From IMG/VR virus record IMGVR_UViG_3300013094_000017, positions 195,420-259,419 of that record: a stretch of DNA of 64,000 nucleotides. One strand, given 5' to 3'. The notes under the pieces were generated by a model. That model was not told the DNA's origin. It saw nothing but the letters and a program-made list of their open reading frames with translations, and searched no databases. Numbering within the stretch: the first letter of the stretch is position 1; every line of letters begins with the position of its first letter. This document shows, piece after piece, positions 1-64,000 of the stretch. The position numbers and the translations under genes were made by a program.

Positions 1-1
1 T

Positions 2-367
2 ATGGCAGGTGCTAGCGATGTATTTGGATCATTAGCCAACATCGGATCAGCAAGTCCATTAGACATATTAAATACCGCTATCAAAGGCGCAAACCTAGTG
101 AGAAATGCTAAGAGTATTTCCAGTGCAGGGATATCACAAGAAGCTAGCGGATTGGTAACAGGAGTGCTAGGTAACATCAGTGCAACTCCAGCAGGAGTAG
201 TAAACTTAGATGGGACTATTTCACAGGTACCTGCTAGTAATAGAATATCTCAAGGTGTATCGCAATCAGCAGCCGGAATACAGCAGGTAATAAGCCCAGC
301 TGGAGTAAATCTACCGTCAATCGGCGGATCTACTAACATAGTGTCTGCTATCGCTAAAATATTATAG
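2..367 (+). CDS. C-terminal part of a probable virion structural protein (5' end may lie outside the window)
   Basis: Gly/Ala/Ser-rich ORF at the window edge, upstream of head completion and terminase genes; no diagnostic motif. Confidence 0.35.
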   Translation: MAGASDVFGSLANIGSASPLDILNTAIKGANLVRNAKSISSAGISQEASGLVTGVLGNISATPAGVVNLDGTISQVPASNRISQGVSQSAAGIQQVISPAGVNLPSIGGSTNIVSAIAKIL

Positions 368-375
368 GATATAAC

Positions 376-759
376 ATGGCTGTAACATATAACAACGTAC
401 CTAAAGCACCTGCATCGTCGGCATCTAGTTCAGACCAAACCGTACAGGCATTTGATCAATATTATCAAACTCCTATCGCATTAAACAATAATGACCTAGT
501 AGCAATGACTGGATTCTTTGAGAAGCGAGGATTTGGAGTAGATTCAGCAGAGTCAACTGCATTGGTAATCCTACAACAGGCCAAGAAAGATGGGTTTAGT
601 GCCATGCAGGTGATGGATACGTTATCTGGGTTGAACCCTGTAGAAATTAGTGCCCTAGTTGCTGAGATCTTAAATTACAATAGATTTAAAACCAGCAGTC
701 TTGGTACATCGCAGAATTATGCACCGTCATCGGAAGTTACAAGAAATATTATAGCATGA
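376..759 (+). CDS. hypothetical phage protein
   Basis: SD-like AGGA before ATG; ATGA overlap with the next gene. Confidence 0.6.
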   Translation: MAVTYNNVPKAPASSASSSDQTVQAFDQYYQTPIALNNNDLVAMTGFFEKRGFGVDSAESTALVILQQAKKDGFSAMQVMDTLSGLNPVEISALVAEILNYNRFKTSSLGTSQNYAPSSEVTRNIIA

Positions 760-1196
760 GTTTAAAGTTTAGCCAAGGTGTTTATAAGGTAAAGAATCCT
801 GAAAAATATGTAGGGTTAGGAAATCCTCGCTATCGCAGTTCGTGGGAAATATCCGTTATGAAGATGTGCGATGAAAATCCTGCCATCGTACAATGGGCCA
901 GTGAAAGTGTTAAGATACCTTATAGAGATCCACTAACAGGCAAGGCAACAGTGTATGTACCAGACTTCCTTGTGGTGTTCGTGGACAACAAGAATAAGAA
1001 ACGTGCTGAACTTTGGGAAGTAAAACCAATCAACCAAACTTTACTCGAGAAGGTAGGAAAGAATAAGTACAATCAAGCACAGTTCGTTAAGAACCAAGTG
1101 AAATGGGCAGCAGCTAAGAACTGGTGCAAACAGAATGGCCTAACATTTAGGATCATTACAGAACACGATTTATATCATCAAGGTAAAAAACTATGA
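756..1196 (+). CDS. gp4: head completion nuclease, T4 gp4-like (TnsA-N / PD-(D/E)xK fold)
   Basis: YRSSWE, WASE-x-x-x-IPY, Y-x-PDF and EVKP motifs; adjacent to terminase. Confidence 0.85.
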   Translation: MSLKFSQGVYKVKNPEKYVGLGNPRYRSSWEISVMKMCDENPAIVQWASESVKIPYRDPLTGKATVYVPDFLVVFVDNKNKKRAELWEVKPINQTLLEKVGKNKYNQAQFVKNQVKWAAAKNWCKQNGLTFRIITEHDLYHQGKKL

Positions 1197-1669
1197 CTAA
1201 GAAATTAGAAGAGATCTTAGATATCAACCAAAAAGAAGAAACAGTAATTCCTTTATCAGAAGCACCAAAGGCACAGCCGATCTTAGATCTACAAGAAAAG
1301 CTAGAAGAATTTGATAAGATTTCAGCAGCCTTGCCTAGAGTTAAAGGCCTCGGCGATATGGCAGATGATGAACTAGATGCTCTGGCTAATAAAGCAGAAC
1401 AAGCATACGATGATCTAATGGATCTAGGCATGAATGTTGATGCACGCTATGGTTCAAAAATGTTTGAAGTAGCGGCAAATATGCTTAATGCGGCTATTAC
1501 AGCAAAGACAAATAAGATTGAAAAGAAACTTAAAATGGTTGATTTGCAGTTAAAGAAATACAATATTGACAAGAAAACTGCACAAGATAACGGTACTGAA
1601 GTGCAGGGCGAAGGGTATATACTTACCGATCGTAACAGCATATTAGAGAAACTTAAGAATCTTAAATAA
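1193..1669 (+). CDS. probable terminase small subunit
   Basis: helical ORF with FEVAA-x-ML-x-x-A and coiled-coil tail, between gp4 and terL; family recall only. Confidence 0.55.
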   Translation: MTKKLEEILDINQKEETVIPLSEAPKAQPILDLQEKLEEFDKISAALPRVKGLGDMADDELDALANKAEQAYDDLMDLGMNVDARYGSKMFEVAANMLNAAITAKTNKIEKKLKMVDLQLKKYNIDKKTAQDNGTEVQGEGYILTDRNSILEKLKNLK

Positions 1670-1692
1670 ATAAAGCATAGGAACAAACAACC

Positions 1693-2307
1693 ATGACTAA
1701 ACAATTTAAAGACTATCTAGCAGAAAGCACACGCAAATACGATTTCCGAATCAAAATTGCAGGTGAAGTATCTGCTGATAAAGAAGCACTTATTAAAGCA
1801 TTGCTTGGAAAATTTCAATTAGCAGAATTTAAGAAAGCAGGAGTTACTCCAATTCAGGAGTTGCCATTAGACTTTCCTAAGATTAAAAATGCTAGTGTGA
1901 ATATCTATGAAGTAACATTAGATTATCCGGCTACACAGTGGGAACTATCAGAATACATTTGCGCCAATGCAAATATTGTTCCAGAATCAATTGTAGTGCG
2001 TCGCCCACACGAAGCATTAGAAGAATATCAACAACCGCAAGAAGCTCGCACAGAAGCACTATTAACAGATAGTGAATATAAAGAATCACCAAATGCTAAC
2101 TTTGATGACTACTATGGCGACAAATACAACACAGGCTTCGTTAAAGAACTTAACGATATCTTAAAATTACAACGCAAAGAACGCGGTGAAGAAATCCCAG
2201 AATCTAAAGCAGACGATGTTATTAAGAATCCAGGCAAAACTTCAAATGAAATTCCACAATACAAAAATAGTCCAATCAAACAAACAGACTATGATCCAAG
2301 GAAATAA
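1693..2307 (+). CDS. probable head-associated protein with capsid-targeting-like N-terminus
   Basis: MTKQFKDYLAE resembles the T4 capsid targeting sequence MKTYQEFIAE; TAAATA upstream. Confidence 0.5.
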   Translation: MTKQFKDYLAESTRKYDFRIKIAGEVSADKEALIKALLGKFQLAEFKKAGVTPIQELPLDFPKIKNASVNIYEVTLDYPATQWELSEYICANANIVPESIVVRRPHEALEEYQQPQEARTEALLTDSEYKESPNANFDDYYGDKYNTGFVKELNDILKLQRKERGEEIPESKADDVIKNPGKTSNEIPQYKNSPIKQTDYDPRK

Positions 2308-2309
2308 TT

Positions 2310-3893
2310 ATGAACATGAACGATTTATTAAAAAAACTAGCCGGCTTAGATACTAAGAAAACTTCAGTATTGAAAGAAAGCGTTAACGAACGCGGTATGT
2401 CTATGAATGTAGATGAATGGGAAACAGATCCTGCTGCACACGATCAAGAGTTAATTGACTCATGGCATGATCAGGTAGTTGATGCTTTAAATCAATACGA
2501 AATTGATGGCCCGCTATCGGATAAAGAATTAGAAGAACTTTGTCGCGCAGTGTCTAGTGATCTAAACGATGAAGTAGATCACAAAACTGTTCATAAAATT
2601 ATTGCAGGTGAATTAGACCAACGTGAACACGATCATGCTAATGATGGGTCATATGACAGCAGTGATGATGCAGCGGCATTGGCATCAGCAGGTCACGGCA
2701 GTGATGAAGATTACGGCACTTATGAAGAAGGTGCAGAGTTTGGCGCATACGATTACGAACAACTAGCACAAGCAGTATACGATAAGATCCCACACTTAGA
2801 TACCAGTGGAAGAGCTGCTGAACTTATCAGCACAGGACACATCTTTGCTAAAAAAATGTTTGGTGATAAAGAAGCCAACTATTTGTTTAGACACGAAGAC
2901 TTCCCTGCAGACTTCGTAAGTTCATATTCATATCTACAAAAACAACACGCAGGAAAAGAAAGCGCAGGTGCTCAAGGTGACGTCGGTGGCGCACACGGTG
3001 AAGAAACAATCAGCCCAGTACATGGAGAAAGTATGGAAAAAGATCTATCAATGGAAAGTTTAAGAGTACTTTCTGGCTTGAACAAAGCAATCAATGAATG
3101 TGGTATCCCATCTGCAATGGGCGCAAGCACACCGGCAAGTATTAATATTACCGCTGCCAATGGTTCAGAACTAACTGGAATGTTAAAAGACATTATGAAT
3201 TTAGCTGGCGTACAACAAGTTACTCCGCAACACATGCCGATTGATGTAATAGCATCTCCGGCAGAAGTTGATCATATGCCAGTAGCACAACACGAACCAG
3301 ATATGGCCACGCTTATCAAAGCAGTCGACCAACCAGAAGCAAATACTGATAGCATGAATGATCATGAAGAAGAAACAGACGAATCAAGTGGCGAGAAAGA
3401 AGAGAATCGTCCTTGGGATTCTAGCCCACACGAAAAGATTCGTCAAGACGGTGTTCGTAAATTTGGTGATTCAAATTCAGGAGATGGTAAAGGACGTATT
3501 GGTACACAACCAAACGCACGTACAACAGAATCAGTTGCAGAACGTTTATACTCTGAATATAAAAAATTCGTAGCAGAAGCCGCAGCAGACGAACCAGCAG
3601 CTCCGGATGCAGATGCTATTGCTAAACGTAAACGTCTACAAGCAATTAAAGATCGTCAAGAAGATGCAGCAGCAGAAAAATCATATAAGAAAGATAGCAA
3701 TGTTCGCGTGCATCATGCTAAACACGATGATGCTGATATGGACGAAGGATACGATAGCCGTGATGCATATCAAAAGTCTGATCCTAAACATCCAGATTTC
3801 AAAAAGAACTTTGAAAAGTATCATGCAGCAAATTCTCATAAATCAAGATCAGATGCACTAGCTGATTTTGTTAAGAAGATGAAATCAAGATAA
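2310..3893 (+). CDS. acidic probable internal head protein
   Basis: very D/E-rich; several L/V-x-E putative prohead protease sites; KLAGL, RVLSGL, MNLAGV motifs. Confidence 0.5.
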   Translation: MNMNDLLKKLAGLDTKKTSVLKESVNERGMSMNVDEWETDPAAHDQELIDSWHDQVVDALNQYEIDGPLSDKELEELCRAVSSDLNDEVDHKTVHKIIAGELDQREHDHANDGSYDSSDDAAALASAGHGSDEDYGTYEEGAEFGAYDYEQLAQAVYDKIPHLDTSGRAAELISTGHIFAKKMFGDKEANYLFRHEDFPADFVSSYSYLQKQHAGKESAGAQGDVGGAHGEETISPVHGESMEKDLSMESLRVLSGLNKAINECGIPSAMGASTPASINITAANGSELTGMLKDIMNLAGVQQVTPQHMPIDVIASPAEVDHMPVAQHEPDMATLIKAVDQPEANTDSMNDHEEETDESSGEKEENRPWDSSPHEKIRQDGVRKFGDSNSGDGKGRIGTQPNARTTESVAERLYSEYKKFVAEAAADEPAAPDADAIAKRKRLQAIKDRQEDAAAEKSYKKDSNVRVHHAKHDDADMDEGYDSRDAYQKSDPKHPDFKKNFEKYHAANSHKSRSDALADFVKKMKSR

Positions 3894-3914
3894 TACCTTA
3901 GACATAGTCAACCA

Positions 3915-3941
3915 AATAGCCTCTACGGAGGCTATTTTTTT
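3915..3941 (+). terminator. rho-independent terminator
   Basis: AATAGCCTC-TACG-GAGGCTATT stem with C(UACG)G loop followed by a T run. Confidence 0.9.
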
Positions 3942-3955
3942 CATTAAATAAACAT

Positions 3956-5545
3956 ATGGCAAGTAAATCATTAGACGGTAACCTAGTAAAGAAAGCACAC
4001 TCTACTCAGAAGTATACCAATCAACAAATTGAAGACCTTCTAAAGTGTAGCGATCCTAGTACGGGTCCGGCATATTTTCTAGCAAACTTTTTCTTTATAC
4101 AGCATCCTACTAAAGGTAAGATCTCGTATAAAGCATTCCAATATCAGGAAGAATTATTAGAAAGCTATCACTCACATAGATTCAGTGTAAACATGCTAGG
4201 TCGTCAGATGGGTAAAACGACCACTGCCGTGGGATATCTCTTATGGTATGCTATGTTTGTTGACAACAGCACTATCTTAATTGCCGCACACAAATACACA
4301 GGTGCTAAAGAAATTATGCAACGCTTACGCTACGCATATGAAACTTGCCCAGATCATATTCGATGCGGTGTTACAAGTTACAATAAAGAATCAATTGAAT
4401 TTGACAACGGTAGCCGCATAGTAGCACAGACAACAACAGAAACAACAGGTCGTGGTATGTCACTATCACTACTATACTGTGATGAGTTTGCGTTCGTTCC
4501 ACCTAACGTAGCTTCTGAGTTTTGGACTTCAATATCTCCTACACTAGCCACAGGTGGTAAGGCTATTATTACAAGTACTCCAAACAGTGATGAAGATCAA
4601 TTTGCACAGATTTGGAATGAAGCTAATAAGCGATTTGACGAATACGGTAACGAAACTGAAGTAGGACGTAACGGCTTTGCTCCTTACATGGCTATTTGGA
4701 ATCAGCATCCAGATCGCGATGAAAAATGGAAAGCAGAAGAAATGTCGCGTGTGGGCGAAGAACGTTTCCGCCGTGAACATAATTGCGAATTCTTAATCTT
4801 CGACGAAACCTTGGTTAACGCTATTAGCCTTTCTGATATGGAAGGCAGAGAACCTATTATGAAAATGGGGCAAGCACGTTGGTACAAGAAAATCAATCCT
4901 GCTAGCACATACATTGTATCATTAGATCCTAGCCTGGGCACAGGTGGAGATTATGCTGCTATTGAGATCTTAGAAGTACCTAGTATGGAACAAGTAGGTG
5001 AGTGGCATCATAATATGACACCCGTACAAGCACAAGCCCGTATACTACGAGACCTATTAAAGTATATCGAAGATCAATGTTCCTTACAGGGTGTTACCCC
5101 GAGCATTTATTATTCTATCGAAAACAATACAGTAGGCGAAGCTGCCTTGGTTGCTATTAATGAATTAGGTGAAGAATCATACCCCGGCATGTTCTTAAGC
5201 GAGCCGATTAAGAAAGGACACGTTCGTCGTTTTCGTAAAGGATTTAACACAACACATTCGGCTAAAATCAATGCCTGTGCCAAACTAAAACAACTAATCG
5301 AATCACGCCAGCTTAAGGTGTACAGTAAGACCTTAATTAGCGAACTCAAAACATTTGTGGCTGCAGGTATTACCTACAAAGCCAAAACAGGACAGCACGA
5401 CGACTTAGTTTCAAGCCTGTTGCTGGCCATGCGTATGATATTAATACTGCAAGATTGGGATCCAAGCATCTATGAAAAGATGCGAGATCATACAGGGTTA
5501 GAGGAACACGATCTTCCTATGCCTATCTATATCAGCTCTTACTAA
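3956..5545 (+). CDS. terL: terminase large subunit (T4 gp17-like)
   Basis: GRQMGKTT Walker A, LLYCDEFAF Walker B, ITSTPN motif, nuclease DPSLG ... HDDLV. Confidence 0.96.
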   Translation: MASKSLDGNLVKKAHSTQKYTNQQIEDLLKCSDPSTGPAYFLANFFFIQHPTKGKISYKAFQYQEELLESYHSHRFSVNMLGRQMGKTTTAVGYLLWYAMFVDNSTILIAAHKYTGAKEIMQRLRYAYETCPDHIRCGVTSYNKESIEFDNGSRIVAQTTTETTGRGMSLSLLYCDEFAFVPPNVASEFWTSISPTLATGGKAIITSTPNSDEDQFAQIWNEANKRFDEYGNETEVGRNGFAPYMAIWNQHPDRDEKWKAEEMSRVGEERFRREHNCEFLIFDETLVNAISLSDMEGREPIMKMGQARWYKKINPASTYIVSLDPSLGTGGDYAAIEILEVPSMEQVGEWHHNMTPVQAQARILRDLLKYIEDQCSLQGVTPSIYYSIENNTVGEAALVAINELGEESYPGMFLSEPIKKGHVRRFRKGFNTTHSAKINACAKLKQLIESRQLKVYSKTLISELKTFVAAGITYKAKTGQHDDLVSSLLLAMRMILILQDWDPSIYEKMRDHTGLEEHDLPMPIYISSY

Positions 5546-5554
5546 ATATACATT

Positions 5555-7525
5555 ATGGACGCTATCAATTTAATATCACAAGATTTATTCGACAAGGTGC
5601 GTAGCCGCTATTCTAACCTAGAAATGGGTGACGAAGATGGCAACGTAACGTCAGATCCTCGCGAAGCACGCTTTTTTGACTTTGATTACACTGTTGAAGG
5701 TAACAATATAGGCCGTGTTAGTATTTCAATCAACGAGCGCGGATCACTTAAAGTATTCTACGGACAAGGTATCTTAGAAGGTACTGATCCAATAACACAA
5801 GAAATGTGGTTTGATTTCTTAAGAGAAATGCGATTATTTGCCAAACGTAGATTAATGCGTTTTGATACACGCGATATTACCAAGTCCAATTTAGATAAAA
5901 ACGATTTTCAATACCTAGCAAACACAGGGTCAAAGGAAGAGAACATGTCAGAAAGCAAAATGTACGGTAGCTCAAAAAGCAGTTACCTCCCACTAGAAAA
6001 AACACGCCTAATTATCCGTCACAACAAAGCAGTTGACGAAGAACAACGTGGATCACGTAGCCGCAACATCAACGCATTATACGTTGAAAATGCCGAAGGC
6101 GAGCGTTTCAAATATCCATATATTCATCTAGCAGGTGCCAAAGCCATGCAACGCCATGTGGCCAACGGCGGTCGTCCGTACGATGAGTGTGGCAATGCTA
6201 TTATTAAAATGAGTGAACAGATTGCTCAGTTAAATGCTTTCAAACGTCACGTTGGTAAACATGATAGCATGCACAATGAAGCAAACGATATCATGGAAAA
6301 AGCCAGCATGAAGCTAGAACACCTACGTGGGCAGATCAATGCTTTATGCAAACAAGGACACTACGAAAGTTGGAAAGAAAGTTATATTCCAGAAGAAGGT
6401 GGCGAGATTGGCAACATTGATCAAGCAACTATGGAAAACTACAAGAGCAAATTTACAGTTAGTACATTTGCTGAAGACCTAGCACAGTACTTCCCACTTA
6501 TACACTCTATTATGCAAGAAGCAGGTACAGTTGATTTAGATGACTATGTAGGCGAAGCTAAAGAAGAATATTGCGATAGTTGCGATAAAGTTATTAGCAA
6601 ATGCACCTGCGATGAAGACGACCTAGACGAGCATGTAGGATTTGATGCATTTGAATCATGGGCTAACGCAGTAACTGAAGGCAAACTAACAGATGACGAA
6701 ATTGCTAATTTGAAAGATTTGATCAGTGGCCAAGACTTTACTCTAGGAGTAGACGGTACTAATGCTATTGAATCATTACAGGATATCGGTATTGATGATC
6801 CTGATCTACTCGCAGCATTGGCAGAATTAGCCAACGTAAATTCAGAAGCAGATCCAAAACCAACTATTGGCGCATGGTTAAGTAAATTCGATCCAGATGC
6901 TGCTCACGCATTAGGATTAGAACATGAACAGTCTGCTGCCCCTGCTCCGGAAGAAGCACCAGCTGAAGAAGAAGGCTATGAAGATCATATGGCCACAAAC
7001 AAATTTGCACATTATAATAAAATGAAAACAGCAGGTGCAAAACCAAAAGAGCCAAATTTAAGTGTGGGTCAAAAACTTAAGAGTATTGTTAAAGGTGCTC
7101 AAGCATGGGTTAACAATAAACCAGATAGCGACAGTGATTTGGATCTTGGTGAAGAAGATGAAATCGGTGGCGAAATGCCACAAGAAGAAGTTACTCTACA
7201 AGATATTGCCGAAATGGTTAAGAGCTTCTATGATAGAGAAACTAAGAAGTTTCCACTAGGCAAAACCGGTGTTGTTACTAAAGTACGTAAAGAGATGGGC
7301 GACAATGCTGCCGAATTAGCAGAACGTTTAGTGGACCATTTAGAAGATACCTGCGATGAAGAGCAACAAAACGATATGGCACTTGAACCAAACGATAGTC
7401 AAAGCCCAATACACGGCGGAGAACCACGCAGCCCAGAAACAGATGACAGAGGTTGGTTTGGTCACGACGAGGTAGAACAAGAAGCATTTGAAGATATTCT
7501 ACGTTTATCAGGCATCAAAAAATAA
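5555..7525 (+). CDS. large hypothetical protein, probably virion-associated
   Basis: 656 aa, acidic C-terminal half ending EDILRLSGIKK; late promoter TAAATA 6 nt before ATG. Confidence 0.55.
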   Translation: MDAINLISQDLFDKVRSRYSNLEMGDEDGNVTSDPREARFFDFDYTVEGNNIGRVSISINERGSLKVFYGQGILEGTDPITQEMWFDFLREMRLFAKRRLMRFDTRDITKSNLDKNDFQYLANTGSKEENMSESKMYGSSKSSYLPLEKTRLIIRHNKAVDEEQRGSRSRNINALYVENAEGERFKYPYIHLAGAKAMQRHVANGGRPYDECGNAIIKMSEQIAQLNAFKRHVGKHDSMHNEANDIMEKASMKLEHLRGQINALCKQGHYESWKESYIPEEGGEIGNIDQATMENYKSKFTVSTFAEDLAQYFPLIHSIMQEAGTVDLDDYVGEAKEEYCDSCDKVISKCTCDEDDLDEHVGFDAFESWANAVTEGKLTDDEIANLKDLISGQDFTLGVDGTNAIESLQDIGIDDPDLLAALAELANVNSEADPKPTIGAWLSKFDPDAAHALGLEHEQSAAPAPEEAPAEEEGYEDHMATNKFAHYNKMKTAGAKPKEPNLSVGQKLKSIVKGAQAWVNNKPDSDSDLDLGEEDEIGGEMPQEEVTLQDIAEMVKSFYDRETKKFPLGKTGVVTKVRKEMGDNAAELAERLVDHLEDTCDEEQQNDMALEPNDSQSPIHGGEPRSPETDDRGWFGHDEVEQEAFEDILRLSGIKK

Positions 7526-7549
7526 CCGAAAATAATTGTCAATTAACCA

Positions 7550-7579
7550 TTGACATGATAAATAAAGCTGTGTTATAGT
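7550..7579 (+). promoter_or_regulatory. nested sigma70-type (TTGACA...TATAGT) and late (TAAATA) promoters for the gp32-uvsX operon
   Basis: TTGACA 7550-7555, TAAATA 7559-7564, TATAGT 7574-7579. Confidence 0.6.
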
Positions 7580-7660
7580 TAACGCTATGCACAGTTTTTT
7601 CTTTTAGTCAGTTGGCTTTAAGAGAATGGCACATTAAATTTTATAATAAGGAAAATCATT

Positions 7661-8683
7661 ATGGCAACACTCGCAGAAATCAGAGCAAAACTTCAAGCAT
7701 CAAGTCAACAAAACGGCGACCGTCAAGGTGGCGGTGACAACGCAATTTACCCACATTGGAATATCGCAGAAGGAACAAACGCAACCGTACGTTTCTTACC
7801 TGACGCAGATCCAAACAACACTTTCTTCTGGATCGAACGAGCAATGATCAAATTGCCTTTCGCAGGAGTTAAAGGTGAAACAAATAGTAAACCAGTAACT
7901 GTACAAGTACCTTGTATGGAAATGTGGGGCGAAACTTGTCCAATCTTAACTGAAGTACGTCCTTGGTTTAAGGATAAGAGTTTAGAAGAACAAGGTCGTA
8001 AGTACTGGAAAAAGAAATCATATCTATTCCAAGGCTTTGTGGTAGATAGTAGCTATCAAGAAACTGGTACACCACCAGCAAATCCAATCCGTCGATTCAT
8101 TATCGGAAGTCAAATCTTTAATATCGTTAAGGCAGCATTGCTTGACCCAGATATGGAAGAATTGCCAACAGATTATGTACGTGGCGTTGATTTCAAAATC
8201 ACTAAGACATCGAAAGGTGGCTATGCAGATTACTCAACTTCAAATTGGGCTCGTCGTGAACGTGCGTTAAGCGAAGAAGAATTGTCAGCAATTAAGACAA
8301 ACAACTTGTTTAATCTCAAGGACTTCTTACCTAAGAAACCAGGTGATGTAGAACTTCAAGTTATGAAAGAAATGTTTGAAGCATCAGTAGATGGTGAAGC
8401 ATATGACGCAGATCGTTGGGGTCAATACTTTAAACCTAGTGGTTACAATGCTCCAGCAGGCTCAGCAGCAGCGGCTCCAGTAGCTGAAAGTGCACCGGCA
8501 GCAGTGGCAGCACCTGTAGTTAAGGCAGCACCAATTCCTGAAATCAATGAAGATGAAGATTTACCATTTGACGCAGATGCTCCAGTAGCAACAGCCAGCG
8601 CACCTACTCCAACAGGTAGTGACAGTGCTAGCTCACGTGCTCAAGACATCTTAGCAGCAATCCGCAATCGCTCACAAGCGTAA
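7661..8683 (+). CDS. gp32: single-stranded DNA-binding protein, T4 gp32-like
   Basis: TVRFLPD, CPI, YWKKKSY, DF-K-I-x-K-T-x-K-G-G-Y-A-D-Y; acidic/Ala-rich tail. Confidence 0.92.
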   Translation: MATLAEIRAKLQASSQQNGDRQGGGDNAIYPHWNIAEGTNATVRFLPDADPNNTFFWIERAMIKLPFAGVKGETNSKPVTVQVPCMEMWGETCPILTEVRPWFKDKSLEEQGRKYWKKKSYLFQGFVVDSSYQETGTPPANPIRRFIIGSQIFNIVKAALLDPDMEELPTDYVRGVDFKITKTSKGGYADYSTSNWARRERALSEEELSAIKTNNLFNLKDFLPKKPGDVELQVMKEMFEASVDGEAYDADRWGQYFKPSGYNAPAGSAAAAPVAESAPAAVAAPVVKAAPIPEINEDEDLPFDADAPVATASAPTPTGSDSASSRAQDILAAIRNRSQA

Positions 8684-8693
8684 GGGGTGCTAA

Positions 8694-9755
8694 ATGAAAT
8701 CATTTGATATCTCAAAATTCCGCAAGGGATTGACTAAAAGTATTGATGGTCTTGGTATTGGATTTAACGATCCAACCGATTGGATTTCAACTGGCAACTA
8801 TGCACTAAACTATCTTATCTCAGGGGACTTCTTTAAGGGAGTTCCCCTTGGTAAGGTAACAGTGTTTGCTGGTGAATCTGGTGCAGGAAAATCATACATC
8901 TGTTCAGGTAACATTATCAAGGCAGCACAAGAGCAAGGCATTTACGTTATCTTAGTTGATAGCGAAAACGCACTTGACGAAGCATGGTTACATGCTTTAG
9001 GTGTTGATACTACAGAAGATAAACTTCTTAAGTTAAACATGGCTATGATTGATGATGTGGCAAAAACTATCAGTGAGTTTATGAAAGAATATAAAGGTAT
9101 GCCTGCAGAAGAGCGTCCAAAAGTATTATTTGTAATTGACTCATTAGGCATGTTATTAACTCCAACTGATGTAAATCAATTTGAAGCAGGTGAAATGAAA
9201 GGTGATATGGGTCGTAAACCTAAAGCACTTACAGCACTTGTACGTAATTGTGTAAATCAGTTTGGTACATATAATGTAGGTATGGTGTGTACTAATCACA
9301 CATACGCAAGTCAAGATATGTTTGATCCAGATGACAAAATTTCCGGCGGTCAGGGCTTTATCTATGCAAGTTCAATTGTAGTAGCAATGCGTAAATTGAA
9401 ACTTAAAGTAGATGCAGACGGTAACAAAACTTCAGAAGTGCATGGCATTCGTTCGGCATGTAAGATCATGAAAACACGTTATGCTAAACCTTTTGAAGCT
9501 GTTCAAGTTGAAATTCCTTACACAACAGGTATGGCACCAACTAGTGGACTAGTTGACCTATTTGAAGCAAAAGGTGTATTAACTAAGAGCGGTAATAAGT
9601 TACAATATGTAAACAAAGCAACAGGTGAAATTACATCAGAGTTTCGTAAGAATTGGTCAGAAGAAAAACTAATGGCCATTATGAAAGAATGGGATGATAC
9701 TGCTACAACTGTTAGTAGCGAAGCATTAGTAGATACAGAAGGCGAGGACGCATAA
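8694..9755 (+). CDS. uvsX: UvsX/RecA-like recombinase
   Basis: GESGAGKS Walker A, VIDSLG Walker B, NHTY, SGGQG. Confidence 0.95.
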   Translation: MKSFDISKFRKGLTKSIDGLGIGFNDPTDWISTGNYALNYLISGDFFKGVPLGKVTVFAGESGAGKSYICSGNIIKAAQEQGIYVILVDSENALDEAWLHALGVDTTEDKLLKLNMAMIDDVAKTISEFMKEYKGMPAEERPKVLFVIDSLGMLLTPTDVNQFEAGEMKGDMGRKPKALTALVRNCVNQFGTYNVGMVCTNHTYASQDMFDPDDKISGGQGFIYASSIVVAMRKLKLKVDADGNKTSEVHGIRSACKIMKTRYAKPFEAVQVEIPYTTGMAPTSGLVDLFEAKGVLTKSGNKLQYVNKATGEITSEFRKNWSEEKLMAIMKEWDDTATTVSSEALVDTEGEDA

Positions 9756-9756
9756 A

Positions 9757-10005
9757 ATGGATGACAGTTTAATTATGGAAATATGGGATACATTCAAAGA
9801 GTATATCCCGGAAAAAAATAAAGACACAGCGGCAAATCATTATGTCGATTATCTGTTAGGTAAGGATGTAGAACCAAGTGTCTTAGAAACTTTCGTAGGT
9901 TACGATTCACATCTTGACGATGCTATTAAGGCAGTAGTTGAAGAAGAAAAAGGCTACGAGGAAGAAGAAAGTGATTGGAGTGATGACTCGGACGAGGATT
10001 ACTAA
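9757..10005 (+). CDS. small acidic hypothetical protein
   Basis: translationally coupled between uvsX and uvsY. Confidence 0.6.
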   Translation: MDDSLIMEIWDTFKEYIPEKNKDTAANHYVDYLLGKDVEPSVLETFVGYDSHLDDAIKAVVEEEKGYEEEESDWSDDSDEDY

Positions 10006-10463
10006 TGGCACACTGGTACGCAAAGGTTAGTAAGGACATTACTCACCTACCAGAGTGTATCGATCACTTCTATAAAGAACTGGAAGATGCTAAACGCGAA
10101 GTTAAGATCTATGGTAACATAGAAAAGGCCAGCGCGGCACTTCCAGGCATTGTAGAGCAACGTTTCAATCAGCTTCAAGAAATTGAAGCTGTATTGGAAT
10201 ACCTAAACATTGAACTACGTCGGGTTAGATCTAAGACATTTAAGAAATATCTTGAGAACTATCAACGTGCGTTAAGTTCGCGTGATGTTGAAAAATATGT
10301 TGATGGAGAAGCAGACGTAGTTGATATGGAAAAGATCATTAACGAGTTTGCCCTACTACGCAACCAATGGATCGGCATTATCAAAGCCGTTGACCAAAAG
10401 CAATGGCAAATTACTAATATTGTTAAACTGCGAGCAGCAGGCCTAGAAGACGCGAGTCTATAA
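10005..10463 (+). CDS. uvsY: UvsY-like recombination mediator
   Basis: helical protein with YLENY-x-R-A-L-S-S-R-D-x-E-K-Y-V-D-G-E; position in the uvsX-uvsW cluster. Confidence 0.8.
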   Translation: MAHWYAKVSKDITHLPECIDHFYKELEDAKREVKIYGNIEKASAALPGIVEQRFNQLQEIEAVLEYLNIELRRVRSKTFKKYLENYQRALSSRDVEKYVDGEADVVDMEKIINEFALLRNQWIGIIKAVDQKQWQITNIVKLRAAGLEDASL

Positions 10464-11662
10464 TGTACATTGAAGATTTGATTGACCGTTTAGCCTGTTA
10501 CGGGAATTACCTATTTCATTCTCCGTTGACTATTGCTTATGTCGATATTACTATCGTAACTAGTTTATCTGACCAGATACAACGAGGCAACGCATACACT
10601 GAGAAGCAGCGTGGTTTGGCCTTACGGATAGTATCAAAGTATGTTGGAGTATTATCTGCCGATCTAGGATTTGATGTTGGCACATTGTTAAAGAATCCAC
10701 AGTTTAGTAATCCCATACGAGTAATATCTGGTATTAAATCTATCAGCATTGTAGACCGCGGGACTGGTCCAGTTCTAGCAGTACAGTTTCCGTATAATCA
10801 AGAGCTAGTTGATAATATTAAGAAATATAAAGACAGCTTAACAAATTTTCAAGCAATTAATATCAATTGGAATTCTGAAGAGAAATATTGGGAATTTGGT
10901 TTCACTGAACCTAATATTCAATTCTTATGTTCATTTATTGACATAGGGTTTGTTGCAGACGAGCAATTTCTAAAATACAGAACTGAAATACAAGAAATAG
11001 AACATCGCATAGATGAATATGTTCCTATCGTAGAATATGTCAATGGACACTTTAGATATCGTAATGTAGTAGATCATATTCCACAACCTACTTCACTGAA
11101 TCTTGTAGAAGTATTATTACATGCAAGGCGGCACGGTATTAATTGTTGGGACGAATCTATAGACATCGCATTAGAATCAGTTGATCCGGTAATATATAAA
11201 TTTCTAAAGAATTCATCAGGTGAAGTTTCATTTCCGCCCGGTGAAACAGAATTAGATCAAATAAGTGATATACTTACCTTCTCAGAGAATGTATTATTTG
11301 TAATACCCGGCGGCACAGAGATAGATCACTTAAAGTATGTACATGAGTATCTAAACTCATCTAAGTATCAAAACGAACAAATGACTGTGATGTTTAGATT
11401 AGACAGTAGCTCAGGTAGAATGTGTAATGAATATATTAAAGAACATAAACTAAACACACCACTGTCTGATAAGATTAAATTTGTTTTTGTTAGTGGTAAG
11501 ATTCCTAAACCACTAATCGAATCGGGCAAGACCTTTGATGTCATTGTTCACTTTGGTACGAACAGTGCTCATTATACATTAAAGAATTTTGTTAAGAATC
11601 ATCACAATGTTATTAGTATGAACCTACCTAACAGAAAAAATAGGGAAATAAATTTTGGCTAG
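10463..11662 (+). CDS. hypothetical protein
   Basis: 399 aa ORF coupled to uvsY and uvsW; no motif recognised. Confidence 0.6.
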   Translation: MYIEDLIDRLACYGNYLFHSPLTIAYVDITIVTSLSDQIQRGNAYTEKQRGLALRIVSKYVGVLSADLGFDVGTLLKNPQFSNPIRVISGIKSISIVDRGTGPVLAVQFPYNQELVDNIKKYKDSLTNFQAININWNSEEKYWEFGFTEPNIQFLCSFIDIGFVADEQFLKYRTEIQEIEHRIDEYVPIVEYVNGHFRYRNVVDHIPQPTSLNLVEVLLHARRHGINCWDESIDIALESVDPVIYKFLKNSSGEVSFPPGETELDQISDILTFSENVLFVIPGGTEIDHLKYVHEYLNSSKYQNEQMTVMFRLDSSSGRMCNEYIKEHKLNTPLSDKIKFVFVSGKIPKPLIESGKTFDVIVHFGTNSAHYTLKNFVKNHHNVISMNLPNRKNREINFG

Positions 11663-13109
11663 TTGTAAAATAGTAATTAAAGACGAAGTGAATATTAAGA
11701 TTGAAAATCTCGATCTTGATACTCGCAAGGCCTTGGTTAGAAAATTCAAGTACGAAGATCCAACTGCACGCTATCGTCCTAGCTATAAATTAGGCAGATG
11801 GGATGGTGCGGTTAGTTTCTTTGGCCTAGGTGGTACAACATATCTGTATATGCTACCACAGGTACTTGAGGAACTTGAGAAACGAAATTACTATATCGAA
11901 GTAGAAGATCTGCGCACTAGTCCGTTACTTGAATTTGATCTAGTAGATGAAGAATATTGGGGTGATTTATGCTGGCCCGAAGGACACAGATTTGCTGGTG
12001 AACCTATTAGACTGCGTGACGATCAGGTTGAAGTTGTAAACAAATTCTTGGAAAATCCGCAGTGTATCCAAGAAATCGCAACGGGCTTTGGTAAGACAAT
12101 TACTACTGCTACACTTGCTAAGATATGCGAAAAGTATGGACGTACTATTACTATTGTTCCAAACAAAAGTTTAGTTGAGCAAACAGAAGAAGACTTTATT
12201 AACTGTAGATTAGATGTAGGAGTGTACTATGGAGATCGTAAAGATTTAAACAAGACACATACTATCTGTACTTGGCAAAGTTTAAACATACTTGATAAGA
12301 AAAATCAAGATGATAACGAACTATTAAGTATTGCAGAATTCCTAGAAGGGGTTAGTACAGTAATGGTCGATGAAGTACATATGGCCAAAGCAGAAGTCCT
12401 AAAGAAATTGTTAACACACAATATTTCTCATGCACCAATACGTTGGGGCCTGACTGGTACTGTGCCTAAAGCAGAAATTGATCAACTAAACATCAAGGTG
12501 TCATTGGGCGAAGTTGTACACGAAGTCAAAGCTCACGAGTTACAAGAGAAGGGCGTGCTAAGTAATTGTCACGTTAACATCGTTCAAACCGCAGAATGGA
12601 AAGAGTTTGGAGGGTACGCTGAGGAACTAAAATACCTCGTAACTAATAAAGAGCGAATGGATTTTGTTACTAGATTAGTACAGTCAATAGGTGATACAGG
12701 TAATACATTAGTTCTGGTTGACAGAATTGAAACAGGACGTATAATAACAGATGCTATCGAAGATTCAGTCTTCATCAGCGGCAACGTGAAAACTACTAAG
12801 AGAAAAGAAGAATATAATGAAGTGGCAATTAATGATAACAAGATTATTGTGGCGACTTACGGTGTGGCCGCTGTGGGTATTAATATCCCTCGTATTTTTA
12901 ATATGGTTCTTTTGGAGCCCGGAAAGAGCTTTGTTCGAGTTATCCAAAGTATTGGACGAGGCATTAGAAAAGCCGACGACAAAGACTTCGTTCAAATATG
13001 GGACATCACTGCTAGCACAAAATACGCTAAACGACATTTAACAGAAAGAAAACGGTTCTATAAAGAAGCAAAGTATCCGTTTACAATTGACAAGGTAAAG
13101 TACCAATAA
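11655..13109 (+). CDS. uvsW: UvsW-like SF2 DNA helicase
   Basis: ATGFGKT, DEVH, GLTGT, QSIGRGIR motifs; TTG start. Confidence 0.93.
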   Translation: MASCKIVIKDEVNIKIENLDLDTRKALVRKFKYEDPTARYRPSYKLGRWDGAVSFFGLGGTTYLYMLPQVLEELEKRNYYIEVEDLRTSPLLEFDLVDEEYWGDLCWPEGHRFAGEPIRLRDDQVEVVNKFLENPQCIQEIATGFGKTITTATLAKICEKYGRTITIVPNKSLVEQTEEDFINCRLDVGVYYGDRKDLNKTHTICTWQSLNILDKKNQDDNELLSIAEFLEGVSTVMVDEVHMAKAEVLKKLLTHNISHAPIRWGLTGTVPKAEIDQLNIKVSLGEVVHEVKAHELQEKGVLSNCHVNIVQTAEWKEFGGYAEELKYLVTNKERMDFVTRLVQSIGDTGNTLVLVDRIETGRIITDAIEDSVFISGNVKTTKRKEEYNEVAINDNKIIVATYGVAAVGINIPRIFNMVLLEPGKSFVRVIQSIGRGIRKADDKDFVQIWDITASTKYAKRHLTERKRFYKEAKYPFTIDKVKYQ

Positions 13110-13826
13110 TTAAGTGGCTCGTTTAGAATCCCAATATGCTTTCCGTGCTGCTGACATTCGTTGTTTAGTTTCGTTAGACATTACTCTGCCTTTCATTTTA
13201 TTAGACATGTCTTTTTTCTGAGCATCTGTTTTAGCAGGCATAGATTTACCCTTGTTACCTTTTGATATTTTTTGTTTAGTTTCTTCAGAGTGTTTATACC
13301 CTTTTCTTGATTCTAATATTTTATCAACTGTTGATTGGGCAACAACCTTTCCTTTATGTGATTCTGATAATTTTAGTTTTTGTTTATCGGACATTGATTT
13401 GCCTTTATTTGGACTAGGTTTGCCTTTACGGGCTGCTGACATTTTTTGTCGTGTTTCTGCTGAAACGATTTTACCTGCGTGACGTATAGACATTGCCTGG
13501 GAAAAGTTTAATTTTGCTATTTCGTAGAATTTACCTTTAGATACATGCCTTATTTGATTGGAATTTTCTACCCGTAGTACCATCCACGCAGCGTACCACA
13601 TCTTGTTAATGTGATCTATATCCTCTAACATTTTTGGCAATAGTATGTGAACTAATCGATGTTCTTGTGCTGTGAGAGAAACTAAATTATTTTTATTATT
13701 CCCTCCACCTAGACATTTTGGAATAATGTGATGAATTTCTTTATATGTTTCTTTTGATAATTCTCTTGATCTTGCTCGATCAATGATGCTATAATAACAC
13801 TTAGTATACTTGTTATCTAAATACAT
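13110..13826 (-). CDS. HNH homing endonuclease with NUMOD3-type repeats
   Basis: EIHHIIPKCLGG...N..NLV.LT..EH..VH; repeated S-x-E-T-R/K-Q-K-M/I-S; own TAAATA at 13859-13864 (minus). Confidence 0.85.
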   Translation of the reverse strand: MYLDNKYTKCYYSIIDRARSRELSKETYKEIHHIIPKCLGGGNNKNNLVSLTAQEHRLVHILLPKMLEDIDHINKMWYAAWMVLRVENSNQIRHVSKGKFYEIAKLNFSQAMSIRHAGKIVSAETRQKMSAARKGKPSPNKGKSMSDKQKLKLSESHKGKVVAQSTVDKILESRKGYKHSEETKQKISKGNKGKSMPAKTDAQKKDMSNKMKGRVMSNETKQRMSAARKAYWDSKRAT

Positions 13827-13876
13827 AGGTAATGTCCTTTTGTAAAATATAGTATACGTATTTACGGAGATTTAAA

Positions 13877-14380
13877 ATTCAAATCCTAACTTTAGAAAAT
13901 AAAACGTACTACCTAAATGATCTACCAGATGAAGTAGATGATGATCTCAGATTTAGTGTATTAGATAATAGTGATTCGAATAATCCAGATTACTTTTTCA
14001 TTCCACTGATCTTCTTAGAATCATTTACCGCGCCGGCAGCAGTATTGAAAGTTGGTCCTTACGAAATTACTATGCCATTAGATTGGTGTACTATTGTAGG
14101 TGATGCAGACGGTCCTGAGATGGAAGTATTACCATTGACCAGTTTAAATGATAGAGGATTCAAAACATTTTGTTTCAATCCATTAGAATCATTTCGCCCG
14201 GAACTACTAGAGATTGATATCATTAATGTCTATCAAGATGTCAAATGGTATTTTCCAAAGATGAAACCCGGACAATTATTATGCACTCCCTTACACAGCG
14301 GTGAGAATCCAACGTGTGCTTATTTTGTTAAAGAAGTAAGTCGTCAGAGTGAAATAGTAGATTACACCAAGTGTTGGTAA
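13877..14380 (+). CDS. conserved hypothetical protein, predicted ATT start (ORF track starts late at TTG 14045)
   Basis: frame open from 13853; SD GGAGA 13866-13870 sits 6 nt before ATT CAA ATC CTA ACT TTA GAA (I/M-QILTLEN). Confidence 0.65.
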   Translation: MQILTLENKTYYLNDLPDEVDDDLRFSVLDNSDSNNPDYFFIPLIFLESFTAPAAVLKVGPYEITMPLDWCTIVGDADGPEMEVLPLTSLNDRGFKTFCFNPLESFRPELLEIDIINVYQDVKWYFPKMKPGQLLCTPLHSGENPTCAYFVKEVSRQSEIVDYTKCW

Positions 14381-14381
14381 T

Positions 14382-14600
14382 ATGATATTTAATAATACAA
14401 CTGGTCACTATAACACAGTAGTCGGAAATCATGCCTTATCTAACAACAACACAGGAAATTATAATGTTGCATTTGGATATCAGGCAATGGGATATGTTAC
14501 TCCTGCAGAACCGTTTACTGAATGGTATAAAGCCGCAGTTAAAGAAAAAGGATTAACTCCACATAAGGTAGATGAAGATGGCAGAACATTTGGATATTAA
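14382..14600 (+). CDS. small protein with N-x-x-x-G-x-x-A adhesin-like repeats
   Basis: NTVVGNHALSNNNTGNYNVAFGYQAM. Confidence 0.4.
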   Translation: MIFNNTTGHYNTVVGNHALSNNNTGNYNVAFGYQAMGYVTPAEPFTEWYKAAVKEKGLTPHKVDEDGRTFGY

Positions 14601-15039
14601 ACGAGAACTAGCAGGGGTAGATCTTAGGAACTACAATTTCTACGACAACCTAACTGAAGGTGAAAAGAAATCATTTAGTCCTTATATCCTGATGCGATAC
14701 GTTAGTAATTCGGACGGGGACAGAGAAATACAAGAATGGTTTATTGAGATGACCAATGAGCTAGTGAATAAAGATCACTGGAATCTTAGTAAGAATCATA
14801 AAGCTCTACTATGGAAACTATTTGCAGGTGTAGGAGTTGGTGCTCATATGCGCCATCAATATCTTAAAGCTGGCGCAAAAGAAAAAGCAAATAAGATTGA
14901 AAAACTACTATGCGAACTCTATCCAGCGATGAAAATGAGTGATATTAAATTGCTTGCTAGTATGATGACCAAAGAAGATAAACAAGAGTTATTTGACAAA
15001 ATGGGCTTTGATAAGAAGCAAAGAAAGGAGTATGAATAA
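14578..15039 (+). CDS. probable clamp loader small subunit (T4 gp62-like)
   Basis: FSPYILMRYVS and H-x-Y-L/I pattern, size and replication-gene context; family recall only. Confidence 0.5.
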   Translation: MAEHLDIKRELAGVDLRNYNFYDNLTEGEKKSFSPYILMRYVSNSDGDREIQEWFIEMTNELVNKDHWNLSKNHKALLWKLFAGVGVGAHMRHQYLKAGAKEKANKIEKLLCELYPAMKMSDIKLLASMMTKEDKQELFDKMGFDKKQRKEYE

Positions 15040-15344
15040 TGGAAAATCCAAATCGTTGGGTTATTGTAGAAATTAAGACACCTAAGGAAACTATCCAAAA
15101 AGTATTTGCTGGATGGAGTGGTGGATACTTAGATGGTGACAGTTGGAAACTTAATAGCGGTATTGTAGAAGCCAAAGAAGATGGCGACTATTGGTTATTC
15201 ACTGGCCACAGTGGCAATGTATATCGCTGTTTCAAATATGGTTACGGCATGACCAATTATATGGGCAGTATTTACAGCAGTTGGATTAACCAACTGCCTG
15301 AAGACACAACTATGACTATATTAGACAATTATCCTGCAGCCTAA
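15039..15344 (+). CDS. hypothetical protein
   Basis: coupled ORF; WSGGYLDGDSWKLNSGI. Confidence 0.6.
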   Translation: MENPNRWVIVEIKTPKETIQKVFAGWSGGYLDGDSWKLNSGIVEAKEDGDYWLFTGHSGNVYRCFKYGYGMTNYMGSIYSSWINQLPEDTTMTILDNYPAA

Positions 15345-16039
15345 TGATTAAACTAGAAGAGCAACCATTCGGATGTGTGCATTGTGGCAAGAGTTTTATG
15401 AAAGAAAAAACTCTGATTGCTCACATGTGCGAGCAAAAAAGACGAGCTCTTCAAAAAGATGAGAAGCGGGTACTAACAGGTATGATTACCTATAACCGAT
15501 TCTATCAATTGACTCAAAATGCCAAGAAGAACAAGACCTATGAAGAATTCTGTAAGAGTTCTTATTACAATGCGTTTGTTAAATTTGGCAGCTTTGTTAA
15601 CAATGTAAATCCATTGTATCCAGATAAGTTTATCGACTTTGTGATCAAAAGCGGAGTTAAACTAGATCACTGGTGTCGTGACGAACTGTACGAAACATAC
15701 TTGTACGAGATGTTGAAAGTAGAACCAGTTGAGGCAGCAGTACAGCGCACACTTACAACCATGATGGAATGGGGTGATATCAGCCAAGCGCAGTTCAATC
15801 ATTACTTTAACTATGTTAATCATAATCGAGCAGTTAGTGATATACGCAATGGCAAGATTAGTCCGTGGGTTATGTTAAATTGTAAGAGTGGCAAAGATAT
15901 GGTCAGTGGGTTTAATGATGAGCAGTTAGAAATGATAGCACCTGCGTTTGATGTACCATTTTGGTTAAAGAAGTTCAAGACAACACCAGCAGACGTTACC
16001 CTAGTTAAAGAGATATGCAAGGAAGCAGGCATAGCATGA
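15344..16039 (+). CDS. hypothetical protein with N-terminal C2H2-like zinc finger
   Basis: CVHCGKSF...HMC; coupled to the DnaE-like gene. Confidence 0.6.
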   Translation: MIKLEEQPFGCVHCGKSFMKEKTLIAHMCEQKRRALQKDEKRVLTGMITYNRFYQLTQNAKKNKTYEEFCKSSYYNAFVKFGSFVNNVNPLYPDKFIDFVIKSGVKLDHWCRDELYETYLYEMLKVEPVEAAVQRTLTTMMEWGDISQAQFNHYFNYVNHNRAVSDIRNGKISPWVMLNCKSGKDMVSGFNDEQLEMIAPAFDVPFWLKKFKTTPADVTLVKEICKEAGIA

Positions 16040-16632
16040 GAGTACAATGCGACATTGATATAGACTTTGCCAATAGAGAAGATATCCTGGCCAAAATACC
16101 TCATGTGATTGCCACTCGCAACGACAAGGGTGAAATTAAGAAACACAACACAGGTGTATATCTACAAAAGATTCCTGTAGATCCCATGACCAATATGGCC
16201 ACTATTGATTACGAGACTGCAGAAGCTCGAGGATACTTTAAGATAGATTTCTTAAATGTTAATGTCTATCAGGGTGTTAAGAACGAAGAGCATATTAACC
16301 AATTGATGAGTGTTGAGCCGCTTTGGGATTTACTATATGAAAAAGAAGTATGTGATCAACTATTTCATGTCAACGGATATGATAGATTACTAGCAGGACT
16401 CAAACCTACAAGTATATTAGAGCTTGCCACAGTGTTGGCACTTATACGTCCAGGTAAGAAACATCTAGTGGTTAAATGTGCGGCTGAAGGATTTGATAGT
16501 ATACAAGATGAGGTATGGGCCAAGACTGATGAAGGGTACAGCTTTAAACGTTCTCACGGAGTAGCCTACGCACATGTGATTGTAATGCAGTTAAATCTTA
16601 TCTGTGAAAGAGTTAGTTACGGTTTTTCTTAA
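16036..16632 (+). CDS. minimal DNA polymerase III alpha (DnaE)-like protein
   Basis: DIDIDF, KHNTGVY, YFKIDFL, ALIRPG, YSFKRSHGVAY; ATG 16036 overlaps the upstream stop. Confidence 0.75.
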   Translation: MRVQCDIDIDFANREDILAKIPHVIATRNDKGEIKKHNTGVYLQKIPVDPMTNMATIDYETAEARGYFKIDFLNVNVYQGVKNEEHINQLMSVEPLWDLLYEKEVCDQLFHVNGYDRLLAGLKPTSILELATVLALIRPGKKHLVVKCAAEGFDSIQDEVWAKTDEGYSFKRSHGVAYAHVIVMQLNLICERVSYGFS

Positions 16633-16996
16633 CGCTACGAATTAACTGAATTGATTTACGTTTAACTCTTTTCTCAGCTAGCTCGCTTAAATTAACAATC
16701 GGCCCAAATACTATTTCAATATCTTTGCTGTTGAATGTTTTGATGTATTCACGATAAGGAATCATATCCTGCTTTAAGAATATGTTAATTGGAATTTTTC
16801 TATTAGACTCCCACCACCATACTTCGCCGGATTCTAAGAATGCTTTCTTTTCTTCTTCAGTTCGTATAATAGCAAAATCGTATATGCTAGTTACATTTGA
16901 ATCGAAGTTGATTAGTATGCCTATGTATTCTAGATCATTTGATCTAACACAGGTCATAAAAGGATAATTGGTTTTGAACTCGTTTCTAGTTGTCAT
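16613..16996 (-). CDS. hypothetical protein
   Basis: likely start at ATG 16996; WWWESNRKIPINIFL. Confidence 0.6.
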   Translation of the reverse strand: MTTRNEFKTNYPFMTCVRSNDLEYIGILINFDSNVTSIYDFAIIRTEEEKKAFLESGEVWWWESNRKIPINIFLKQDMIPYREYIKTFNSKDIEIVFGPIVNLSELAEKRVKRKSIQLIRSVKKNRN

Positions 16997-17016
16997 TGAT
17001 CGCCATAAATACACAT

Positions 17017-17853
17017 ATGAAATTACCAGTCTATTTATATACCAACCTATTCGAAGTAATACTAGATTTGGACAACAACAATAGGATTAACAACGTTATG
17101 TATCAACGCGAGCTAAAATTACAAAAAGGACTGAAGAATACAGTACAGCTCCAGTTCAAAAATAGTGACCAAAAACTGTTAAATATCTCCTCAAATCAAT
17201 TCGTTTTCACTCTATTTGACACCGTAAATCAACGAAATCTGATCGAAAAGGATGTAGAAATTTTAGACGATGGTACTACCCTAGCTTTGCGTGGATTAGG
17301 TCAAGTTACATTAACGGAAAGTGATTTAGAAGGTTGCGAAAGTGTATATTATAGTGCTGCTATTAAAGCATTAGACAGTGACGGAAGTTATGTTCCTACG
17401 TATGCTAACACCTATTACGGCGTTGGTGCTACTGTAGAAGTGCGTCACGATATATTTCCTGTGCTACTACCTAGCCAAGAAGTTAATAACTTCGATGTGT
17501 ATTTCAACGCAGATCAAAATGCACAGCGGTACGAATACTACAGTGGCAACCTAAACGGGCATCCAGAGTTCAAATCAAACGTAGCATTGCACACAGTGGC
17601 CACATACATGACCAAATATAAAGGACAGGTCATTATCGAAGGTACCTTAGAAAACGATCCAGCTACATTTGGTAATTATGCTGTTATCAGCACCAAAACA
17701 TATAATGGCGCTTCGGGTATCGATTACACAAACTTTAACGGATTATTTTCAAAGATACGTATCCGTTACATACCAGCAAAGAATCCAGTAACACAATTAA
17801 ACAATGATACCGTATATGCAGGAACGGTTGACAGAGTGCTCTATAGAAGTTAA
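17017..17853 (+). CDS. late, probably virion structural protein
   Basis: beta-rich ORF; TAAATA-N5-ATG at 17006-17019. Confidence 0.5.
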   Translation: MKLPVYLYTNLFEVILDLDNNNRINNVMYQRELKLQKGLKNTVQLQFKNSDQKLLNISSNQFVFTLFDTVNQRNLIEKDVEILDDGTTLALRGLGQVTLTESDLEGCESVYYSAAIKALDSDGSYVPTYANTYYGVGATVEVRHDIFPVLLPSQEVNNFDVYFNADQNAQRYEYYSGNLNGHPEFKSNVALHTVATYMTKYKGQVIIEGTLENDPATFGNYAVISTKTYNGASGIDYTNFNGLFSKIRIRYIPAKNPVTQLNNDTVYAGTVDRVLYRS

Positions 17854-17879
17854 AATATTTGTTTTAACTGTGAGTTGAC

Positions 17880-17945
17880 TAAATAAGAATGTAGTTCGCG
17901 GGCGTCGGAACCCCAACTACTTTAACATTATTAAGGAATGTCAAC
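17880..17945 (+). promoter_or_regulatory. late promoter plus conserved 5' hairpin (copy 1)
   Basis: TAAATA-N5-GTAGTT-CGC-GGG-loop-CCC-C-AACTAC-TTTAA...AAGGA...GTG. Confidence 0.75.
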
Positions 17946-18704
17946 GTGATTATTTACCCTTCATCAAGAGTATTACCGTATGTTTACATCGGAATACATA
18001 AAATAACTGGTCATATCTATATCGGATCAAGAACTGCAGAGAATTTAAAATTACCGTCTCATTTAGATTTATTTAGATACCGAACTTCTTCTAAAACAGT
18101 TAGACCCGAGTTTGATCAATATAATTGGACGATTGTAGCAGAGTTTTTCAATGGGAACGACGCATATGATTTCGAACAAGAATTAATTTATTGTAATTGG
18201 CACAACCTATTACTTATGAACAAAAATTGTCATTACAATAGCAAAAAAAGATTTAAAGCCGTTAAAGGAATACCTAAACCGGAAGGATTTGGACAAATAG
18301 TTCGTGATAGAATGATAGGTAAATGCAAAGGCCCACAATCTAAAGATCATATAGAGAAAAGAGCAAATTCTCGCAGAGGGAAAACCGCGACCGATGAACA
18401 AAAACAAAAATATAGTTTAGCCCAACAAAAGAGGTACAGTACAACAGCAGATTCTGAAATAACTAGAAAAAGAAAAAGCGATTCACATAACGGGGTCTAT
18501 GAAATAAAATCCCCAGATGGTAGAGTTTGGATAACTGATGTTGGATTAAAAGAGTTTGCTACGATACATCAGGATGAATTAAAGATTTCATATTGGCAGT
18601 TGTTCAATGCTTATAGAAAGTGCTATAATAATACTAGCACCATCCGTAAAAGAAAAGATAACAACAATTGGCAGGTAACTAGAATTGACAAATTTGATAA
18701 CTGA
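17946..18704 (+). CDS. GIY-YIG-like homing endonuclease with NUMOD3 region
   Basis: PYVY...TGHIYIGSR; S-x-D-H-I-E-K-R NUMOD3-like segment; free-standing upstream of primase. Confidence 0.75.
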   Translation: MIIYPSSRVLPYVYIGIHKITGHIYIGSRTAENLKLPSHLDLFRYRTSSKTVRPEFDQYNWTIVAEFFNGNDAYDFEQELIYCNWHNLLLMNKNCHYNSKKRFKAVKGIPKPEGFGQIVRDRMIGKCKGPQSKDHIEKRANSRRGKTATDEQKQKYSLAQQKRYSTTADSEITRKRKSDSHNGVYEIKSPDGRVWITDVGLKEFATIHQDELKISYWQLFNAYRKCYNNTSTIRKRKDNNNWQVTRIDKFDN

Positions 18705-19689
18705 TACAGTACTCCTACTCTGGAAAACAGGAAGAAAAACAAAACAGACTTCTAGCGGATGGATTTCCGGAAATGCTCCTTGTTGTGTACATCGAGGAGA
18801 AAAACCAGATCGAAGAGGTCGTGGCGGAATCTTGACTGCAAGTGGAGGGTTCCAGTGGCACTGTTTCAATTGCGGATTTAAAGCAGGATGGCAACCAGGT
18901 AAGCTACTCAGCAAGAACACTAAAGATTTACTCACATGGATGGGTCTACCCGACACCGAGCTCAACAAACTAAACTTAGAAGCCCTACGTGAAAAAGACG
19001 CAATACCCGCACCTACTAAGACATTTTCATTTGAACTACTAGATGTAGCCTTGCCTGAAGAGTGCAAGCCCATACTTGAGTGGGCTGCCGAGGGGTGTAC
19101 CGAGTCCGACCTAGCAGATGTTATAGAGTACATACTAAGTAGAGGACTAACACTAGAAGACTATACGTGGCATTGGAGTGCGGCTGCTGGCTATCGTGAT
19201 AGGGTCATTATACCCTTCTATGCTGGTAAAGGACAGATAGTAGGCTACACTGGTCGTAAGATTAAAGATGGCAAGCCCAAATACCTTACCCATGCTCAAA
19301 ATGGGTATGTGTTTAATCTAGATGCCCAAACCAACGATAGGAAGTATTGCATAGTAGTAGAAGGTCAATTTGACGCCATAGCTATAAGCGGTGTTGCTAT
19401 TATGCATAACGATCCTAACGACATACAGGTAGCACGCATTAACGCATTAGCACGTGAAGTAATAGTGGTACCAGACAGAGACAGAGCTGGCGCTAAGATG
19501 TTAAATGCCGCAATAGCTAATGGGTGGAGCATGAGTCTACCACCGTGGGGTGATGATGTTAAGGATGTAGCGGACGCAGTGAAGAAATATGGCAAGGTCT
19601 ATACCCTAGCCACAATCTTACACTATCGAGAATCAAATAAGATTAAATTAGAGATACAAAAGAAAAAACTAGAGAGCCTACATGACTAA
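18685..19689 (+). CDS. gp61: DNA primase (gp61/DnaG-like)
   Basis: Zn finger CC-x-H...HCFNC, RVIIPF, TOPRIM VEGQFDA and DRD; exact start uncertain. Confidence 0.9.
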   Translation: MTNLITDTVLLLWKTGRKTKQTSSGWISGNAPCCVHRGEKPDRRGRGGILTASGGFQWHCFNCGFKAGWQPGKLLSKNTKDLLTWMGLPDTELNKLNLEALREKDAIPAPTKTFSFELLDVALPEECKPILEWAAEGCTESDLADVIEYILSRGLTLEDYTWHWSAAAGYRDRVIIPFYAGKGQIVGYTGRKIKDGKPKYLTHAQNGYVFNLDAQTNDRKYCIVVEGQFDAIAISGVAIMHNDPNDIQVARINALAREVIVVPDRDRAGAKMLNAAIANGWSMSLPPWGDDVKDVADAVKKYGKVYTLATILHYRESNKIKLEIQKKKLESLHD

Positions 19690-21136
19690 TACAGATTACA
19701 GCTATGATATACAGAAACTATACTTGGAGATGTTCTTAAGCGACGCAGAAACGTTTGTTCGCTGTCAAAGCATCTTTGAGCCCGAAAACTTTGATCAAAA
19801 GTTACGTGAGACAGCCAAGTTTATGACTGAGTATGTAGATCAATACAAAGTTATGCCAGAGGCAAGTATTATCAATGCTAGCTGTAAGATGACATTAGAA
19901 CCAGCAGTATTACCTAAACAAAACTACGAGTGGTTACTAACAGAGTTTGAAAACTTTAGTCGTCACAAGGGACTTGAGCGTGCTATTCTTAAATCAGCTG
20001 ACCTGCTTGAAAAGGGCGATTACGGTCCTGTAGAAAAGCTAGTTAAGGATGCTATACAGATTAGCCTAACCAAAGACATGGGCACAGACTACTGGCATGA
20101 CCCTAGAGCACGCCTAATGAAGCTCAAAGACAATGCAGGACAGGTCAGTACAGGTTGGCCCACTGTAGATCGTAAACTATACGGCGGCTTTAAACGCGGC
20201 GAATTAAACATTTGGTGTGCAGGTTCAGGGGGTGGTAAGAGTTTATTCCTTGCTAACTTGGGCGTTAACTTTGCACTTGCTGGACTCAATGTCATTTACT
20301 TTACATTCGAGTTGAGCGAAGAACTAGTGGGCATGCGTGTGGACAGTATGGTTACAGGTGTAGCCACACGTGATGTATTCAAGAGCTTAGATGATGTGGA
20401 AATGAAGGTTAAATTGACGGGTCGGAAGGCAGGAGGAATGCAGATAAAATACATGCCTTCTGGGAAGAATTGTAATGATTTGAGGTCGTATTTGAAGGAA
20501 TATGAAGTCAAAACAGGCAAAAAACCTGACATATTATTAGTGGACTACTTAGACCTTATGATGCCTCTATCGGTGAAGGTTAGTCCAAGTGATTTATTTG
20601 TTAAAGACAAGTATGTAAGTGAAGAACTACGTAACCTTGCCATGGAAAGTCAAACAGTGGTTGTAACTGCGGCACAGTTGAATCGTGCGGCTGTAGAAGA
20701 GATTGAGTTTGATCACAGTCATATTAGTGGCGGGTTAAGTAAGATTCAAACAGCAGATAACGTAATTGGTATCTTTACTAGCCGTGCTATGAAAGAACGC
20801 GGTCGCTATCAAATACAGTTTATGAAAACACGTAGTTCAAGCGGTGTTGGACAGAAAGTAGATCTAGAGTTTAATGTAGACAGTCTACGCATCAGCGACC
20901 TAGGTGAAGAAGAAGGTGAGCAATCCTTTAATCAACAACGTACTGGCACTACAGCTAATATTGTAAATCAGTTTAAAAAGACCAGCACAGTAACAGCCAA
21001 CAACGTAGATACCGAAACAGGTGAGATACGCAGTGCTGATCCAGCAGATGGTGTAGCAGTGGGCAAGGTACGAGGATCAGCTGGTAGTAGCAAGATTCGC
21101 GAGATGCTGGCTAATCTAAACTCAGAAAAAGATTAA
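19682..21136 (+). CDS. gp41: replicative DnaB-like helicase (T4 gp41-like)
   Basis: AGSGGGKS, LLVDYLDLM, TAAQLNR, KTR motifs. Confidence 0.94.
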   Translation: MTNTDYSYDIQKLYLEMFLSDAETFVRCQSIFEPENFDQKLRETAKFMTEYVDQYKVMPEASIINASCKMTLEPAVLPKQNYEWLLTEFENFSRHKGLERAILKSADLLEKGDYGPVEKLVKDAIQISLTKDMGTDYWHDPRARLMKLKDNAGQVSTGWPTVDRKLYGGFKRGELNIWCAGSGGGKSLFLANLGVNFALAGLNVIYFTFELSEELVGMRVDSMVTGVATRDVFKSLDDVEMKVKLTGRKAGGMQIKYMPSGKNCNDLRSYLKEYEVKTGKKPDILLVDYLDLMMPLSVKVSPSDLFVKDKYVSEELRNLAMESQTVVVTAAQLNRAAVEEIEFDHSHISGGLSKIQTADNVIGIFTSRAMKERGRYQIQFMKTRSSSGVGQKVDLEFNVDSLRISDLGEEEGEQSFNQQRTGTTANIVNQFKKTSTVTANNVDTETGEIRSADPADGVAVGKVRGSAGSSKIREMLANLNSEKD

Positions 21137-21144
21137 ATAGTCAT

Positions 21145-21828
21145 ATGACTAAGTTTGCCCCACCTATTGAACCACATAAAGAACTAAATCCTGCTCTATG
21201 GGATGGTAACACCATTAAACCCGAAGTACAGGTTGCACTGCTACGCATTGCCAAGGAGTTCTTTAAGTTCCTTGAGATCAATACCAAGATCAACGATATA
21301 GTTATTTCGGGCAGCCAAGCAAACTATAACTACACCAGTCATAGTGATATTGACCTACACTTAATAGTTCCAATGGAAAATATCCAATGTGACGAACCAA
21401 TTGAAGCACTGTTTGATACCAAACGCAAACTATGGAAGGCCAAACATACTATTGATATCTACGGTATTCCAGTAGAGTGTTACGCAGAAGATCGTGCCAA
21501 ACCGGCTGTTAGCTCCAGCTACAGTCTAATACATAATAAGTGGATTAAAGAACCAGACAGCAGTCGTGTAGAATATAACAGATCACAAGTAGAACACTCT
21601 GTCAAGGTGTGGACTACATTGATCGATCACGCAGTTGGTACTCAAGACCTAACAGAGCTACAACGACTAACAGAACTACTAATGACCTATCGTAAAGTTG
21701 GACTGGCCCAGCAGGGTGAGTTTGGTCCAGCTAATCTTACGTTTAAGAGCCTACGTAATGCAGGCACCCTTGAGCGCCTACATACTGCATTGAATCAAAC
21801 TCGAGACAACGACCTTAGCTTGGATTAG
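21145..21828 (+). CDS. nucleotidyltransferase (Pol beta superfamily)
   Basis: GSQANY...SDIDLH signature and third acidic residue in VECY. Confidence 0.8.
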   Translation: MTKFAPPIEPHKELNPALWDGNTIKPEVQVALLRIAKEFFKFLEINTKINDIVISGSQANYNYTSHSDIDLHLIVPMENIQCDEPIEALFDTKRKLWKAKHTIDIYGIPVECYAEDRAKPAVSSSYSLIHNKWIKEPDSSRVEYNRSQVEHSVKVWTTLIDHAVGTQDLTELQRLTELLMTYRKVGLAQQGEFGPANLTFKSLRNAGTLERLHTALNQTRDNDLSLD

Positions 21829-22477
21829 CGGGAACTACCTGCGGGATATATTTCATAGCTAGATTTACACGCATCTGCGGACTTTGTCCGGGCCAGTGCA
21901 TGATCCAATCGCCCGGCTGCCATTGACCACTGGTGCCTAATTTATCCAACTGACTATCAGCATCGGTATGACAGCCATCGGAAAAGCAGGCCGCATTAAG
22001 TGTACGCTGCGGCACAATCTTAACAATATCCTTGTATTCTTCTAGAGTATCAATCATAACCTGCTGTTCTTTCCAATCATGGTGTTGATATTGAGGCATC
22101 TTGCTCATGATCATTTCTAACCAGCCGCGCCCTTGTTCTGTATTACGAACCATGAGCATGCCCGCATTGATACCGTTCCAATAGGTGGCCAGCATCACAT
22201 GATAGTTGTTATCAGCTACATCTTCTATCTTGGTGCTGAAGTTTGTGATCAGTGCATCGCAGTCTTTCCATAGAATCCATTCTACCTCGGGATTCATGCG
22301 ACAAATAGCCAGTAGGCCGTCTATCTTGGCAAAGCCCGGAGGCATGCCGTAGTTGCTGTCCAGCACAGCAAATGGATAGCCATGTGCTTCACAGTACTTT
22401 AATCCATTTTGATCCCAGGTCAAAGGACTGAGATAAGCGTATCCTTGATCGTGCATAGTTGCCACTGCCATTACCAT
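21815..22477 (-). CDS. GT-A glycosyltransferase, GMA12/MNN10 (GT34)-like
   Basis: WILWKDCDALITN (DxD), INAGMLMVRN, WKEQ, WIMHWPG. Confidence 0.75.
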   Translation of the reverse strand: MVMAVATMHDQGYAYLSPLTWDQNGLKYCEAHGYPFAVLDSNYGMPPGFAKIDGLLAICRMNPEVEWILWKDCDALITNFSTKIEDVADNNYHVMLATYWNGINAGMLMVRNTEQGRGWLEMIMSKMPQYQHHDWKEQQVMIDTLEEYKDIVKIVPQRTLNAACFSDGCHTDADSQLDKLGTSGQWQPGDWIMHWPGQSPQMRVNLAMKYIPQVVPANPS

Positions 22478-22487
22478 ATTAGGTTCC

Positions 22488-23264
22488 TTAAAAGTAAAAT
22501 ATATTTGGACGCCATGGATAGTTAACTTCCAAGCGTTCTAGTGTTTCGTTCTTGCGTGTTTCTATCCACATGGTCTTGCCCAGAGCCAGCCCCACAGCGC
22601 AGGGGCTACTCATACTGGTGATCAGCATTTCGCTGCCCTGTATGACCTGTGCCATGTTATAGAATGTGGGCGTAACATGGTGAGGTACAGAAACATTCAT
22701 AGTGGAGCAGAACCAATCGTGATCCTCTTTGAGTCCAATGAACACTGCTTGATCAGCTAGCCCCCAATCCAACCAACTGCGCCATTGAGGGCTTTCCACT
22801 GCATTGCCTTCTTGATAGCGAGGGCCCCGGAAGATCACATAGGGACGGCCGGGAATCTTAATGGGCTCGCGACATTCCATGTAGGGTTCAACCTGTAGGG
22901 GTATGCGATACTGATCTAGGTCCATGCCCAGAGCTCGAGCATATTGATTGGCAAAGTTACGGGGAAATACACCAGTTTCATGATGTCGAGCCGCTTCGTC
23001 TAGATCATAGTCCACTGGTTCACCCTGCCAGACGGTAAAGCCCGAGATATAAGGTTGATGCAGAATAAAATCCCGCATGCTGTCAAAGTCCTCAATACGC
23101 ATGCGACCTCGATGCACACCAACATCACCCCAACCTAGTTTTTCTCGCACCATCTGCTCTAGATTGTGTAGTTTAAGATATAAGTGTCCCCCACCTAGAG
23201 CTCGCACCACGCTCAGAGAGTTGAACACATCCCCTGTAGTACCTGAATGGCTGAATGTTTTCAT
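22488..23264 (-). CDS. GT-B glycosyltransferase, GT9/heptosyltransferase-like
   Basis: HSGTTGDVFNSL N-terminal loop; AQVIQGSEMLITSMSSP..VGLALG C-terminal pattern. Confidence 0.55.
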   Translation of the reverse strand: MKTFSHSGTTGDVFNSLSVVRALGGGHLYLKLHNLEQMVREKLGWGDVGVHRGRMRIEDFDSMRDFILHQPYISGFTVWQGEPVDYDLDEAARHHETGVFPRNFANQYARALGMDLDQYRIPLQVEPYMECREPIKIPGRPYVIFRGPRYQEGNAVESPQWRSWLDWGLADQAVFIGLKEDHDWFCSTMNVSVPHHVTPTFYNMAQVIQGSEMLITSMSSPCAVGLALGKTMWIETRKNETLERLEVNYPWRPNIFYF

Positions 23265-23377
23265 ATAGACTATTTAAACGGGGGTCAGGACAGGCTGCCA
23301 AGATCCGAGCGCGAAGCGCCTAGCGCGAAAAAATTCTAGGTCTTTAACTGCGCAGTTAACTCCAGCTGGATCAGTCT

Positions 23378-23590
23378 CTAGCCCAGGTCCTGTCCCTGGT
23401 TTAACAGCTCTATAGCATCAACTACCTGATCGTGGTCCACATAGTAACGTATATGCTGCTGTCCTCGGGGATCCTGCCAACGTAAGAGCCACGTGGTGCC
23501 AATCTCAGCCACAGCAAATACATAGCCTAATTGATTACGTATGGGTCCTATACGCCAGTGTGTGACAGCGTGAAAATCGTGATCGAACAT
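23378..23590 (-). CDS. hypothetical protein
   Basis: ORF track; TAAATA a few nt upstream on the minus strand. Confidence 0.45.
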   Translation of the reverse strand: MFDHDFHAVTHWRIGPIRNQLGYVFAVAEIGTTWLLRWQDPRGQQHIRYYVDHDQVVDAIELLNQGQDLG

Positions 23591-23667
23591 ATGGTTATTT
23601 AACTCGAGTTGACAGCAGGACTAAGATAGTGTATAATATAAGCTCACAATCTGATATAAGGTGTTAT

Positions 23668-23856
23668 ATGAGCAATCCCTGTCAACACTGCCGTAAGGAC
23701 ATGCCATTCGGAGCCATGATATGTCCATGGTGTAGAAGTAGAGTAGATACATTAGATACTGGTATCATTGGATGGTTTCTATTGGTCATAGCCTTGGCTT
23801 GGATTTGGGTCAACTGGTTACTGCCCTTATGGCATTGGCTCACACACATATTCTGA
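23668..23856 (+). CDS. small zinc-ribbon membrane protein
   Basis: CxxC...CxxC plus a TM helix; TTGACA-17-TATAAT at about 23610-23638. Confidence 0.6.
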   Translation: MSNPCQHCRKDMPFGAMICPWCRSRVDTLDTGIIGWFLLVIALAWIWVNWLLPLWHWLTHIF

Positions 23857-23927
23857 TCTATATATAGACCAAAAAAAATTGTGCAAAAAAATTTTAAACC
23901 ATGAAATCTATTCCTTAAGGACTAATC

Positions 23928-24170
23928 TTGTACATACAACTGACCAACAGTCATCCAGACTACCTAAATGAACCTATTATAATTAACACACATAACATAG
24001 TGACTGTCTACACACAAGAAGTGGCACCTAACCTTAGAGTAACATGTATACACTGTCCTCCCTACGGTACTTGGAATGTGCAGGAAAGCATAAGTGAAGT
24101 AAGAGCCAGGTTAGACCGGGTAACGCCTAGTGAAAGGCAAAAGGCTGTACCTGAGGTTAAGAGTGCATAA
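23928..24170 (+). CDS. hypothetical protein
   Basis: AAGGA SD before TTG. Confidence 0.55.
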   Translation: MYIQLTNSHPDYLNEPIIINTHNIVTVYTQEVAPNLRVTCIHCPPYGTWNVQESISEVRARLDRVTPSERQKAVPEVKSA

Positions 24171-24465
24171 GCATAGAGTCACCCTGTATAGTGAGAACAT
24201 ATACGTATGGGATGCTTTGAGCCTATACGATACTTACTCGAATATGCCTACTCCTAGAGCTAACCTGCCCGTAGATGATCTAACTGTGATCGAATACTTT
24301 AGTCATACCCGAGAAGCAGCATGGGCAGAGCAGCAGGCTGATATTCAGCTAATACTGGTCAAAGATGAAGTCAAGCATGCTTATACTTGTGAAGTTAGTA
24401 TATGTGCGGACCTAACTGATAGACAGTATGCGGACTATATACTCCGAGGCCTACGTATAGAGTAA
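24130..24465 (+). CDS. hypothetical protein
   Basis: ORF track; overlaps the upstream gene, true start uncertain. Confidence 0.45.
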   Translation: MKGKRLYLRLRVHKHRVTLYSENIYVWDALSLYDTYSNMPTPRANLPVDDLTVIEYFSHTREAAWAEQQADIQLILVKDEVKHAYTCEVSICADLTDRQYADYILRGLRIE

Positions 24466-24587
24466 AAAAATTGCCGCGCAAAAATTTAAATGGTTGGAGA
24501 ACCATGGCCATGGTGATTGCGCTCCACTGATGGAAGATTTGGCAAGCTAGCTGCTGCTGCAAGCATGCTTGTAGCATGTATACCGGT

Positions 24588-24630
24588 CCACCCCACCTGG
24601 CCCCACCATCCCCCACCACCCCCCACCTGG
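24588..24630 (-). other. G-quadruplex-forming motif
   Basis: minus strand GGTGGGGGGTGGTGGGGGATGGTGGGGCCAGGTGGGGTGG: four runs of at least 4 G. Confidence 0.7.
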
Positions 24631-24641
24631 TGCCTCAAGCC

Positions 24642-24665
24642 AAAAAAAAGGGCACCTAAGTGCCC
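24642..24665 (-). terminator. rho-independent terminator ending the early array
   Basis: minus strand GGGCAC-TTAG-GTGCCC followed by a T run. Confidence 0.85.
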
Positions 24666-24681
24666 CCTAATGACCTCAGCT

Positions 24682-25032
24682 CTAATCTAATCTACTGCCA
24701 CCATAGGCCTTCAAGCCTAGCTCGTTAACTAATACTTCAGCGTAGGCATACGCACCCGCTTCCTTAACGCTAACGCTCTGCGTAGGATAGCCTGCTGGAT
24801 CCCACAACTGTAAGCCTCCATTGTATGCTTTACGGAAGCCTACACTGGCTAACCACTTGCCCAACTTGCTGTTCGTGCGCACATCGTATACAGTGACCCA
24901 ACCAAAGCCACATGCATCACGCTCGCCTACCTTGCTGTACATGTCAGCAGCCGCTAGCTTGCTTACTGCTAGAGCCTTGGCTAATACTTGTTCTACGAAG
25001 TCTTGCTTTAGTTCAGTTGCTTTTAGTTCCAT
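24682..25032 (-). CDS. early hypothetical protein
   Basis: own promoter-leader cassette; CGFGWV motif. Confidence 0.7.
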   Translation of the reverse strand: MELKATELKQDFVEQVLAKALAVSKLAAADMYSKVGERDACGFGWVTVYDVRTNSKLGKWLASVGFRKAYNGGLQLWDPAGYPTQSVSVKEAGAYAYAEVLVNELGLKAYGGSRLD

Positions 25033-25096
25033 TTTGTTTCTCCGTTGTGTTAGTGTATACGTAGTATAATATCAAACCTGCCAGCTGTCAACTACT

Positions 25097-25411
25097 TTAT
25101 GCCAACTCCTTAAGCTCACGCTGTAGCTTCTTCAATTGCTTCTGTAAGTCCTTAAGCTTCACAGCCGCGCTAATATCAATCGCATGCTTAAACTTCTTAT
25201 TCTCCCAATCTCTGTCACTAACAATAGCATCCACATACATGTCAACAATAGTCTTTAGTGTAGCGTTCCACTTAGCACCGTCTAAGCACGTGTCCCAACA
25301 TTCAATCTCATACTTGTCTGCAATGTAGTCATCAAGCTCACTTAAGCGTTCAATCACTTCTGTTTCAATGTCGTTAGCTACATCGTCAATTGTTTTAATT
25401 TTCTTAGCCAT
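25097..25411 (-). CDS. early hypothetical protein
   Basis: cassette upstream; coiled-coil tail. Confidence 0.65.
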   Translation of the reverse strand: MAKKIKTIDDVANDIETEVIERLSELDDYIADKYEIECWDTCLDGAKWNATLKTIVDMYVDAIVSDRDWENKKFKHAIDISAAVKLKDLQKQLKKLQRELKELA

Positions 25412-25472
25412 TTTGTTTACCTCGTTGCGTTAGTGTCTGTGTAGTATACTATCGATTAAACCCTAAGTCAAC

Positions 25473-25667
25473 CTATTTCTTTACTCGAACAGTGAATAGA
25501 CTGCCTAGTAGGGCTGTGGCTAACCAAGTGTTGAATGTGTAGGGAATAGCCAATGCGGGGAATAAAGTATCCAATGACCATATGGTTAAGATAGGTCCTA
25601 GAATGACTGCTAAGATACCTAATACTACTAGGCCTAGTACGCCAAAGGCTTTGGTGGATGATTTCAT
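25473..25667 (-). CDS. small membrane protein
   Basis: two hydrophobic segments. Confidence 0.55.
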   Translation of the reverse strand: MKSSTKAFGVLGLVVLGILAVILGPILTIWSLDTLFPALAIPYTFNTWLATALLGSLFTVRVKK

Positions 25668-25966
25668 TAGTTTAGATCCTTATGATAGAATTGGTCCATT
25701 TGGTATAGGCTCACACAGGTTAGTACGAGGATACCTAATAGTCCCAATGTTGAGGGTGTGTTAACTTCATATGCTATAAGAGCAAGTAGCAAGGCCTTGC
25801 TGGTATATATCTTAATCATTTAATTTCTCCTAGTGTTGTAATGCATGAGTGCATTATATAGTCTAAGCGGCCTTATGTCAACTTCGGATGGCACGGATGC
25901 CTAGGGTGAGGATGAGGCCAAACACTAGGATCACTGCTATAGGTATTAGGGCTACTAGGTTGTACA

Positions 25967-26230
25967 TTATAATACTCCTTCTGATTCTAGTTCAGCTACT
26001 GCTTCGTTGAATAGGCTTTCTAGGTCGCGGACTTGGTTGGCCACTCTAATGTCTTTCCGACGCTTACGGAGTGCTGTGCCTTTCTGATACATTAAAGGGT
26101 GATGCAGTTTACAGTATACTGCACCATCCACTAGGTCCTTTGATCCACACTCGGTTGGATTATCGCCAAGCCATTGACATCCGAGTGCTCTAACCAGGGC
26201 TAGATCAAGTACCGGATTATTTGTTTTCAT
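25967..26230 (-). CDS. small Cys/His zinc-binding protein
   Basis: CQW...C...YCKLH (GcrA C-terminus-like pattern). Confidence 0.55.
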   Translation of the reverse strand: MKTNNPVLDLALVRALGCQWLGDNPTECGSKDLVDGAVYCKLHHPLMYQKGTALRKRRKDIRVANQVRDLESLFNEAVAELESEGVL

Positions 26231-26453
26231 TGTTAACCATCTTCTTTACTAGTTTTTCAGTATCGATGCCCATATCTTTTAATATGATCAGCATGACTGT
26301 TGATGTTTCTACTCGGCCGGCAGTGCGTTCCTGGTGTGCAATGATCACCAAGAGGGCAATCAAACTCCACCACTGCCAACCCCAACCTAAGTTGAGGGTG
26401 GCCAGTACTAGACCGTAGGTTAGATATAATGCTACGTTTAATATCTTATCCAT
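26217..26453 (-). CDS. small membrane protein
   Basis: hydrophobic N-half; coupled to the ATPase. Confidence 0.55.
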   Translation of the reverse strand: MDKILNVALYLTYGLVLATLNLGWGWQWWSLIALLVIIAHQERTAGRVETSTVMLIILKDMGIDTEKLVKKMVNNENK

Positions 26454-27313
26454 TAGGCACGACGCATACAGGTTGTTGAAGCCATAGCCTGCCAGTTGCT
26501 GGGAAAGCTCTTGCGCAGGTCAGCTACCTTAAGTACCATGCGTAGGCTTAGCTCTCTGAGCTTGGCCGCGTTCACAGTGATGAAGTTAACGATCTCATCT
26601 TTGGTCACCTGTTCAAACTCATAGTCATCTAACATACCTTCATTAACAATCTGCTTGATGCGCAGGATCTTCTCGCGGTCTGTGTCCATCTCTAAGTCGA
26701 TGTAATGGCAACGACTTTCGAGCGCATCTAAGTGGTCCTTCAATCGTTTGCTTTTCACATGATGGAATTTAATATTAGTGATAAAGATCGCCGCACCTTT
26801 GAACTCAAACCTGTCTGGAATGCCTTCACTGCGTAGCATACGGCTGTCAGTGTTCCAAGCAATGTATCGCTTCTTGCTACTATCTAATGCGCCCTTGAGG
26901 ATGTTAAGGCTAAGGTCTTCCATAAGAATACTGTCGCAGTCATCGAACACTATAACGTTGCCTTCGTCTGCGAATTCGTATAACTTAGCATATAGTCCGA
27001 GGCTACTCATCGCACCTTTGACCACTTCGTATTTAGGTTTCTTATTACCTAACGTGTTGAATAGATCGTCCTTGCTGAGTACTGCCTCAACACCAAAGCT
27101 CTTACCTACACCTGGGGGACCACTTACGATCATAGCACGTACATCGCCATGCTTGACTGCTTTGGTCATGTCAGTTAAGATACTGAAGCGAGCACTTAGG
27201 CGTTCAATGATCTCTTCGTCAGTCTCTAAAGCCACTGATAGTTCTAAGGCCTTAATCGCATCGGTATCAAACTCTAGTACTGATACGCCACCACTCTTAT
27301 TTGCTTTTGCCAT
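26453..27313 (-). CDS. AAA+ family ATPase
   Basis: GPPGVGKS Walker A, VIVFDDCD Walker B, ITN sensor, SR finger; early cassette. Confidence 0.88.
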   Translation of the reverse strand: MAKANKSGGVSVLEFDTDAIKALELSVALETDEEIIERLSARFSILTDMTKAVKHGDVRAMIVSGPPGVGKSFGVEAVLSKDDLFNTLGNKKPKYEVVKGAMSSLGLYAKLYEFADEGNVIVFDDCDSILMEDLSLNILKGALDSSKKRYIAWNTDSRMLRSEGIPDRFEFKGAAIFITNIKFHHVKSKRLKDHLDALESRCHYIDLEMDTDREKILRIKQIVNEGMLDDYEFEQVTKDEIVNFITVNAAKLRELSLRMVLKVADLRKSFPSNWQAMASTTCMRRA

Positions 27314-27575
27314 TTGCTTTCCTTGTTTTGTTAGTGTAAGTGTGTATTATAACACCTAGCCTAGGCCTTGTCAACCACTTCTTTTTCAACAGTGGCGCCT
27401 GTATACTTCTGGCCTGCCTTGTGAATCAATCCCCAAGGATAGTATGTAATAGTTCCGCCCGAAGCAGAAGTTTTTGTAGTGCCTGGTGTGTTCATGTTAT
27501 ACTCCGAATACCAATTTGCCTAATAAGAACCCTGCAAAAAACAGGGCCACCCAACCTACTAAACGATCTCCCCAG

Positions 27576-27782
27576 TTAGGCTCCATAGTATTCTGCTCCT
27601 TCATCATACTCGTCGGCAGTGTCTTCGTCTTCTTCAAAGAAGCCTTCCAACTCAGTAGCGCAGAAGTCCTCGACAGCCGCTTCGCTCATTGTGGTCATTA
27701 AGCTGGTTGCCAACCACATTGGGTCAACGATGCCTTCTACCATTAGATCATAAAGCCTGTTAGTGTATTTGCGTGTTGCCAT
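27576..27782 (-). CDS. early acidic hypothetical protein
   Basis: cassette upstream. Confidence 0.65.
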   Translation of the reverse strand: MATRKYTNRLYDLMVEGIVDPMWLATSLMTTMSEAAVEDFCATELEGFFEEDEDTADEYDEGAEYYGA

Positions 27783-27999
27783 TTTGTTTCTCCGTTGTGT
27801 TAGTGTAAGTGCATTATAGCAGGAGTTAGCCCAAATGTCAACCTATGTTCTTGCTATGATAGCCTGTGAGTAGATGATAGATCCCAGAACCTCTGCGGAG
27901 GAGGTCACTCCACCTTGTAGCTCCCAACCATTGGCCAAGGCTGCACGTATTTCCTTTTCAACCTCTGCTAAGGTACCTGTGACAATCTTGTATCGCATA

Positions 28000-28257
28000 T
28001 TAACCTTTCTCTGCTAGTTCCTGACACCAGACGCATCGTGTGCAGCCTAGGATGGCCTGTCTGCGAGGTTCCGGAATGGCCTCACCACAGTCCTCACACT
28101 CGGTTAGACTTGGTTGTGCCGCTTGCTCTGCTAGTCGACGCTGAACATCAGCTACCGCGTTCATGTTTAGGTGGATGGCGTGAATCTGGCCTAACTCTTC
28201 TTCGGCTCTGTTATCCATGAAGTTATCTTCTTGGTGCAATACATCTTTAGTTGTCAT
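28000..28257 (-). CDS. TraR/DksA C4-zinc-finger transcription factor
   Basis: CEDCGEAIPEPRRQAILGCTRCVWCQ after an N-terminal helix; 85 aa is TraR size. Confidence 0.88.
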   Translation of the reverse strand: MTTKDVLHQEDNFMDNRAEEELGQIHAIHLNMNAVADVQRRLAEQAAQPSLTECEDCGEAIPEPRRQAILGCTRCVWCQELAEKG

Positions 28258-28369
28258 TAGATTTGCCTTTGTGTTTGGTCTTGCGGGTGAACTTGGTACG
28301 GTCCTTCTCTACCTTTGCTTTGAAAGGAAGATCCTTGTTGAATAGTGCATAGTGTCTGCGTACTGTCAT
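28247..28369 (-). CDS. 40-aa basic peptide resembling ArfA (not in the ORF track)
   Basis: MTVRRHYALFNKDLPFKAKVEKDRTKFTRKTKHKGKSNDN; own early cassette. Confidence 0.5.
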   Translation of the reverse strand: MTVRRHYALFNKDLPFKAKVEKDRTKFTRKTKHKGKSNDN

Positions 28370-28577
28370 TTTAATCTTTCTGCTCGTTTTCATAGTGTAA
28401 GTATTATACTACCTTAAACCTCTGATGTCAACCCCTAAATGAGGTCAAGAGAAAGCCCGCAACATGCAGGCTTTTTCTTAGGTCTAGCTATATGTTAGGT
28501 TTAGTAACTTTACATACCATGCCCTTTCTTCAAAATTGATTTAAGTGTTATCTCTTACTAAACTACATTATACTATC

Positions 28578-29021
28578 TTAAACGAATCCTGTCAATGCTC
28601 GTTGGTATCGTTCCTCTTGGTGTCGTGCCCAACTCATCTCTAGGCCATGCTGTATACGCTCCCTATCAAACCATTCAGCTAGGGCAGGAAACTCGATTAA
28701 CGGTAGTTCTATACCATAGTCATCTTCGAACCAATCTGTTCTGATCTTCCAGGTCTCTGGTACCAAGTTTCGATGCACACCGATGTTGGTTTCGATCATT
28801 AATCGTTTCCATTTGCGAACCAATGTGTTTATGGTATTGGTCCAATAGGTATTGGCCCATGTGTTTGGTTGTGTCCTGGACAATGCTTCTCGAGCTTGGT
28901 CTAATCGAATGCCCAAGGCATCCAACTCATACTCAGTGGGGAATAGGTTCTTAGGTTCCCAATCGCCTAGATCTAAGGGCAATACCACTGCCTCTGGCTC
29001 TTTAGGTTTAAACCAACGCAT
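28578..29021 (-). CDS. hypothetical protein
   Basis: ORF track; coupled to the upstream gene. Confidence 0.55.
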   Translation of the reverse strand: MRWFKPKEPEAVVLPLDLGDWEPKNLFPTEYELDALGIRLDQAREALSRTQPNTWANTYWTNTINTLVRKWKRLMIETNIGVHRNLVPETWKIRTDWFEDDYGIELPLIEFPALAEWFDRERIQHGLEMSWARHQEERYQRALTGFV

Positions 29022-29292
29022 CTTCTAACTCCTCGGGAATGTCATTTAGGACCTTGCGCTTCTTAGTCTCTGCTATCAAGCAGGCCTGCACTTCTGCATT
29101 GCCGTTGGCAAAGCCTATGGCGAATAGGAATGCCAGTGCATCCTCTTTGGTGCTGGGATACTTAAGTTCCACTAGGTCGATGTCCTTGTGTCCGCATTTG
29201 ATTAGGATCTTTACTCGGTGATAACTGTTGGCATATCGAACTTTGAGTTTACCGTCGAGTCTACTAACGCCTGCGTGTGTGTATGATTTCAT
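29008..29292 (-). CDS. early hypothetical protein
   Basis: cassette upstream. Confidence 0.65.
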   Translation of the reverse strand: MKSYTHAGVSRLDGKLKVRYANSYHRVKILIKCGHKDIDLVELKYPSTKEDALAFLFAIGFANGNAEVQACLIAETKKRKVLNDIPEELEDALV

Positions 29293-29522
29293 AGGTCTTT
29301 CCTGTTCTATCAGTGTATAGCTAGTATACTACCATTAGCCCAAAATGTCAATAGACTTCTTTGGTGATATAGAATACTTCCGCGGGATACTTCTCTTTGA
29401 ACTCATCCGTGCCTGTGAACTTGTTCAGTTCAGTAGCATTGAAGAATACCTTATGCAATGCTGTCTTATGTGTCTTACGATCACTGACCGTTAGATAAAC
29501 TGATGTGGCGCGTCCTGCCATG

Positions 29523-29720
29523 TTAGACCTCTTCTATTGAATGTGGAGGAAAGCTGAACTTCAAACTGTTCCTGCCTGTGTTGGCTGCCTCTGCACGTTT
29601 GAATGCTTCAAGTGCGCCTTCTTTAGTATCTGCTTCTACGACGATGTGATCAGTCTCAGTGTGGTTAAATTCATCCCATCCCGGCATCTCATATTCGTAG
29701 CGTACAATGTATCTTGCCAT
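29523..29720 (-). CDS. early hypothetical protein
   Basis: cassette places the start at 29720 (MARYIV). Confidence 0.65.
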   Translation of the reverse strand: MARYIVRYEYEMPGWDEFNHTETDHIVVEADTKEGALEAFKRAEAANTGRNSLKFSFPPHSIEEV

Positions 29721-29780
29721 TTTGTTTCTCCGTTGCGCTAGTGTATGTGTTATTATAGCATACACTAGCCCAAAAGTCAA

Positions 29781-30038
29781 CTAGTATTGCACCACACGCA
29801 CAATCTGCGTTAAGTAAGCCCAACGCGGCTCACCTTTAGTGTCTGTGTAGTCACAACCTGCACGTCCATTCTTAATGTCTGCTTCTACGTTTTCTAACGT
29901 AACAGTTTCTGCAGGCTCACTGCCAAACCCACTGCGTATAACTACCACGCTACCTGCACGTACATCATCAATGTCAACGCCAGTGCCAGCAATGCCACTG
30001 CGTCTAATTGCGCTAATTAAATCTAATGTGTTGCTCAT
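29781..30038 (-). CDS. early hypothetical protein
   Basis: cassette places the start at 30038 (MSNTLD). Confidence 0.65.
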   Translation of the reverse strand: MSNTLDLISAIRRSGIAGTGVDIDDVRAGSVVVIRSGFGSEPAETVTLENVEADIKNGRAGCDYTDTKGEPRWAYLTQIVRVVQY

Positions 30039-30100
30039 TTTGTTTCTCCGTTTTGTTAGTGTAAGTGCATTATAGCGCATTTCTGCGCTATTGTCAACCA

Positions 30101-30310
30101 TTATTTTTCTTGCATTACAATGTTGTTAGTGCGTAATTGTTCTGCAGCCTGCGCAAATGCACGCACAACATCTTCTTCGTTGTTATAATCGCTACTAATA
30201 AAGCTAGCGTTACGTTGTGTTAGCGTGTCGTATGTAAAGCCTACAATAAGTCTAAACAGACCCTTGTTTGTTTTTAATACTTTTGCGTGTGCTAGTGTGT
30301 TTGTTTGCAT
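30101..30310 (-). CDS. early hypothetical protein
   Basis: cassette upstream. Confidence 0.65.
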   Translation of the reverse strand: MQTNTLAHAKVLKTNKGLFRLIVGFTYDTLTQRNASFISSDYNNEEDVVRAFAQAAEQLRTNNIVMQEK

Positions 30311-30375
30311 TTGTGTTGCTCCGTTTTGTTAGTGTAAGTGCATTATAGCACCCACACTAACATTTGTCAACCTCT

Positions 30376-30645
30376 TTATGCCTGTACGCAGGTACCTCTG
30401 ACCATGTGAAGGCTTCTGCGCCCAGTGCGTGTGCTGGCAGTTAACCCATGTGCATTTAACAATGCTTCCGTCCTTCCTGCTACCTTCTCGCCTAGCCCGT
30501 GATATACCACCATGCCCACATAGCGTTTACTTTCCCAGGTGCGGTGGTTTGCGCTGTCAGTCCATGCCATGCCTAGCTCTGCGCCCAATTGTTTGGCCGC
30601 GGTTCTTACTGCATTACGGAATTCTAATGTGTTTGCTGTTTGCAT
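30376..30645 (-). CDS. early hypothetical protein
   Basis: cassette places the start at 30645 (MQTANT). Confidence 0.65.
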   Translation of the reverse strand: MQTANTLEFRNAVRTAAKQLGAELGMAWTDSANHRTWESKRYVGMVVYHGLGEKVAGRTEALLNAHGLTASTRTGRRSLHMVRGTCVQA

Positions 30646-30703
30646 TTGTTTCTCCATTTGTTTAGTGTAAGTGTATTATAACACAGGTATTACCAAAAGT
30701 CAA

Positions 30704-30958
30704 CTATCTTTTGGGCCATATGGCGTCTAGAGTCTCTACCTTCTGGCGATTCATTTCCTGGGTGATCTGTTCGTCCTTACCATATACTCGTTCGCGGTAC
30801 ATGCGTTCGAAGCAACGACCCAGACCTTCTGCACTCTTATTACCCCAGGAGGTTTCGTAGCGACCATCGTCATTGGTCTTTAGATCTAACATCTGGGCTA
30901 TCTCTAGCCCAAATGCTTCTGCTTCTGCGGATGTAGAAAATTTACTTACGATCATCAC
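30704..30958 (-). CDS. hypothetical protein
   Basis: GGAG SD; second gene of a cassette. Confidence 0.55.
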   Translation of the reverse strand: MMIVSKFSTSAEAEAFGLEIAQMLDLKTNDDGRYETSWGNKSAEGLGRCFERMYRERVYGKDEQITQEMNRQKVETLDAIWPKR

Positions 30959-30963
30959 TGCTC

Positions 30964-31287
30964 CTATGCTAGGTTATAACGATAGATGATGCCCTGTGGA
31001 GTAACCTTCTTAACAAAGCCCAGCTCTGTCCAGTCCTCTTCCAACCAAGCCAATGTCTTAGGATTCTTAAGCCATCCTCCATCAATCTTAATGCTCACAC
31101 CCTTCTTACCATATGCTTCATAAATTTTGCCAGTGGTAATCTCGCCTAATGCCACCATCATCGCATCAACTTGACGGCGTAGAGAAAATGGATAGTGACT
31201 CTTGTTGTTTAGATTGCGTTGACGAGCGTCTTGTGATGCCCACCATTTGTTTGGTGCTTCTTCAGTGTTGAGTAATAGTGTTTTCAT
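30964..31287 (-). CDS. early hypothetical protein
   Basis: cassette upstream. Confidence 0.65.
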   Translation of the reverse strand: MKTLLLNTEEAPNKWWASQDARQRNLNNKSHYPFSLRRQVDAMMVALGEITTGKIYEAYGKKGVSIKIDGGWLKNPKTLAWLEEDWTELGFVKKVTPQGIIYRYNLA

Positions 31288-31459
31288 TTTGTTGCTCCGT
31301 TGTGTTAGTGTAAGTGCATTATAGCATAGGTATTACCTGTTGTCAACCCCTATCTTATGCCAAGAGAAAGGGCTGTGAACAACATTATGTCCACAGCCCT
31401 TATGATAGGGTGGGCTTACCGTAAGCCACTACCTCACAAACCACACCCCACGGAGCAAC

Positions 31460-31900
31460 CTATGCAAAGTCTTTGTTATATTGATTACGCTTTGCCTCAC
31501 ACTTGTCTTTAAACTCTGCCCAAGTGCCTGAAAAAATTACGTTGTCGTTGTTAGTGCCAACAGTGACAACCTCAACCTTGTTCTTGTAAACATGGTACTC
31601 ATATTCCTGCCAATTGTCCACACCTGGCTTAGGTGGATACAAGTAGAACTGCCCTGGACCATCTTTAAAGTGTGCTACCAACTGCGCGGCCAAACATCCC
31701 ATACCATTGGCAACCTTTTCTGTCTTAGCACCCAAACCATTTACAATTGCAATTGGGCTAAGGAATTCAGCAAGCTCTAAACCATGTCCTTCCATGTAGC
31801 CATCATATTGGCGATATAACTTAATGATTGGCGTGTGCTTCTCTTTGCCATTCTTTTGAGTGTAAGTGTCATAAACCCATGTTAAACTGCGTGTACCCAT
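31460..31900 (-). CDS. early phage protein (MGTR...YRQYDGY family)
   Basis: cassette upstream; motif I recall as common in phage early genes. Confidence 0.7.
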   Translation of the reverse strand: MGTRSLTWVYDTYTQKNGKEKHTPIIKLYRQYDGYMEGHGLELAEFLSPIAIVNGLGAKTEKVANGMGCLAAQLVAHFKDGPGQFYLYPPKPGVDNWQEYEYHVYKNKVEVVTVGTNNDNVIFSGTWAEFKDKCEAKRNQYNKDFA

Positions 31901-31981
31901 TTTGCTTCTCCGTGTTGTTAGTGTAAGTGCATTATAGCACCCCCTAGGGGTTTTGTCAACCCCTTTAAGCGGGGTCTTACT

Positions 31982-32416
31982 CTAGGAGTCTTGTTCTTCT
32001 TCCTCGTACTCAGGTTCATCGTACGGTGGGTCAGTGTCAATAACAACCTTACCGAATGTAAGCTCAGCACCATCACTGCCTACTGCAAACTGCTCTTCGA
32101 AGTCTACTACGTTGCCACCTTCCATCCATAGGCTGTCCGAAGTATCGTTGATGTCACTAAGTAGGATACACCCAATGCCACCTGCATCCACAGGATACTC
32201 ACGGCCTTGCTCATCCTCATAGTTACCATCACCGTGGGCGGTACTGAAGTAAGCAAAGCGAACACCATTGGCTAATTTGAATACACCTTGTGCACCGCGC
32301 CAGTTGTCTTGTCCCTTAGGAAAGAACAGCTCACACGCTTCTTGCCACTGTGGGTGCATTACATAGCACAAGTCACCGATCCAATACTTTCCTGCTGGCA
32401 TAGTTCCGTAATTCAT
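31982..32416 (-). CDS. early hypothetical protein
   Basis: YWIGDLCYVM, STAHGDG, VDAGGIG; cassette upstream. Confidence 0.7.
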   Translation of the reverse strand: MNYGTMPAGKYWIGDLCYVMHPQWQEACELFFPKGQDNWRGAQGVFKLANGVRFAYFSTAHGDGNYEDEQGREYPVDAGGIGCILLSDINDTSDSLWMEGGNVVDFEEQFAVGSDGAELTFGKVVIDTDPPYDEPEYEEEEQDS

Positions 32417-32478
32417 TTTGTTTCTCCGTTGTGTTAGTGTAAGTACATTATAACATCGGTATTACCACTTGTCAACCC

Positions 32479-32694
32479 CTAGATAGCATCAGCCTCTTCA
32501 ACGTTATACTGCGTGATGTCGTCCTCAAGGATCTCAATAGCCGTCACACGCACTTCGTTATCAGTGGTCATACCGCCGAGGACATTCTTGTAGTCCAAGA
32601 GTTCTTGTGCATACTCAAGAGCCTGGTCTCGGTTATCGAACGGTTCGTCGTGTGTGATCTCAGCACGCACTGTGGTGTAGATGACTGTCTTCAT
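32479..32694 (-). CDS. hypothetical protein
   Basis: coupled second gene of a cassette. Confidence 0.55.
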   Translation of the reverse strand: MKTVIYTTVRAEITHDEPFDNRDQALEYAQELLDYKNVLGGMTTDNEVRVTAIEILEDDITQYNVEEADAI

Positions 32695-32897
32695 TCTGCT
32701 GTCTCCATTGACATCTCTTGCAAGCGGTCATACGCATTAACAAAGTCCTCGCAAAGCAGACGCATACGATGCATAGCCTGCTCTTCGCTGTCGCTTAGGC
32801 CAATGTCTTCAAAGTCGTAACCGTCTTCTAGAACATTAACGCAATCGCGCAAATCACCTAAGGTGTTTTCGAACCTGCAATAACTCATATTAGCCAT
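32691..32897 (-). CDS. early hypothetical protein (MSYCRFENT family)
   Basis: cassette upstream. Confidence 0.7.
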   Translation of the reverse strand: MANMSYCRFENTLGDLRDCVNVLEDGYDFEDIGLSDSEEQAMHRMRLLCEDFVNAYDRLQEMSMETAE

Positions 32898-32959
32898 TTT
32901 GTTTCTCCGTTGTGTTAGTGTAAGTGCATTATAGCAGGTAAAACCTGCTATGTCAACCC

Positions 32960-33160
32960 CTAATTAGCAAACTCTTCTATGCAATCTAATACTTCTTCTA
33001 ACTGCATAATAACATCTTCGATGTTGTTGTGGATAGTGTAGCAGACATCCTCGTCTTCAGGAAGTGCATCTTTGTAGACTGCAAATGCTTTCTGTTGCAA
33101 GCGGTTTGCAGTGTGAAGTGCTTCGATAGCGGCTTCTAGGTGTTGTTTGGCTAGTGACAT
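32960..33160 (-). CDS. early helical hypothetical protein
   Basis: cassette upstream. Confidence 0.65.
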   Translation of the reverse strand: MSLAKQHLEAAIEALHTANRLQQKAFAVYKDALPEDEDVCYTIHNNIEDVIMQLEEVLDCIEEFAN

Positions 33161-33215
33161 AATGTTTCTCCGTTGTGTTAGTGTAAAGCTATTATAGCAC
33201 CAATGGTAAAACCTG

Positions 33216-33437
33216 TCAACCGATATAGTGAACTATTAATCCAACTACGCCTGTGAGCAGCATCACACCGTTCACAACGATTAAGCTGGCCTTGCGCCAT
33301 TCTATAGCTATAGCAAACCATATAGCACCGCCTACGCACAGCAACAGGGGCCCTTGTGGGTAGTATCCTAAGCTGTTAACTGCTGTGCCAACGATTAAGA
33401 TCGTTGTAGCTATCCATTCTAATATTAAGATTCTCAT
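33216..33437 (-). CDS. small multi-pass membrane protein
   Basis: three hydrophobic helices; ATG at 33437 overlaps the upstream stop. Confidence 0.6.
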   Translation of the reverse strand: MRILILEWIATTILIVGTAVNSLGYYPQGPLLLCVGGAIWFAIAIEWRKASLIVVNGVMLLTGVVGLIVHYIG

Positions 33438-34018
33438 ATGTCTAAAGTACTTCCTAATCCTTTGTGATAGAACAAATGTTGTCCCACCTTGGTTATATAC
33501 TGCGTACGGTCTGCCCAAGCCGGCGATACATATGATGCATGATACATTAAAGCCTGCTGTAGGGGTCTTACACGTACCTTATCCACCAGCACGCTATGCG
33601 CAATCATTTGACTCTCAGCCCACAACACACCCTTGGGCTTGTCCAACTTCTTCTTAAGTGTCCACGAGAACTGTGCCTTTGCGTGGACTACCTTGCACAC
33701 ACTGTTACCCCAATGGCCCGTCTTGAGTCTGTTTAAGGTTACCTGTGCAACTGCGTATTTGCCCTGCACCGGCTCCACCCCAGCTTCGTAGTATACATTC
33801 TCTGCTAGACAAGTCAAGTCATTTTTTGTGTAATGGACATTCTCATCTGTCTGCACAAGAAAAGCCTTGATCTCACGGACCTCATTGTGGACCTCAGTGA
33901 TCTCACGTTGCTGGAACGACAGCAATGCTACCACTGCCGTTCCAGTTGCCGCTATGAGTAAATTACTCTTCGTCAACACTGTCTGCTTCCCACATCTCTT
34001 GGTTTTCGGAGATGGCAA
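33434..34018 (-). CDS. SleB-like cell wall hydrolase (Hydrolase_2)
   Basis: CLAENVYYEAG, AVAQVTLNR, QFSW, YHASYVSPAW, VGQHLFY; N-terminal anchor; start may be internal. Confidence 0.88.
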   Translation of the reverse strand: MPSPKTKRCGKQTVLTKSNLLIAATGTAVVALLSFQQREITEVHNEVREIKAFLVQTDENVHYTKNDLTCLAENVYYEAGVEPVQGKYAVAQVTLNRLKTGHWGNSVCKVVHAKAQFSWTLKKKLDKPKGVLWAESQMIAHSVLVDKVRVRPLQQALMYHASYVSPAWADRTQYITKVGQHLFYHKGLGSTLDI

Positions 34019-34535
34019 AAGTATCGTCTAACTCTTGCGGTAGTTGATCACGAGCGCCTTGTGCATCACCCCAGTCTTGGTAGTAGTCATCATTGCCGTC
34101 TTGATAGATGCCAGCGAACTGCATACCACCTTCATAGTAGTAGCCAAGCACATCAAAGCCCGCTTCTTCCAAGAACGCATAAGCGCCTACTGGCGGAGCC
34201 CAAGCACTGTCAAAGTGCAGGGTGATGCTGTGGAAGCCGTCAATGGTCTCATTGATCTCGTAGTATTCATCCTCACTGCCAACATCCCACTTGGTTCCCC
34301 AATTGCTCACGCACCAGTCATACCAAGTGCTGTAGCCATATTTCTCAAGGTTGGCTTCATATAGGGCCTGTAGTTCAGCATCATCAGTACCTGGAGCACT
34401 GGTGATCATCAAAGCCTCGGGCACAGGAGCGAACTCCTGTAGCAATACCCCACGCTTAAAGGCCTCTTCGACACGCTGGATCTGACCAGCATCTTTGTGA
34501 GTAAGTGTTACGATATTCTGGCACCAGTTTGGAAT
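33963..34535 (-). CDS. DUF1281/YubB-like phage protein, predicted ATT start
   Basis: ATT-CCA-AAC-TGG-TGC (PNWC) just after the cassette SD; WCVSNWGTKWD and FDSAWAPP motifs. Confidence 0.75.
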   Translation of the reverse strand: MPNWCQNIVTLTHKDAGQIQRVEEAFKRGVLLQEFAPVPEALMITSAPGTDDAELQALYEANLEKYGYSTWYDWCVSNWGTKWDVGSEDEYYEINETIDGFHSITLHFDSAWAPPVGAYAFLEEAGFDVLGYYYEGGMQFAGIYQDGNDDYYQDWGDAQGARDQLPQELDDTFAISENQEMWEADSVDEE

Positions 34536-34603
34536 TTTGGGTTCCTACCTTTCTTAATTTGTTAGTGTAAGTGCATTATAGCACCTTTCGGTGCTATGGT
34601 CAA

Positions 34604-34858
34604 CTAGCATTCGTAAAGTTTAACTCCAGGATCTAACTGCTTCAACTCATTCGCCGCCTGTGTTAGAAACTTAAAATTCCTACGAACAGTGGCCGCATCT
34701 AGCTCGCCATCACAGGTCAAGTTCTCTGGTGATAGTTTGCCATCGATGATATCTGCAATGTGTTGTCGGTCTTGGGCAGTGGCCAACGACAGAGGTTTAT
34801 TCCCCCATATGGCACGCCATTGGTTTTCTGCTTGGATAAAGGACTTTAGTGTTTTCAT
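34604..34858 (-). CDS. early hypothetical protein
   Basis: cassette upstream; LSPENLTCDGE. Confidence 0.7.
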   Translation of the reverse strand: MKTLKSFIQAENQWRAIWGNKPLSLATAQDRQHIADIIDGKLSPENLTCDGELDAATVRRNFKFLTQAANELKQLDPGVKLYEC

Positions 34859-34924
34859 TACGTTTCTCCGTGTTGTTAGTGTAAGTGCATTATAGCACCT
34901 ACACTAATCTCTGTCAACCTCTAT

Positions 34925-35197
34925 CTAGGCCATCTCTACCATGTTAGCAGGCACACGCCAAGCACCTTGTGGTGTATCGATAACGATGTTCTTAATAGCG
35001 ATCTTCTTAACGGTGCCTCGAATGGTTTGACGGCTACGGCTTGAAGTAAACTGGACAGCGTCACCTACACGGAATGTTCTTAGGTTCAATCGAGCGTTAC
35101 GGCTTCGGACATACTTGATTGACTCTACGATTGAGTTGATATCCGCATCAGTCAATTCTGAAGTTAGGATTAGTTCATTGATTTTGGCTACTGACAT
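34925..35197 (-). CDS. early SH3/KOW-like small protein
   Basis: FRVGDAVQF...GTVKKI...WRVPANMV. Confidence 0.6.
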   Translation of the reverse strand: MSVAKINELILTSELTDADINSIVESIKYVRSRNARLNLRTFRVGDAVQFTSSRSRQTIRGTVKKIAIKNIVIDTPQGAWRVPANMVEMA

Positions 35198-35250
35198 AGT
35201 CTGCTCCTTAAGTGTTTAAGTGTGTAGTATAACATCGGTATTACCAAATG

Positions 35251-35532
35251 TCAACCTAAAAAGAATTCAATCTCTTTAATAAGATCTTCCTTCACTGGCT
35301 TGTCTTCGTCGCCATGCACATACGCGGCGAACTCCTCTTCATGCCAGCGTTCAAATGTGCTAGTCATTAGCCAATTGAATATCTTTTCTGCTGACTCCTG
35401 CTTAACCTTAGCGCGGAACGCTTCCAATGCCTTAGCACTGTCGCCTTCTGTCCAGTAGGTAAGTCCGTCTTGCTCAACTAGCAGGCCTGCTTCGATTGCT
35501 AGTTGTTCTGTTGCGGAAAAGGTTGTGCTCAT
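35251..35532 (-). CDS. hypothetical protein
   Basis: ORF track. Confidence 0.5.
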   Translation of the reverse strand: MSTTFSATEQLAIEAGLLVEQDGLTYWTEGDSAKALEAFRAKVKQESAEKIFNWLMTSTFERWHEEEFAAYVHGDEDKPVKEDLIKEIEFFLG

Positions 35533-35656
35533 GCCATTACTCCTTGTTTAACCTTGCGCCAATCCCAACGTGCCTGTGTGTATGCACGACGGCTAAGTGT
35601 AAAGCCTGGGCAGTTCTTGCAGGCCCAAGCTACGAAGTGAACTTGCTCTACGTTAC

Positions 35657-35812
35657 TCATAAGCCACAAGCCTCGTAGAAGCGTCCATAGTCAAAGCGAC
35701 TGTTCATTGCCTTAGCAACATCTGCAAAAGCCTTAGCCGCTTGCTTGCGTGCATCCAAGTCTGCGATACCTGCTAGTTCTTTTGCCATTGCAATAAAGTG
35801 TTTACGTGACAT
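35657..35812 (-). CDS. 51-aa early protein (not in the ORF track)
   Basis: cassette-driven MSRKHFIAMAKELA...NSRFDYGRFYEACGL. Confidence 0.6.
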   Translation of the reverse strand: MSRKHFIAMAKELAGIADLDARKQAAKAFADVAKAMNSRFDYGRFYEACGL

Positions 35813-35865
35813 CTTGTGTTTCTCCGTTTTGTTAGTGTGTAGCTATTATAACACCGGTTTTACCT

Positions 35866-36111
35866 TTAGTCAACCTCAATTAACTTTAATTCGTAGAACA
35901 TATCCTGCGCCAAGTCTACGCTGACAAAGTCAATAGCATACTCTTCGCCACTCTCTTCACCTGTACCGTAGAAGCGACCTGTACTGAGATCCTCTCCCAG
36001 ATCTAATAAGTCCTGGTCAGTATCCCAATAGTCAATGCGGATGCCCTCGCAATTGAATGGAACATACACTGCGGCACGGCCTACGATCTCTTTAACCTTA
36101 TCTAAGCTCAT
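35866..36111 (-). CDS. hypothetical protein
   Basis: coupled second gene of a cassette. Confidence 0.55.
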   Translation of the reverse strand: MSLDKVKEIVGRAAVYVPFNCEGIRIDYWDTDQDLLDLGEDLSTGRFYGTGEESGEEYAIDFVSVDLAQDMFYELKLIEVD

Positions 36112-36494
36112 ACCTTCTCCTTTGCAACAATCTTAGGTTCACGTCCACTGCCATCGCTGATGTAGCCTAACACTAAGGTCTCCATAGCCCGCTTAGCCTC
36201 TTGCACGGCTTCCCAAGCAAGGTCTTCTGCGGTGCCGTCTTTGAATACTTCCATGGCATCCTCGTACAAGAAGCCACCTACATAAGCATCACCTAGCTCG
36301 ATGTCCTTGTAGTAGGCCACAGCGCGAAGCATGAACCAATCTAATTCATACGCATCAATCTTGCGACAAAGGTCTTCAACGTCTGTTACAGTGTCATCAA
36401 AGCAGTCTCTGGGGCTAATATCTTCCCAGGACTTTTCGATCTTAACAGTAAAGCCATCCATTTCAAGCTGGCCTAGTGTTTCCCAATGGCGCAT
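36108..36494 (-). CDS. early hypothetical protein
   Basis: cassette upstream. Confidence 0.65.
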   Translation of the reverse strand: MRHWETLGQLEMDGFTVKIEKSWEDISPRDCFDDTVTDVEDLCRKIDAYELDWFMLRAVAYYKDIELGDAYVGGFLYEDAMEVFKDGTAEDLAWEAVQEAKRAMETLVLGYISDGSGREPKIVAKEKV

Positions 36495-36548
36495 ATCATT
36501 CTCCGTTTGTTTAGTTTAAGTGCATTATAGCACAGGTATTACCAAAGG

Positions 36549-36710
36549 TCAATCCCAAAATTTATTAATAATCTCTTCTGCTTCCCTCATAGCACCATCA
36601 AAGTCACCAGCACCTAAGCAGAAGATCTCTCCGCTGTAGTGTAAGCACCAGCAGTTCAAGTGTAGATCAAATTCTACATCGTAACCAGTTTCTAATACAT
36701 GTACAGCCAT
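36549..36710 (-). CDS. small hypothetical protein
   Basis: GGAG SD before ATG 36710. Confidence 0.5.
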   Translation of the reverse strand: MAVHVLETGYDVEFDLHLNCWCLHYSGEIFCLGAGDFDGAMREAEEIINKFWD

Positions 36711-37028
36711 AATATTCTCCTTATAAACTTGCGGTATCAATTTCTACGTCCGCTAGGACAATAGTAACATCCCACGGCTTCTTAGCACCTAGTAGGCCTG
36801 CTGCGAGTCTTTGTGCGGCAAAGCTAGACTCTGCTTTCACTTCAATCTTCTTGCTCTTGTAGAACGCTATATACATATATGTTCGCATAGTGTACTCCTT
36901 GTTGTTAGTGTGTAAACATTATAGCGTAGGTTTTTCCATTTGTCAAGCATTATATTGGTAATATTTTGGTTGACAGGTATTACCAGCGATGCTATACTAC
37001 GTATACACTAACAACACGGAGAACTAAA

Positions 37029-37223
37029 ATGGGTACACCACTAATTGGAATGACGCTTGCAGATGCCTGCAGTATTGTTAAGGCCTATGCTGATCTACAA
37101 GGCTTACCGTTCTTAGAAGGTTTGATGGAAATGGATGCAGGCTATGATGACTTGGACCTTGAGGATCAAAGGGCCTGCAACATGGTATTGAAAGCTGGTC
37201 GAGAGATGTTTGCCCCAGTGTAG
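37029..37223 (+). CDS. early hypothetical protein on the divergent cassette
   Basis: plus-strand cassette 36970-37031. Confidence 0.65.
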   Translation: MGTPLIGMTLADACSIVKAYADLQGLPFLEGLMEMDAGYDDLDLEDQRACNMVLKAGREMFAPV

Positions 37224-37437
37224 TATAGTGGGAGTAGGTACGCAGGACACATCCTACTCCCCCGTCCTGCTTGTTTTGGGCTAACATAGGCCACTACCTA
37301 ACCACTGATCAGAACGTGGTCGCAGGTTAACACAGGCGCGGCATCACTATGTATAGCCTCATAGGGTTTCCTATAGGAGCAATCGATCAGCATCCTCCTA
37401 ACTCTCTCCCTCTTTATGCCTGACGTTCACGGTTTAC

Positions 37438-37514
37438 TGGTGCTCCGTCAGGGATTCGAACCCTGCCTCCCACGTTATGAGCATGGTACTCTCTACCTAG
37501 TGAGTTACCAGAGC
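37438..37514 (-). tRNA. tRNA with CAT anticodon (elongator Met or Ile2), CCA encoded
   Basis: cloverleaf GCTCTGG/ACGGAGC (G7-A66 mismatch), ACTC/GAGT D stem, CCATG-CTCATAA-CGTGG, CAGGG-TTCGAAT-CCCTG; lacks initiator features. Confidence 0.88.
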
Positions 37515-37566
37515 AAAAACTTATACATTAATAATACTATATCTATTCAGTTTTGTCAACTGTTAG

Positions 37567-38287
37567 TGGGCCTACCTTGACTCGAACTAAATACTATTAT
37601 GAAACTAGAACTTACTCCGCAGCGTATTGCAGCTAACAAAAAGAACTGCCTACTAGGAGGAGCAGCATTTGCCGCTAAAATGTCATCAGCATATAATGCT
37701 AATCCCAGCTATTGTAATCAATGCAGCACTATATTACCTCAGAGCAAGAAAAACAATAAATTCTGTAATTCCTCTTGTTCTGCAAAATATAGCAATGCAC
37801 GCAAGGACTATTCAAAGTTCACACCAGGACCTGTTCCTAAACCTAAAGATCCTACAGCGGGGTCAGCACCCTATAGTACATTATTCCGTTGTGAGTGTAA
37901 ACATTGCGGAGTAATTAAGCTGTATCGATCTCAAACCAAGTATTGTCCTGAACACAGGGATCTTTATAGCCACGCAGGCCGAGCTAAGTATTGGTTCACA
38001 TTTAACGTGTTTCATTACCCTGATCTGTTTGATCTAAACTGGGTTAACTCTGTGGGATTTCGAAGCTCTTCTAATCCCAATGGAGTTACTAGGGATCATA
38101 AAGTAAGTGTCAATGACGCCATTCGAAACAACTATGATCCCTATTACATAAAGCACGTACTCAACTGTGAGCTAATGCTATTCGCTGAAAATAATAAAAA
38201 GAAAACCAAGTCCTCTATCACCTATGCAGAGCTAGTCATACAAGTTAACCTGTATGATCAGTCTCTGACCAACTGAGCTACAGGCCC
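37567..38287 (-). pseudogene. tRNA gene (Ile-like acceptor) split by an HNH gene
   Basis: 5' piece 38287-38263 GGGCCTGTAGCTCAGTTGGTCAGAG; 3' piece 37587-37567 GTTCGAGTCAAGGTAGGCCCA; acceptor halves GGGCCTG/TAGGCCC pair. Confidence 0.8.
37599..38276 (+). CDS. HNH-type homing endonuclease with zinc-binding repeats
   Basis: CNQC...FCNSSC, CKHC, RDHKVS...HVLNCELM..ENNKK; TAAATA-N5-ATG. Confidence 0.75.
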   Translation: MKLELTPQRIAANKKNCLLGGAAFAAKMSSAYNANPSYCNQCSTILPQSKKNNKFCNSSCSAKYSNARKDYSKFTPGPVPKPKDPTAGSAPYSTLFRCECKHCGVIKLYRSQTKYCPEHRDLYSHAGRAKYWFTFNVFHYPDLFDLNWVNSVGFRSSSNPNGVTRDHKVSVNDAIRNNYDPYYIKHVLNCELMLFAENNKKKTKSSITYAELVIQVNLYDQSLTN

Positions 38288-38297
38288 TAAAACTACA

Positions 38298-38375
38298 GTG
38301 TGAGATCCCAAAGTATCCTTATGGGACGATTTATCTATCCGCTGCGCAGTACTATGTACATCGCCAATCTCACAC
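38298..38375 (-). ncRNA. candidate 78-nt structured late ncRNA upstream of the split tRNA
   Basis: TATAAATA (38381-38388, minus) then 5 nt to GTGTGAGA, which pairs with terminal TCTCACAC; internal CGAT/ATCG and TCCCA/TGGGA stems. Confidence 0.45.
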
Positions 38376-38427
38376 TTCTTTATTTATAACTCAAATGATG
38401 TTATACTACACTATATGACTTATAGTA

Positions 38428-38706
38428 TTACCTAGAATAAGTTAACTTGTTCAACAGTTCCTGCCCACAGACTCCCTCAGCAATGTCCATGAGTGCAGCC
38501 ACAGTAGGTTGATGAGCATGTACTTGAGTGGGATCATTTCGCCCAGAGATTAATCTAGCAGTCTGAATCTCACGAGCTCGAACACTGGCACCTAGAATCA
38601 AATAGAATGATTCATTGGCGAACCGCTCCATGGCAGGAGTATTATCATATACCTGCTGAACTTTTCTCACTATCTTCTTTGGTTTATATACTTTAACTTC
38701 ACTCAT
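38428..38706 (-). CDS. rpoZ: RNA polymerase omega subunit homologue
   Basis: ERFANESFYLILGASVRAREI and PTVAALMDIAEG match omega motifs (NRFDLVLVAARRARQ / TTVIALREIEEG). Confidence 0.8.
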   Translation of the reverse strand: MSEVKVYKPKKIVRKVQQVYDNTPAMERFANESFYLILGASVRAREIQTARLISGRNDPTQVHAHQPTVAALMDIAEGVCGQELLNKLTYSR

Positions 38707-38719
38707 ATCATTTCCTTAA

Positions 38720-39790
38720 GGTTATGCAGCGGGGTCACTACATATATAGTGTTATACTATAAGATACATTATACACTATATACACTAGTAAGTCAATGTA
38801 TACTGTATATAGTATAGAATATAAGCTATTAAGATATAGTGAGTATAGTATATAGTATAAGAGATCTATATATACTATACAGCGGGGTCACTACATATAC
38901 AGTAATATAGTATACAGTAATACAGTATACTGTATATACGGTGGGACCTATCGATATATAAGAGGGTATTAGGCAAGGTCAGAACCGCTAGGCCAAGGTC
39001 TAAATATGGTCAAGAATGGTGGCCAAATGGTGGATTCATGGGAGGTTTTTCTGTGAGATTATGGTAAAATCACTATAGAAACTGTGGGAAAATTGCTGCA
39101 AAATTTTTTGAAGGTGGGTGGGGAGAGAGGCTATGCTAGAATACTTCCCCAATGGTTCACCTATTTTCTCATACCTTGTTCACCTATTTTCTCATACCTT
39201 GTTCACCTATTTTCTCATACCCTGTTCTTACTATTCTCACAGTTCTCATGCAGCGGGGTCATACTGTATATAGTATATATAGTAATAAGTTCCCACTATA
39301 GCAAAAGCTCTTTAACTAGGTGTATAGTTCTAGCATACTCTCTTATACTGTATATAGTGTGTATACACTGCATGTATTAGATATACTGCATATAAGGTTA
39401 TATGTATTAGATATAGTGTATATAGTGTATAGTATTGACTTCTAGTAGTATATAGTGTATACTGACTGTATGTATAGATTATGAGTAGCAGAGTATATAT
39501 AGATACCAGCACTTATACATAGTCTATTAATATTGTCCTCACCCACTCAAGGATCTACTATGTTTGCCATATGGTCAGCTATTATACTATTATTGCTTAA
39601 TGGTTCTATACTCAGTGCAGTATTTGTTTTAACCATATACATGATCAAGTGCGGTTAATGAACCTATTAGATTTCGTATAGTTTAATTTATTCACTGTAT
39701 ATAAACTCATAGTTTAGTTATACGTATATATTTAAACTCTCAAGATCTTCCTCTAACTCCTAGAGTATCTAGTAAATATCCATTTGGATC
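38720..39790. other. TA-rich non-coding region with repeats; candidate origin or genome terminus
   Basis: dense TATA/TATAG/TATAC tracts; CAGCGGGGTCA at 38727, 38880, 39251; gene polarity switches here. Confidence 0.5.
39155..39223 (+). repeat. 23-bp tandem repeat x3
   Basis: GTTCACCTATTTTCTCATACCTT x2 plus a 1-nt variant, then a degenerate fourth unit. Confidence 0.92.
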
Positions 39791-39796
39791 CTGCCT

Positions 39797-40006
39797 ATGT
39801 TATTATTCTTTAGTTTATACATTATCTTTGGTCTAGCCCTGGCTGCTCTTGCACACTACCTACTGGATCAGGACCTGATCACTGAACAGCATATGGTTCT
39901 GCACTTTGGTCTAATTGTTCTAGTCAGTTTGATCTTTAGTCTTCCATTTATAGTCTATGTGTTGGTCAATGCGTTATGGAACTGCTTTAGTGAGTCTAAG
40001 CTCTAG
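39797..40006 (+). CDS. small membrane protein
   Basis: two TM helices. Confidence 0.5.
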   Translation: MLLFFSLYIIFGLALAALAHYLLDQDLITEQHMVLHFGLIVLVSLIFSLPFIVYVLVNALWNCFSESKL

Positions 40007-40225
40007 CCTCTTGACCCCGTGAGTCATTTAGTCTATACTATAAGTGACTTCACTTAAGGAAAATTCTCATGCGCCCATGTCCCCACTGCACCCGAAGGGT
40101 TGATGACTCAGCTAATCGGTGTCCCTACTGCACCAGTTGGATCACTCCCGTACCCAATACTGAGGTCAGGGATCTAATTGGTCTGGTCATAGTCATATGG
40201 CTCATATATAAGTTTTGGGGCTAAC

Positions 40226-40474
40226 ATGACTTGGCGTAGGGATCTTGATGTACTGCAAAAGAACTTCACCAATTGGATCTTCACCAATTGGATGCTGATA
40301 CCTCTTGTTAATAAGGCCAGTGGACTAGCTGATGTTAATCAAAGGATGCAGGCCCTGTACCCTGGTCCCTATAGTGTAATAGAAAAATTTGATCCCCGTC
40401 GAGGGTTGTTTGTTCTAGACCTAGAGTTTGCTAGCCCTCAAGCTCGTACTTTATGGCTACTCAAGTGGAGTTAA
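40226..40474 (+). CDS. [KR]W-tail family small protein
   Basis: ends LEFASPQARTLWLLKWS. Confidence 0.65.
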   Translation: MTWRRDLDVLQKNFTNWIFTNWMLIPLVNKASGLADVNQRMQALYPGPYSVIEKFDPRRGLFVLDLEFASPQARTLWLLKWS

Positions 40475-40475
40475 T

Positions 40476-40718
40476 ATGAAATACTTTTGGCCCGGACCCG
40501 GTGCAGATCCTGTACTCACCCACAGATTTAAAGTTAGCCTAGTCACTGATGAAATGTGGCTGTGGTGCGAACAATATGATAGTGGTCTGAGTGTAGACCG
40601 TGACTTTAGACGTTGGAATATTGAGTTTGGCCAGAACCGAGGCCGTGACCATGATGTCATACAGTTTGAATGGGAGCAGGCGGCAATTATGTTTGCTCTA
40701 AAGTTTGAGACCCTATAA
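40476..40718 (+). CDS. [KR]W-tail family small protein
   Basis: ends IQFEWEQAAIMFALKFETL; start 40476. Confidence 0.65.
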   Translation: MKYFWPGPGADPVLTHRFKVSLVTDEMWLWCEQYDSGLSVDRDFRRWNIEFGQNRGRDHDVIQFEWEQAAIMFALKFETL

Positions 40719-41104
40719 TGTGGGATAAGATTCAGGACTGGTATCTAACCTGGCGCACTGGCCGACCTCGCCAGGTACGTGAGTTTGAAGCATGGGCAGA
40801 AGTTACAATAGTCAAGCGTGCTAACACAGCCGAGGCTATGTTTAGGAACTTCAAGTATGTGTTTACAGTTGACTACAACAAGTTCTTTTTTGATGCTGGC
40901 ATGTTTATGGAGTTAGACCCAGGAACTAAACCATATATGTTTCCACAGCGTGAGTTAGGTGATAACTTAGTCTATGCTCACCTGCGTGGAGAGGAAATGC
41001 CAATTGGCCTGTTTCTTATAACTGACTTAGGTGATGAAGATAGACTTTATGTTGCCACAAACAACGGCAAGGATGCTACTATGATAGCACTATTATACGG
41101 TTGA
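40718..41104 (+). CDS. [KR]W-tail family-like protein
   Basis: ends YVATNNGKDATMIALLYG. Confidence 0.6.
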   Translation: MWDKIQDWYLTWRTGRPRQVREFEAWAEVTIVKRANTAEAMFRNFKYVFTVDYNKFFFDAGMFMELDPGTKPYMFPQRELGDNLVYAHLRGEEMPIGLFLITDLGDEDRLYVATNNGKDATMIALLYG

Positions 41105-41396
41105 CTTTTTTGGTAATACCGTGTATACTTAATTTTTGTTAATAGAAAGCTCTATATGAAAAAGATCTCTCGACTAAGTGATTTCCCTTATTCGATTCTT
41201 AAAACGAGAAAAGGACCTAACATGGTTCAGATTATGGCAAGGAAACTAACATGCGAGAAATATTTGCACTAACAGTATTGTTTATGGTGTTTATTGGAAT
41301 TCCATTGATCTTATACTGGCACTACATTACCCTAGCCTCTAAAGCAGAATCCGATATTGAACAGTTTACTCGTCAACTACGTGAAGAAAGAAACAA

Positions 41397-41582
41397 ATGA
41401 AAATCTACTTTGAAAAATTAAATTGGGCCCGTGCGATTGCAATCGCATTTACTATTTGGGGCAGTGTATGCAACTATCCAGAACGCGGCCTATGGGGCAT
41501 TGTTGATGCTGTAGTTCTTGTTTGGCTATTATACGCTTTAGGCTATTGGGCCGCGGAGACCGATCGTGCGTCACAAGATTAA
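41397..41582 (+). CDS. small membrane protein
   Basis: two hydrophobic segments. Confidence 0.5.
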   Translation: MKIYFEKLNWARAIAIAFTIWGSVCNYPERGLWGIVDAVVLVWLLYALGYWAAETDRASQD

Positions 41583-41719
41583 CACACCAACTGTGTACAC
41601 TTTACCTTCGGCGGGCGAAGCACATGCTTTCGTTAAAGGAGTTAACGTTGGATCAAAAAGTAAGGATAAAACTATAGTTGTTTACCCTTGGGGTCGAGAG
41701 GAAGTTGAGGTAATAGTAT

Positions 41720-41977
41720 ATGCGTCATAGAACTAAAACCTTACGCGAAGGCCGTTGGTACAAACTATTCAAAAGTACTAATCCTAAAACTGGTCGATCC
41801 AGCTATACCATACAGGTTGATGTGTATAATTTACGAGCGTGGGATAATGATGTGATACGCAAGCATTTTGACCCAGCAGGCAATCGTGGTAGTAAACACG
41901 GCACACGTTGGAAGTACGGTAATAAAGAAACGGCAGAAAAAGTATTGCTAATGGCAATGATAAAATTTGGAGAATAA
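41720..41977 (+). CDS. hypothetical protein with a family-like tail
   Basis: ends AEKVLLMAMIKFGE. Confidence 0.55.
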   Translation: MRHRTKTLREGRWYKLFKSTNPKTGRSSYTIQVDVYNLRAWDNDVIRKHFDPAGNRGSKHGTRWKYGNKETAEKVLLMAMIKFGE

Positions 41978-43855
41978 TATGGATTACAAAAGATTTCGAT
42001 TTTGGTTTATGCTGTCATTCTGTGTAAATTTTCTAATAGGATTCTCCCAACTGATCTTTGGCTACAATCATTACATTGATCACAAATGGTTACTGTTAAG
42101 AGTTAGTCTAATTCTTAGTACCTGTAATTTTGTCTGTGCCAAAGTAATGTACACTAGATATAAGCAGGTCATCCAAGATGAAAAGGATGAAGTGTGGAGA
42201 ATCTTATCAACTAACTATGAACATCAAATGGAGACCTTCTAATGGAAATGTTTTTTGGATTTGCCATGGGCCTGGGAACAGGGGTATGGGCAATGAATTA
42301 TCTTTGGGAAGAAAAAATCCGAGAGATTATTCGTACAGGCGAGTATACCAGTCTGGTCAACCCTCCAGTTGACAAACCCTAACATCTAGTATATACTATA
42401 CAATATGAATGTACAAAGATTAAGCGAATTAATTAATAACGCACATATTCTAGCTCGGGTATGCGTGGCCAACCCTCGATTGACCAAAGATGAACAGGAT
42501 ATATGTGAGAGTAATCTACGCACCTTAATTGCAGGGCTGTATGCAGAACTAAACGAATCAGCCCCGAATCATGAACGGCTACCGGACTCTATAAAGAGTG
42601 ATTACTAATATGCATGAACTATCTCCTTGGATTGCTAGCCTACTTGCTGCCGTGGTAGCAGTGAATATATTTGCTTTGGTATTCCTTATCATATATGGGC
42701 TAGCACACCTATGGGAACGTAAATACAAGGAAGAGGATCAATGAGATATAAGAAAATCTACATAGCGGTTATGGCCGCACTTCACGGGCATAAGCGTGAT
42801 CCACTTGCGTCCTCACACTGGTACTAATATCATGCTAGATCCTATTCGTCAACAAGTATTAACTATTGCTAATAATAACTCGATGATGTATGTTCACGAA
42901 ACATATCTTGTTCGTTACACCCGTGATATTGTATTAGCCACTATTGCAGATTTAGAGCTCAACGGCTATGACGATGCAGCCAATCAACTCAGAGTTACAT
43001 GGAAAGGACTCCTAGATGACCCCCAATAAACTTCATGCATTAAAGGGTATTGCTTTTCTTTTGGTAGTAGTAATATCAGTACTGATCCTAGTATGTCACC
43101 TAGGAGTAACACCTAGACTGTCAGATGATCAGCGGGCTAAGAATGCCGCAGAAGATCTGGGCTGTGAGTACCTGGGTCGCACCCATGATGTACCTCGTGT
43201 GGGCTTTATGGACTGCGGTGACGGTGACATTCAAATGATGAGGGTATACTAATGAAACCTGTAATTAAACAAATGTGGCAGGATGCATTTGATTATGCAT
43301 TTGATGTCAGTGAACGAGGTCCTAACCTCAGCATGGCCCATATGAATGAAGTGGCATTAGAAAAGTTTGCTGAACTGGTTGTTCGAGATTGTGCTGATCA
43401 TATACTCAACTGTACTGATAGATATCGTAAAGAGTATTTTGCACACTTAATTTTAGACCAATATGGGATTAAAGAATAATGGAATGTGTATATAGTTTAG
43501 GGCCTTTTTGTTGGCATACTGCTCTCAAGTTTTATATTTGGTTGGCTGGTATTATAATGATTTGGACCATGGTGGGTGTTAACTGGTATGTGAGTTACAA
43601 AAATAATCAACGCATTAAAGAACTACGTGCTCGTATTAGAGCTCGTGAAGGAAAGGATAGCATATGAATCGTAGCGCATGGTGGTTGTATTGGGTATCGA
43701 TGATTTATCTAACAGTGGGTATGTTTGATATATTCATCTACAGGTTTTGTCGTACAGGGTATATCCAAGCAGTATGGGTAGTGGTATTAAGTTTGCCATT
43801 ATGGATTAGACCATTGGCACGCAAGTTAAACATGAAATGTGTCTGGGAGGCATGA
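41967..43855 (+). other. run of coupled small hypothetical and membrane genes (41967, 42405, 42796, 43016, 43252, 43479, 43664)
   Basis: ORF track; start/stop overlaps; TTGACA promoter at about 42370. Confidence 0.55.
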
Positions 43856-44245
43856 TGAGTCATTTTAGAGATTGGTATCAAGAAAACGATGTAGAGATTA
43901 CTTGGGCCTTAATTGGTTCTTTAACTGCATTTGGTATTACAGAACTAGGTCAAGGTGATTACCTGTGGGCTACTTTTGATTTTGCCTTTGCCTGTATTAA
44001 TTTTATGTTTAGAAAGGCATAATATGGCTTATGTTGACGTTGAAGTAGAAGTAGAGTTAGATATGTTCAGTGATAAGGAACTTATCGAAGAATGTAAATT
44101 ACGTGGAATGTCTGTTGATGGGGGTGTAGAACATTACTCTGCTCATGATGTCATCCGTGACATCTATAATGCCAAGGCCCGTGGACAAGACTACGAGCCT
44201 TTGTTACGTGATCTATTCTATCGCACACTTGGACGGGTATGCTAA
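43837..44245 (+). other. two small hypothetical genes (about 43855-44022 and 44024-44245)
   Basis: ORF track with likely internal starts MSHF and MAYVD. Confidence 0.5.
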
Positions 44246-45846
44246 CTGATATAGAAATTAATCAAGGGTACAAGCCCTTAAAGCTCTCAAAGCTGGCCTC
44301 TGGGCTAGGCATTGGGGGTAGCGTACAAGAGTGGGGGCCAAATAAGGCCAAGATAGCATTTGATGAAGTTAAGAGCCTTACCCAGGGTAAATTGATCTTA
44401 GTCACAGCCATCACCCCCACCCCCGCAGGTGAGGGTAAGACCACAACCACCATAGGCCTAGCTGATGGGCTACGCAAATTAAACTACTCAAGCATAGTAT
44501 GCCTACGTGAGCCAGCCCTGGGCCCGGTGTTTGGTATGAAGGGTGGGGCTACCGGGGGTGGTCATGCCCAGGTCTACCCTATGGAGGATATCAACTTACA
44601 CTTTACAGGTGACTTCCACGCAGTTGCCTGCGCACACAACTTACTCAGCAGTATGATTGATAATCACTTACATTGGGGCAATGCGCTACGGTTAGACACT
44701 AGCAAGATCACATGGCGCAGAGTCAGCGAAATGAATGACCGTAGCTTACGCAGTACAGTAGTAGGGTTAGGAGCTCATAACAGCATCACCCGTGAAGAGG
44801 GCTTTGATATAGTAGTAGCCTCTGAGGTAATGGCTATATTGTGTCTAGCTGAAGATTTCAAAGACCTAAAGAAACGTCTGGGTAAGATCACAGTTGGGTA
44901 TACCTTAGATGGTAAGCCCGTTACAGCTAAACAGTTAAAGGCGCATGGGGCTATGGCAGCCTTACTTAAAGATGCTGTCAACCCTAACCTAGTACAGACT
45001 TTAGAAGGTACCCCAGCACTAGTTCATGGCGGCCCATTTGCTAACATAGCACACGGATGTAATAGTGTTATTGCTACCAAGTTAGGTTTGAAACTTGCTG
45101 ACTATGTGGTAACAGAAGCAGGCTTTGGTGCTGACCTAGGTGCTGAGAAGTTTATTAATATTAAGTGTCGTAAGAGTGGATTACGGCCAGATGCAGTAGT
45201 CCTTGTGGCCACTGTTAGAGCAATTAAGTACTGGGGTAATTATGATAATTTGGACAAACATATGGCTAACATCAAAGGTTGGTATAACTTACCTTGTATC
45301 GTGGCTATTAATCGTTTTGCAGACGATTCTGATGAAGATATTGCTGAACTAATAGAACATTGTCGAGAAAGAGATGTTGAAGCAGTAGAGTGTACACATT
45401 TTGCAGATGGCGGGGTAGGTGCTCAAGAACTAGCACACGAAGTTGTCTTGGCCATTGACCAATCAAGCAAGCAGATGGAATTGACCTATGCTGATGAAGA
45501 TACATTATGGACTAAGATAAATCATATTGCCAAGAGAATATACGGTGCCGAAGGTGTTCATATGGATGCTAAAGTATCAGCACAGTTAGATCTACTACAG
45601 AAACATTATGGAAAGTATCCAATCTGTATTGCCAAAACACAGAGCAGTTTCAGTGATGATCCTACAGATAAGAACTCAGCAACAGACATACACACACTAA
45701 CTGTGCGTGAGCTACGCCTGTGTACCGGAGCAGAGTTTATTGTGGCAGTATGCGGTAACATCATGACCATGCCAGGACTACCAGAACGGCCAAACGCTGA
45801 ACGTATTGGTATTGACCGACAAGGGCGTATTGAGGGATTAGACTAA
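44239..45846 (+). CDS. fhs: formate--tetrahydrofolate ligase (auxiliary metabolic gene)
   Basis: TPTPAGEGKTTT, GGATGGG, INLHFTGDFHA, HGGPFANIAHG, VTEAGFGADLGAEKF, CIAKTQ, MTMPGL. Confidence 0.97.
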   Translation: MLTDIEINQGYKPLKLSKLASGLGIGGSVQEWGPNKAKIAFDEVKSLTQGKLILVTAITPTPAGEGKTTTTIGLADGLRKLNYSSIVCLREPALGPVFGMKGGATGGGHAQVYPMEDINLHFTGDFHAVACAHNLLSSMIDNHLHWGNALRLDTSKITWRRVSEMNDRSLRSTVVGLGAHNSITREEGFDIVVASEVMAILCLAEDFKDLKKRLGKITVGYTLDGKPVTAKQLKAHGAMAALLKDAVNPNLVQTLEGTPALVHGGPFANIAHGCNSVIATKLGLKLADYVVTEAGFGADLGAEKFINIKCRKSGLRPDAVVLVATVRAIKYWGNYDNLDKHMANIKGWYNLPCIVAINRFADDSDEDIAELIEHCRERDVEAVECTHFADGGVGAQELAHEVVLAIDQSSKQMELTYADEDTLWTKINHIAKRIYGAEGVHMDAKVSAQLDLLQKHYGKYPICIAKTQSSFSDDPTDKNSATDIHTLTVRELRLCTGAEFIVAVCGNIMTMPGLPERPNAERIGIDRQGRIEGLD

Positions 45847-48800
45847 TGGCAGTTGTTTGGGAAAATAGAGAAAAGAGTAGATTCTTAGTATCAGGACCTT
45901 TCGATGAAAGTATGCCTAATCTATATGTTATTATTGCTGATTTTGGTTGGTATATCGAGCATACTGACGAAATAGAATATTGGATGGATCAGCATTTGCC
46001 TCAAGGAAGACATCATCGAGAGGGGATGGTTATATCGTTTGATAATCCCAAAGACTGTTCGCATTTCTTATTAAGGTGGATGGTTTGAGTCATTCTGCCT
46101 ATAGAGAAATTACAAAACCTTATTGGGATCATCATGACGATGTATATGCCGATGAAGTAGAAAATGGTTGGGAGCCAAAGTTTACATCTTGGTATCAACA
46201 CACTATTGTAAACGACATTGCCCGTGGTGGATTTGATTGGCATTTTGATACCTACGAACAGATTGCCAAATGGATTCCTGAGAACGTGGAAGATTGGGCT
46301 AACAATGCACAATGGCTCAAGGTCAGTGATTGCATCTATGTTAGATTTAAGCGTGAAAAAGATTATGTTTGGTTTATGTTGAAGTGGGGCTAATATGCCA
46401 AGAAACGGCGAATACGAATTGTTTACCTATAAAGGTACAATTGTCTGCATGGATGACCCGGATATCCCGAGAATAGAATTCTCTGAAGAAATTGCCGAGT
46501 GGATACGTGAGCAAGACCATTTAATGTGGCGTTCATTATCACCGCCCAATCAAGATATATTCTACCTAAAACCTAAACTATATATGATGTGGAAGTTAAA
46601 GTGGGTATGAATGGTTTCCAACAATCAGTACAATCAATAAAGGAAAATTTTGCTTGGTCTACAATCTGTAGCAGCCGAGACTTTAGACATCAAGCTCAAT
46701 GGGTTATTGATAATCTAGGCCCGCAAGGTATTAGATGGGAATATTCTCAAACAAAATACTACTTAAAAACAGAACAAGACAAATTATTATTTCTATTGAG
46801 GTGGAGTTAATGCTAATACCTGTTGAAACTGTACATAAGGCTGTTAGGGATCTCGAATCTCACGGGGATATAACCCAAACTATGTTTGAAGATCGTTATC
46901 GCTGTAGTCTTTGTCCCAGCGATAGTCTAGAGCATTATGATGTTATTTTTGATACACCTCAAGCTGCTATTATGTTTATAATGAAATGGTCATGAGATGA
47001 AAACAATTTGGTTAAAGAGTCCTATTGCAGAACTATGGTGGAAGTTCTGGCCTGGGAAGATCATTGACCTACCGATGCCAGATGGCTTTATGTCTGAAAT
47101 TGTATGGGGTGTTGTAACAGTAGGAACAAATATGTCTGAGCAGTATTACAATATGCTGGTCTGGATGGAAGAACATGTAGGAGTAAAAGGACGTGATTGG
47201 AATTGGCAAATTCATACAACTACTGAATTATTACACTATAAATCTGAAACTAGATTAGCTATTAAACTTCGACGTGGTAAAGAAAAACAAGCAAGTATAA
47301 TAGCATTAAAATTCTCATGATATTAAATCGTACACAATTTGCCATACACTTTAACAATCTGCAACCTGGACTAGGTAATCGCAGTAGTGCCTTATGGAGT
47401 CCCGAAGAATATCTTAGAGTAAACAAATCTGTGGCATTTGTTTGTGTTAAACCTATTAACGTATCGGCGATAGGAAAAATAGTATATTGGAACTGGTGCA
47501 AGAAACACTTACAAGGAAAAGTAGCCTGCTACAGCAGCGATGATATTAACGAAGAAGAATGGTGGGGATTTACTAATCCCGATGATATTGTATTTTGGAT
47601 GCTAAGATGGGCGAACTAATAAACTCAAATACATTCGCTGATAATACAGAGAACTCTAAAGACAGAGAAGATTGGTTACTTAGACGTAACAGATACTGGA
47701 TGAGATTGCGTGCAGTCCATCGTGAGTTTAATGCTCTTAAAGGTGGGAATTACTCAGCAGGTGACGAACTTTTTGTCAAATACCTGCAAGATACCTACGG
47801 AGTTCAAATGCATGTTGAAAACACCCATATTACTGCCCTCTACAATGTAGTAGACAAATCAAAATATCTGTTATTCTTAATGAAATTTGATGTATGAGTT
47901 TTGGCGGCTTTTCGTTACCGTTTATAGGCACTAAAGAGGAATATCAAGAGCTAATGGCCAAACAAGAAATAGCAAAACGTACACTCAATCTGTATAAGAA
48001 TCTATTATGGCGGTATCGTCTTAGGACTGAGATCTCTATCAAGTGGCCCATTGGGTGGACACCACAGGATCATTTGGGCAATAGTGCTGAAAGCTCAGAC
48101 CCTAATGTTTGGTACCGTGATTGGTTTGAACAGCATGCTGGTCGTCAAGGATGGGCATGGGATTGGCGTATTGGTCAAACGCATACTTACGAACTTGATC
48201 CATTAGTTGAGGTGCATGATACATTACGCATTAAGTTTCGTGACCCAAAAATAGCAACCTTGTTTATATTAACTTGGGTAAGATAAATGGCAAAAAGTAG
48301 TTTTGAAGAGAGTCTTGAGGATATGATAATTCAGGAATGGTCTGAAAGTTGGGATCATGCCGTCTTAGATGAGCTATGGGGAAATACACCTAAGACCTAC
48401 AGCATAAAAAAATCTTGGCGTGATCGCAGAGGCAGACAGATGCATCGCATTTCGGTCAGCGGTCGTGTGCTGGAATGGTTAGAAACTACACAGTCACAAT
48501 ACGGTAAATCAAATCCAGAATGGTGGAAGTTCCAAAATGAGATCAACATCACAGATAAGATGTTAAGTATGTTGATACTAAGATGGGGTAAGGAATGATG
48601 TATAAAGTAACAAAATTAGATGGTAGATTTGCTGGATCAGATCGATACAAGTATTACATCAGCCCTAAGGGAAGAACTCCGTTTAATATAGTTAAACCTT
48701 TGTTCAACGATTGGCGCACATGGTGTTGGGCCACATGGGGACCAGCTAGCGAACGTGATTGGTATGCAAATGTTGACTGGGCATGGGATACTGAACACAA

Positions 48801-48864
48801 TCATCTACGCATCTATCTGCGCAGTGATAAACAATTATCTATGTTCCACCTCAAGTGGGGTTAA
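45846..48864 (+). other. tandem run of eleven [KR]W-tail family genes (45846, 46076, 46395, 46589, 46810, 46997, 47317, 47595, 47894, 48287, 48595)
   Basis: ends: FLLRWMV, FMLKWG, WKLKWV, FLLRWS, FIMKWS, IALKFS, WMLRWAN, FLMKFDV, FILTWVR, LILRWGKE, FHLKWG. Confidence 0.75.
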
Positions 48865-48872
48865 ATAGTCGT

Positions 48873-49061
48873 ATGAGCAACTACAACAAAGTACAGAATC
48901 AGATCAAACTGTTAGAAATCAAATTGAATAAATTTAGATTATACGAGCAAGAGATAAGATCAACAGATCAATGGAATACGAGACGTATTGATGATTGTGT
49001 TAAATCTCAGGAGAAATTAGTTGAGATGATCAAGTACTGGCGTGGTAAATTGCCTAGCTAG
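48873..49061 (+). CDS. late coiled-coil small protein
   Basis: TAAATA-N5-ATG at 48862-48875. Confidence 0.55.
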   Translation: MSNYNKVQNQIKLLEIKLNKFRLYEQEIRSTDQWNTRRIDDCVKSQEKLVEMIKYWRGKLPS

Positions 49062-49815
49062 CAGCAAATATTACCTGTGCCGCGCCACTACCTGCTGGCG
49101 CATCTAAGATAGTCCAATCCATGCCCAAGACTGGTGTTTGGTGTATATGGCTACGTGGTATCCAATACTTATCTACATCAATCTTAAGTTGATCAACGAT
49201 ATTGCTAAACACACTGTCCAAACAGATAACTGCCTGAGCGCCTTCGATTACCTTAAGCCAATCAAACACACAATCAGTAATACCTTCTGTGATATTAATC
49301 ACTTGCCAGTCAGCGGGAACATTACTTAGATCTGGTTCACATTTAAACGAACTACCTTCTGTATGAGTTACAATGTAGTTTTTGTTCTTAACTACTCGAT
49401 CATATAGAGCTGTTTCACGTGCAGGATTGCGGGTAATACATTCATCTAATTTCCATTTGTTTAGGAATGGAACACCTGCTTTGGTATATTTGAATTCATC
49501 AAAGTGTTGTATTTGAAAATAAGGAACTTGAGCAAGTTCCGGAACTGCATTAAGACTTTGGTACAAGCAAATAGTTTCTGTTACGCCCAATGCTTTGAGT
49601 CGTTTCATTGGTTCAGAATAAAAGAAATCACCTCGACTATCGACTGGGATTGGAATCCAGTTGACCCAGGGCGCCACATCGCGCACACTGGACCAAAAGG
49701 GTTCACAAATTGGCCAATAAATTTCATTTCCTTGATCTGCATAGTATTTGGCAATAGGAAGACCTATAACTAAATCCCCCAGCCCTCTCGATTGTAGTAT
49801 TCCTAATTTACTCAT
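49054..49815 (-). CDS. GT-B glycosyltransferase, GT9-like
   Basis: SRGLGDLVIGLPIA; VIEGAQAVICLDSVFSNI. Confidence 0.65.
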   Translation of the reverse strand: MSKLGILQSRGLGDLVIGLPIAKYYADQGNEIYWPICEPFWSSVRDVAPWVNWIPIPVDSRGDFFYSEPMKRLKALGVTETICLYQSLNAVPELAQVPYFQIQHFDEFKYTKAGVPFLNKWKLDECITRNPARETALYDRVVKNKNYIVTHTEGSSFKCEPDLSNVPADWQVINITEGITDCVFDWLKVIEGAQAVICLDSVFSNIVDQLKIDVDKYWIPRSHIHQTPVLGMDWTILDAPAGSGAAQVIFAAS

Positions 49816-50028
49816 TAATAATTGTCCATCCATACTGATAAAACATTAGCCTGTCCGTATATAGCATAGGCTTGTTGTGTTGCTTCGTAATTGTTACGGG
49901 CTGAAACTACAGTCTCACCCCAACCACCATTTGGAAAACGATAACGTACCTTAAAGCTAAACATAATATGCCCTTTCTAAGTTAACAGCATAAACATATT
50001 ATAGTATCTATTACCGGTTTTGTCAACC

Positions 50029-50814
50029 TTAAAAGTAGTGTAATCCCGGGTGTTCTTTGAAGTAACATTCATTTCTAGTTATCTCTAAATCTCTACGTGC
50101 TTCACACCAAATTTCCTGATGTCCTAGTCCAATTGCCACGCTGAGCGCCACGCTTTGATTGCCTATAAATGCATCAGCACCTGCGATGTATTCAGCTACT
50201 TCAAGTAGAGAGCCTGTAGGTTGATAAGGAATTTCCCAACCTGTTGCAGATTTAAATGCTTCGTACTCTTCTGGCAAGCCCAAAAAGAATGCTCGATCTT
50301 CAAAACCCTGTAAGGCCCAATCATTCCAAATAGGACTTAACTGAGGTGGTAACCATCGTGCAGTACGATTGATAGCAATGTTACGTCCTTCAACAGTCTT
50401 AATATCTGGTACTGTGAGCCAAGCATTATTTCGTAGTTCTGTTAACACTTCCGGATCTACAATACCAAACGCAGCCCCATATACATCTACATAATTGCCC
50501 GGATGACGAATAAACAGTGGACGAAACTTATCTAGGTTATGTGTGATTTCGTCTACTGAAGGATTTAATTTAGCAAACTTTGTGATATAAGGTTGTGCTT
50601 CTAACAGACCTTTGATGAATTCGTAGTCCGTGTCGTTCATACGCCCTGCATGGAATGAGGGACTTTCTACACCATAATAATGTCGACTAAGAAAGTCAAT
50701 TTGGTCCATGTGTAGATAAAACGCACCACCACCAAAATGTTGTACTATGGGCAAACTGTAGATTAAGTCACCTGTTGTACCGCTATGGACGAAAGAGTTT
50801 GAAGTAATAATCAT
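50029..50814 (-). CDS. GT-B glycosyltransferase, GT9-like (paralogue of 22488-23264)
   Basis: HSGTTGDLIYSLPIV; LLEVAEYIAGADAFIGNQS..LSVAIGLG; AAGGA SD. Confidence 0.65.
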   Translation of the reverse strand: MIITSNSFVHSGTTGDLIYSLPIVQHFGGGAFYLHMDQIDFLSRHYYGVESPSFHAGRMNDTDYEFIKGLLEAQPYITKFAKLNPSVDEITHNLDKFRPLFIRHPGNYVDVYGAAFGIVDPEVLTELRNNAWLTVPDIKTVEGRNIAINRTARWLPPQLSPIWNDWALQGFEDRAFFLGLPEEYEAFKSATGWEIPYQPTGSLLEVAEYIAGADAFIGNQSVALSVAIGLGHQEIWCEARRDLEITRNECYFKEHPGLHYF

Positions 50815-50828
50815 AATATTCCTTAATA

Positions 50829-50897
50829 TATAAATATGTGTAGTTCGCGGGATTGGCGTCCCCAACTACTCTAACAGTTTACAAGGAACTATCAGCA
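50829..50897 (+). promoter_or_regulatory. late promoter plus conserved 5' hairpin (copy 2)
   Basis: TATAAATA-N3-GTAGTT-CGC-GGGA-TTGGCG-TCCC-C-AACTAC-TCTAA...AAGGA...TCAGC-A-ATG. Confidence 0.78.
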
Positions 50898-51689
50898 ATG
50901 ACTATTTACTACCTATATATCAAGACCCACAAAATAACTGGACTTAAATATCTCGGGCAAACATCTGCATCTGATCCGCATAAGTATCCTGGCTCAGGAG
51001 TTGATTGGAAAAATCATCTTAAAGAACACGGATATAACTATACTACTGAAATTCTAAGAGAATGTCAATCAAAAGACGAACGTAGAGAATGGGGATTATA
51101 TTATAGTAATTTATGGAATGTAGTAGAAAGTGAAGAATGGGCTAATCGTATTCCAGAAACTGGCGGCGGTGGCAATATCACCCCAGAAGGTTGTGCAAAA
51201 GCAGTTAATACTAGAAAACAAAAAGGAAGTTATAAACGAAATGAATCTGCTATTGCAAAAGGATTAGAAACAAGATTACTAAAATACGGAACAACAAATA
51301 CCTCAACTCCTGCTGGTATAGTCAAAGGACTTGAAACTAAAAAACGAAATGGAACATCTGGTAATAATTTAACTCCTGAACGTATTGCTAAATGTTTAGA
51401 GACTAAGAAGAAAAATGGTACAATGAATAGCAATACCCCTGAGTCAATTGCTAAAGGACTTAATACTAAAACAATTAACAGAAATACACCAAATTCACCC
51501 ACGGTAATATCTAAGGCACTTGAAACTCGCCGTCGAAATGGCACCATGAATACATCAACTCCTGAATCGATTGCAAAACGAACAGAAACTCGCAAAAAAC
51601 GCATACAAGAAGGTACAGACGGAGTAATAATGAAGGTAGTTTGTCCACATTGTAATAAAGAAGGCGGGCAATCGATTATGGCACTTTGA
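50898..51689 (+). CDS. GIY-YIG-like endonuclease with tandem repeats; C-terminal zinc finger apparently frameshifted
   Basis: YLYIKTH..TGLKYLGQT...YPGSG; seven TPE-x-IAK-x-LET-K/R repeats; WHFDNCK in another frame 51679-51714. Confidence 0.8.
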   Translation: MTIYYLYIKTHKITGLKYLGQTSASDPHKYPGSGVDWKNHLKEHGYNYTTEILRECQSKDERREWGLYYSNLWNVVESEEWANRIPETGGGGNITPEGCAKAVNTRKQKGSYKRNESAIAKGLETRLLKYGTTNTSTPAGIVKGLETKKRNGTSGNNLTPERIAKCLETKKKNGTMNSNTPESIAKGLNTKTINRNTPNSPTVISKALETRRRNGTMNTSTPESIAKRTETRKKRIQEGTDGVIMKVVCPHCNKEGGQSIMAL

Positions 51690-51827
51690 TAATTGCAAAA
51701 ATCGCAATACTTGACAGATCTTGAGCAAGGTGTTATTATATATAAAGTTATCTCAGGGAGGTAAATGGGATAACTAAACTTGCGTCACCAAAATATCGGT
51801 GGTGCTAAACAAAGGGAGGTGCAAAGT

Positions 51828-52349
51828 ATGAGAGTATTTTTCTCAAAGATAGCGGCCTTGGTCGTAGCTCTAACAATATGTATGACAGCTAGAGCGAATG
51901 AAGTAACCGACGTGCAGTTAACACGTCAGCTAACATGTTTAGCACAAAACATTTACCATGAAGCAGGCAGTGAAAGTATTCAAGGTAAAGTGGCTGTAGC
52001 ACAAGTGACAATTAACCGTGCCAACAGTGGTAGATTTCCTAGTACCATATGTGGTGTAGTAAATCAAAAGACAGTCGTAGCAGATAAAACAATCTGCCAG
52101 TTCGATTGGGCCTGTGACCCTATTGCTCTAAACCGCAGAATATATAATGCGGCCTATCAAGAGAGTTACAGGGTAGCAGAGTTAGTTCTACTAGGTGGTA
52201 AGAGAGTAGAAGAGCTAGGCGAAAAGACCATGTATTTTCATAATACACAATCTAATCCACACTGGCCATTGCAACGTATTGCCCGCATAGGCAACCACGT
52301 ATTCTATACCAGTGATACAGAAACAAGAAAGGTAGCATATAATAAATAA
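51828..52349 (+). CDS. SleB-like cell wall hydrolase
   Basis: CLAQNIYHEAG, AVAQVTINR, CQFDW, YFHN, IGNHVFY; signal peptide; GGGAGG SD. Confidence 0.9.
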   Translation: MRVFFSKIAALVVALTICMTARANEVTDVQLTRQLTCLAQNIYHEAGSESIQGKVAVAQVTINRANSGRFPSTICGVVNQKTVVADKTICQFDWACDPIALNRRIYNAAYQESYRVAELVLLGGKRVEELGEKTMYFHNTQSNPHWPLQRIARIGNHVFYTSDTETRKVAYNK

Positions 52350-52353
52350 GACT

Positions 52354-53034
52354 ATGAGAGCTAGAGAATTTATTATTGAAAACAAGCGAGGTACACCAGA
52401 GGTTTTCCTAGATATGGATGGTGTCCTTGCTGACTTTTTTGCAGAGTATGCTAACCTAGCAGGAGTGAAAAGCGGTAGCTATCGTGACATTCCTCCAGCT
52501 AAAGCAGATCCAACGCTACAAAAAATGGTGGGCACTGATTTCTTTGCCCGCCTTCCTAAATTTCCAAGTACTGACAGTCTAGTCAGTATGACAGTAAAGA
52601 TGTTTGGACACTATCATATTTGCAGTAGCCCATTACGTGGCGACTTTGAAGGTAGTGAAAAATACAAAAAGATTTGGATCAAACAACATTTGAATCCACA
52701 ACCAGTAGACATCCTTATTACACCAAACAAAGCCAAATATGCAGTACAAGCAGATGGTACTCCAAACATCTTAATTGATGACCGTGGTAGTAACATCAGT
52801 GCTTGGGAAGCCGCAGGCGGAGTTGGTATTAAATATCAAGCAGATGAAGATGGTCTTGATGTAGTATTAGCAGGCTTCAAGCGTGCAGTAGATATCGTCA
52901 AAGGTCGTATGAAACACGAGCCACAGCAACTGACCAGCAAAGATAGATCAAGTGGCAAACTAATTGCCAAGAGTGGCGATGAAGAAGAACATCCAAGTTC
53001 GCCAGCAGATCTAAAGAATAAAGAAGTAGCATAA
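52354..53034 (+). CDS. HAD-family 5'(3')-deoxyribonucleotidase with head-targeting-like leader
   Basis: FLDMDGVLADF, CSSP, K..W, NILIDDR; N-terminus MRAREFIIE. Confidence 0.85.
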   Translation: MRAREFIIENKRGTPEVFLDMDGVLADFFAEYANLAGVKSGSYRDIPPAKADPTLQKMVGTDFFARLPKFPSTDSLVSMTVKMFGHYHICSSPLRGDFEGSEKYKKIWIKQHLNPQPVDILITPNKAKYAVQADGTPNILIDDRGSNISAWEAAGGVGIKYQADEDGLDVVLAGFKRAVDIVKGRMKHEPQQLTSKDRSSGKLIAKSGDEEEHPSSPADLKNKEVA

Positions 53035-53047
53035 GGTAAATACTTGT

Positions 53048-53755
53048 ATGAGAGCAAATGAATTAATATCAGAAATGGGTTGGGGCGCAGACAGCCAAAA
53101 AGCAGGCACTGAACAAAATGCCCGTGATTGGGAACATGTTATGGCCAAACATACTAACAGTAGCCCAGAGGTCAAAACAATCTTAAAGATGCTACGCCAA
53201 GGCAATTGGAAAGCAGCCTACGCTGAGAAAGAAGCCCTAGGTAACGGTGGCAAGAGTGTTGACTTTTGGCTAGCACATGCCAAGAAACAAGGCTATACAG
53301 AATCACTTGAAAAACGTCTTGCAGAAGAAATCGATCAAGACGAGTATACCAACGAAGCAGACATGGTGCAGAGTAATTTACACACTATTATCCGTATGGC
53401 AGAAGAATTAAGCAAGATCCTAGAAGTTAACGAAGATATGGCAGAATGGGCTCAAGAAAAGATTGCCGTGGTTAAATCTATGATTGTTACTGTTGGAGAT
53501 TATATCATCAGCCAACATGAACAGGGTAATGTACAACATACAGACGAAGAATTTGAACTAGATGAAAAGACATCACCTAAACTATGCCGCAGTGGTAAAC
53601 GTCTAGGACGTAGCGACTATTCAAGTTGCGTATCACAAGGGTTAAGAGCCCACACATCAAAAGGTAAAGGCCATACAGATGGACATGGCAACTATCTAAA
53701 AGGTAAGAAAGCCAAAAGTACTAGATACGGTGGCGATGTACCTGACTACAGCTAA
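53048..53755 (+). CDS. probable internal head protein
   Basis: MRANELISE leader; several x-x-E cleavage-like sites; TAAATA-N5-ATG. Confidence 0.55.
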   Translation: MRANELISEMGWGADSQKAGTEQNARDWEHVMAKHTNSSPEVKTILKMLRQGNWKAAYAEKEALGNGGKSVDFWLAHAKKQGYTESLEKRLAEEIDQDEYTNEADMVQSNLHTIIRMAEELSKILEVNEDMAEWAQEKIAVVKSMIVTVGDYIISQHEQGNVQHTDEEFELDEKTSPKLCRSGKRLGRSDYSSCVSQGLRAHTSKGKGHTDGHGNYLKGKKAKSTRYGGDVPDYS

Positions 53756-53854
53756 CACAAATAATCAAGCCCATTTAGGGCTTGACTTATATCTGCATCT
53801 ATGCTACTATTATGTTATAAATATCTTTAGTAAACCTTTTCAAGGAGTAAGATA

Positions 53855-54193
53855 ATGAAAAAACTATTAGTAGCTCTAGTATTAACAATGTTCGCAACAT
53901 CAGCAATGGCACATGGATACGGTCGCGGAGGATATTATGGCGGGTACCACGGTGGATACGGTGGCGGTTATGGTTGGGTCGCACCATTAGCAATCGGCGG
54001 GTTGATTGGATATGAATTATCACAACCACGAACAGTCGTAGTTACACCTCCTCCTGTGGTATATCAACAACAACCTATTATCGTACAACAAGCCCCTAGT
54101 GTGTTGCCTCCAGCACCGTACGGTTATCACTACGAAAATATGTTAGATGCTAATTGTAACTGCTATAAAACTGTGTTAGTAGTCAATCAATAA
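53855..54193 (+). CDS. secreted Gly/Tyr/Pro-rich protein
   Basis: signal peptide, [11 protein letters not shown], glycine-zipper, PPPVVYQQ. Confidence 0.65.
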
Positions 54194-54525
54194 TGGTACC
54201 TACAATAACAGTAACTGAATCAGCAGTTAATAAAGTAAGCAAACTATTAGCCGACGAAGGTAATCCCAATCTTAAACTACGCATCTTTGTCGAAGGTGGC
54301 GGATGCACAGGATTCCAATATGGATTTACCTTTGAAGAAAATCAAAACGATGATGACTTTGTTATCACTCAAAATGAAGTTACATTCTTAGTTGATACTA
54401 TGAGCTATCAGTATATGGTTGGTTCGGAAATAGATTATACAGAAAGTCTAATGGGTAGCCAATTCCAAATACGTAATCCTAATAGTATCGGAACTTGCGG
54501 TTGCGGAAGTAGTTTCGCAGTATAA
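54193..54525 (+). CDS. erpA: A-type Fe-S cluster carrier (ErpA/IscA/HesB)
   Basis: [19 protein letters not shown] ... CGCGSSF. Confidence 0.92.
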
Positions 54526-54770
54526 TGCTATATCAAGCACTGAAACCATATTCTATCCTATTGCAACATGACGAAACTCGCGACCTAGATGCGGGCCTCG
54601 GAATGATGTTGCTTCCCGAAGACAATTCTAAAGTATTTCTACATTGGATGAATGGAGATAAACTCCGTGCCAGCTACACAATGAGCAAGGCCACTAAGGT
54701 CTATGAAACTGTACGTTTAATCAACGCATCGAAACGTGTAATTGAGATTAAAATATTTGATCTTGGTTGA
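54525..54770 (+). CDS. hypothetical protein
   Basis: coupled to erpA. Confidence 0.5.
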   Translation: MLYQALKPYSILLQHDETRDLDAGLGMMLLPEDNSKVFLHWMNGDKLRASYTMSKATKVYETVRLINASKRVIEIKIFDLG

Positions 54771-55452
54771 CACGTTTGAGTTTACAGTTTTCAAAATGCC
54801 AGCGTTTCATATTACATCTGCTACCCGTTTTGTTACAGTAAGGACAAGTAACCTTTATCTGGGAAGGATGAGTTCCGTTCTCCAATTGCTTACGTACAAC
54901 ATCGCCGCCTAATAGATTATGCGTCCCATTTGCTACTCTTTTCAAATTATTTTGTAGCTTATAGTCGCCATTAAGAAATAGATGAGTCCCGTCTGCAATT
55001 CTTTTTTGATTAGTTTTAGATTGCAGTTCTCCGCCAAGGAACGGATGTGTTCCGTTTTCTATTCTTTTCTGATTTGACTTACGTGCTACTTCGCCACCTA
55101 CCCAGGGATGGGTTCCAGATTCTACCCGTCTAAGATTTTCTCTTGTCGCTGATATTGAGTCTACTCCGTCTCCGGTTTCGGGTTTAAGATTAGCCCACAG
55201 TTTCTTTCCTAACTCATCTCTTGCCTCAACAATATCCCATAGATTGCTATAGTAGGTACCTAAGCGTTTTATTTCTTTCTTTGAGTCACATTCGTGTAGT
55301 ATATCGGTGGTGTAATCATTGCCGTGTACCTTGAGATGATCTAACCAATATGATCCGCTCCCTTTATATCTGTGAGGATCCTTTGATTTTGTTTGTCCGA
55401 GATATTTCAATCCGGTTTTATTATGTGTCTTTATGTATAGATAAATAGGCAA
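54748..55452 (-). CDS. GIY-YIG-like endonuclease with GTH repeats and C-terminal zinc finger
   Basis: YLYIKTHNKTGLKYLGQT...YKGSG; five GTH repeats; CPYC...KRWHFENCK. Confidence 0.8.
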   Translation of the reverse strand: MPIYLYIKTHNKTGLKYLGQTKSKDPHRYKGSGSYWLDHLKVHGNDYTTDILHECDSKKEIKRLGTYYSNLWDIVEARDELGKKLWANLKPETGDGVDSISATRENLRRVESGTHPWVGGEVARKSNQKRIENGTHPFLGGELQSKTNQKRIADGTHLFLNGDYKLQNNLKRVANGTHNLLGGDVVRKQLENGTHPSQIKVTCPYCNKTGSRCNMKRWHFENCKLKRVNQDQIF

Positions 55453-55517
55453 GCTGATTGCTCCTTTATAGCATTAGAGTAGTTGGATATCCCCATATCG
55501 CGAACTACATTTATTTA
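55453..55517 (-). promoter_or_regulatory. late promoter plus conserved 5' hairpin (copy 3)
   Basis: minus: TAAATA-AAT-GTAGTT-CGC-GATAT-GGGG-ATATC-C-AACTAC-TCTAA...AAGGAG-CAATCAGC-TTG. Confidence 0.78.
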
Positions 55518-55582
55518 TCTCTTGACAGCACAGCCATCTTAGTGTATAATAAGTTATTGATCAATTAGAAAAAGGAAAGATT

Positions 55583-56905
55583 ATGGCTGACCCGTGTGAT
55601 AGTATTATTCGCATATTAAGAGATCACAATTCTCGACTTGATAAAGAATCTATTATCGAAGTGCAAGCACTAGAAAAAAATTCTGAATTTTTTGAAGGTT
55701 GCAAACTTGCCTATGACAAGATGATTACATTCGGAGTTAAGAAAATCCCAAGTCATAGTGGGCCAGATGGACAGGGACTGCCGTGGGCGGCTTTCTTAGA
55801 ATTAACGCATTTACTTTATACTCGTCAACTTACAGGTAATGACGCAATTTCTGCAATTGAACTAGCCTTGTCGGCCTCAACAGGATCTCAATGGAATGAT
55901 TGGTATAAATTGATCTTGCAGAAAGATCTAAGATGTGGCATCAGCGAAGTTACTATAAACAAAATAGCCAATAAAATTAATAAAGATTATACCATTAATA
56001 CATTTTCTTGTATGCTAGCACACGATGGCGCTAATCACGAGAAGAAGATTGCAGGTAAGAAATTACTTGAGCCTAAACTAGATGGCGTTCGTGTTCTAAC
56101 TATTGTTAATATGGATAATCGTACTGTTACCCAATACACTCGCAATGGTAAGTTACTAGAAAACTTTAGCCATATTACTCAAGCACTTGAAGCTAACATT
56201 GATGACTTTGAACGCAGTTTTGTTCTAGATGGTGAAATGATTAGTACCAGCTTCCAAGCACTTATGAAACAGGTACATCGCAAAGATGATGTTAAGGCAG
56301 ATGATGCTGTGTTAATGCTATTTGATATTATTCCTCTAAGTGAATTCCAAGCAGGCAAAAGCACACTTGGTCAGCGCCGCCGTTCAGCAATGTTAAAAGG
56401 ATTTAATCCTACGTTTGCCAAATGTGGCAACATTGGTGTTGTGCCACAAGAAGAAGTAGACCTAGATGGCTATGTGGGAGAACTGCAATTCTTAGAATAC
56501 AACAAAAACGCTATCGATGCCGGATATGAAGGCATTATGATTAAAGATGTAGATGCTAAGTATGAGTGCAAACGCAGTGTTAGTTGGTTGAAACAAAAAC
56601 CGTTCATTGAAGTATCATTAACTGTAACCGCAGTTGAAGAAGGTACTGGCAAGAACGAAGGTAAACTTGGTGCATTGGTTTGTGAGGGTGTAGATGATGG
56701 GAAACGTATTGTGGTCAATGTTGGCAGTGGGTTTACTGATATTGATCGCGAAGAGTATTGGGCCGGCAAGGAGGCTATGGTTGGGCAAGTTGTGGAAGTC
56801 CGAGCAGATGCAGCGACTCGGAGCCAGGATAGTGAGGATATTTACTCTCTACGGTTTCCGCGCTTCTTGCGATTCCGAGGATTTGCAGCAGGTGAAAAAA
56901 TCTAA
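55583..56905 (+). CDS. ATP-dependent DNA ligase
   Basis: EPKLDGVR (KxDG), LDGEM, FDI, EGIMIK, WLKQK, GSGF, LRFPRF; TTGACA-TATAAT upstream. Confidence 0.95.
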   Translation: MADPCDSIIRILRDHNSRLDKESIIEVQALEKNSEFFEGCKLAYDKMITFGVKKIPSHSGPDGQGLPWAAFLELTHLLYTRQLTGNDAISAIELALSASTGSQWNDWYKLILQKDLRCGISEVTINKIANKINKDYTINTFSCMLAHDGANHEKKIAGKKLLEPKLDGVRVLTIVNMDNRTVTQYTRNGKLLENFSHITQALEANIDDFERSFVLDGEMISTSFQALMKQVHRKDDVKADDAVLMLFDIIPLSEFQAGKSTLGQRRRSAMLKGFNPTFAKCGNIGVVPQEEVDLDGYVGELQFLEYNKNAIDAGYEGIMIKDVDAKYECKRSVSWLKQKPFIEVSLTVTAVEEGTGKNEGKLGALVCEGVDDGKRIVVNVGSGFTDIDREEYWAGKEAMVGQVVEVRADAATRSQDSEDIYSLRFPRFLRFRGFAAGEKI

Positions 56906-56906
56906 G

Positions 56907-57149
56907 ATGGATAAAGATGCTGTTAAAGATGTTACCTTTGGCGGGCTAGTAGAGATAGTTAAATCTAAAAGATACTATCGCTACAGTTCAGTAGGTCCAG
57001 AGTATAGCTATCTAACCGAAGATGGTGAGAAGATGATAGTTGAATACATCAATCTAATGGCATACAAAATACACCAAGCCGAAGAAGAAGAGCTCAACAA
57101 GCGAGCAAAGGAACTAACTATGAAAGCATTAAAGGGAGAGTCAGTTTAG
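56907..57149 (+). CDS. hypothetical protein
   Basis: start after the ligase stop (MDKDAV). Confidence 0.55.
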
Positions 57150-57367
57150 TGGCCAAAGAGGATTTAATCGAACTCGAGGGAGTTATAGAAGAGTTACTAC
57201 CTAACGCTACGTTCAAGGTTAGGATCAATGAAAAGCACACAGTATTAGCCACCATCTCTGGTAAGATGCGTCAGTTTAAAATACGTATTCTTGCTGGAGA
57301 TCGAGTCCGAGTTGAAGTCTCAACATACGATTTATCACGCGGTAGAGTTACCTACAGAGAAAAATAA
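57149..57367 (+). CDS. infA: translation initiation factor IF-1
   Basis: [23 protein letters not shown]...[35 protein letters not shown]; GTG start. Confidence 0.96.
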
Positions 57368-57389
57368 ACAGGAGCCTTAGCTCCTGTTA
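57368..57389. terminator. hairpin between convergent infA and HNH genes
   Basis: AACAGGAGC-CTTA-GCTCCTGTT. Confidence 0.7.
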
Positions 57390-57391
57390 TG

Positions 57392-57913
57392 TTATACCTC
57401 AAGGCCTAAATACATTGGCCAACTTGGGTGCCGATGATCAAACGGTAATTTCTTACGTTGTTCTACTAATTGGTAGTAGTTTGGTTTGAACGGCACTTTC
57501 TTAGGGTTGATTCGATAATCATTACCTTTATCACTGTTACAATCACCACAGGCACAGGTACAGTTTTCAAACGTACTCTTACCACCTAGGCTTGTAGGCA
57601 GCACGTGATCTAATGTAGCAGTTTTTTGAGTAACATTGATACCGCAGTATTGACAAATAAATCCATCACGTAAGAATACGTTGGCTTTACTAAAGCGAAC
57701 GATGTTCTTCTTTTTCATATATTCTTTCATCATAATAACCGCAGGTACTCGGGTACTCCAGTTTGCACTGTGTACAATCCAATCCTCGTGCCATTCCATT
57801 ACATGAGCTTTATCCAAGACCATATAACGAACAGCTTCCTGCCATGTGATAACACTCAATGGCAGCATTGAAATTGGTGTGCCGTCTGTGTTTAATACTA
57901 ATGTTGATTGCAT
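57392..57913 (-). CDS. HNH endonuclease (McrA/HNH_5-like)
   Basis: VFLRDGFICQYCG...TLDHVLP..GG...NCTCAC..CN..KGN. Confidence 0.9.
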   Translation of the reverse strand: MQSTLVLNTDGTPISMLPLSVITWQEAVRYMVLDKAHVMEWHEDWIVHSANWSTRVPAVIMMKEYMKKKNIVRFSKANVFLRDGFICQYCGINVTQKTATLDHVLPTSLGGKSTFENCTCACGDCNSDKGNDYRINPKKVPFKPNYYQLVEQRKKLPFDHRHPSWPMYLGLEV

Positions 57914-57975
57914 AATATATGTATTTATTTGTTTATAACGCTACTAGTATAACATAGAGTTGGGATTAGAACAAG

Positions 57976-58254
57976 TTAAATTTTGATATCACTATTGACA
58001 GATGTATTCCACATGCGTCTACGTTCTACACCTTTAGACTGTGCAAACTGTTTAGGATTGCAGTTAGAGCATACATGATAGTAGTCATTGCTGACCCTGC
58101 GAGGATCTATCTCTCCTCTAGTTCTTTCAAACCTAGCATTACAATTATCGCAGGTAAAGATCAGCATAGTTAAGGTGCGAGTATAATTGTGTACTACACC
58201 TTGTTTACTGGTGCGTTGGTATTGTTTAACAATCTTCCTAGAGTCGATATACAT
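57976..58254 (-). CDS. small zinc-binding hypothetical protein
   Basis: CDNC...HVCSNC; TAAATA-N5-ATG gives start 58254. Confidence 0.6.
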   Translation of the reverse strand: MYIDSRKIVKQYQRTSKQGVVHNYTRTLTMLIFTCDNCNARFERTRGEIDPRRVSNDYYHVCSNCNPKQFAQSKGVERRRMWNTSVNSDIKI

Positions 58255-58326
58255 AGAATTATTTACATTCGGATTATAAAATATACCGCTAAATATGTAC
58301 AAGAACACCATAGTAGGAATTATACA

Positions 58327-61300
58327 ATGTCAATACAATACATCAACACAGGTACCGCGGCCAACAAAGGTAACGGTGACACCCTTAGATTAGCATTCAC
58401 TAAGATCAATCAAAACTTTGCGGAGATTGCCGGTAGCAATAATGTTAAAGGATCAGTTGGTGAAGTTATATCTAATCCATCACTACAACGCGGTATTTCA
58501 GTAACATACAATACTGTAACACAATATGCCAGCTTCCTAGTTAACATAGCCAATACCAGCACCTTAGGCGGAGTTAAAGTTGGTAATGGTATTAGTGTAG
58601 ATGGCACTGGAGTAATTAGTGCGTTCGATGGCAACTACAATAACCTAGCAAATATTCCGCAGGCCTTGGGCACTACTGATAGCCCAACATTTAATAATGT
58701 ACACATCACTGGCAATGTTGACATTGCTGGACAAACTACTATTGTTAATTCAACTGTGGTAACCACAGACGACCTAACATTAACTCTAGCCCACAATTCA
58801 GCAAATGCTGCGGCCAGCAATGGCGCCGGTATTATTGTTAACGGTCCTGTAACTCCTGCTAGTATTACCTATAACAGCGACAATGATTCTTGGGTGGCTA
58901 ATAAACCATTTATCGCAACCAACATATCCATCGGTGGAAACAATGTTGTTACTGCAAACCAATTAGGCGATATCACATTCTCAACTAATGTAATTGGTAC
59001 CAGTAACGCAGGTGAAGATCTAGTACTTACTCCTAATAGTACTGGTACATTGGTCTTAAACAAAATCAGTACATTGAAGGCCTCTGGTACTATCTATCAA
59101 GGTACTGCCTACGATAATATAGAATATACCGATACTTCAATTCGTGTTGATGCCGACACCAACAGTTACGCACAAATGATTATGAAGAATCACAATGCTG
59201 GCGATAATGCCAGTACTGATTTGGTCATACTAAATGACAGTGGTAATGACTTTACTAATCTAATCGACCTTGGTATTAACAGCTCAGGATATAATCAAAG
59301 TGCCTACAGTGTAACACAACCAGGTGACGGATACTTGTTCACAGATGGTGGCAATTTGGTATTAGGTACCCAGAGCCCAGGTAAAGCGATTATATTCCAT
59401 GCAGGCGGAACCACTACAGATGATGCAGGCGGTTCACTAACACAGTACGCTTGGACATTTAACAGACGAGTAACAACCATAGTCAACCAACCTGCTCGCT
59501 TAGATTTCTTAGTACAAAACACCAGTAATAATGTAGAAGCAAGCTCTTATTATCAAGCACAAAACGATTTAAACGATTACATACGAATGGGTGTAAACTC
59601 TAGTCAACGAGTTGATGGCAACATCTTACAAGGTGAGGCATTCTTATATCCAAGTAGTTCTGGTGGTACATTCCACATCGGTAATCACTCTAATATAAAT
59701 TTCTATACCGATCCAGATGCTGGATATACAGGCACTCCTACATTGGTATTGAACTATGACCAAGGTGCTGCTATATTAGATGCTGATTGGATCCCAAATA
59801 AAGATAACACATATAACCTAGGTAATTCAACCAGCACATGGCAGGCATTGTATCTAAACTCTACATCAACTGTGGCATTTGGCACCAACCAATTAGCACT
59901 TGATAATTCAGGCAATGTTCTAGTTAACAGTACACCAATCTTAGGCAGTATCGAAATAACCGGCGCAACAATAACATCAAAAGATACCTACGGTCCTTTA
60001 ATTTTATTAGGCAATGGTGTTACTAGAAATGCTTCTATCCAATTTACTCCAGAATCTACTGAGATTGATGTATATGGTAGTTTTATGTCTGGACCTCCAA
60101 ACACTTATGATTTAGGTGGACCTTTCAATCATTGGCGCGGTGTATGGGTAGGCACCGACGGTATACAATTCCTTGATGGCAGCTCATTAACATCAGCTAA
60201 CAGTGTAGGAGCTCAGGTTGTAGTTAACTCTACAGGTACAGTGGCCAATACAGGTACATTATGGTATAGTACAATTGATGGTAGACTATACGTTGGGTAT
60301 GACGGTACATTTGTTGATACAAATCCTTCTCCTGTACTTGACCTATCAACTGTTACACAAAATATTATTCCAGGCGTAGATTTAACCTATGATTTAGGTA
60401 GTCCAACTAACCAATGGCGTAGCCTATATGTAGGCACATCAACTATCTATTTTGGAGGAGTTCCTCTTACAGTTGACACCTTAACAAATACACTGTTATT
60501 AAATGGCTCGCAAATAACAGGTGGTTCTGCAACAACCTCAACTTTGGTCAATGGTGGTCCTAGTGTCACAGTAGACAGTAATGGGGTCCTTTCAACACCA
60601 AATAATGTAATATCTAGCGGTACAGTATTTGCTACCGGATTAAACACTACTGGACAAATTGTTATACCTAATAATGGGGTTGCTGGCGGACTTGTTTCGC
60701 AAAATGGTCAAGGAAACATTTATTTCAATACTGACAACAGTCTTAATTTCATTGTCGATGGAACTTATCAACATATATTCAATGCCGACGGCACTATAAT
60801 ATTTGGCGGTGGATACATATTCCCTAATACTCAAGGAACTCAAGGTCAAATTTTAGTATACGATCCATCTGGTTCTGGAGATTATACTCTGCGTTGGCAA
60901 AATCCACCAACTGCGGTTTCATCACTGACCAACGATATCGGATACATCACAGCCAATTACCCAGGTACTTTTGAATCAACCGGCCTACAGGTAAATGGTA
61001 ACGCACACGTTACAGGTAATTTACAAGTAGATGGAGTGTTTACTTTCACTGGCACAGCCACAGTTATCAGCGTAAGTTCTGCTACATTCTTTGGTAATGC
61101 CAACGGTTTTGGTGCGTTCTACGCAGGGGTAGTTGGTTATACTCCACTACCTTATACAGTAGCACAGTTTACAGCCAACTACGGCGACTACAGCCAGATT
61201 AACTTCCAAAACTTAAACAATAGTGCCACAGCGTCAACTGATTGGGTGGCCACAGCAGACAATGGCAGTGACTCTACTAACTTTATCGACCTAGGTATCG

Positions 61301-63120
61301 CAGGCAGTAATTGGAACGGCACACAGGCCAACAGTCTTGGCACAGCCTTAGGTGCTAATGATGCTTATCTATATGCTCAAGGTGGTACAGGTGGCGGTAA
61401 CCTAGTATTAGGTACAACCAGCATAGGCAAGGCAGTTAAGATCTTAGCAGGGCAATCAGGTGCCGCAGGAGTTGTGGCACAGTTTAATGCTAATGGGTTG
61501 ACACTAAGCACAGGAACAGGCATTACATTCCCTGACGGTACACAACAAACTAGTGCTGTTAGTTCTACAGGTACAGTGGTACTGAGCACACTTAATGTTA
61601 CTAATCTAAGTGCAACTAACATTACAATCAATGGACAAACTGTTACAGCTGGAATCAGTACTGCCACAGTTAATGCTTTAATCGCAAATAGTCTAACAAA
61701 CTATGCAACACAAAGTTATGTAACAGGTCAAGGATACTTAACGTCAAGCACAGTTAATCAATATGTAACCAGTGGAATTAGTACAGCTTCTGTTAATGCA
61801 TTAATTGCAAATAGTTTAACCAACTATGTTAAGATAGGTACAACTGCTAATTTTATAGGCACAGGTACAGCAAGTTCAACTAATACAGGTATCTTACAGG
61901 TACAAGGCGGCGCTGGTATTAGCGGCAATCTATATGCTAATACAATTTACAGTGGTGATGGATATTTCAGAGGACCAGCAGGATACGGAAATATATCTCT
62001 TGCTTCGGGCGGCAGTGTTTATCTAAGTGAAGTTGTTATAAACGGCACTGGATTAATTAAAGGTCCAGGTGGAAGTACACACATCGCATTGCTTTCAGGT
62101 ACAGGTGGTAGTGTTAAGTTTTATAATACTGCTAGTATTGCAGGTACAACATCTGCTACTTCAACTACAACTGGTGCTTTAGTAGTAAGTGGAGGAATTG
62201 GTGTAGGCGGCGATGTTTATGTTGGCGGCACCGTTACAGCTAACAAGTTTGTCGGTGATGGTTCAAGCCTAACTAATGTTACAGTAACACAACAGGCTAA
62301 CATTGTTGGTGTACAGCCTAATGTAACTTTAGTAGCAGGCAGTTACAGTTATGTGTTTGATAACACCAGTAACTTTACAATGCCTACTAATGGTGATATC
62401 ATAGTACCAGGCGCCAGTGGTAATATTAATGTAGGTAATACTGTATCTGCCGCCCAGACTGGTACTTCAGGTGGCTATGCTTTCATAGCAGGACCCGGCG
62501 CCACAAGTCAAGTAGCGTTGGGATTACAAGGTACAACTGGCACAGCGGCCAACATGGCCATTCGTGATAACTCTACTGTAGCAAGTAGCATCTATTACGA
62601 TGTAAGTATCGGTGGTGCAAGTCACGGTATGCATCAGTTTAGAGGAACAAGCGGTTATACACAGTATGCTCAAATTGATCGTTATGGCATTAACTTGCCA
62701 ACTCGTCCTGCGTTCCGTGTATATGGTGCAGGCACAACAAATAATTTGTCAACAACAGTTAACACTAATGGAATATTAAACGGCAATAACTACGCAGTTG
62801 ATTATCAACAGAGTACAGCATTGAATACATCAACAGGCGTGTTTACGGCTCCAGTCGCAGGTTTATACAGCATCCATCTTAACGCCCGTGTTTACAACAA
62901 TACTGCACCGTTAGCACAGGTCATTGTCATAAAGAACTACAATACTAGTACTAGCGCAAATATGGTCATGTGGGAATCAGGGGCTAATCCTTCAATCAAC
63001 CATTTTGGTGTCAGCACCATAGCCAAACTAGCAGTAGGCGACACGCTAGTAGCCAAGGTAACAGTAGGATCAATCAACTTTGATGCCAACGACAGTTGGG
63101 CAGTGGCCTACATAGGATAA
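58327..63120 (+). CDS. long tail fibre/spike-like protein with C-terminal C1q-like domain
   Basis: INTGTAANKGNGDTLRLAFTKINQNF N-terminus; G/T/N/S-rich repeats; GVFTAPVAGLY C1q motif; SD AGGA before ATG 58327. Confidence 0.8.
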   Translation: MSIQYINTGTAANKGNGDTLRLAFTKINQNFAEIAGSNNVKGSVGEVISNPSLQRGISVTYNTVTQYASFLVNIANTSTLGGVKVGNGISVDGTGVISAFDGNYNNLANIPQALGTTDSPTFNNVHITGNVDIAGQTTIVNSTVVTTDDLTLTLAHNSANAAASNGAGIIVNGPVTPASITYNSDNDSWVANKPFIATNISIGGNNVVTANQLGDITFSTNVIGTSNAGEDLVLTPNSTGTLVLNKISTLKASGTIYQGTAYDNIEYTDTSIRVDADTNSYAQMIMKNHNAGDNASTDLVILNDSGNDFTNLIDLGINSSGYNQSAYSVTQPGDGYLFTDGGNLVLGTQSPGKAIIFHAGGTTTDDAGGSLTQYAWTFNRRVTTIVNQPARLDFLVQNTSNNVEASSYYQAQNDLNDYIRMGVNSSQRVDGNILQGEAFLYPSSSGGTFHIGNHSNINFYTDPDAGYTGTPTLVLNYDQGAAILDADWIPNKDNTYNLGNSTSTWQALYLNSTSTVAFGTNQLALDNSGNVLVNSTPILGSIEITGATITSKDTYGPLILLGNGVTRNASIQFTPESTEIDVYGSFMSGPPNTYDLGGPFNHWRGVWVGTDGIQFLDGSSLTSANSVGAQVVVNSTGTVANTGTLWYSTIDGRLYVGYDGTFVDTNPSPVLDLSTVTQNIIPGVDLTYDLGSPTNQWRSLYVGTSTIYFGGVPLTVDTLTNTLLLNGSQITGGSATTSTLVNGGPSVTVDSNGVLSTPNNVISSGTVFATGLNTTGQIVIPNNGVAGGLVSQNGQGNIYFNTDNSLNFIVDGTYQHIFNADGTIIFGGGYIFPNTQGTQGQILVYDPSGSGDYTLRWQNPPTAVSSLTNDIGYITANYPGTFESTGLQVNGNAHVTGNLQVDGVFTFTGTATVISVSSATFFGNANGFGAFYAGVVGYTPLPYTVAQFTANYGDYSQINFQNLNNSATASTDWVATADNGSDSTNFIDLGIAGSNWNGTQANSLGTALGANDAYLYAQGGTGGGNLVLGTTSIGKAVKILAGQSGAAGVVAQFNANGLTLSTGTGITFPDGTQQTSAVSSTGTVVLSTLNVTNLSATNITINGQTVTAGISTATVNALIANSLTNYATQSYVTGQGYLTSSTVNQYVTSGISTASVNALIANSLTNYVKIGTTANFIGTGTASSTNTGILQVQGGAGISGNLYANTIYSGDGYFRGPAGYGNISLASGGSVYLSEVVINGTGLIKGPGGSTHIALLSGTGGSVKFYNTASIAGTTSATSTTTGALVVSGGIGVGGDVYVGGTVTANKFVGDGSSLTNVTVTQQANIVGVQPNVTLVAGSYSYVFDNTSNFTMPTNGDIIVPGASGNINVGNTVSAAQTGTSGGYAFIAGPGATSQVALGLQGTTGTAANMAIRDNSTVASSIYYDVSIGGASHGMHQFRGTSGYTQYAQIDRYGINLPTRPAFRVYGAGTTNNLSTTVNTNGILNGNNYAVDYQQSTALNTSTGVFTAPVAGLYSIHLNARVYNNTAPLAQVIVIKNYNTSTSANMVMWESGANPSINHFGVSTIAKLAVGDTLVAKVTVGSINFDANDSWAVAYIG

Positions 63121-63123
63121 ACG

Positions 63124-63831
63124 ATGATCATCCAAGGTGTGACTATTAAAAATACTACTGTGGCTGATCCCTACATCACCACCAGTAATCTTGCCATATG
63201 GCTTGATGCCAATAACTCATCAAGTTATCCCGGTACGGGCACGGCTATTACAGACTTATCAGGCAATAGTCGTACTCATACACTTAGCAACAGTAATCTC
63301 TATACTACACTTGGTGGAGTGAAATGTTTCAACTGCTCGTCTGTAGGGCAGGTCATCCTGGCTATGTCCCAATCCACTATACCGATAGCCACAAACTTTA
63401 CCTATATTACATGGACTAGAGTGCGAGCCAGTACCTCAGGGTTTAGAACCCTGTTCAGATCCGGCGGCACAGGCGGACATGCTATCATTATCAACAACGG
63501 AACTAACACCCTAGGCATGTGGGATAATCTTCCTGACAACACTGGATTTAACAGTTCAGGCTACGATATGTCGGCTTATAATGATGTTTGGGCTCAATGG
63601 GCCGTAGTAGGTGATGCTTCAGGGCAAACATTCTACATCAACGGACAACAGGTAGGATCCTCAACAGCTAAATCAGTTGCTGGCCAATATCACTATGCCT
63701 GGGGCAATATTCAATCAGCTAACGACCAGCCCTGGGGCTATGTAGCCAACATGTGTTTATACAATACCAAACTTACCCAGGTACAGATACAACAGAACTA
63801 CGGATACTATAAAACGCAGTTCGGAGTTTAA
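63124..63831 (+). CDS. LamG/concanavalin A-like lectin-fold virion protein
   Basis: WLDANNSSSYPGTG..ITDLSGN; FYING; LYNTKLT..QIQQNY. Confidence 0.8.
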   Translation: MIIQGVTIKNTTVADPYITTSNLAIWLDANNSSSYPGTGTAITDLSGNSRTHTLSNSNLYTTLGGVKCFNCSSVGQVILAMSQSTIPIATNFTYITWTRVRASTSGFRTLFRSGGTGGHAIIINNGTNTLGMWDNLPDNTGFNSSGYDMSAYNDVWAQWAVVGDASGQTFYINGQQVGSSTAKSVAGQYHYAWGNIQSANDQPWGYVANMCLYNTKLTQVQIQQNYGYYKTQFGV

Positions 63832-63869
63832 CAAATTTACAATAAATATGACAAACAGGATCAAATAAG

Positions 63870-64000
63870 ATGGCAATATTAAACTTTCCAAACACTAGAC
63901 AAGATGGTAGCCCGTTACAGGCAAATGATCAGTATACAGGCGATAATGGAGTTACTTATATCTATGACGGAGCCAAGTGGATAGGACATGCTGTCGCACA
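63870..64000 (+). CDS. start of another fibre-type protein (truncated by the window end)
   Basis: MAILNFP...NGVTYIYDGAKW; TAAATA and AGGA upstream. Confidence 0.6.
   Translation, partial: MAILNFPNTRQDGSPLQANDQYTGDNGVTYIYDGAKWIGHAVA

What the first reader, a model, noticed from the sequence alone, without database searches (positions are those of the whole stretch)
40226..48864. Expanded family of about 15 small proteins sharing only a C-terminal F-x-L-[KR]-W helix
Seen: ORFs of 60-130 aa with dissimilar N-termini (several with W-x-x-x-[HN]-x-G-x-x-G-x-x-W) end in strand + [FY]-x4-8-[FW]-x-[LM]-[KR]-[WF]-[SG]. Eleven are consecutive (45846-48864) and three or four more lie at 40226-41977. Inference: a diversified paralogue array with a constant docking tail and variable heads, as expected for adaptors, receptor-blocking or anti-defence proteins that plug into one common partner. 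I know of no described function.
Basis: partly seen in the sequence, partly recalled or inferred. Interest (0 to 1): 0.74.

Follow-up and report, generated by a model that had tools for sequence, protein, structure and literature searches.

The report
Unnamed small-protein family in jumbo phage
A freshwater jumbo phage carries 13 tightly packed genes for small proteins of one large, unnamed, virus-specific family of unknown function, and the last few codons of most of these genes also serve as the ribosome-binding site of the next gene.

Summary
Eleven consecutive + strand genes (45846-48864) and two more (40226, 40476) end in h-x-[LM]-[KRT]-[WF]. The motif is enriched over other ORFs of the genome (Fisher p 2e-18). 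ORFs 40718 and 41720 are not supported as members.

The proteins share more than a tail. They share a domain of about 50 residues (W-helix, G-x-x-G loop, W-strand, F-x-F strand, E-x-D-A-x-x-F-x-L-R-W helix). Two independent AlphaFold models give it a beta-alpha-beta-beta-alpha fold. The tail helix is part of the hydrophobic core, not a free docking peptide.

A profile finds 2,705 clusters of small, almost all viral, unannotated proteins. Cultured phages carry it too: PA5oct 3, Atu_ph07 5, Sinorhizobium phage Phosso 38. There is no Pfam, PHROG, NCBIfam or PDB match.

The paralogues are ancient. Each has its own orthologue (40-70% identity) in related phages, and recent duplicates are under purifying selection.

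In related arrays L-R-W-[SA]-stop is written TTG AGG TGG NCA TGA, which is a Shine-Dalgarno site plus the overlapping start of the next gene (AGG 30 of 34 Arg codons against 4% background).

Function is unknown. My best guess is a co-translated set of pre-late host-modulating binders. The common-partner idea is not supported.

The parts
45846..46088 (+). Family member 1, 80 aa, tail F-L-L-R-W-M-V. Its ATG overlaps the FTHFS stop by one base.
   Evidence: External HMM E 7e-9. Orthologues in L004, L003 and L006 at 43-46% identity. Junction geometry.
46085..46393 (+). Family member 2, about 102 aa from a TTG start (the longest ORF starts at GTG 46076), tail F-M-L-K-W-G.
   Evidence: External HMM E 3.9e-9. 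The start overlaps the previous stop (TTGA), with AAGGTGG 4-5 nt upstream. The Atlas record starts at this residue.
46395..46610 (+). Family member 3, 71 aa, tail W-K-L-K-W-V.
   Evidence: External HMM E 1.2e-4. Iterated HMM E 5e-7.
46607..46810 (+). Family member 4, 67 aa (the longest ORF starts at 46589), tail F-L-L-R-W-S. This is the protein modelled.
   Evidence: External HMM E 3e-13. AlphaFold2 pLDDT 80.6, fold b-a-b-b-a. Its tail TTGAGGTGGAGTTAA supplies the Shine-Dalgarno site for the next gene.
46810..46995 (+). Family member 5, 61 aa (the longest ORF starts at 46735), tail F-I-M-K-W-S.
   Evidence: External HMM E 4e-5. Orthologue L006 11112-11309 at 43% identity. The start overlaps the previous stop by 1 nt.
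46997..47320 (+). Family member 6, 107 aa, tail I-A-L-K-F-S. Carries W-x3-H-x-G-x2-G-x2-W.
   Evidence: External HMM E 2.8e-5. Still found with the tail removed, E 2.6e-5.
47317..47619 (+). Family member 7, 100 aa, tail W-M-L-R-W-A-N.
   Evidence: External HMM E 2.8e-7. Orthologue L004 10369-10665 at 51% identity.
47607..47897 (+). Probable divergent member 8, about 96 aa (the longest ORF starts at 47595), tail F-L-M-K-F-D-V.
   Evidence: HMM not significant (E 2.8; 0.17). It has the tail, lies inside the array, and has orthologues inside the arrays of L013, L004, L002 and L003.
47894..48286 (+). Family member 9, 130 aa, tail F-I-L-T-W-V-R. A long N-terminal helix precedes the domain.
   Evidence: External HMM E 4e-6. 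33 orthologues at 48-67% identity. AlphaFold2 with orthologues only gives pLDDT 75 and the same b-a-b-b-a topology.
48287..48598 (+). Probable divergent member 10, 103 aa, tail L-I-L-R-W-G-K-E.
   Evidence: HMM weak (E 0.19). Orthologues at 46-48% identity lie in the arrays of L002, L003 and L006.
48595..48864 (+). Family member 11, 89 aa, tail F-H-L-K-W-G. Last gene of the run.
   Evidence: External HMM E 4.9e-8.
40226..40474 (+). Probable member, 82 aa, tail W-L-L-K-W-S.
   Evidence: External HMM E 0.019. Iterated HMM E 4e-4. The tail junction resembles that at 46787-46811 (family D3).
40476..40718 (+). Family member, about 80 aa (the longest ORF starts at 40428), tail F-A-L-K-F-E-T-L.
   Evidence: External HMM E 5e-8. 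Orthologues L003 14032-14280 (70% identity) and L006 6405-6635 (42%).
40718..41104 (+). Conserved neighbour, 128 aa, ending D-A-T-M-I-A-L-L-Y-G. Not a demonstrable member.
   Evidence: HMM E 9.6. An 83% identical orthologue follows the 40476 orthologue in L003.
41720..41977 (+). Small ORF, 85 aa, ending M-A-M-I-K-F-G-E. Not a member.
   Evidence: No HMM hit. Orthologue L004 13753-14061 at 48% identity. No Pfam family.
44239..45846 (+). Formate-tetrahydrofolate ligase gene directly upstream of the run. It abuts the first member by a 1-nt overlap.
   Evidence: Pfam PF01268, E 1e-227.
39435..42397 (+). Four + strand host-type promoter-like sites TTGAC-N18-TATACT (39435, 40011, 41101, 42369), upstream of the block of small genes that ends with the array. 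None lies inside 45846-48864.
   Evidence: Nine exact matches in the window against 0.08 expected. Promoter scan.

Best explanation
SHOWN.
- The 13 genes encode members of one large, virus-specific, so far unnamed family of small soluble proteins.
- The family is defined by a domain of about 50 residues: helix with W(C), G-x-x-G loop, strand with W, strand F-x-F, then helix E-x-D-A-x-x-F-x-L-[RK]-W.
- AlphaFold predicts a beta-alpha-beta-beta-alpha two-layer sandwich, a ferredoxin/RRM-like topology without the last strand.
- The 'tail' is the second helix of that domain. Its conserved residues are hydrophobic, so I read it as part of the core.
- The paralogues are old and individually conserved. 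Each has its own orthologue in related jumbo phages, including its own N-terminal extension, and evolves under purifying selection.
- The genes are packed start-on-stop. The codons of the terminal [RK]-W-x also form the Shine-Dalgarno site of the next gene. This partly explains why the proteins end so uniformly.

INFERRED.
- The run is transcribed with the small-gene block and FTHFS from host-type TTGAC-N18-TATACT promoters, before late genes, and is translated as one coupled unit.
- Each paralogue uses its own surface (N-terminal extension, helix 1 to strand 2 loop, strand 2-3 hairpin) on the common scaffold to bind a different host or phage macromolecule.
- The array would then be a co-produced set of host-modulating or counter-defence binders, not a set of adaptors for one partner.
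For: Family and its extent:
- The external HMM finds 10 window ORFs.
- The profile search finds 2,705 50%-identity clusters at E<=1e-3, nearly all 50-110 aa with the domain at the C-terminus.
- Structure matches are only uncharacterised, mostly viral proteins. One ESM Atlas cluster has 4,872 members, 97% viral.
- Cultured phages carry it: PA5oct 3, Atu_ph07 5, Phosso 38, all annotated hypothetical where I looked: the three PA5oct genes and the first 12 kb of Phosso.

Fold:
- Two models from independent alignments give the same topology.
- Conserved columns are hydrophobic and spread over the domain.
- Homology survives removal of the tail.

Age and selection:
- Paralogues are mutually undetectable by pairwise search.
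- Each has orthologues at 40-70% identity.
- Head is more conserved than tail within orthologues.
- dN/dS is 0.13-0.32 for the two recent duplicate pairs in L002 and one L002-L003 pair.

Coupling:
- Start-stop overlaps of -4, -1, 0 or +1 nt.
- AGG is 30 of 34 Arg codons at the tail against 4% background, p 8e-38.
- AGGTGG occurs in 31 of 66 members with a coupled downstream start and in 0 of 6 without. The two uncoupled R-W tails use CGC.
- In the window, 5 of 12 junctions pair with the anti-Shine-Dalgarno sequence at -6 kcal/mol or better, against 4% of background windows.

Timing and location:
- Promoter motif 9 copies observed, 0.08 expected, none inside the run.
- PA5oct depends on host RNA polymerase and has TTGAC/TATAATA promoters (PMC7318152).
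- The three PA5oct members lack the virion mass-spectrometry note that neighbouring structural genes carry.

Accessory character:
- Copy number ranges from 3 to 38.
- Arrays differ between the near relatives L002 and L003.
Against: - No partner, ligand or phenotype is known for any member.
- There is no similarity to any characterised anti-defence, takeover or regulatory protein.
- Low dN/dS in recent duplicates does not look like an arms race.
- The three PA5oct members lie among nucleotide-metabolism genes, outside the gp34-gp105 set that the paper calls early. 'Pre-late' is therefore an inference from promoters only.
- No RNA run could be listed for this phage.
- Strict co-translation of many paralogues would also fit a hetero-oligomer.
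- Burial of the tail helix is read from the secondary structure, the confidence values and the residue types.
Confidence: 0.45

Rival explanations
1. The C-terminal helix is a constant docking element that plugs all paralogues into one common partner, and the variable heads recruit or block different things (adaptor logic, as in F-box or PRANC proteins).
For: The tail is the strongest shared signal. The helix is hydrophobic on more than one face (positions 59 and 61-64), which could mean a second packing partner. Coupled translation gives equal amounts of all paralogues.
Against: - The tail is predicted as an integral helix of the domain, with high confidence, in two independent models.
- Conservation is spread over the domain and survives tail removal.
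- Orthologues conserve heads more than tails.
- The last residues vary freely in Phosso.
- Their constancy elsewhere is tied to the ribosome-binding site of the next gene.
Confidence: 0.1
2. The domain is a small RRM-like or ferredoxin-like nucleic-acid binder. The paralogues would be RNA- or DNA-binding regulators with different sequence preferences.
For: - The best solved-structure matches of both models are the RRM-like N-terminal domain of family B DNA polymerases, RRMs, KH and ACT domains.
- Position 52 lies between the two hydrophobic positions 51 and 53 of strand 3, so it should point the other way. It is usually Tyr, less often His, Lys or Arg, and it is followed by K/R.
- A large subfamily has a basic G-P-G-G-R-N-K-K-Y-R-W-R loop.
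Against: - Z scores of 4-6 are below the level the tool itself calls meaningful.
- Foldseek finds nothing in the PDB.
- Predicted pI of the window members runs from 4.9 to 9.7 and half are acidic.
- There is no sequence match to any RNA-binding family.
Confidence: 0.15
3. The paralogues are subunits of one hetero-oligomeric assembly. They are made in fixed proportion by translational coupling and joined through exposed sheet edges.
For: There is an unbroken chain of start-on-stop junctions with internal Shine-Dalgarno sites. The three-stranded sheet lacks the fourth strand of the ferredoxin-like fold.
Against: - Copy number and content differ strongly between phages (3 to 38) and even between close relatives. 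This is unlike a fixed complex.
- The one complex job run here, a homodimer of member 4, gave no verdict.
Confidence: 0.1
4. The shared tail is only a nucleotide-level junction signal (ribosome-binding site plus start) and the ORFs are otherwise unrelated.
For: Extreme codon bias at the tail, and its dependence on a coupled downstream start. Junction repeats are the only DNA repeats in the window's array.
Against: - The conserved W, G, W, F and F positions lie 15-35 residues upstream of the junction.
- The tail-less HMM still finds members.
- Two alignments give one fold.
- F-x-L is kept in Phosso without the R-W codons.
Confidence: 0.03

Closest known systems
Hypothetical proteins gp209, gp210 and gp237 of Pseudomonas phage PA5oct, plus 38 hypothetical-protein loci of Sinorhizobium phage Phosso and 5 of Agrobacterium phage Atu_ph07
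   Same: They are matched by the family profile. They are small, carry the W-C-x-E-N helix and the D-A-x-x-F-x-L helix, and lie in runs of small same-strand genes near nucleotide-metabolism genes.
   Different: They are uncharacterised themselves. The last two tail residues are not R-W in most. PA5oct has only three scattered copies.
Lineage-specific expansions of small domains in jumbo phages, for example the roughly 35-copy zinc ribbon of Bacillus phage G (Iyer et al. 2021, PMC7824862)
   Same: Tens of copies of one small domain in a giant phage genome, function inferred only.
   Different: A different fold with no metal ligands. This family is not mentioned in the passages of that survey that my term search returned (Atu_ph07, PA5oct, paralog, expansion).
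Ferredoxin-like / RRM-like alpha-beta sandwiches (RRM, ACT, the N-terminal domain of family B DNA polymerases)
   Same: Order b-a-b-b-a and two helices packed on one face of an antiparallel sheet. These are the best solved-structure matches.
   Different: The fourth strand is missing. Z is only 4-6. There is no sequence relationship and no RNP motifs.
Pfam PF18406 (recalled from memory as the ferredoxin-like domain of Api92-like proteins, DUF1281_C). Homologues of window ORF 33963-34445 on the minus strand carry it.
   Same: A W-C-x-x-N-W-G helix motif resembles W-C-x-E-N-F-G. That ORF gave weak hits to the family HMM (E 0.02-0.03).
   Different: Profile-profile comparison gives probability 0.8% over 12 columns. 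The families are not related at any level I could detect.
Translationally coupled operons with ATGA overlaps and a Shine-Dalgarno site inside the upstream gene (established knowledge of bacterial and phage operons)
   Same: The stop of one gene overlaps the start of the next, and GAGGTG lies 4-6 nt upstream.
   Different: Here the site coincides with the same conserved amino-acid motif in dozens of successive paralogues, so one 15-nt cassette closes a protein domain and opens the next gene.

Membership tests
The unnamed W(C)...G-x-x-G...W...F-x-F...E-x-D-A-x-x-F-x-L-[RK]-W domain family (defined here by alignment A2) | Significant match to a profile built without the candidate's own genome | tested here: met
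   Ten window ORFs at E 3e-13 to 1.2e-4. 40226 is marginal at 0.019. 47595 and 48287 are weak. 40718 and 41720 fail.
The unnamed W(C)...F-x-L-[RK]-W domain family | Predicted b-a-b-b-a domain ending at the C-terminus | tested here: met
   Model of 46607-46807 with the family alignment (pLDDT 80.6). Model of 47894-48283 with orthologues only (pLDDT 75.4). Only two members were modelled.
The unnamed W(C)...F-x-L-[RK]-W domain family | Similarity that extends beyond the C-terminal helix | tested here: met
   With the tail-less HMM against tail-trimmed ORFs, three members score E 2e-5 to 2e-3 and four more rank in the top ten of 1,892. Not significant for every member.
   The tail is predicted as a core helix of the domain. 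Tails are less conserved than heads among orthologues. The partner itself could not be tested.
RRM / ferredoxin-like nucleic-acid-binding domains | b-a-b-b-a-b fold with a clear structural match and RNP-type exposed aromatic residues | tested here: inconclusive
   The topology matches except for the last strand. Best Z is 5.4-6.1, under the tool's noise bar. Foldseek finds nothing at E<=0.001. A frequent Tyr sits at position 52 between the hydrophobic positions 51 and 53.
Pfam PF18406 (recalled from memory as Api92-like ferredoxin-like domain) | Profile-level homology | tested here: not met
   hhalign probability 0.8%. No Pfam hit for 64 members and 10 canonical hits.
T4-type hyperplastic-region cassettes flanked by early-promoter stem-loops (recalled from the literature on T4-type phages, not re-read here) | A promoter and stem-loop between successive small ORFs | tested here: not met
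   There is no intergenic space and no promoter motif inside 45846-48864. The junctions are ribosome-binding-site and start overlaps instead.
Known anti-defence or host-takeover protein families | Sequence or fold match to a characterised member | tested here: not met
   No match in PHROGs, Pfam, NCBIfam, PDB sequences, PDB folds or BFVD. The PADLOC library was not searched because it holds defence proteins, not counter-defence proteins.

The most novel reading that the evidence does not exclude
The family is a phage-borne library of binders on one minimal scaffold. Its genes are joined by a fixed 15-nt dual-use junction (end of the conserved helix + Shine-Dalgarno site + overlapping stop and start). 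That junction enforces co-translation and also serves as a short homology joint, through which cassettes are duplicated, lost and exchanged between phages. It would then be a modular gene-cassette system for host manipulation or counter-defence.
Probability: 0.15. Interest if true: 0.75.

Novelty: new member of a known kind. Interest (0 to 1): 0.5.

Why it matters
If the reading holds, one of the larger still-unnamed protein families of tailed phages becomes defined. It has thousands of sequence clusters and up to 38 copies in one cultured phage. This report supplies a fold, a boundary and a diagnostic motif for it.

The family occurs in cultivable systems (Sinorhizobium phage Phosso, Pseudomonas phage PA5oct, Agrobacterium phage Atu_ph07), so its function can be tested directly.

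The junction finding is a caution for motif hunters. Part of what looks like a conserved protein terminus is a ribosome-binding site for the next gene. It is also a clean natural case of an amino-acid motif and a translation signal sharing the same bases across dozens of genes.

Tried and rejected
- Pfam, PHROGs and NCBIfam scans of window members, of 64 array members, of ten canonical database hits and of the PA5oct members: nothing.
- PDB sequence profile search: only chance hits, E>0.1.
- Foldseek against the PDB for both models: nothing at E<=0.001.
- tblastn of two canonical members against 50,697 phage records: no match. The query is too short for that test; the profile search of chosen genomes did find members.
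- Profile search of T4, S-PM2, P-SSM2 and Erwinia phage Hallingskeid: no match. My recollection that marine T4-like cyanophages carry this motif was not borne out.
- Relationship to PF18406 through the W-C-x-x-N-W-G motif: rejected by hhalign.
- Homodimer prediction for member 4: no verdict, score 0.12 against a mark of 0.42. This is no evidence either way.
- Protein-language-model neighbours: only unnamed viral clusters, scores under 0.9.
- Domain fusions as a functional lead. Five database hits have two matched stretches (four more have two that I did not examine). None of the five has a Pfam family. One 460-aa helicase sits in the same 90%-identity cluster as a 55-aa member; I did not check whether it contains the domain. 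Atlas fold rows with DnaJ and SRAP proteins could not be followed because no sequences were returned.
- Literature searches for a description of the family. The PA5oct omics paper does not mention gp209, gp210 or gp237 in its text. The passages of the jumbo-phage survey returned by my term search do not describe the family. No supplement is held for the PA5oct paper.
- RNA evidence: no RNA run could be listed.
- dN/dS between the window and its orthologues was not attempted, because at 40-70% protein identity synonymous sites are saturated. It was computed only for the two recent duplicate pairs in L002 and one closely related L002-L003 pair.

Full report
**Setting.**
- The window is the last 64 kb of a 259,419-bp virus record, estimated 73% complete.
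- It encodes a large terminase, a gp32-like single-strand-binding protein, a UvsX-like recombinase, a DnaB-like helicase and a DNA ligase.
- It also encodes a formate-tetrahydrofolate ligase, FTHFS.
- The nearest cultured phages by terminase are Pseudomonas phage PA5oct (55% identity), Sinorhizobium phage Phosso (49%) and Agrobacterium phage Atu_ph07 (48%). So this is a T4-related jumbo phage.
- The DNA is found in lake and freshwater metagenomes of several years. Short contigs from independent runs cover the array and its gene junctions with few or no differences.

**The observation.**
- Eleven consecutive + strand ORFs from 45846 to 48864 end in a hydrophobic-x-[LM]-[KRT]-[WF] motif within four residues of the stop. 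So do ORFs at 40226 and 40428.
- Among ORFs of at least 60 aa, 10 of 11 array ORFs match a strict form of the motif, against 3 of 580 others (Fisher p 2.4e-18). Two of those three are the upstream members.
- Pairwise searches between the paralogues find nothing significant.

**It is a domain, not only a tail.**
- Related jumbo-phage contigs were fetched through orthologues of the 130-aa member. They carry even longer runs of such genes, with a clearer consensus: a helix with W, a G-x-x-G loop, a strand with W, a strand F-x-F, then E-x-D-A-x-x-F-x-L-R-W.
- An HMM built without any window sequence recognises ten window ORFs at E 3e-13 to 1.2e-4 among all 1,892 ORFs of the genome. In that search 40226 is marginal, 47595 and 48287 are weak, and 40718 and 41720 are not recognised. 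An iterated search gives the same picture.
- When the whole C-terminal helix is cut from the model and from the targets, three members are still significant and four more rank in the top ten.

**Fold.**
- AlphaFold2 on the 67-aa member (46607-46807) with a 150-row family alignment gives pLDDT 80.6 and the order strand, helix, strand, strand, helix.
- The 130-aa member (47894-48283), folded with its 32 orthologues only, gives a long N-terminal helix followed by the same order of elements (pLDDT 75.4).
- The nearly invariant columns are W32, W44, F53, F62, L64 and W66. Their residue types and spacing are those of a hydrophobic core.
- Solved structures give only generic matches (Z up to 6.1) to RRM-like, KH and ACT domains and the N-terminal domain of family B polymerases. 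Foldseek finds nothing in the PDB.
- Predicted-structure libraries return only uncharacterised proteins, nearly all viral. One ESM Atlas cluster has 4,872 members.

**Extent of the family.**
- The profile finds 2,705 representatives of 50%-identity clusters at E<=0.001. Most are 50-110 aa with the domain at the C-terminus, and a few have two copies.
- None of the members tested has a Pfam, PHROG or NCBIfam family. Where a source names a protein, it says 'hypothetical protein'.
- The profile matches 3 loci in PA5oct (gp209, gp210, gp237), 5 in Atu_ph07 and 38 in Phosso. It matches none in T4, S-PM2, P-SSM2 or Erwinia phage Hallingskeid.
- A freshwater contig with cyanophage-type genes (heme oxygenase, bilin reductase) carries seven members in a row.
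- In several of these genomes the run lies beside a metallophosphoesterase gene and nucleotide-metabolism genes.

**Evolution.**
- Most window paralogues have their own full-length orthologue in related phages at about 40-70% identity. Paralogues within the genome are not alignable pairwise.
- In the orthologous group of the 130-aa member, the N-terminal helix, strand 1 and helix 1 are 70-83% identical pairwise. The tail helix is 53-62% identical.
- A related phage (L002) has recent tandem duplicates at 87-88% nucleotide identity. These duplicates and one closely related L002-L003 pair give dN/dS of 0.13-0.32.
- The window itself has no recent duplicates.
- The array is therefore old, each copy is kept for its own sake, and gene content still turns over between relatives.

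**A second constraint on the tail.**
- The genes abut start-on-stop, with overlaps of -4, -1, 0 or +1 nt.
- In the related arrays L-R-W-[SA]-stop is written almost invariably TTG AGG TGG (G/T)CA TGA. The rare codon AGG supplies 30 of 34 arginines at that position, against 4% of arginine codons in long ORFs of the same loci (p 8e-38).
- GAGGTG is a Shine-Dalgarno sequence, and the ATG of the next gene overlaps the TGA.
- AGGTGG occurs in 31 of 66 members that have a coupled downstream start and in none of 6 that do not. The two uncoupled R-W tails use CGC.
- In the window the junctions are less canonical (more Lys than Arg). All four arginines are AGR. Five of twelve junctions pair with the anti-Shine-Dalgarno sequence at -6 kcal/mol or better, against 4% of background windows.
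- In Phosso the helix keeps D-A-M-x-F-K-L while the last two residues vary.

**Expression context.**
- A promoter-like motif TTGAC-N18-TATACT occurs nine times in the window against 0.08 expected. Four copies are on the minus strand between 25 and 35 kb. Five are on the plus strand between 37.0 and 42.4 kb.
- This marks two divergent blocks of small genes. No copy lies inside 45846-48864, which has no intergenic space.
- By inference, the array is transcribed with FTHFS from upstream host-type promoters.
- PA5oct depends on host RNA polymerase and has TTGAC/TATAATA promoters (PMC7318152).
- The PA5oct members lack the virion mass-spectrometry note carried by neighbouring structural genes.
- No RNA run could be listed for this phage.

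**Interpretation.**
- Shown: a real, ancient, virus-specific small-domain family in a translationally coupled array, with a tail that is both a core helix and a ribosome-binding site.
- Inferred (about 0.4): a co-produced set of pre-late proteins, each binding a different macromolecule through its own surface.
- An RRM-like nucleic-acid-binding role (about 0.15) and a hetero-oligomer (about 0.1) remain open.
- A homodimer prediction gave no verdict.
- The idea of a link to PF18406 through a shared W-C-x-x-N-x-G motif was tested and rejected.

**Novelty.**
- The family is not in the curated libraries searched, and I found no description of it in the papers searched.
- Expansions of small domains in jumbo phages are a known kind of thing (PMC7824862), and the fold class is common.
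- I therefore file it as a new member of a known kind, of moderate interest. Members exist in cultivable phages, which makes it testable.

Noticed in passing
window 25063-42397 (nine sites: 25063, 25443, 29323, 35226 on the minus strand; 36970, 39435, 40011, 41101, 42369 on the plus strand): An exact promoter-like motif TTGAC-N18-TATACT occurs nine times against 0.08 expected. It is arranged divergently around 36-37 kb and marks two outward-facing blocks of small genes.
   Followed up: partly
L002, L003, L004, L006, L013, L015 (array gene junctions); window junctions 46071-46088, 46796-46812, 48578-48598: The 15-nt junction TTGAGGTGG(G/T)CATGA recurs at gene boundaries. It encodes L-R-W-[SA]-stop, a Shine-Dalgarno site and the next ATG at once. 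AGG is used only where a downstream gene is coupled.
   Followed up: yes
window 38892-38938 and 39155-39227: Short tandem repeats (15-nt and 7-nt units; a 23-nt unit in 3.2 copies at 98% match) lie in the AT-rich zone (GC 0.36) upstream of the rightward block. The overlapping ORFs listed there with repeated peptide strings are probably not genes.
   Followed up: no
window 44239-45846: A full-length formate-tetrahydrofolate ligase gene sits in a phage, directly joined to the array. At the DNA level it matches FTHFS regions in gut phage contigs and Lak megaphages at 64-74% identity. Some contigs laid on it from other runs are probably other organisms' FTHFS.
   Followed up: partly
window 33963-34445, minus strand (overlapping ORF 33434-34018 in another frame, not examined): This ORF has 861 homologues of about 190 aa, and a few carry Pfam PF18406. 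It has a W-Y-D-W-C-V-x-N-W-G-T-K-W motif that superficially resembles helix 1 of the array family, but it is unrelated by profile comparison.
   Followed up: yes
L002 10376-12094 compared with L003 10376-11690: Two closely related phage contigs from one study differ in array content. L002 carries two recent gene duplications (87-88% nucleotide identity).
   Followed up: partly
protein P0190 (database cluster of P0048): A 460-aa protein with ResIII/DEAD helicase domains is clustered at 90% identity with 55-aa family members. I did not check whether it contains the domain. If it does, it is either a true fusion or a gene-calling artefact.
   Followed up: no
window 40069-40224: A 51-aa ORF with two C-x-x-C pairs followed by a hydrophobic stretch, ending I-Y-K-F-W-G, lies just upstream of the first upstream member. 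By eye it is a zinc-ribbon membrane protein. It is not part of the family by HMM.
   Followed up: no
window 58189-63120 and 2310-3893: Large ORFs of 1,643 and 527 aa have no PHROG family, and the larger has no Pfam family either.
   Followed up: no
genome G000:C1 79769-80050, 8085-8360, 6266-6595, 14480-14734 (outside the window): Four further small ORFs give weak hits to the family profile (E 0.005-0.06). The one at 14480 ends Y-N-L-K-W-A-K. They are possible scattered, divergent members.
   Followed up: partly
window 37438-37514, minus strand: A single tRNA-Met (CAT) gene lies near the point where the two blocks of small genes diverge.
   Followed up: no
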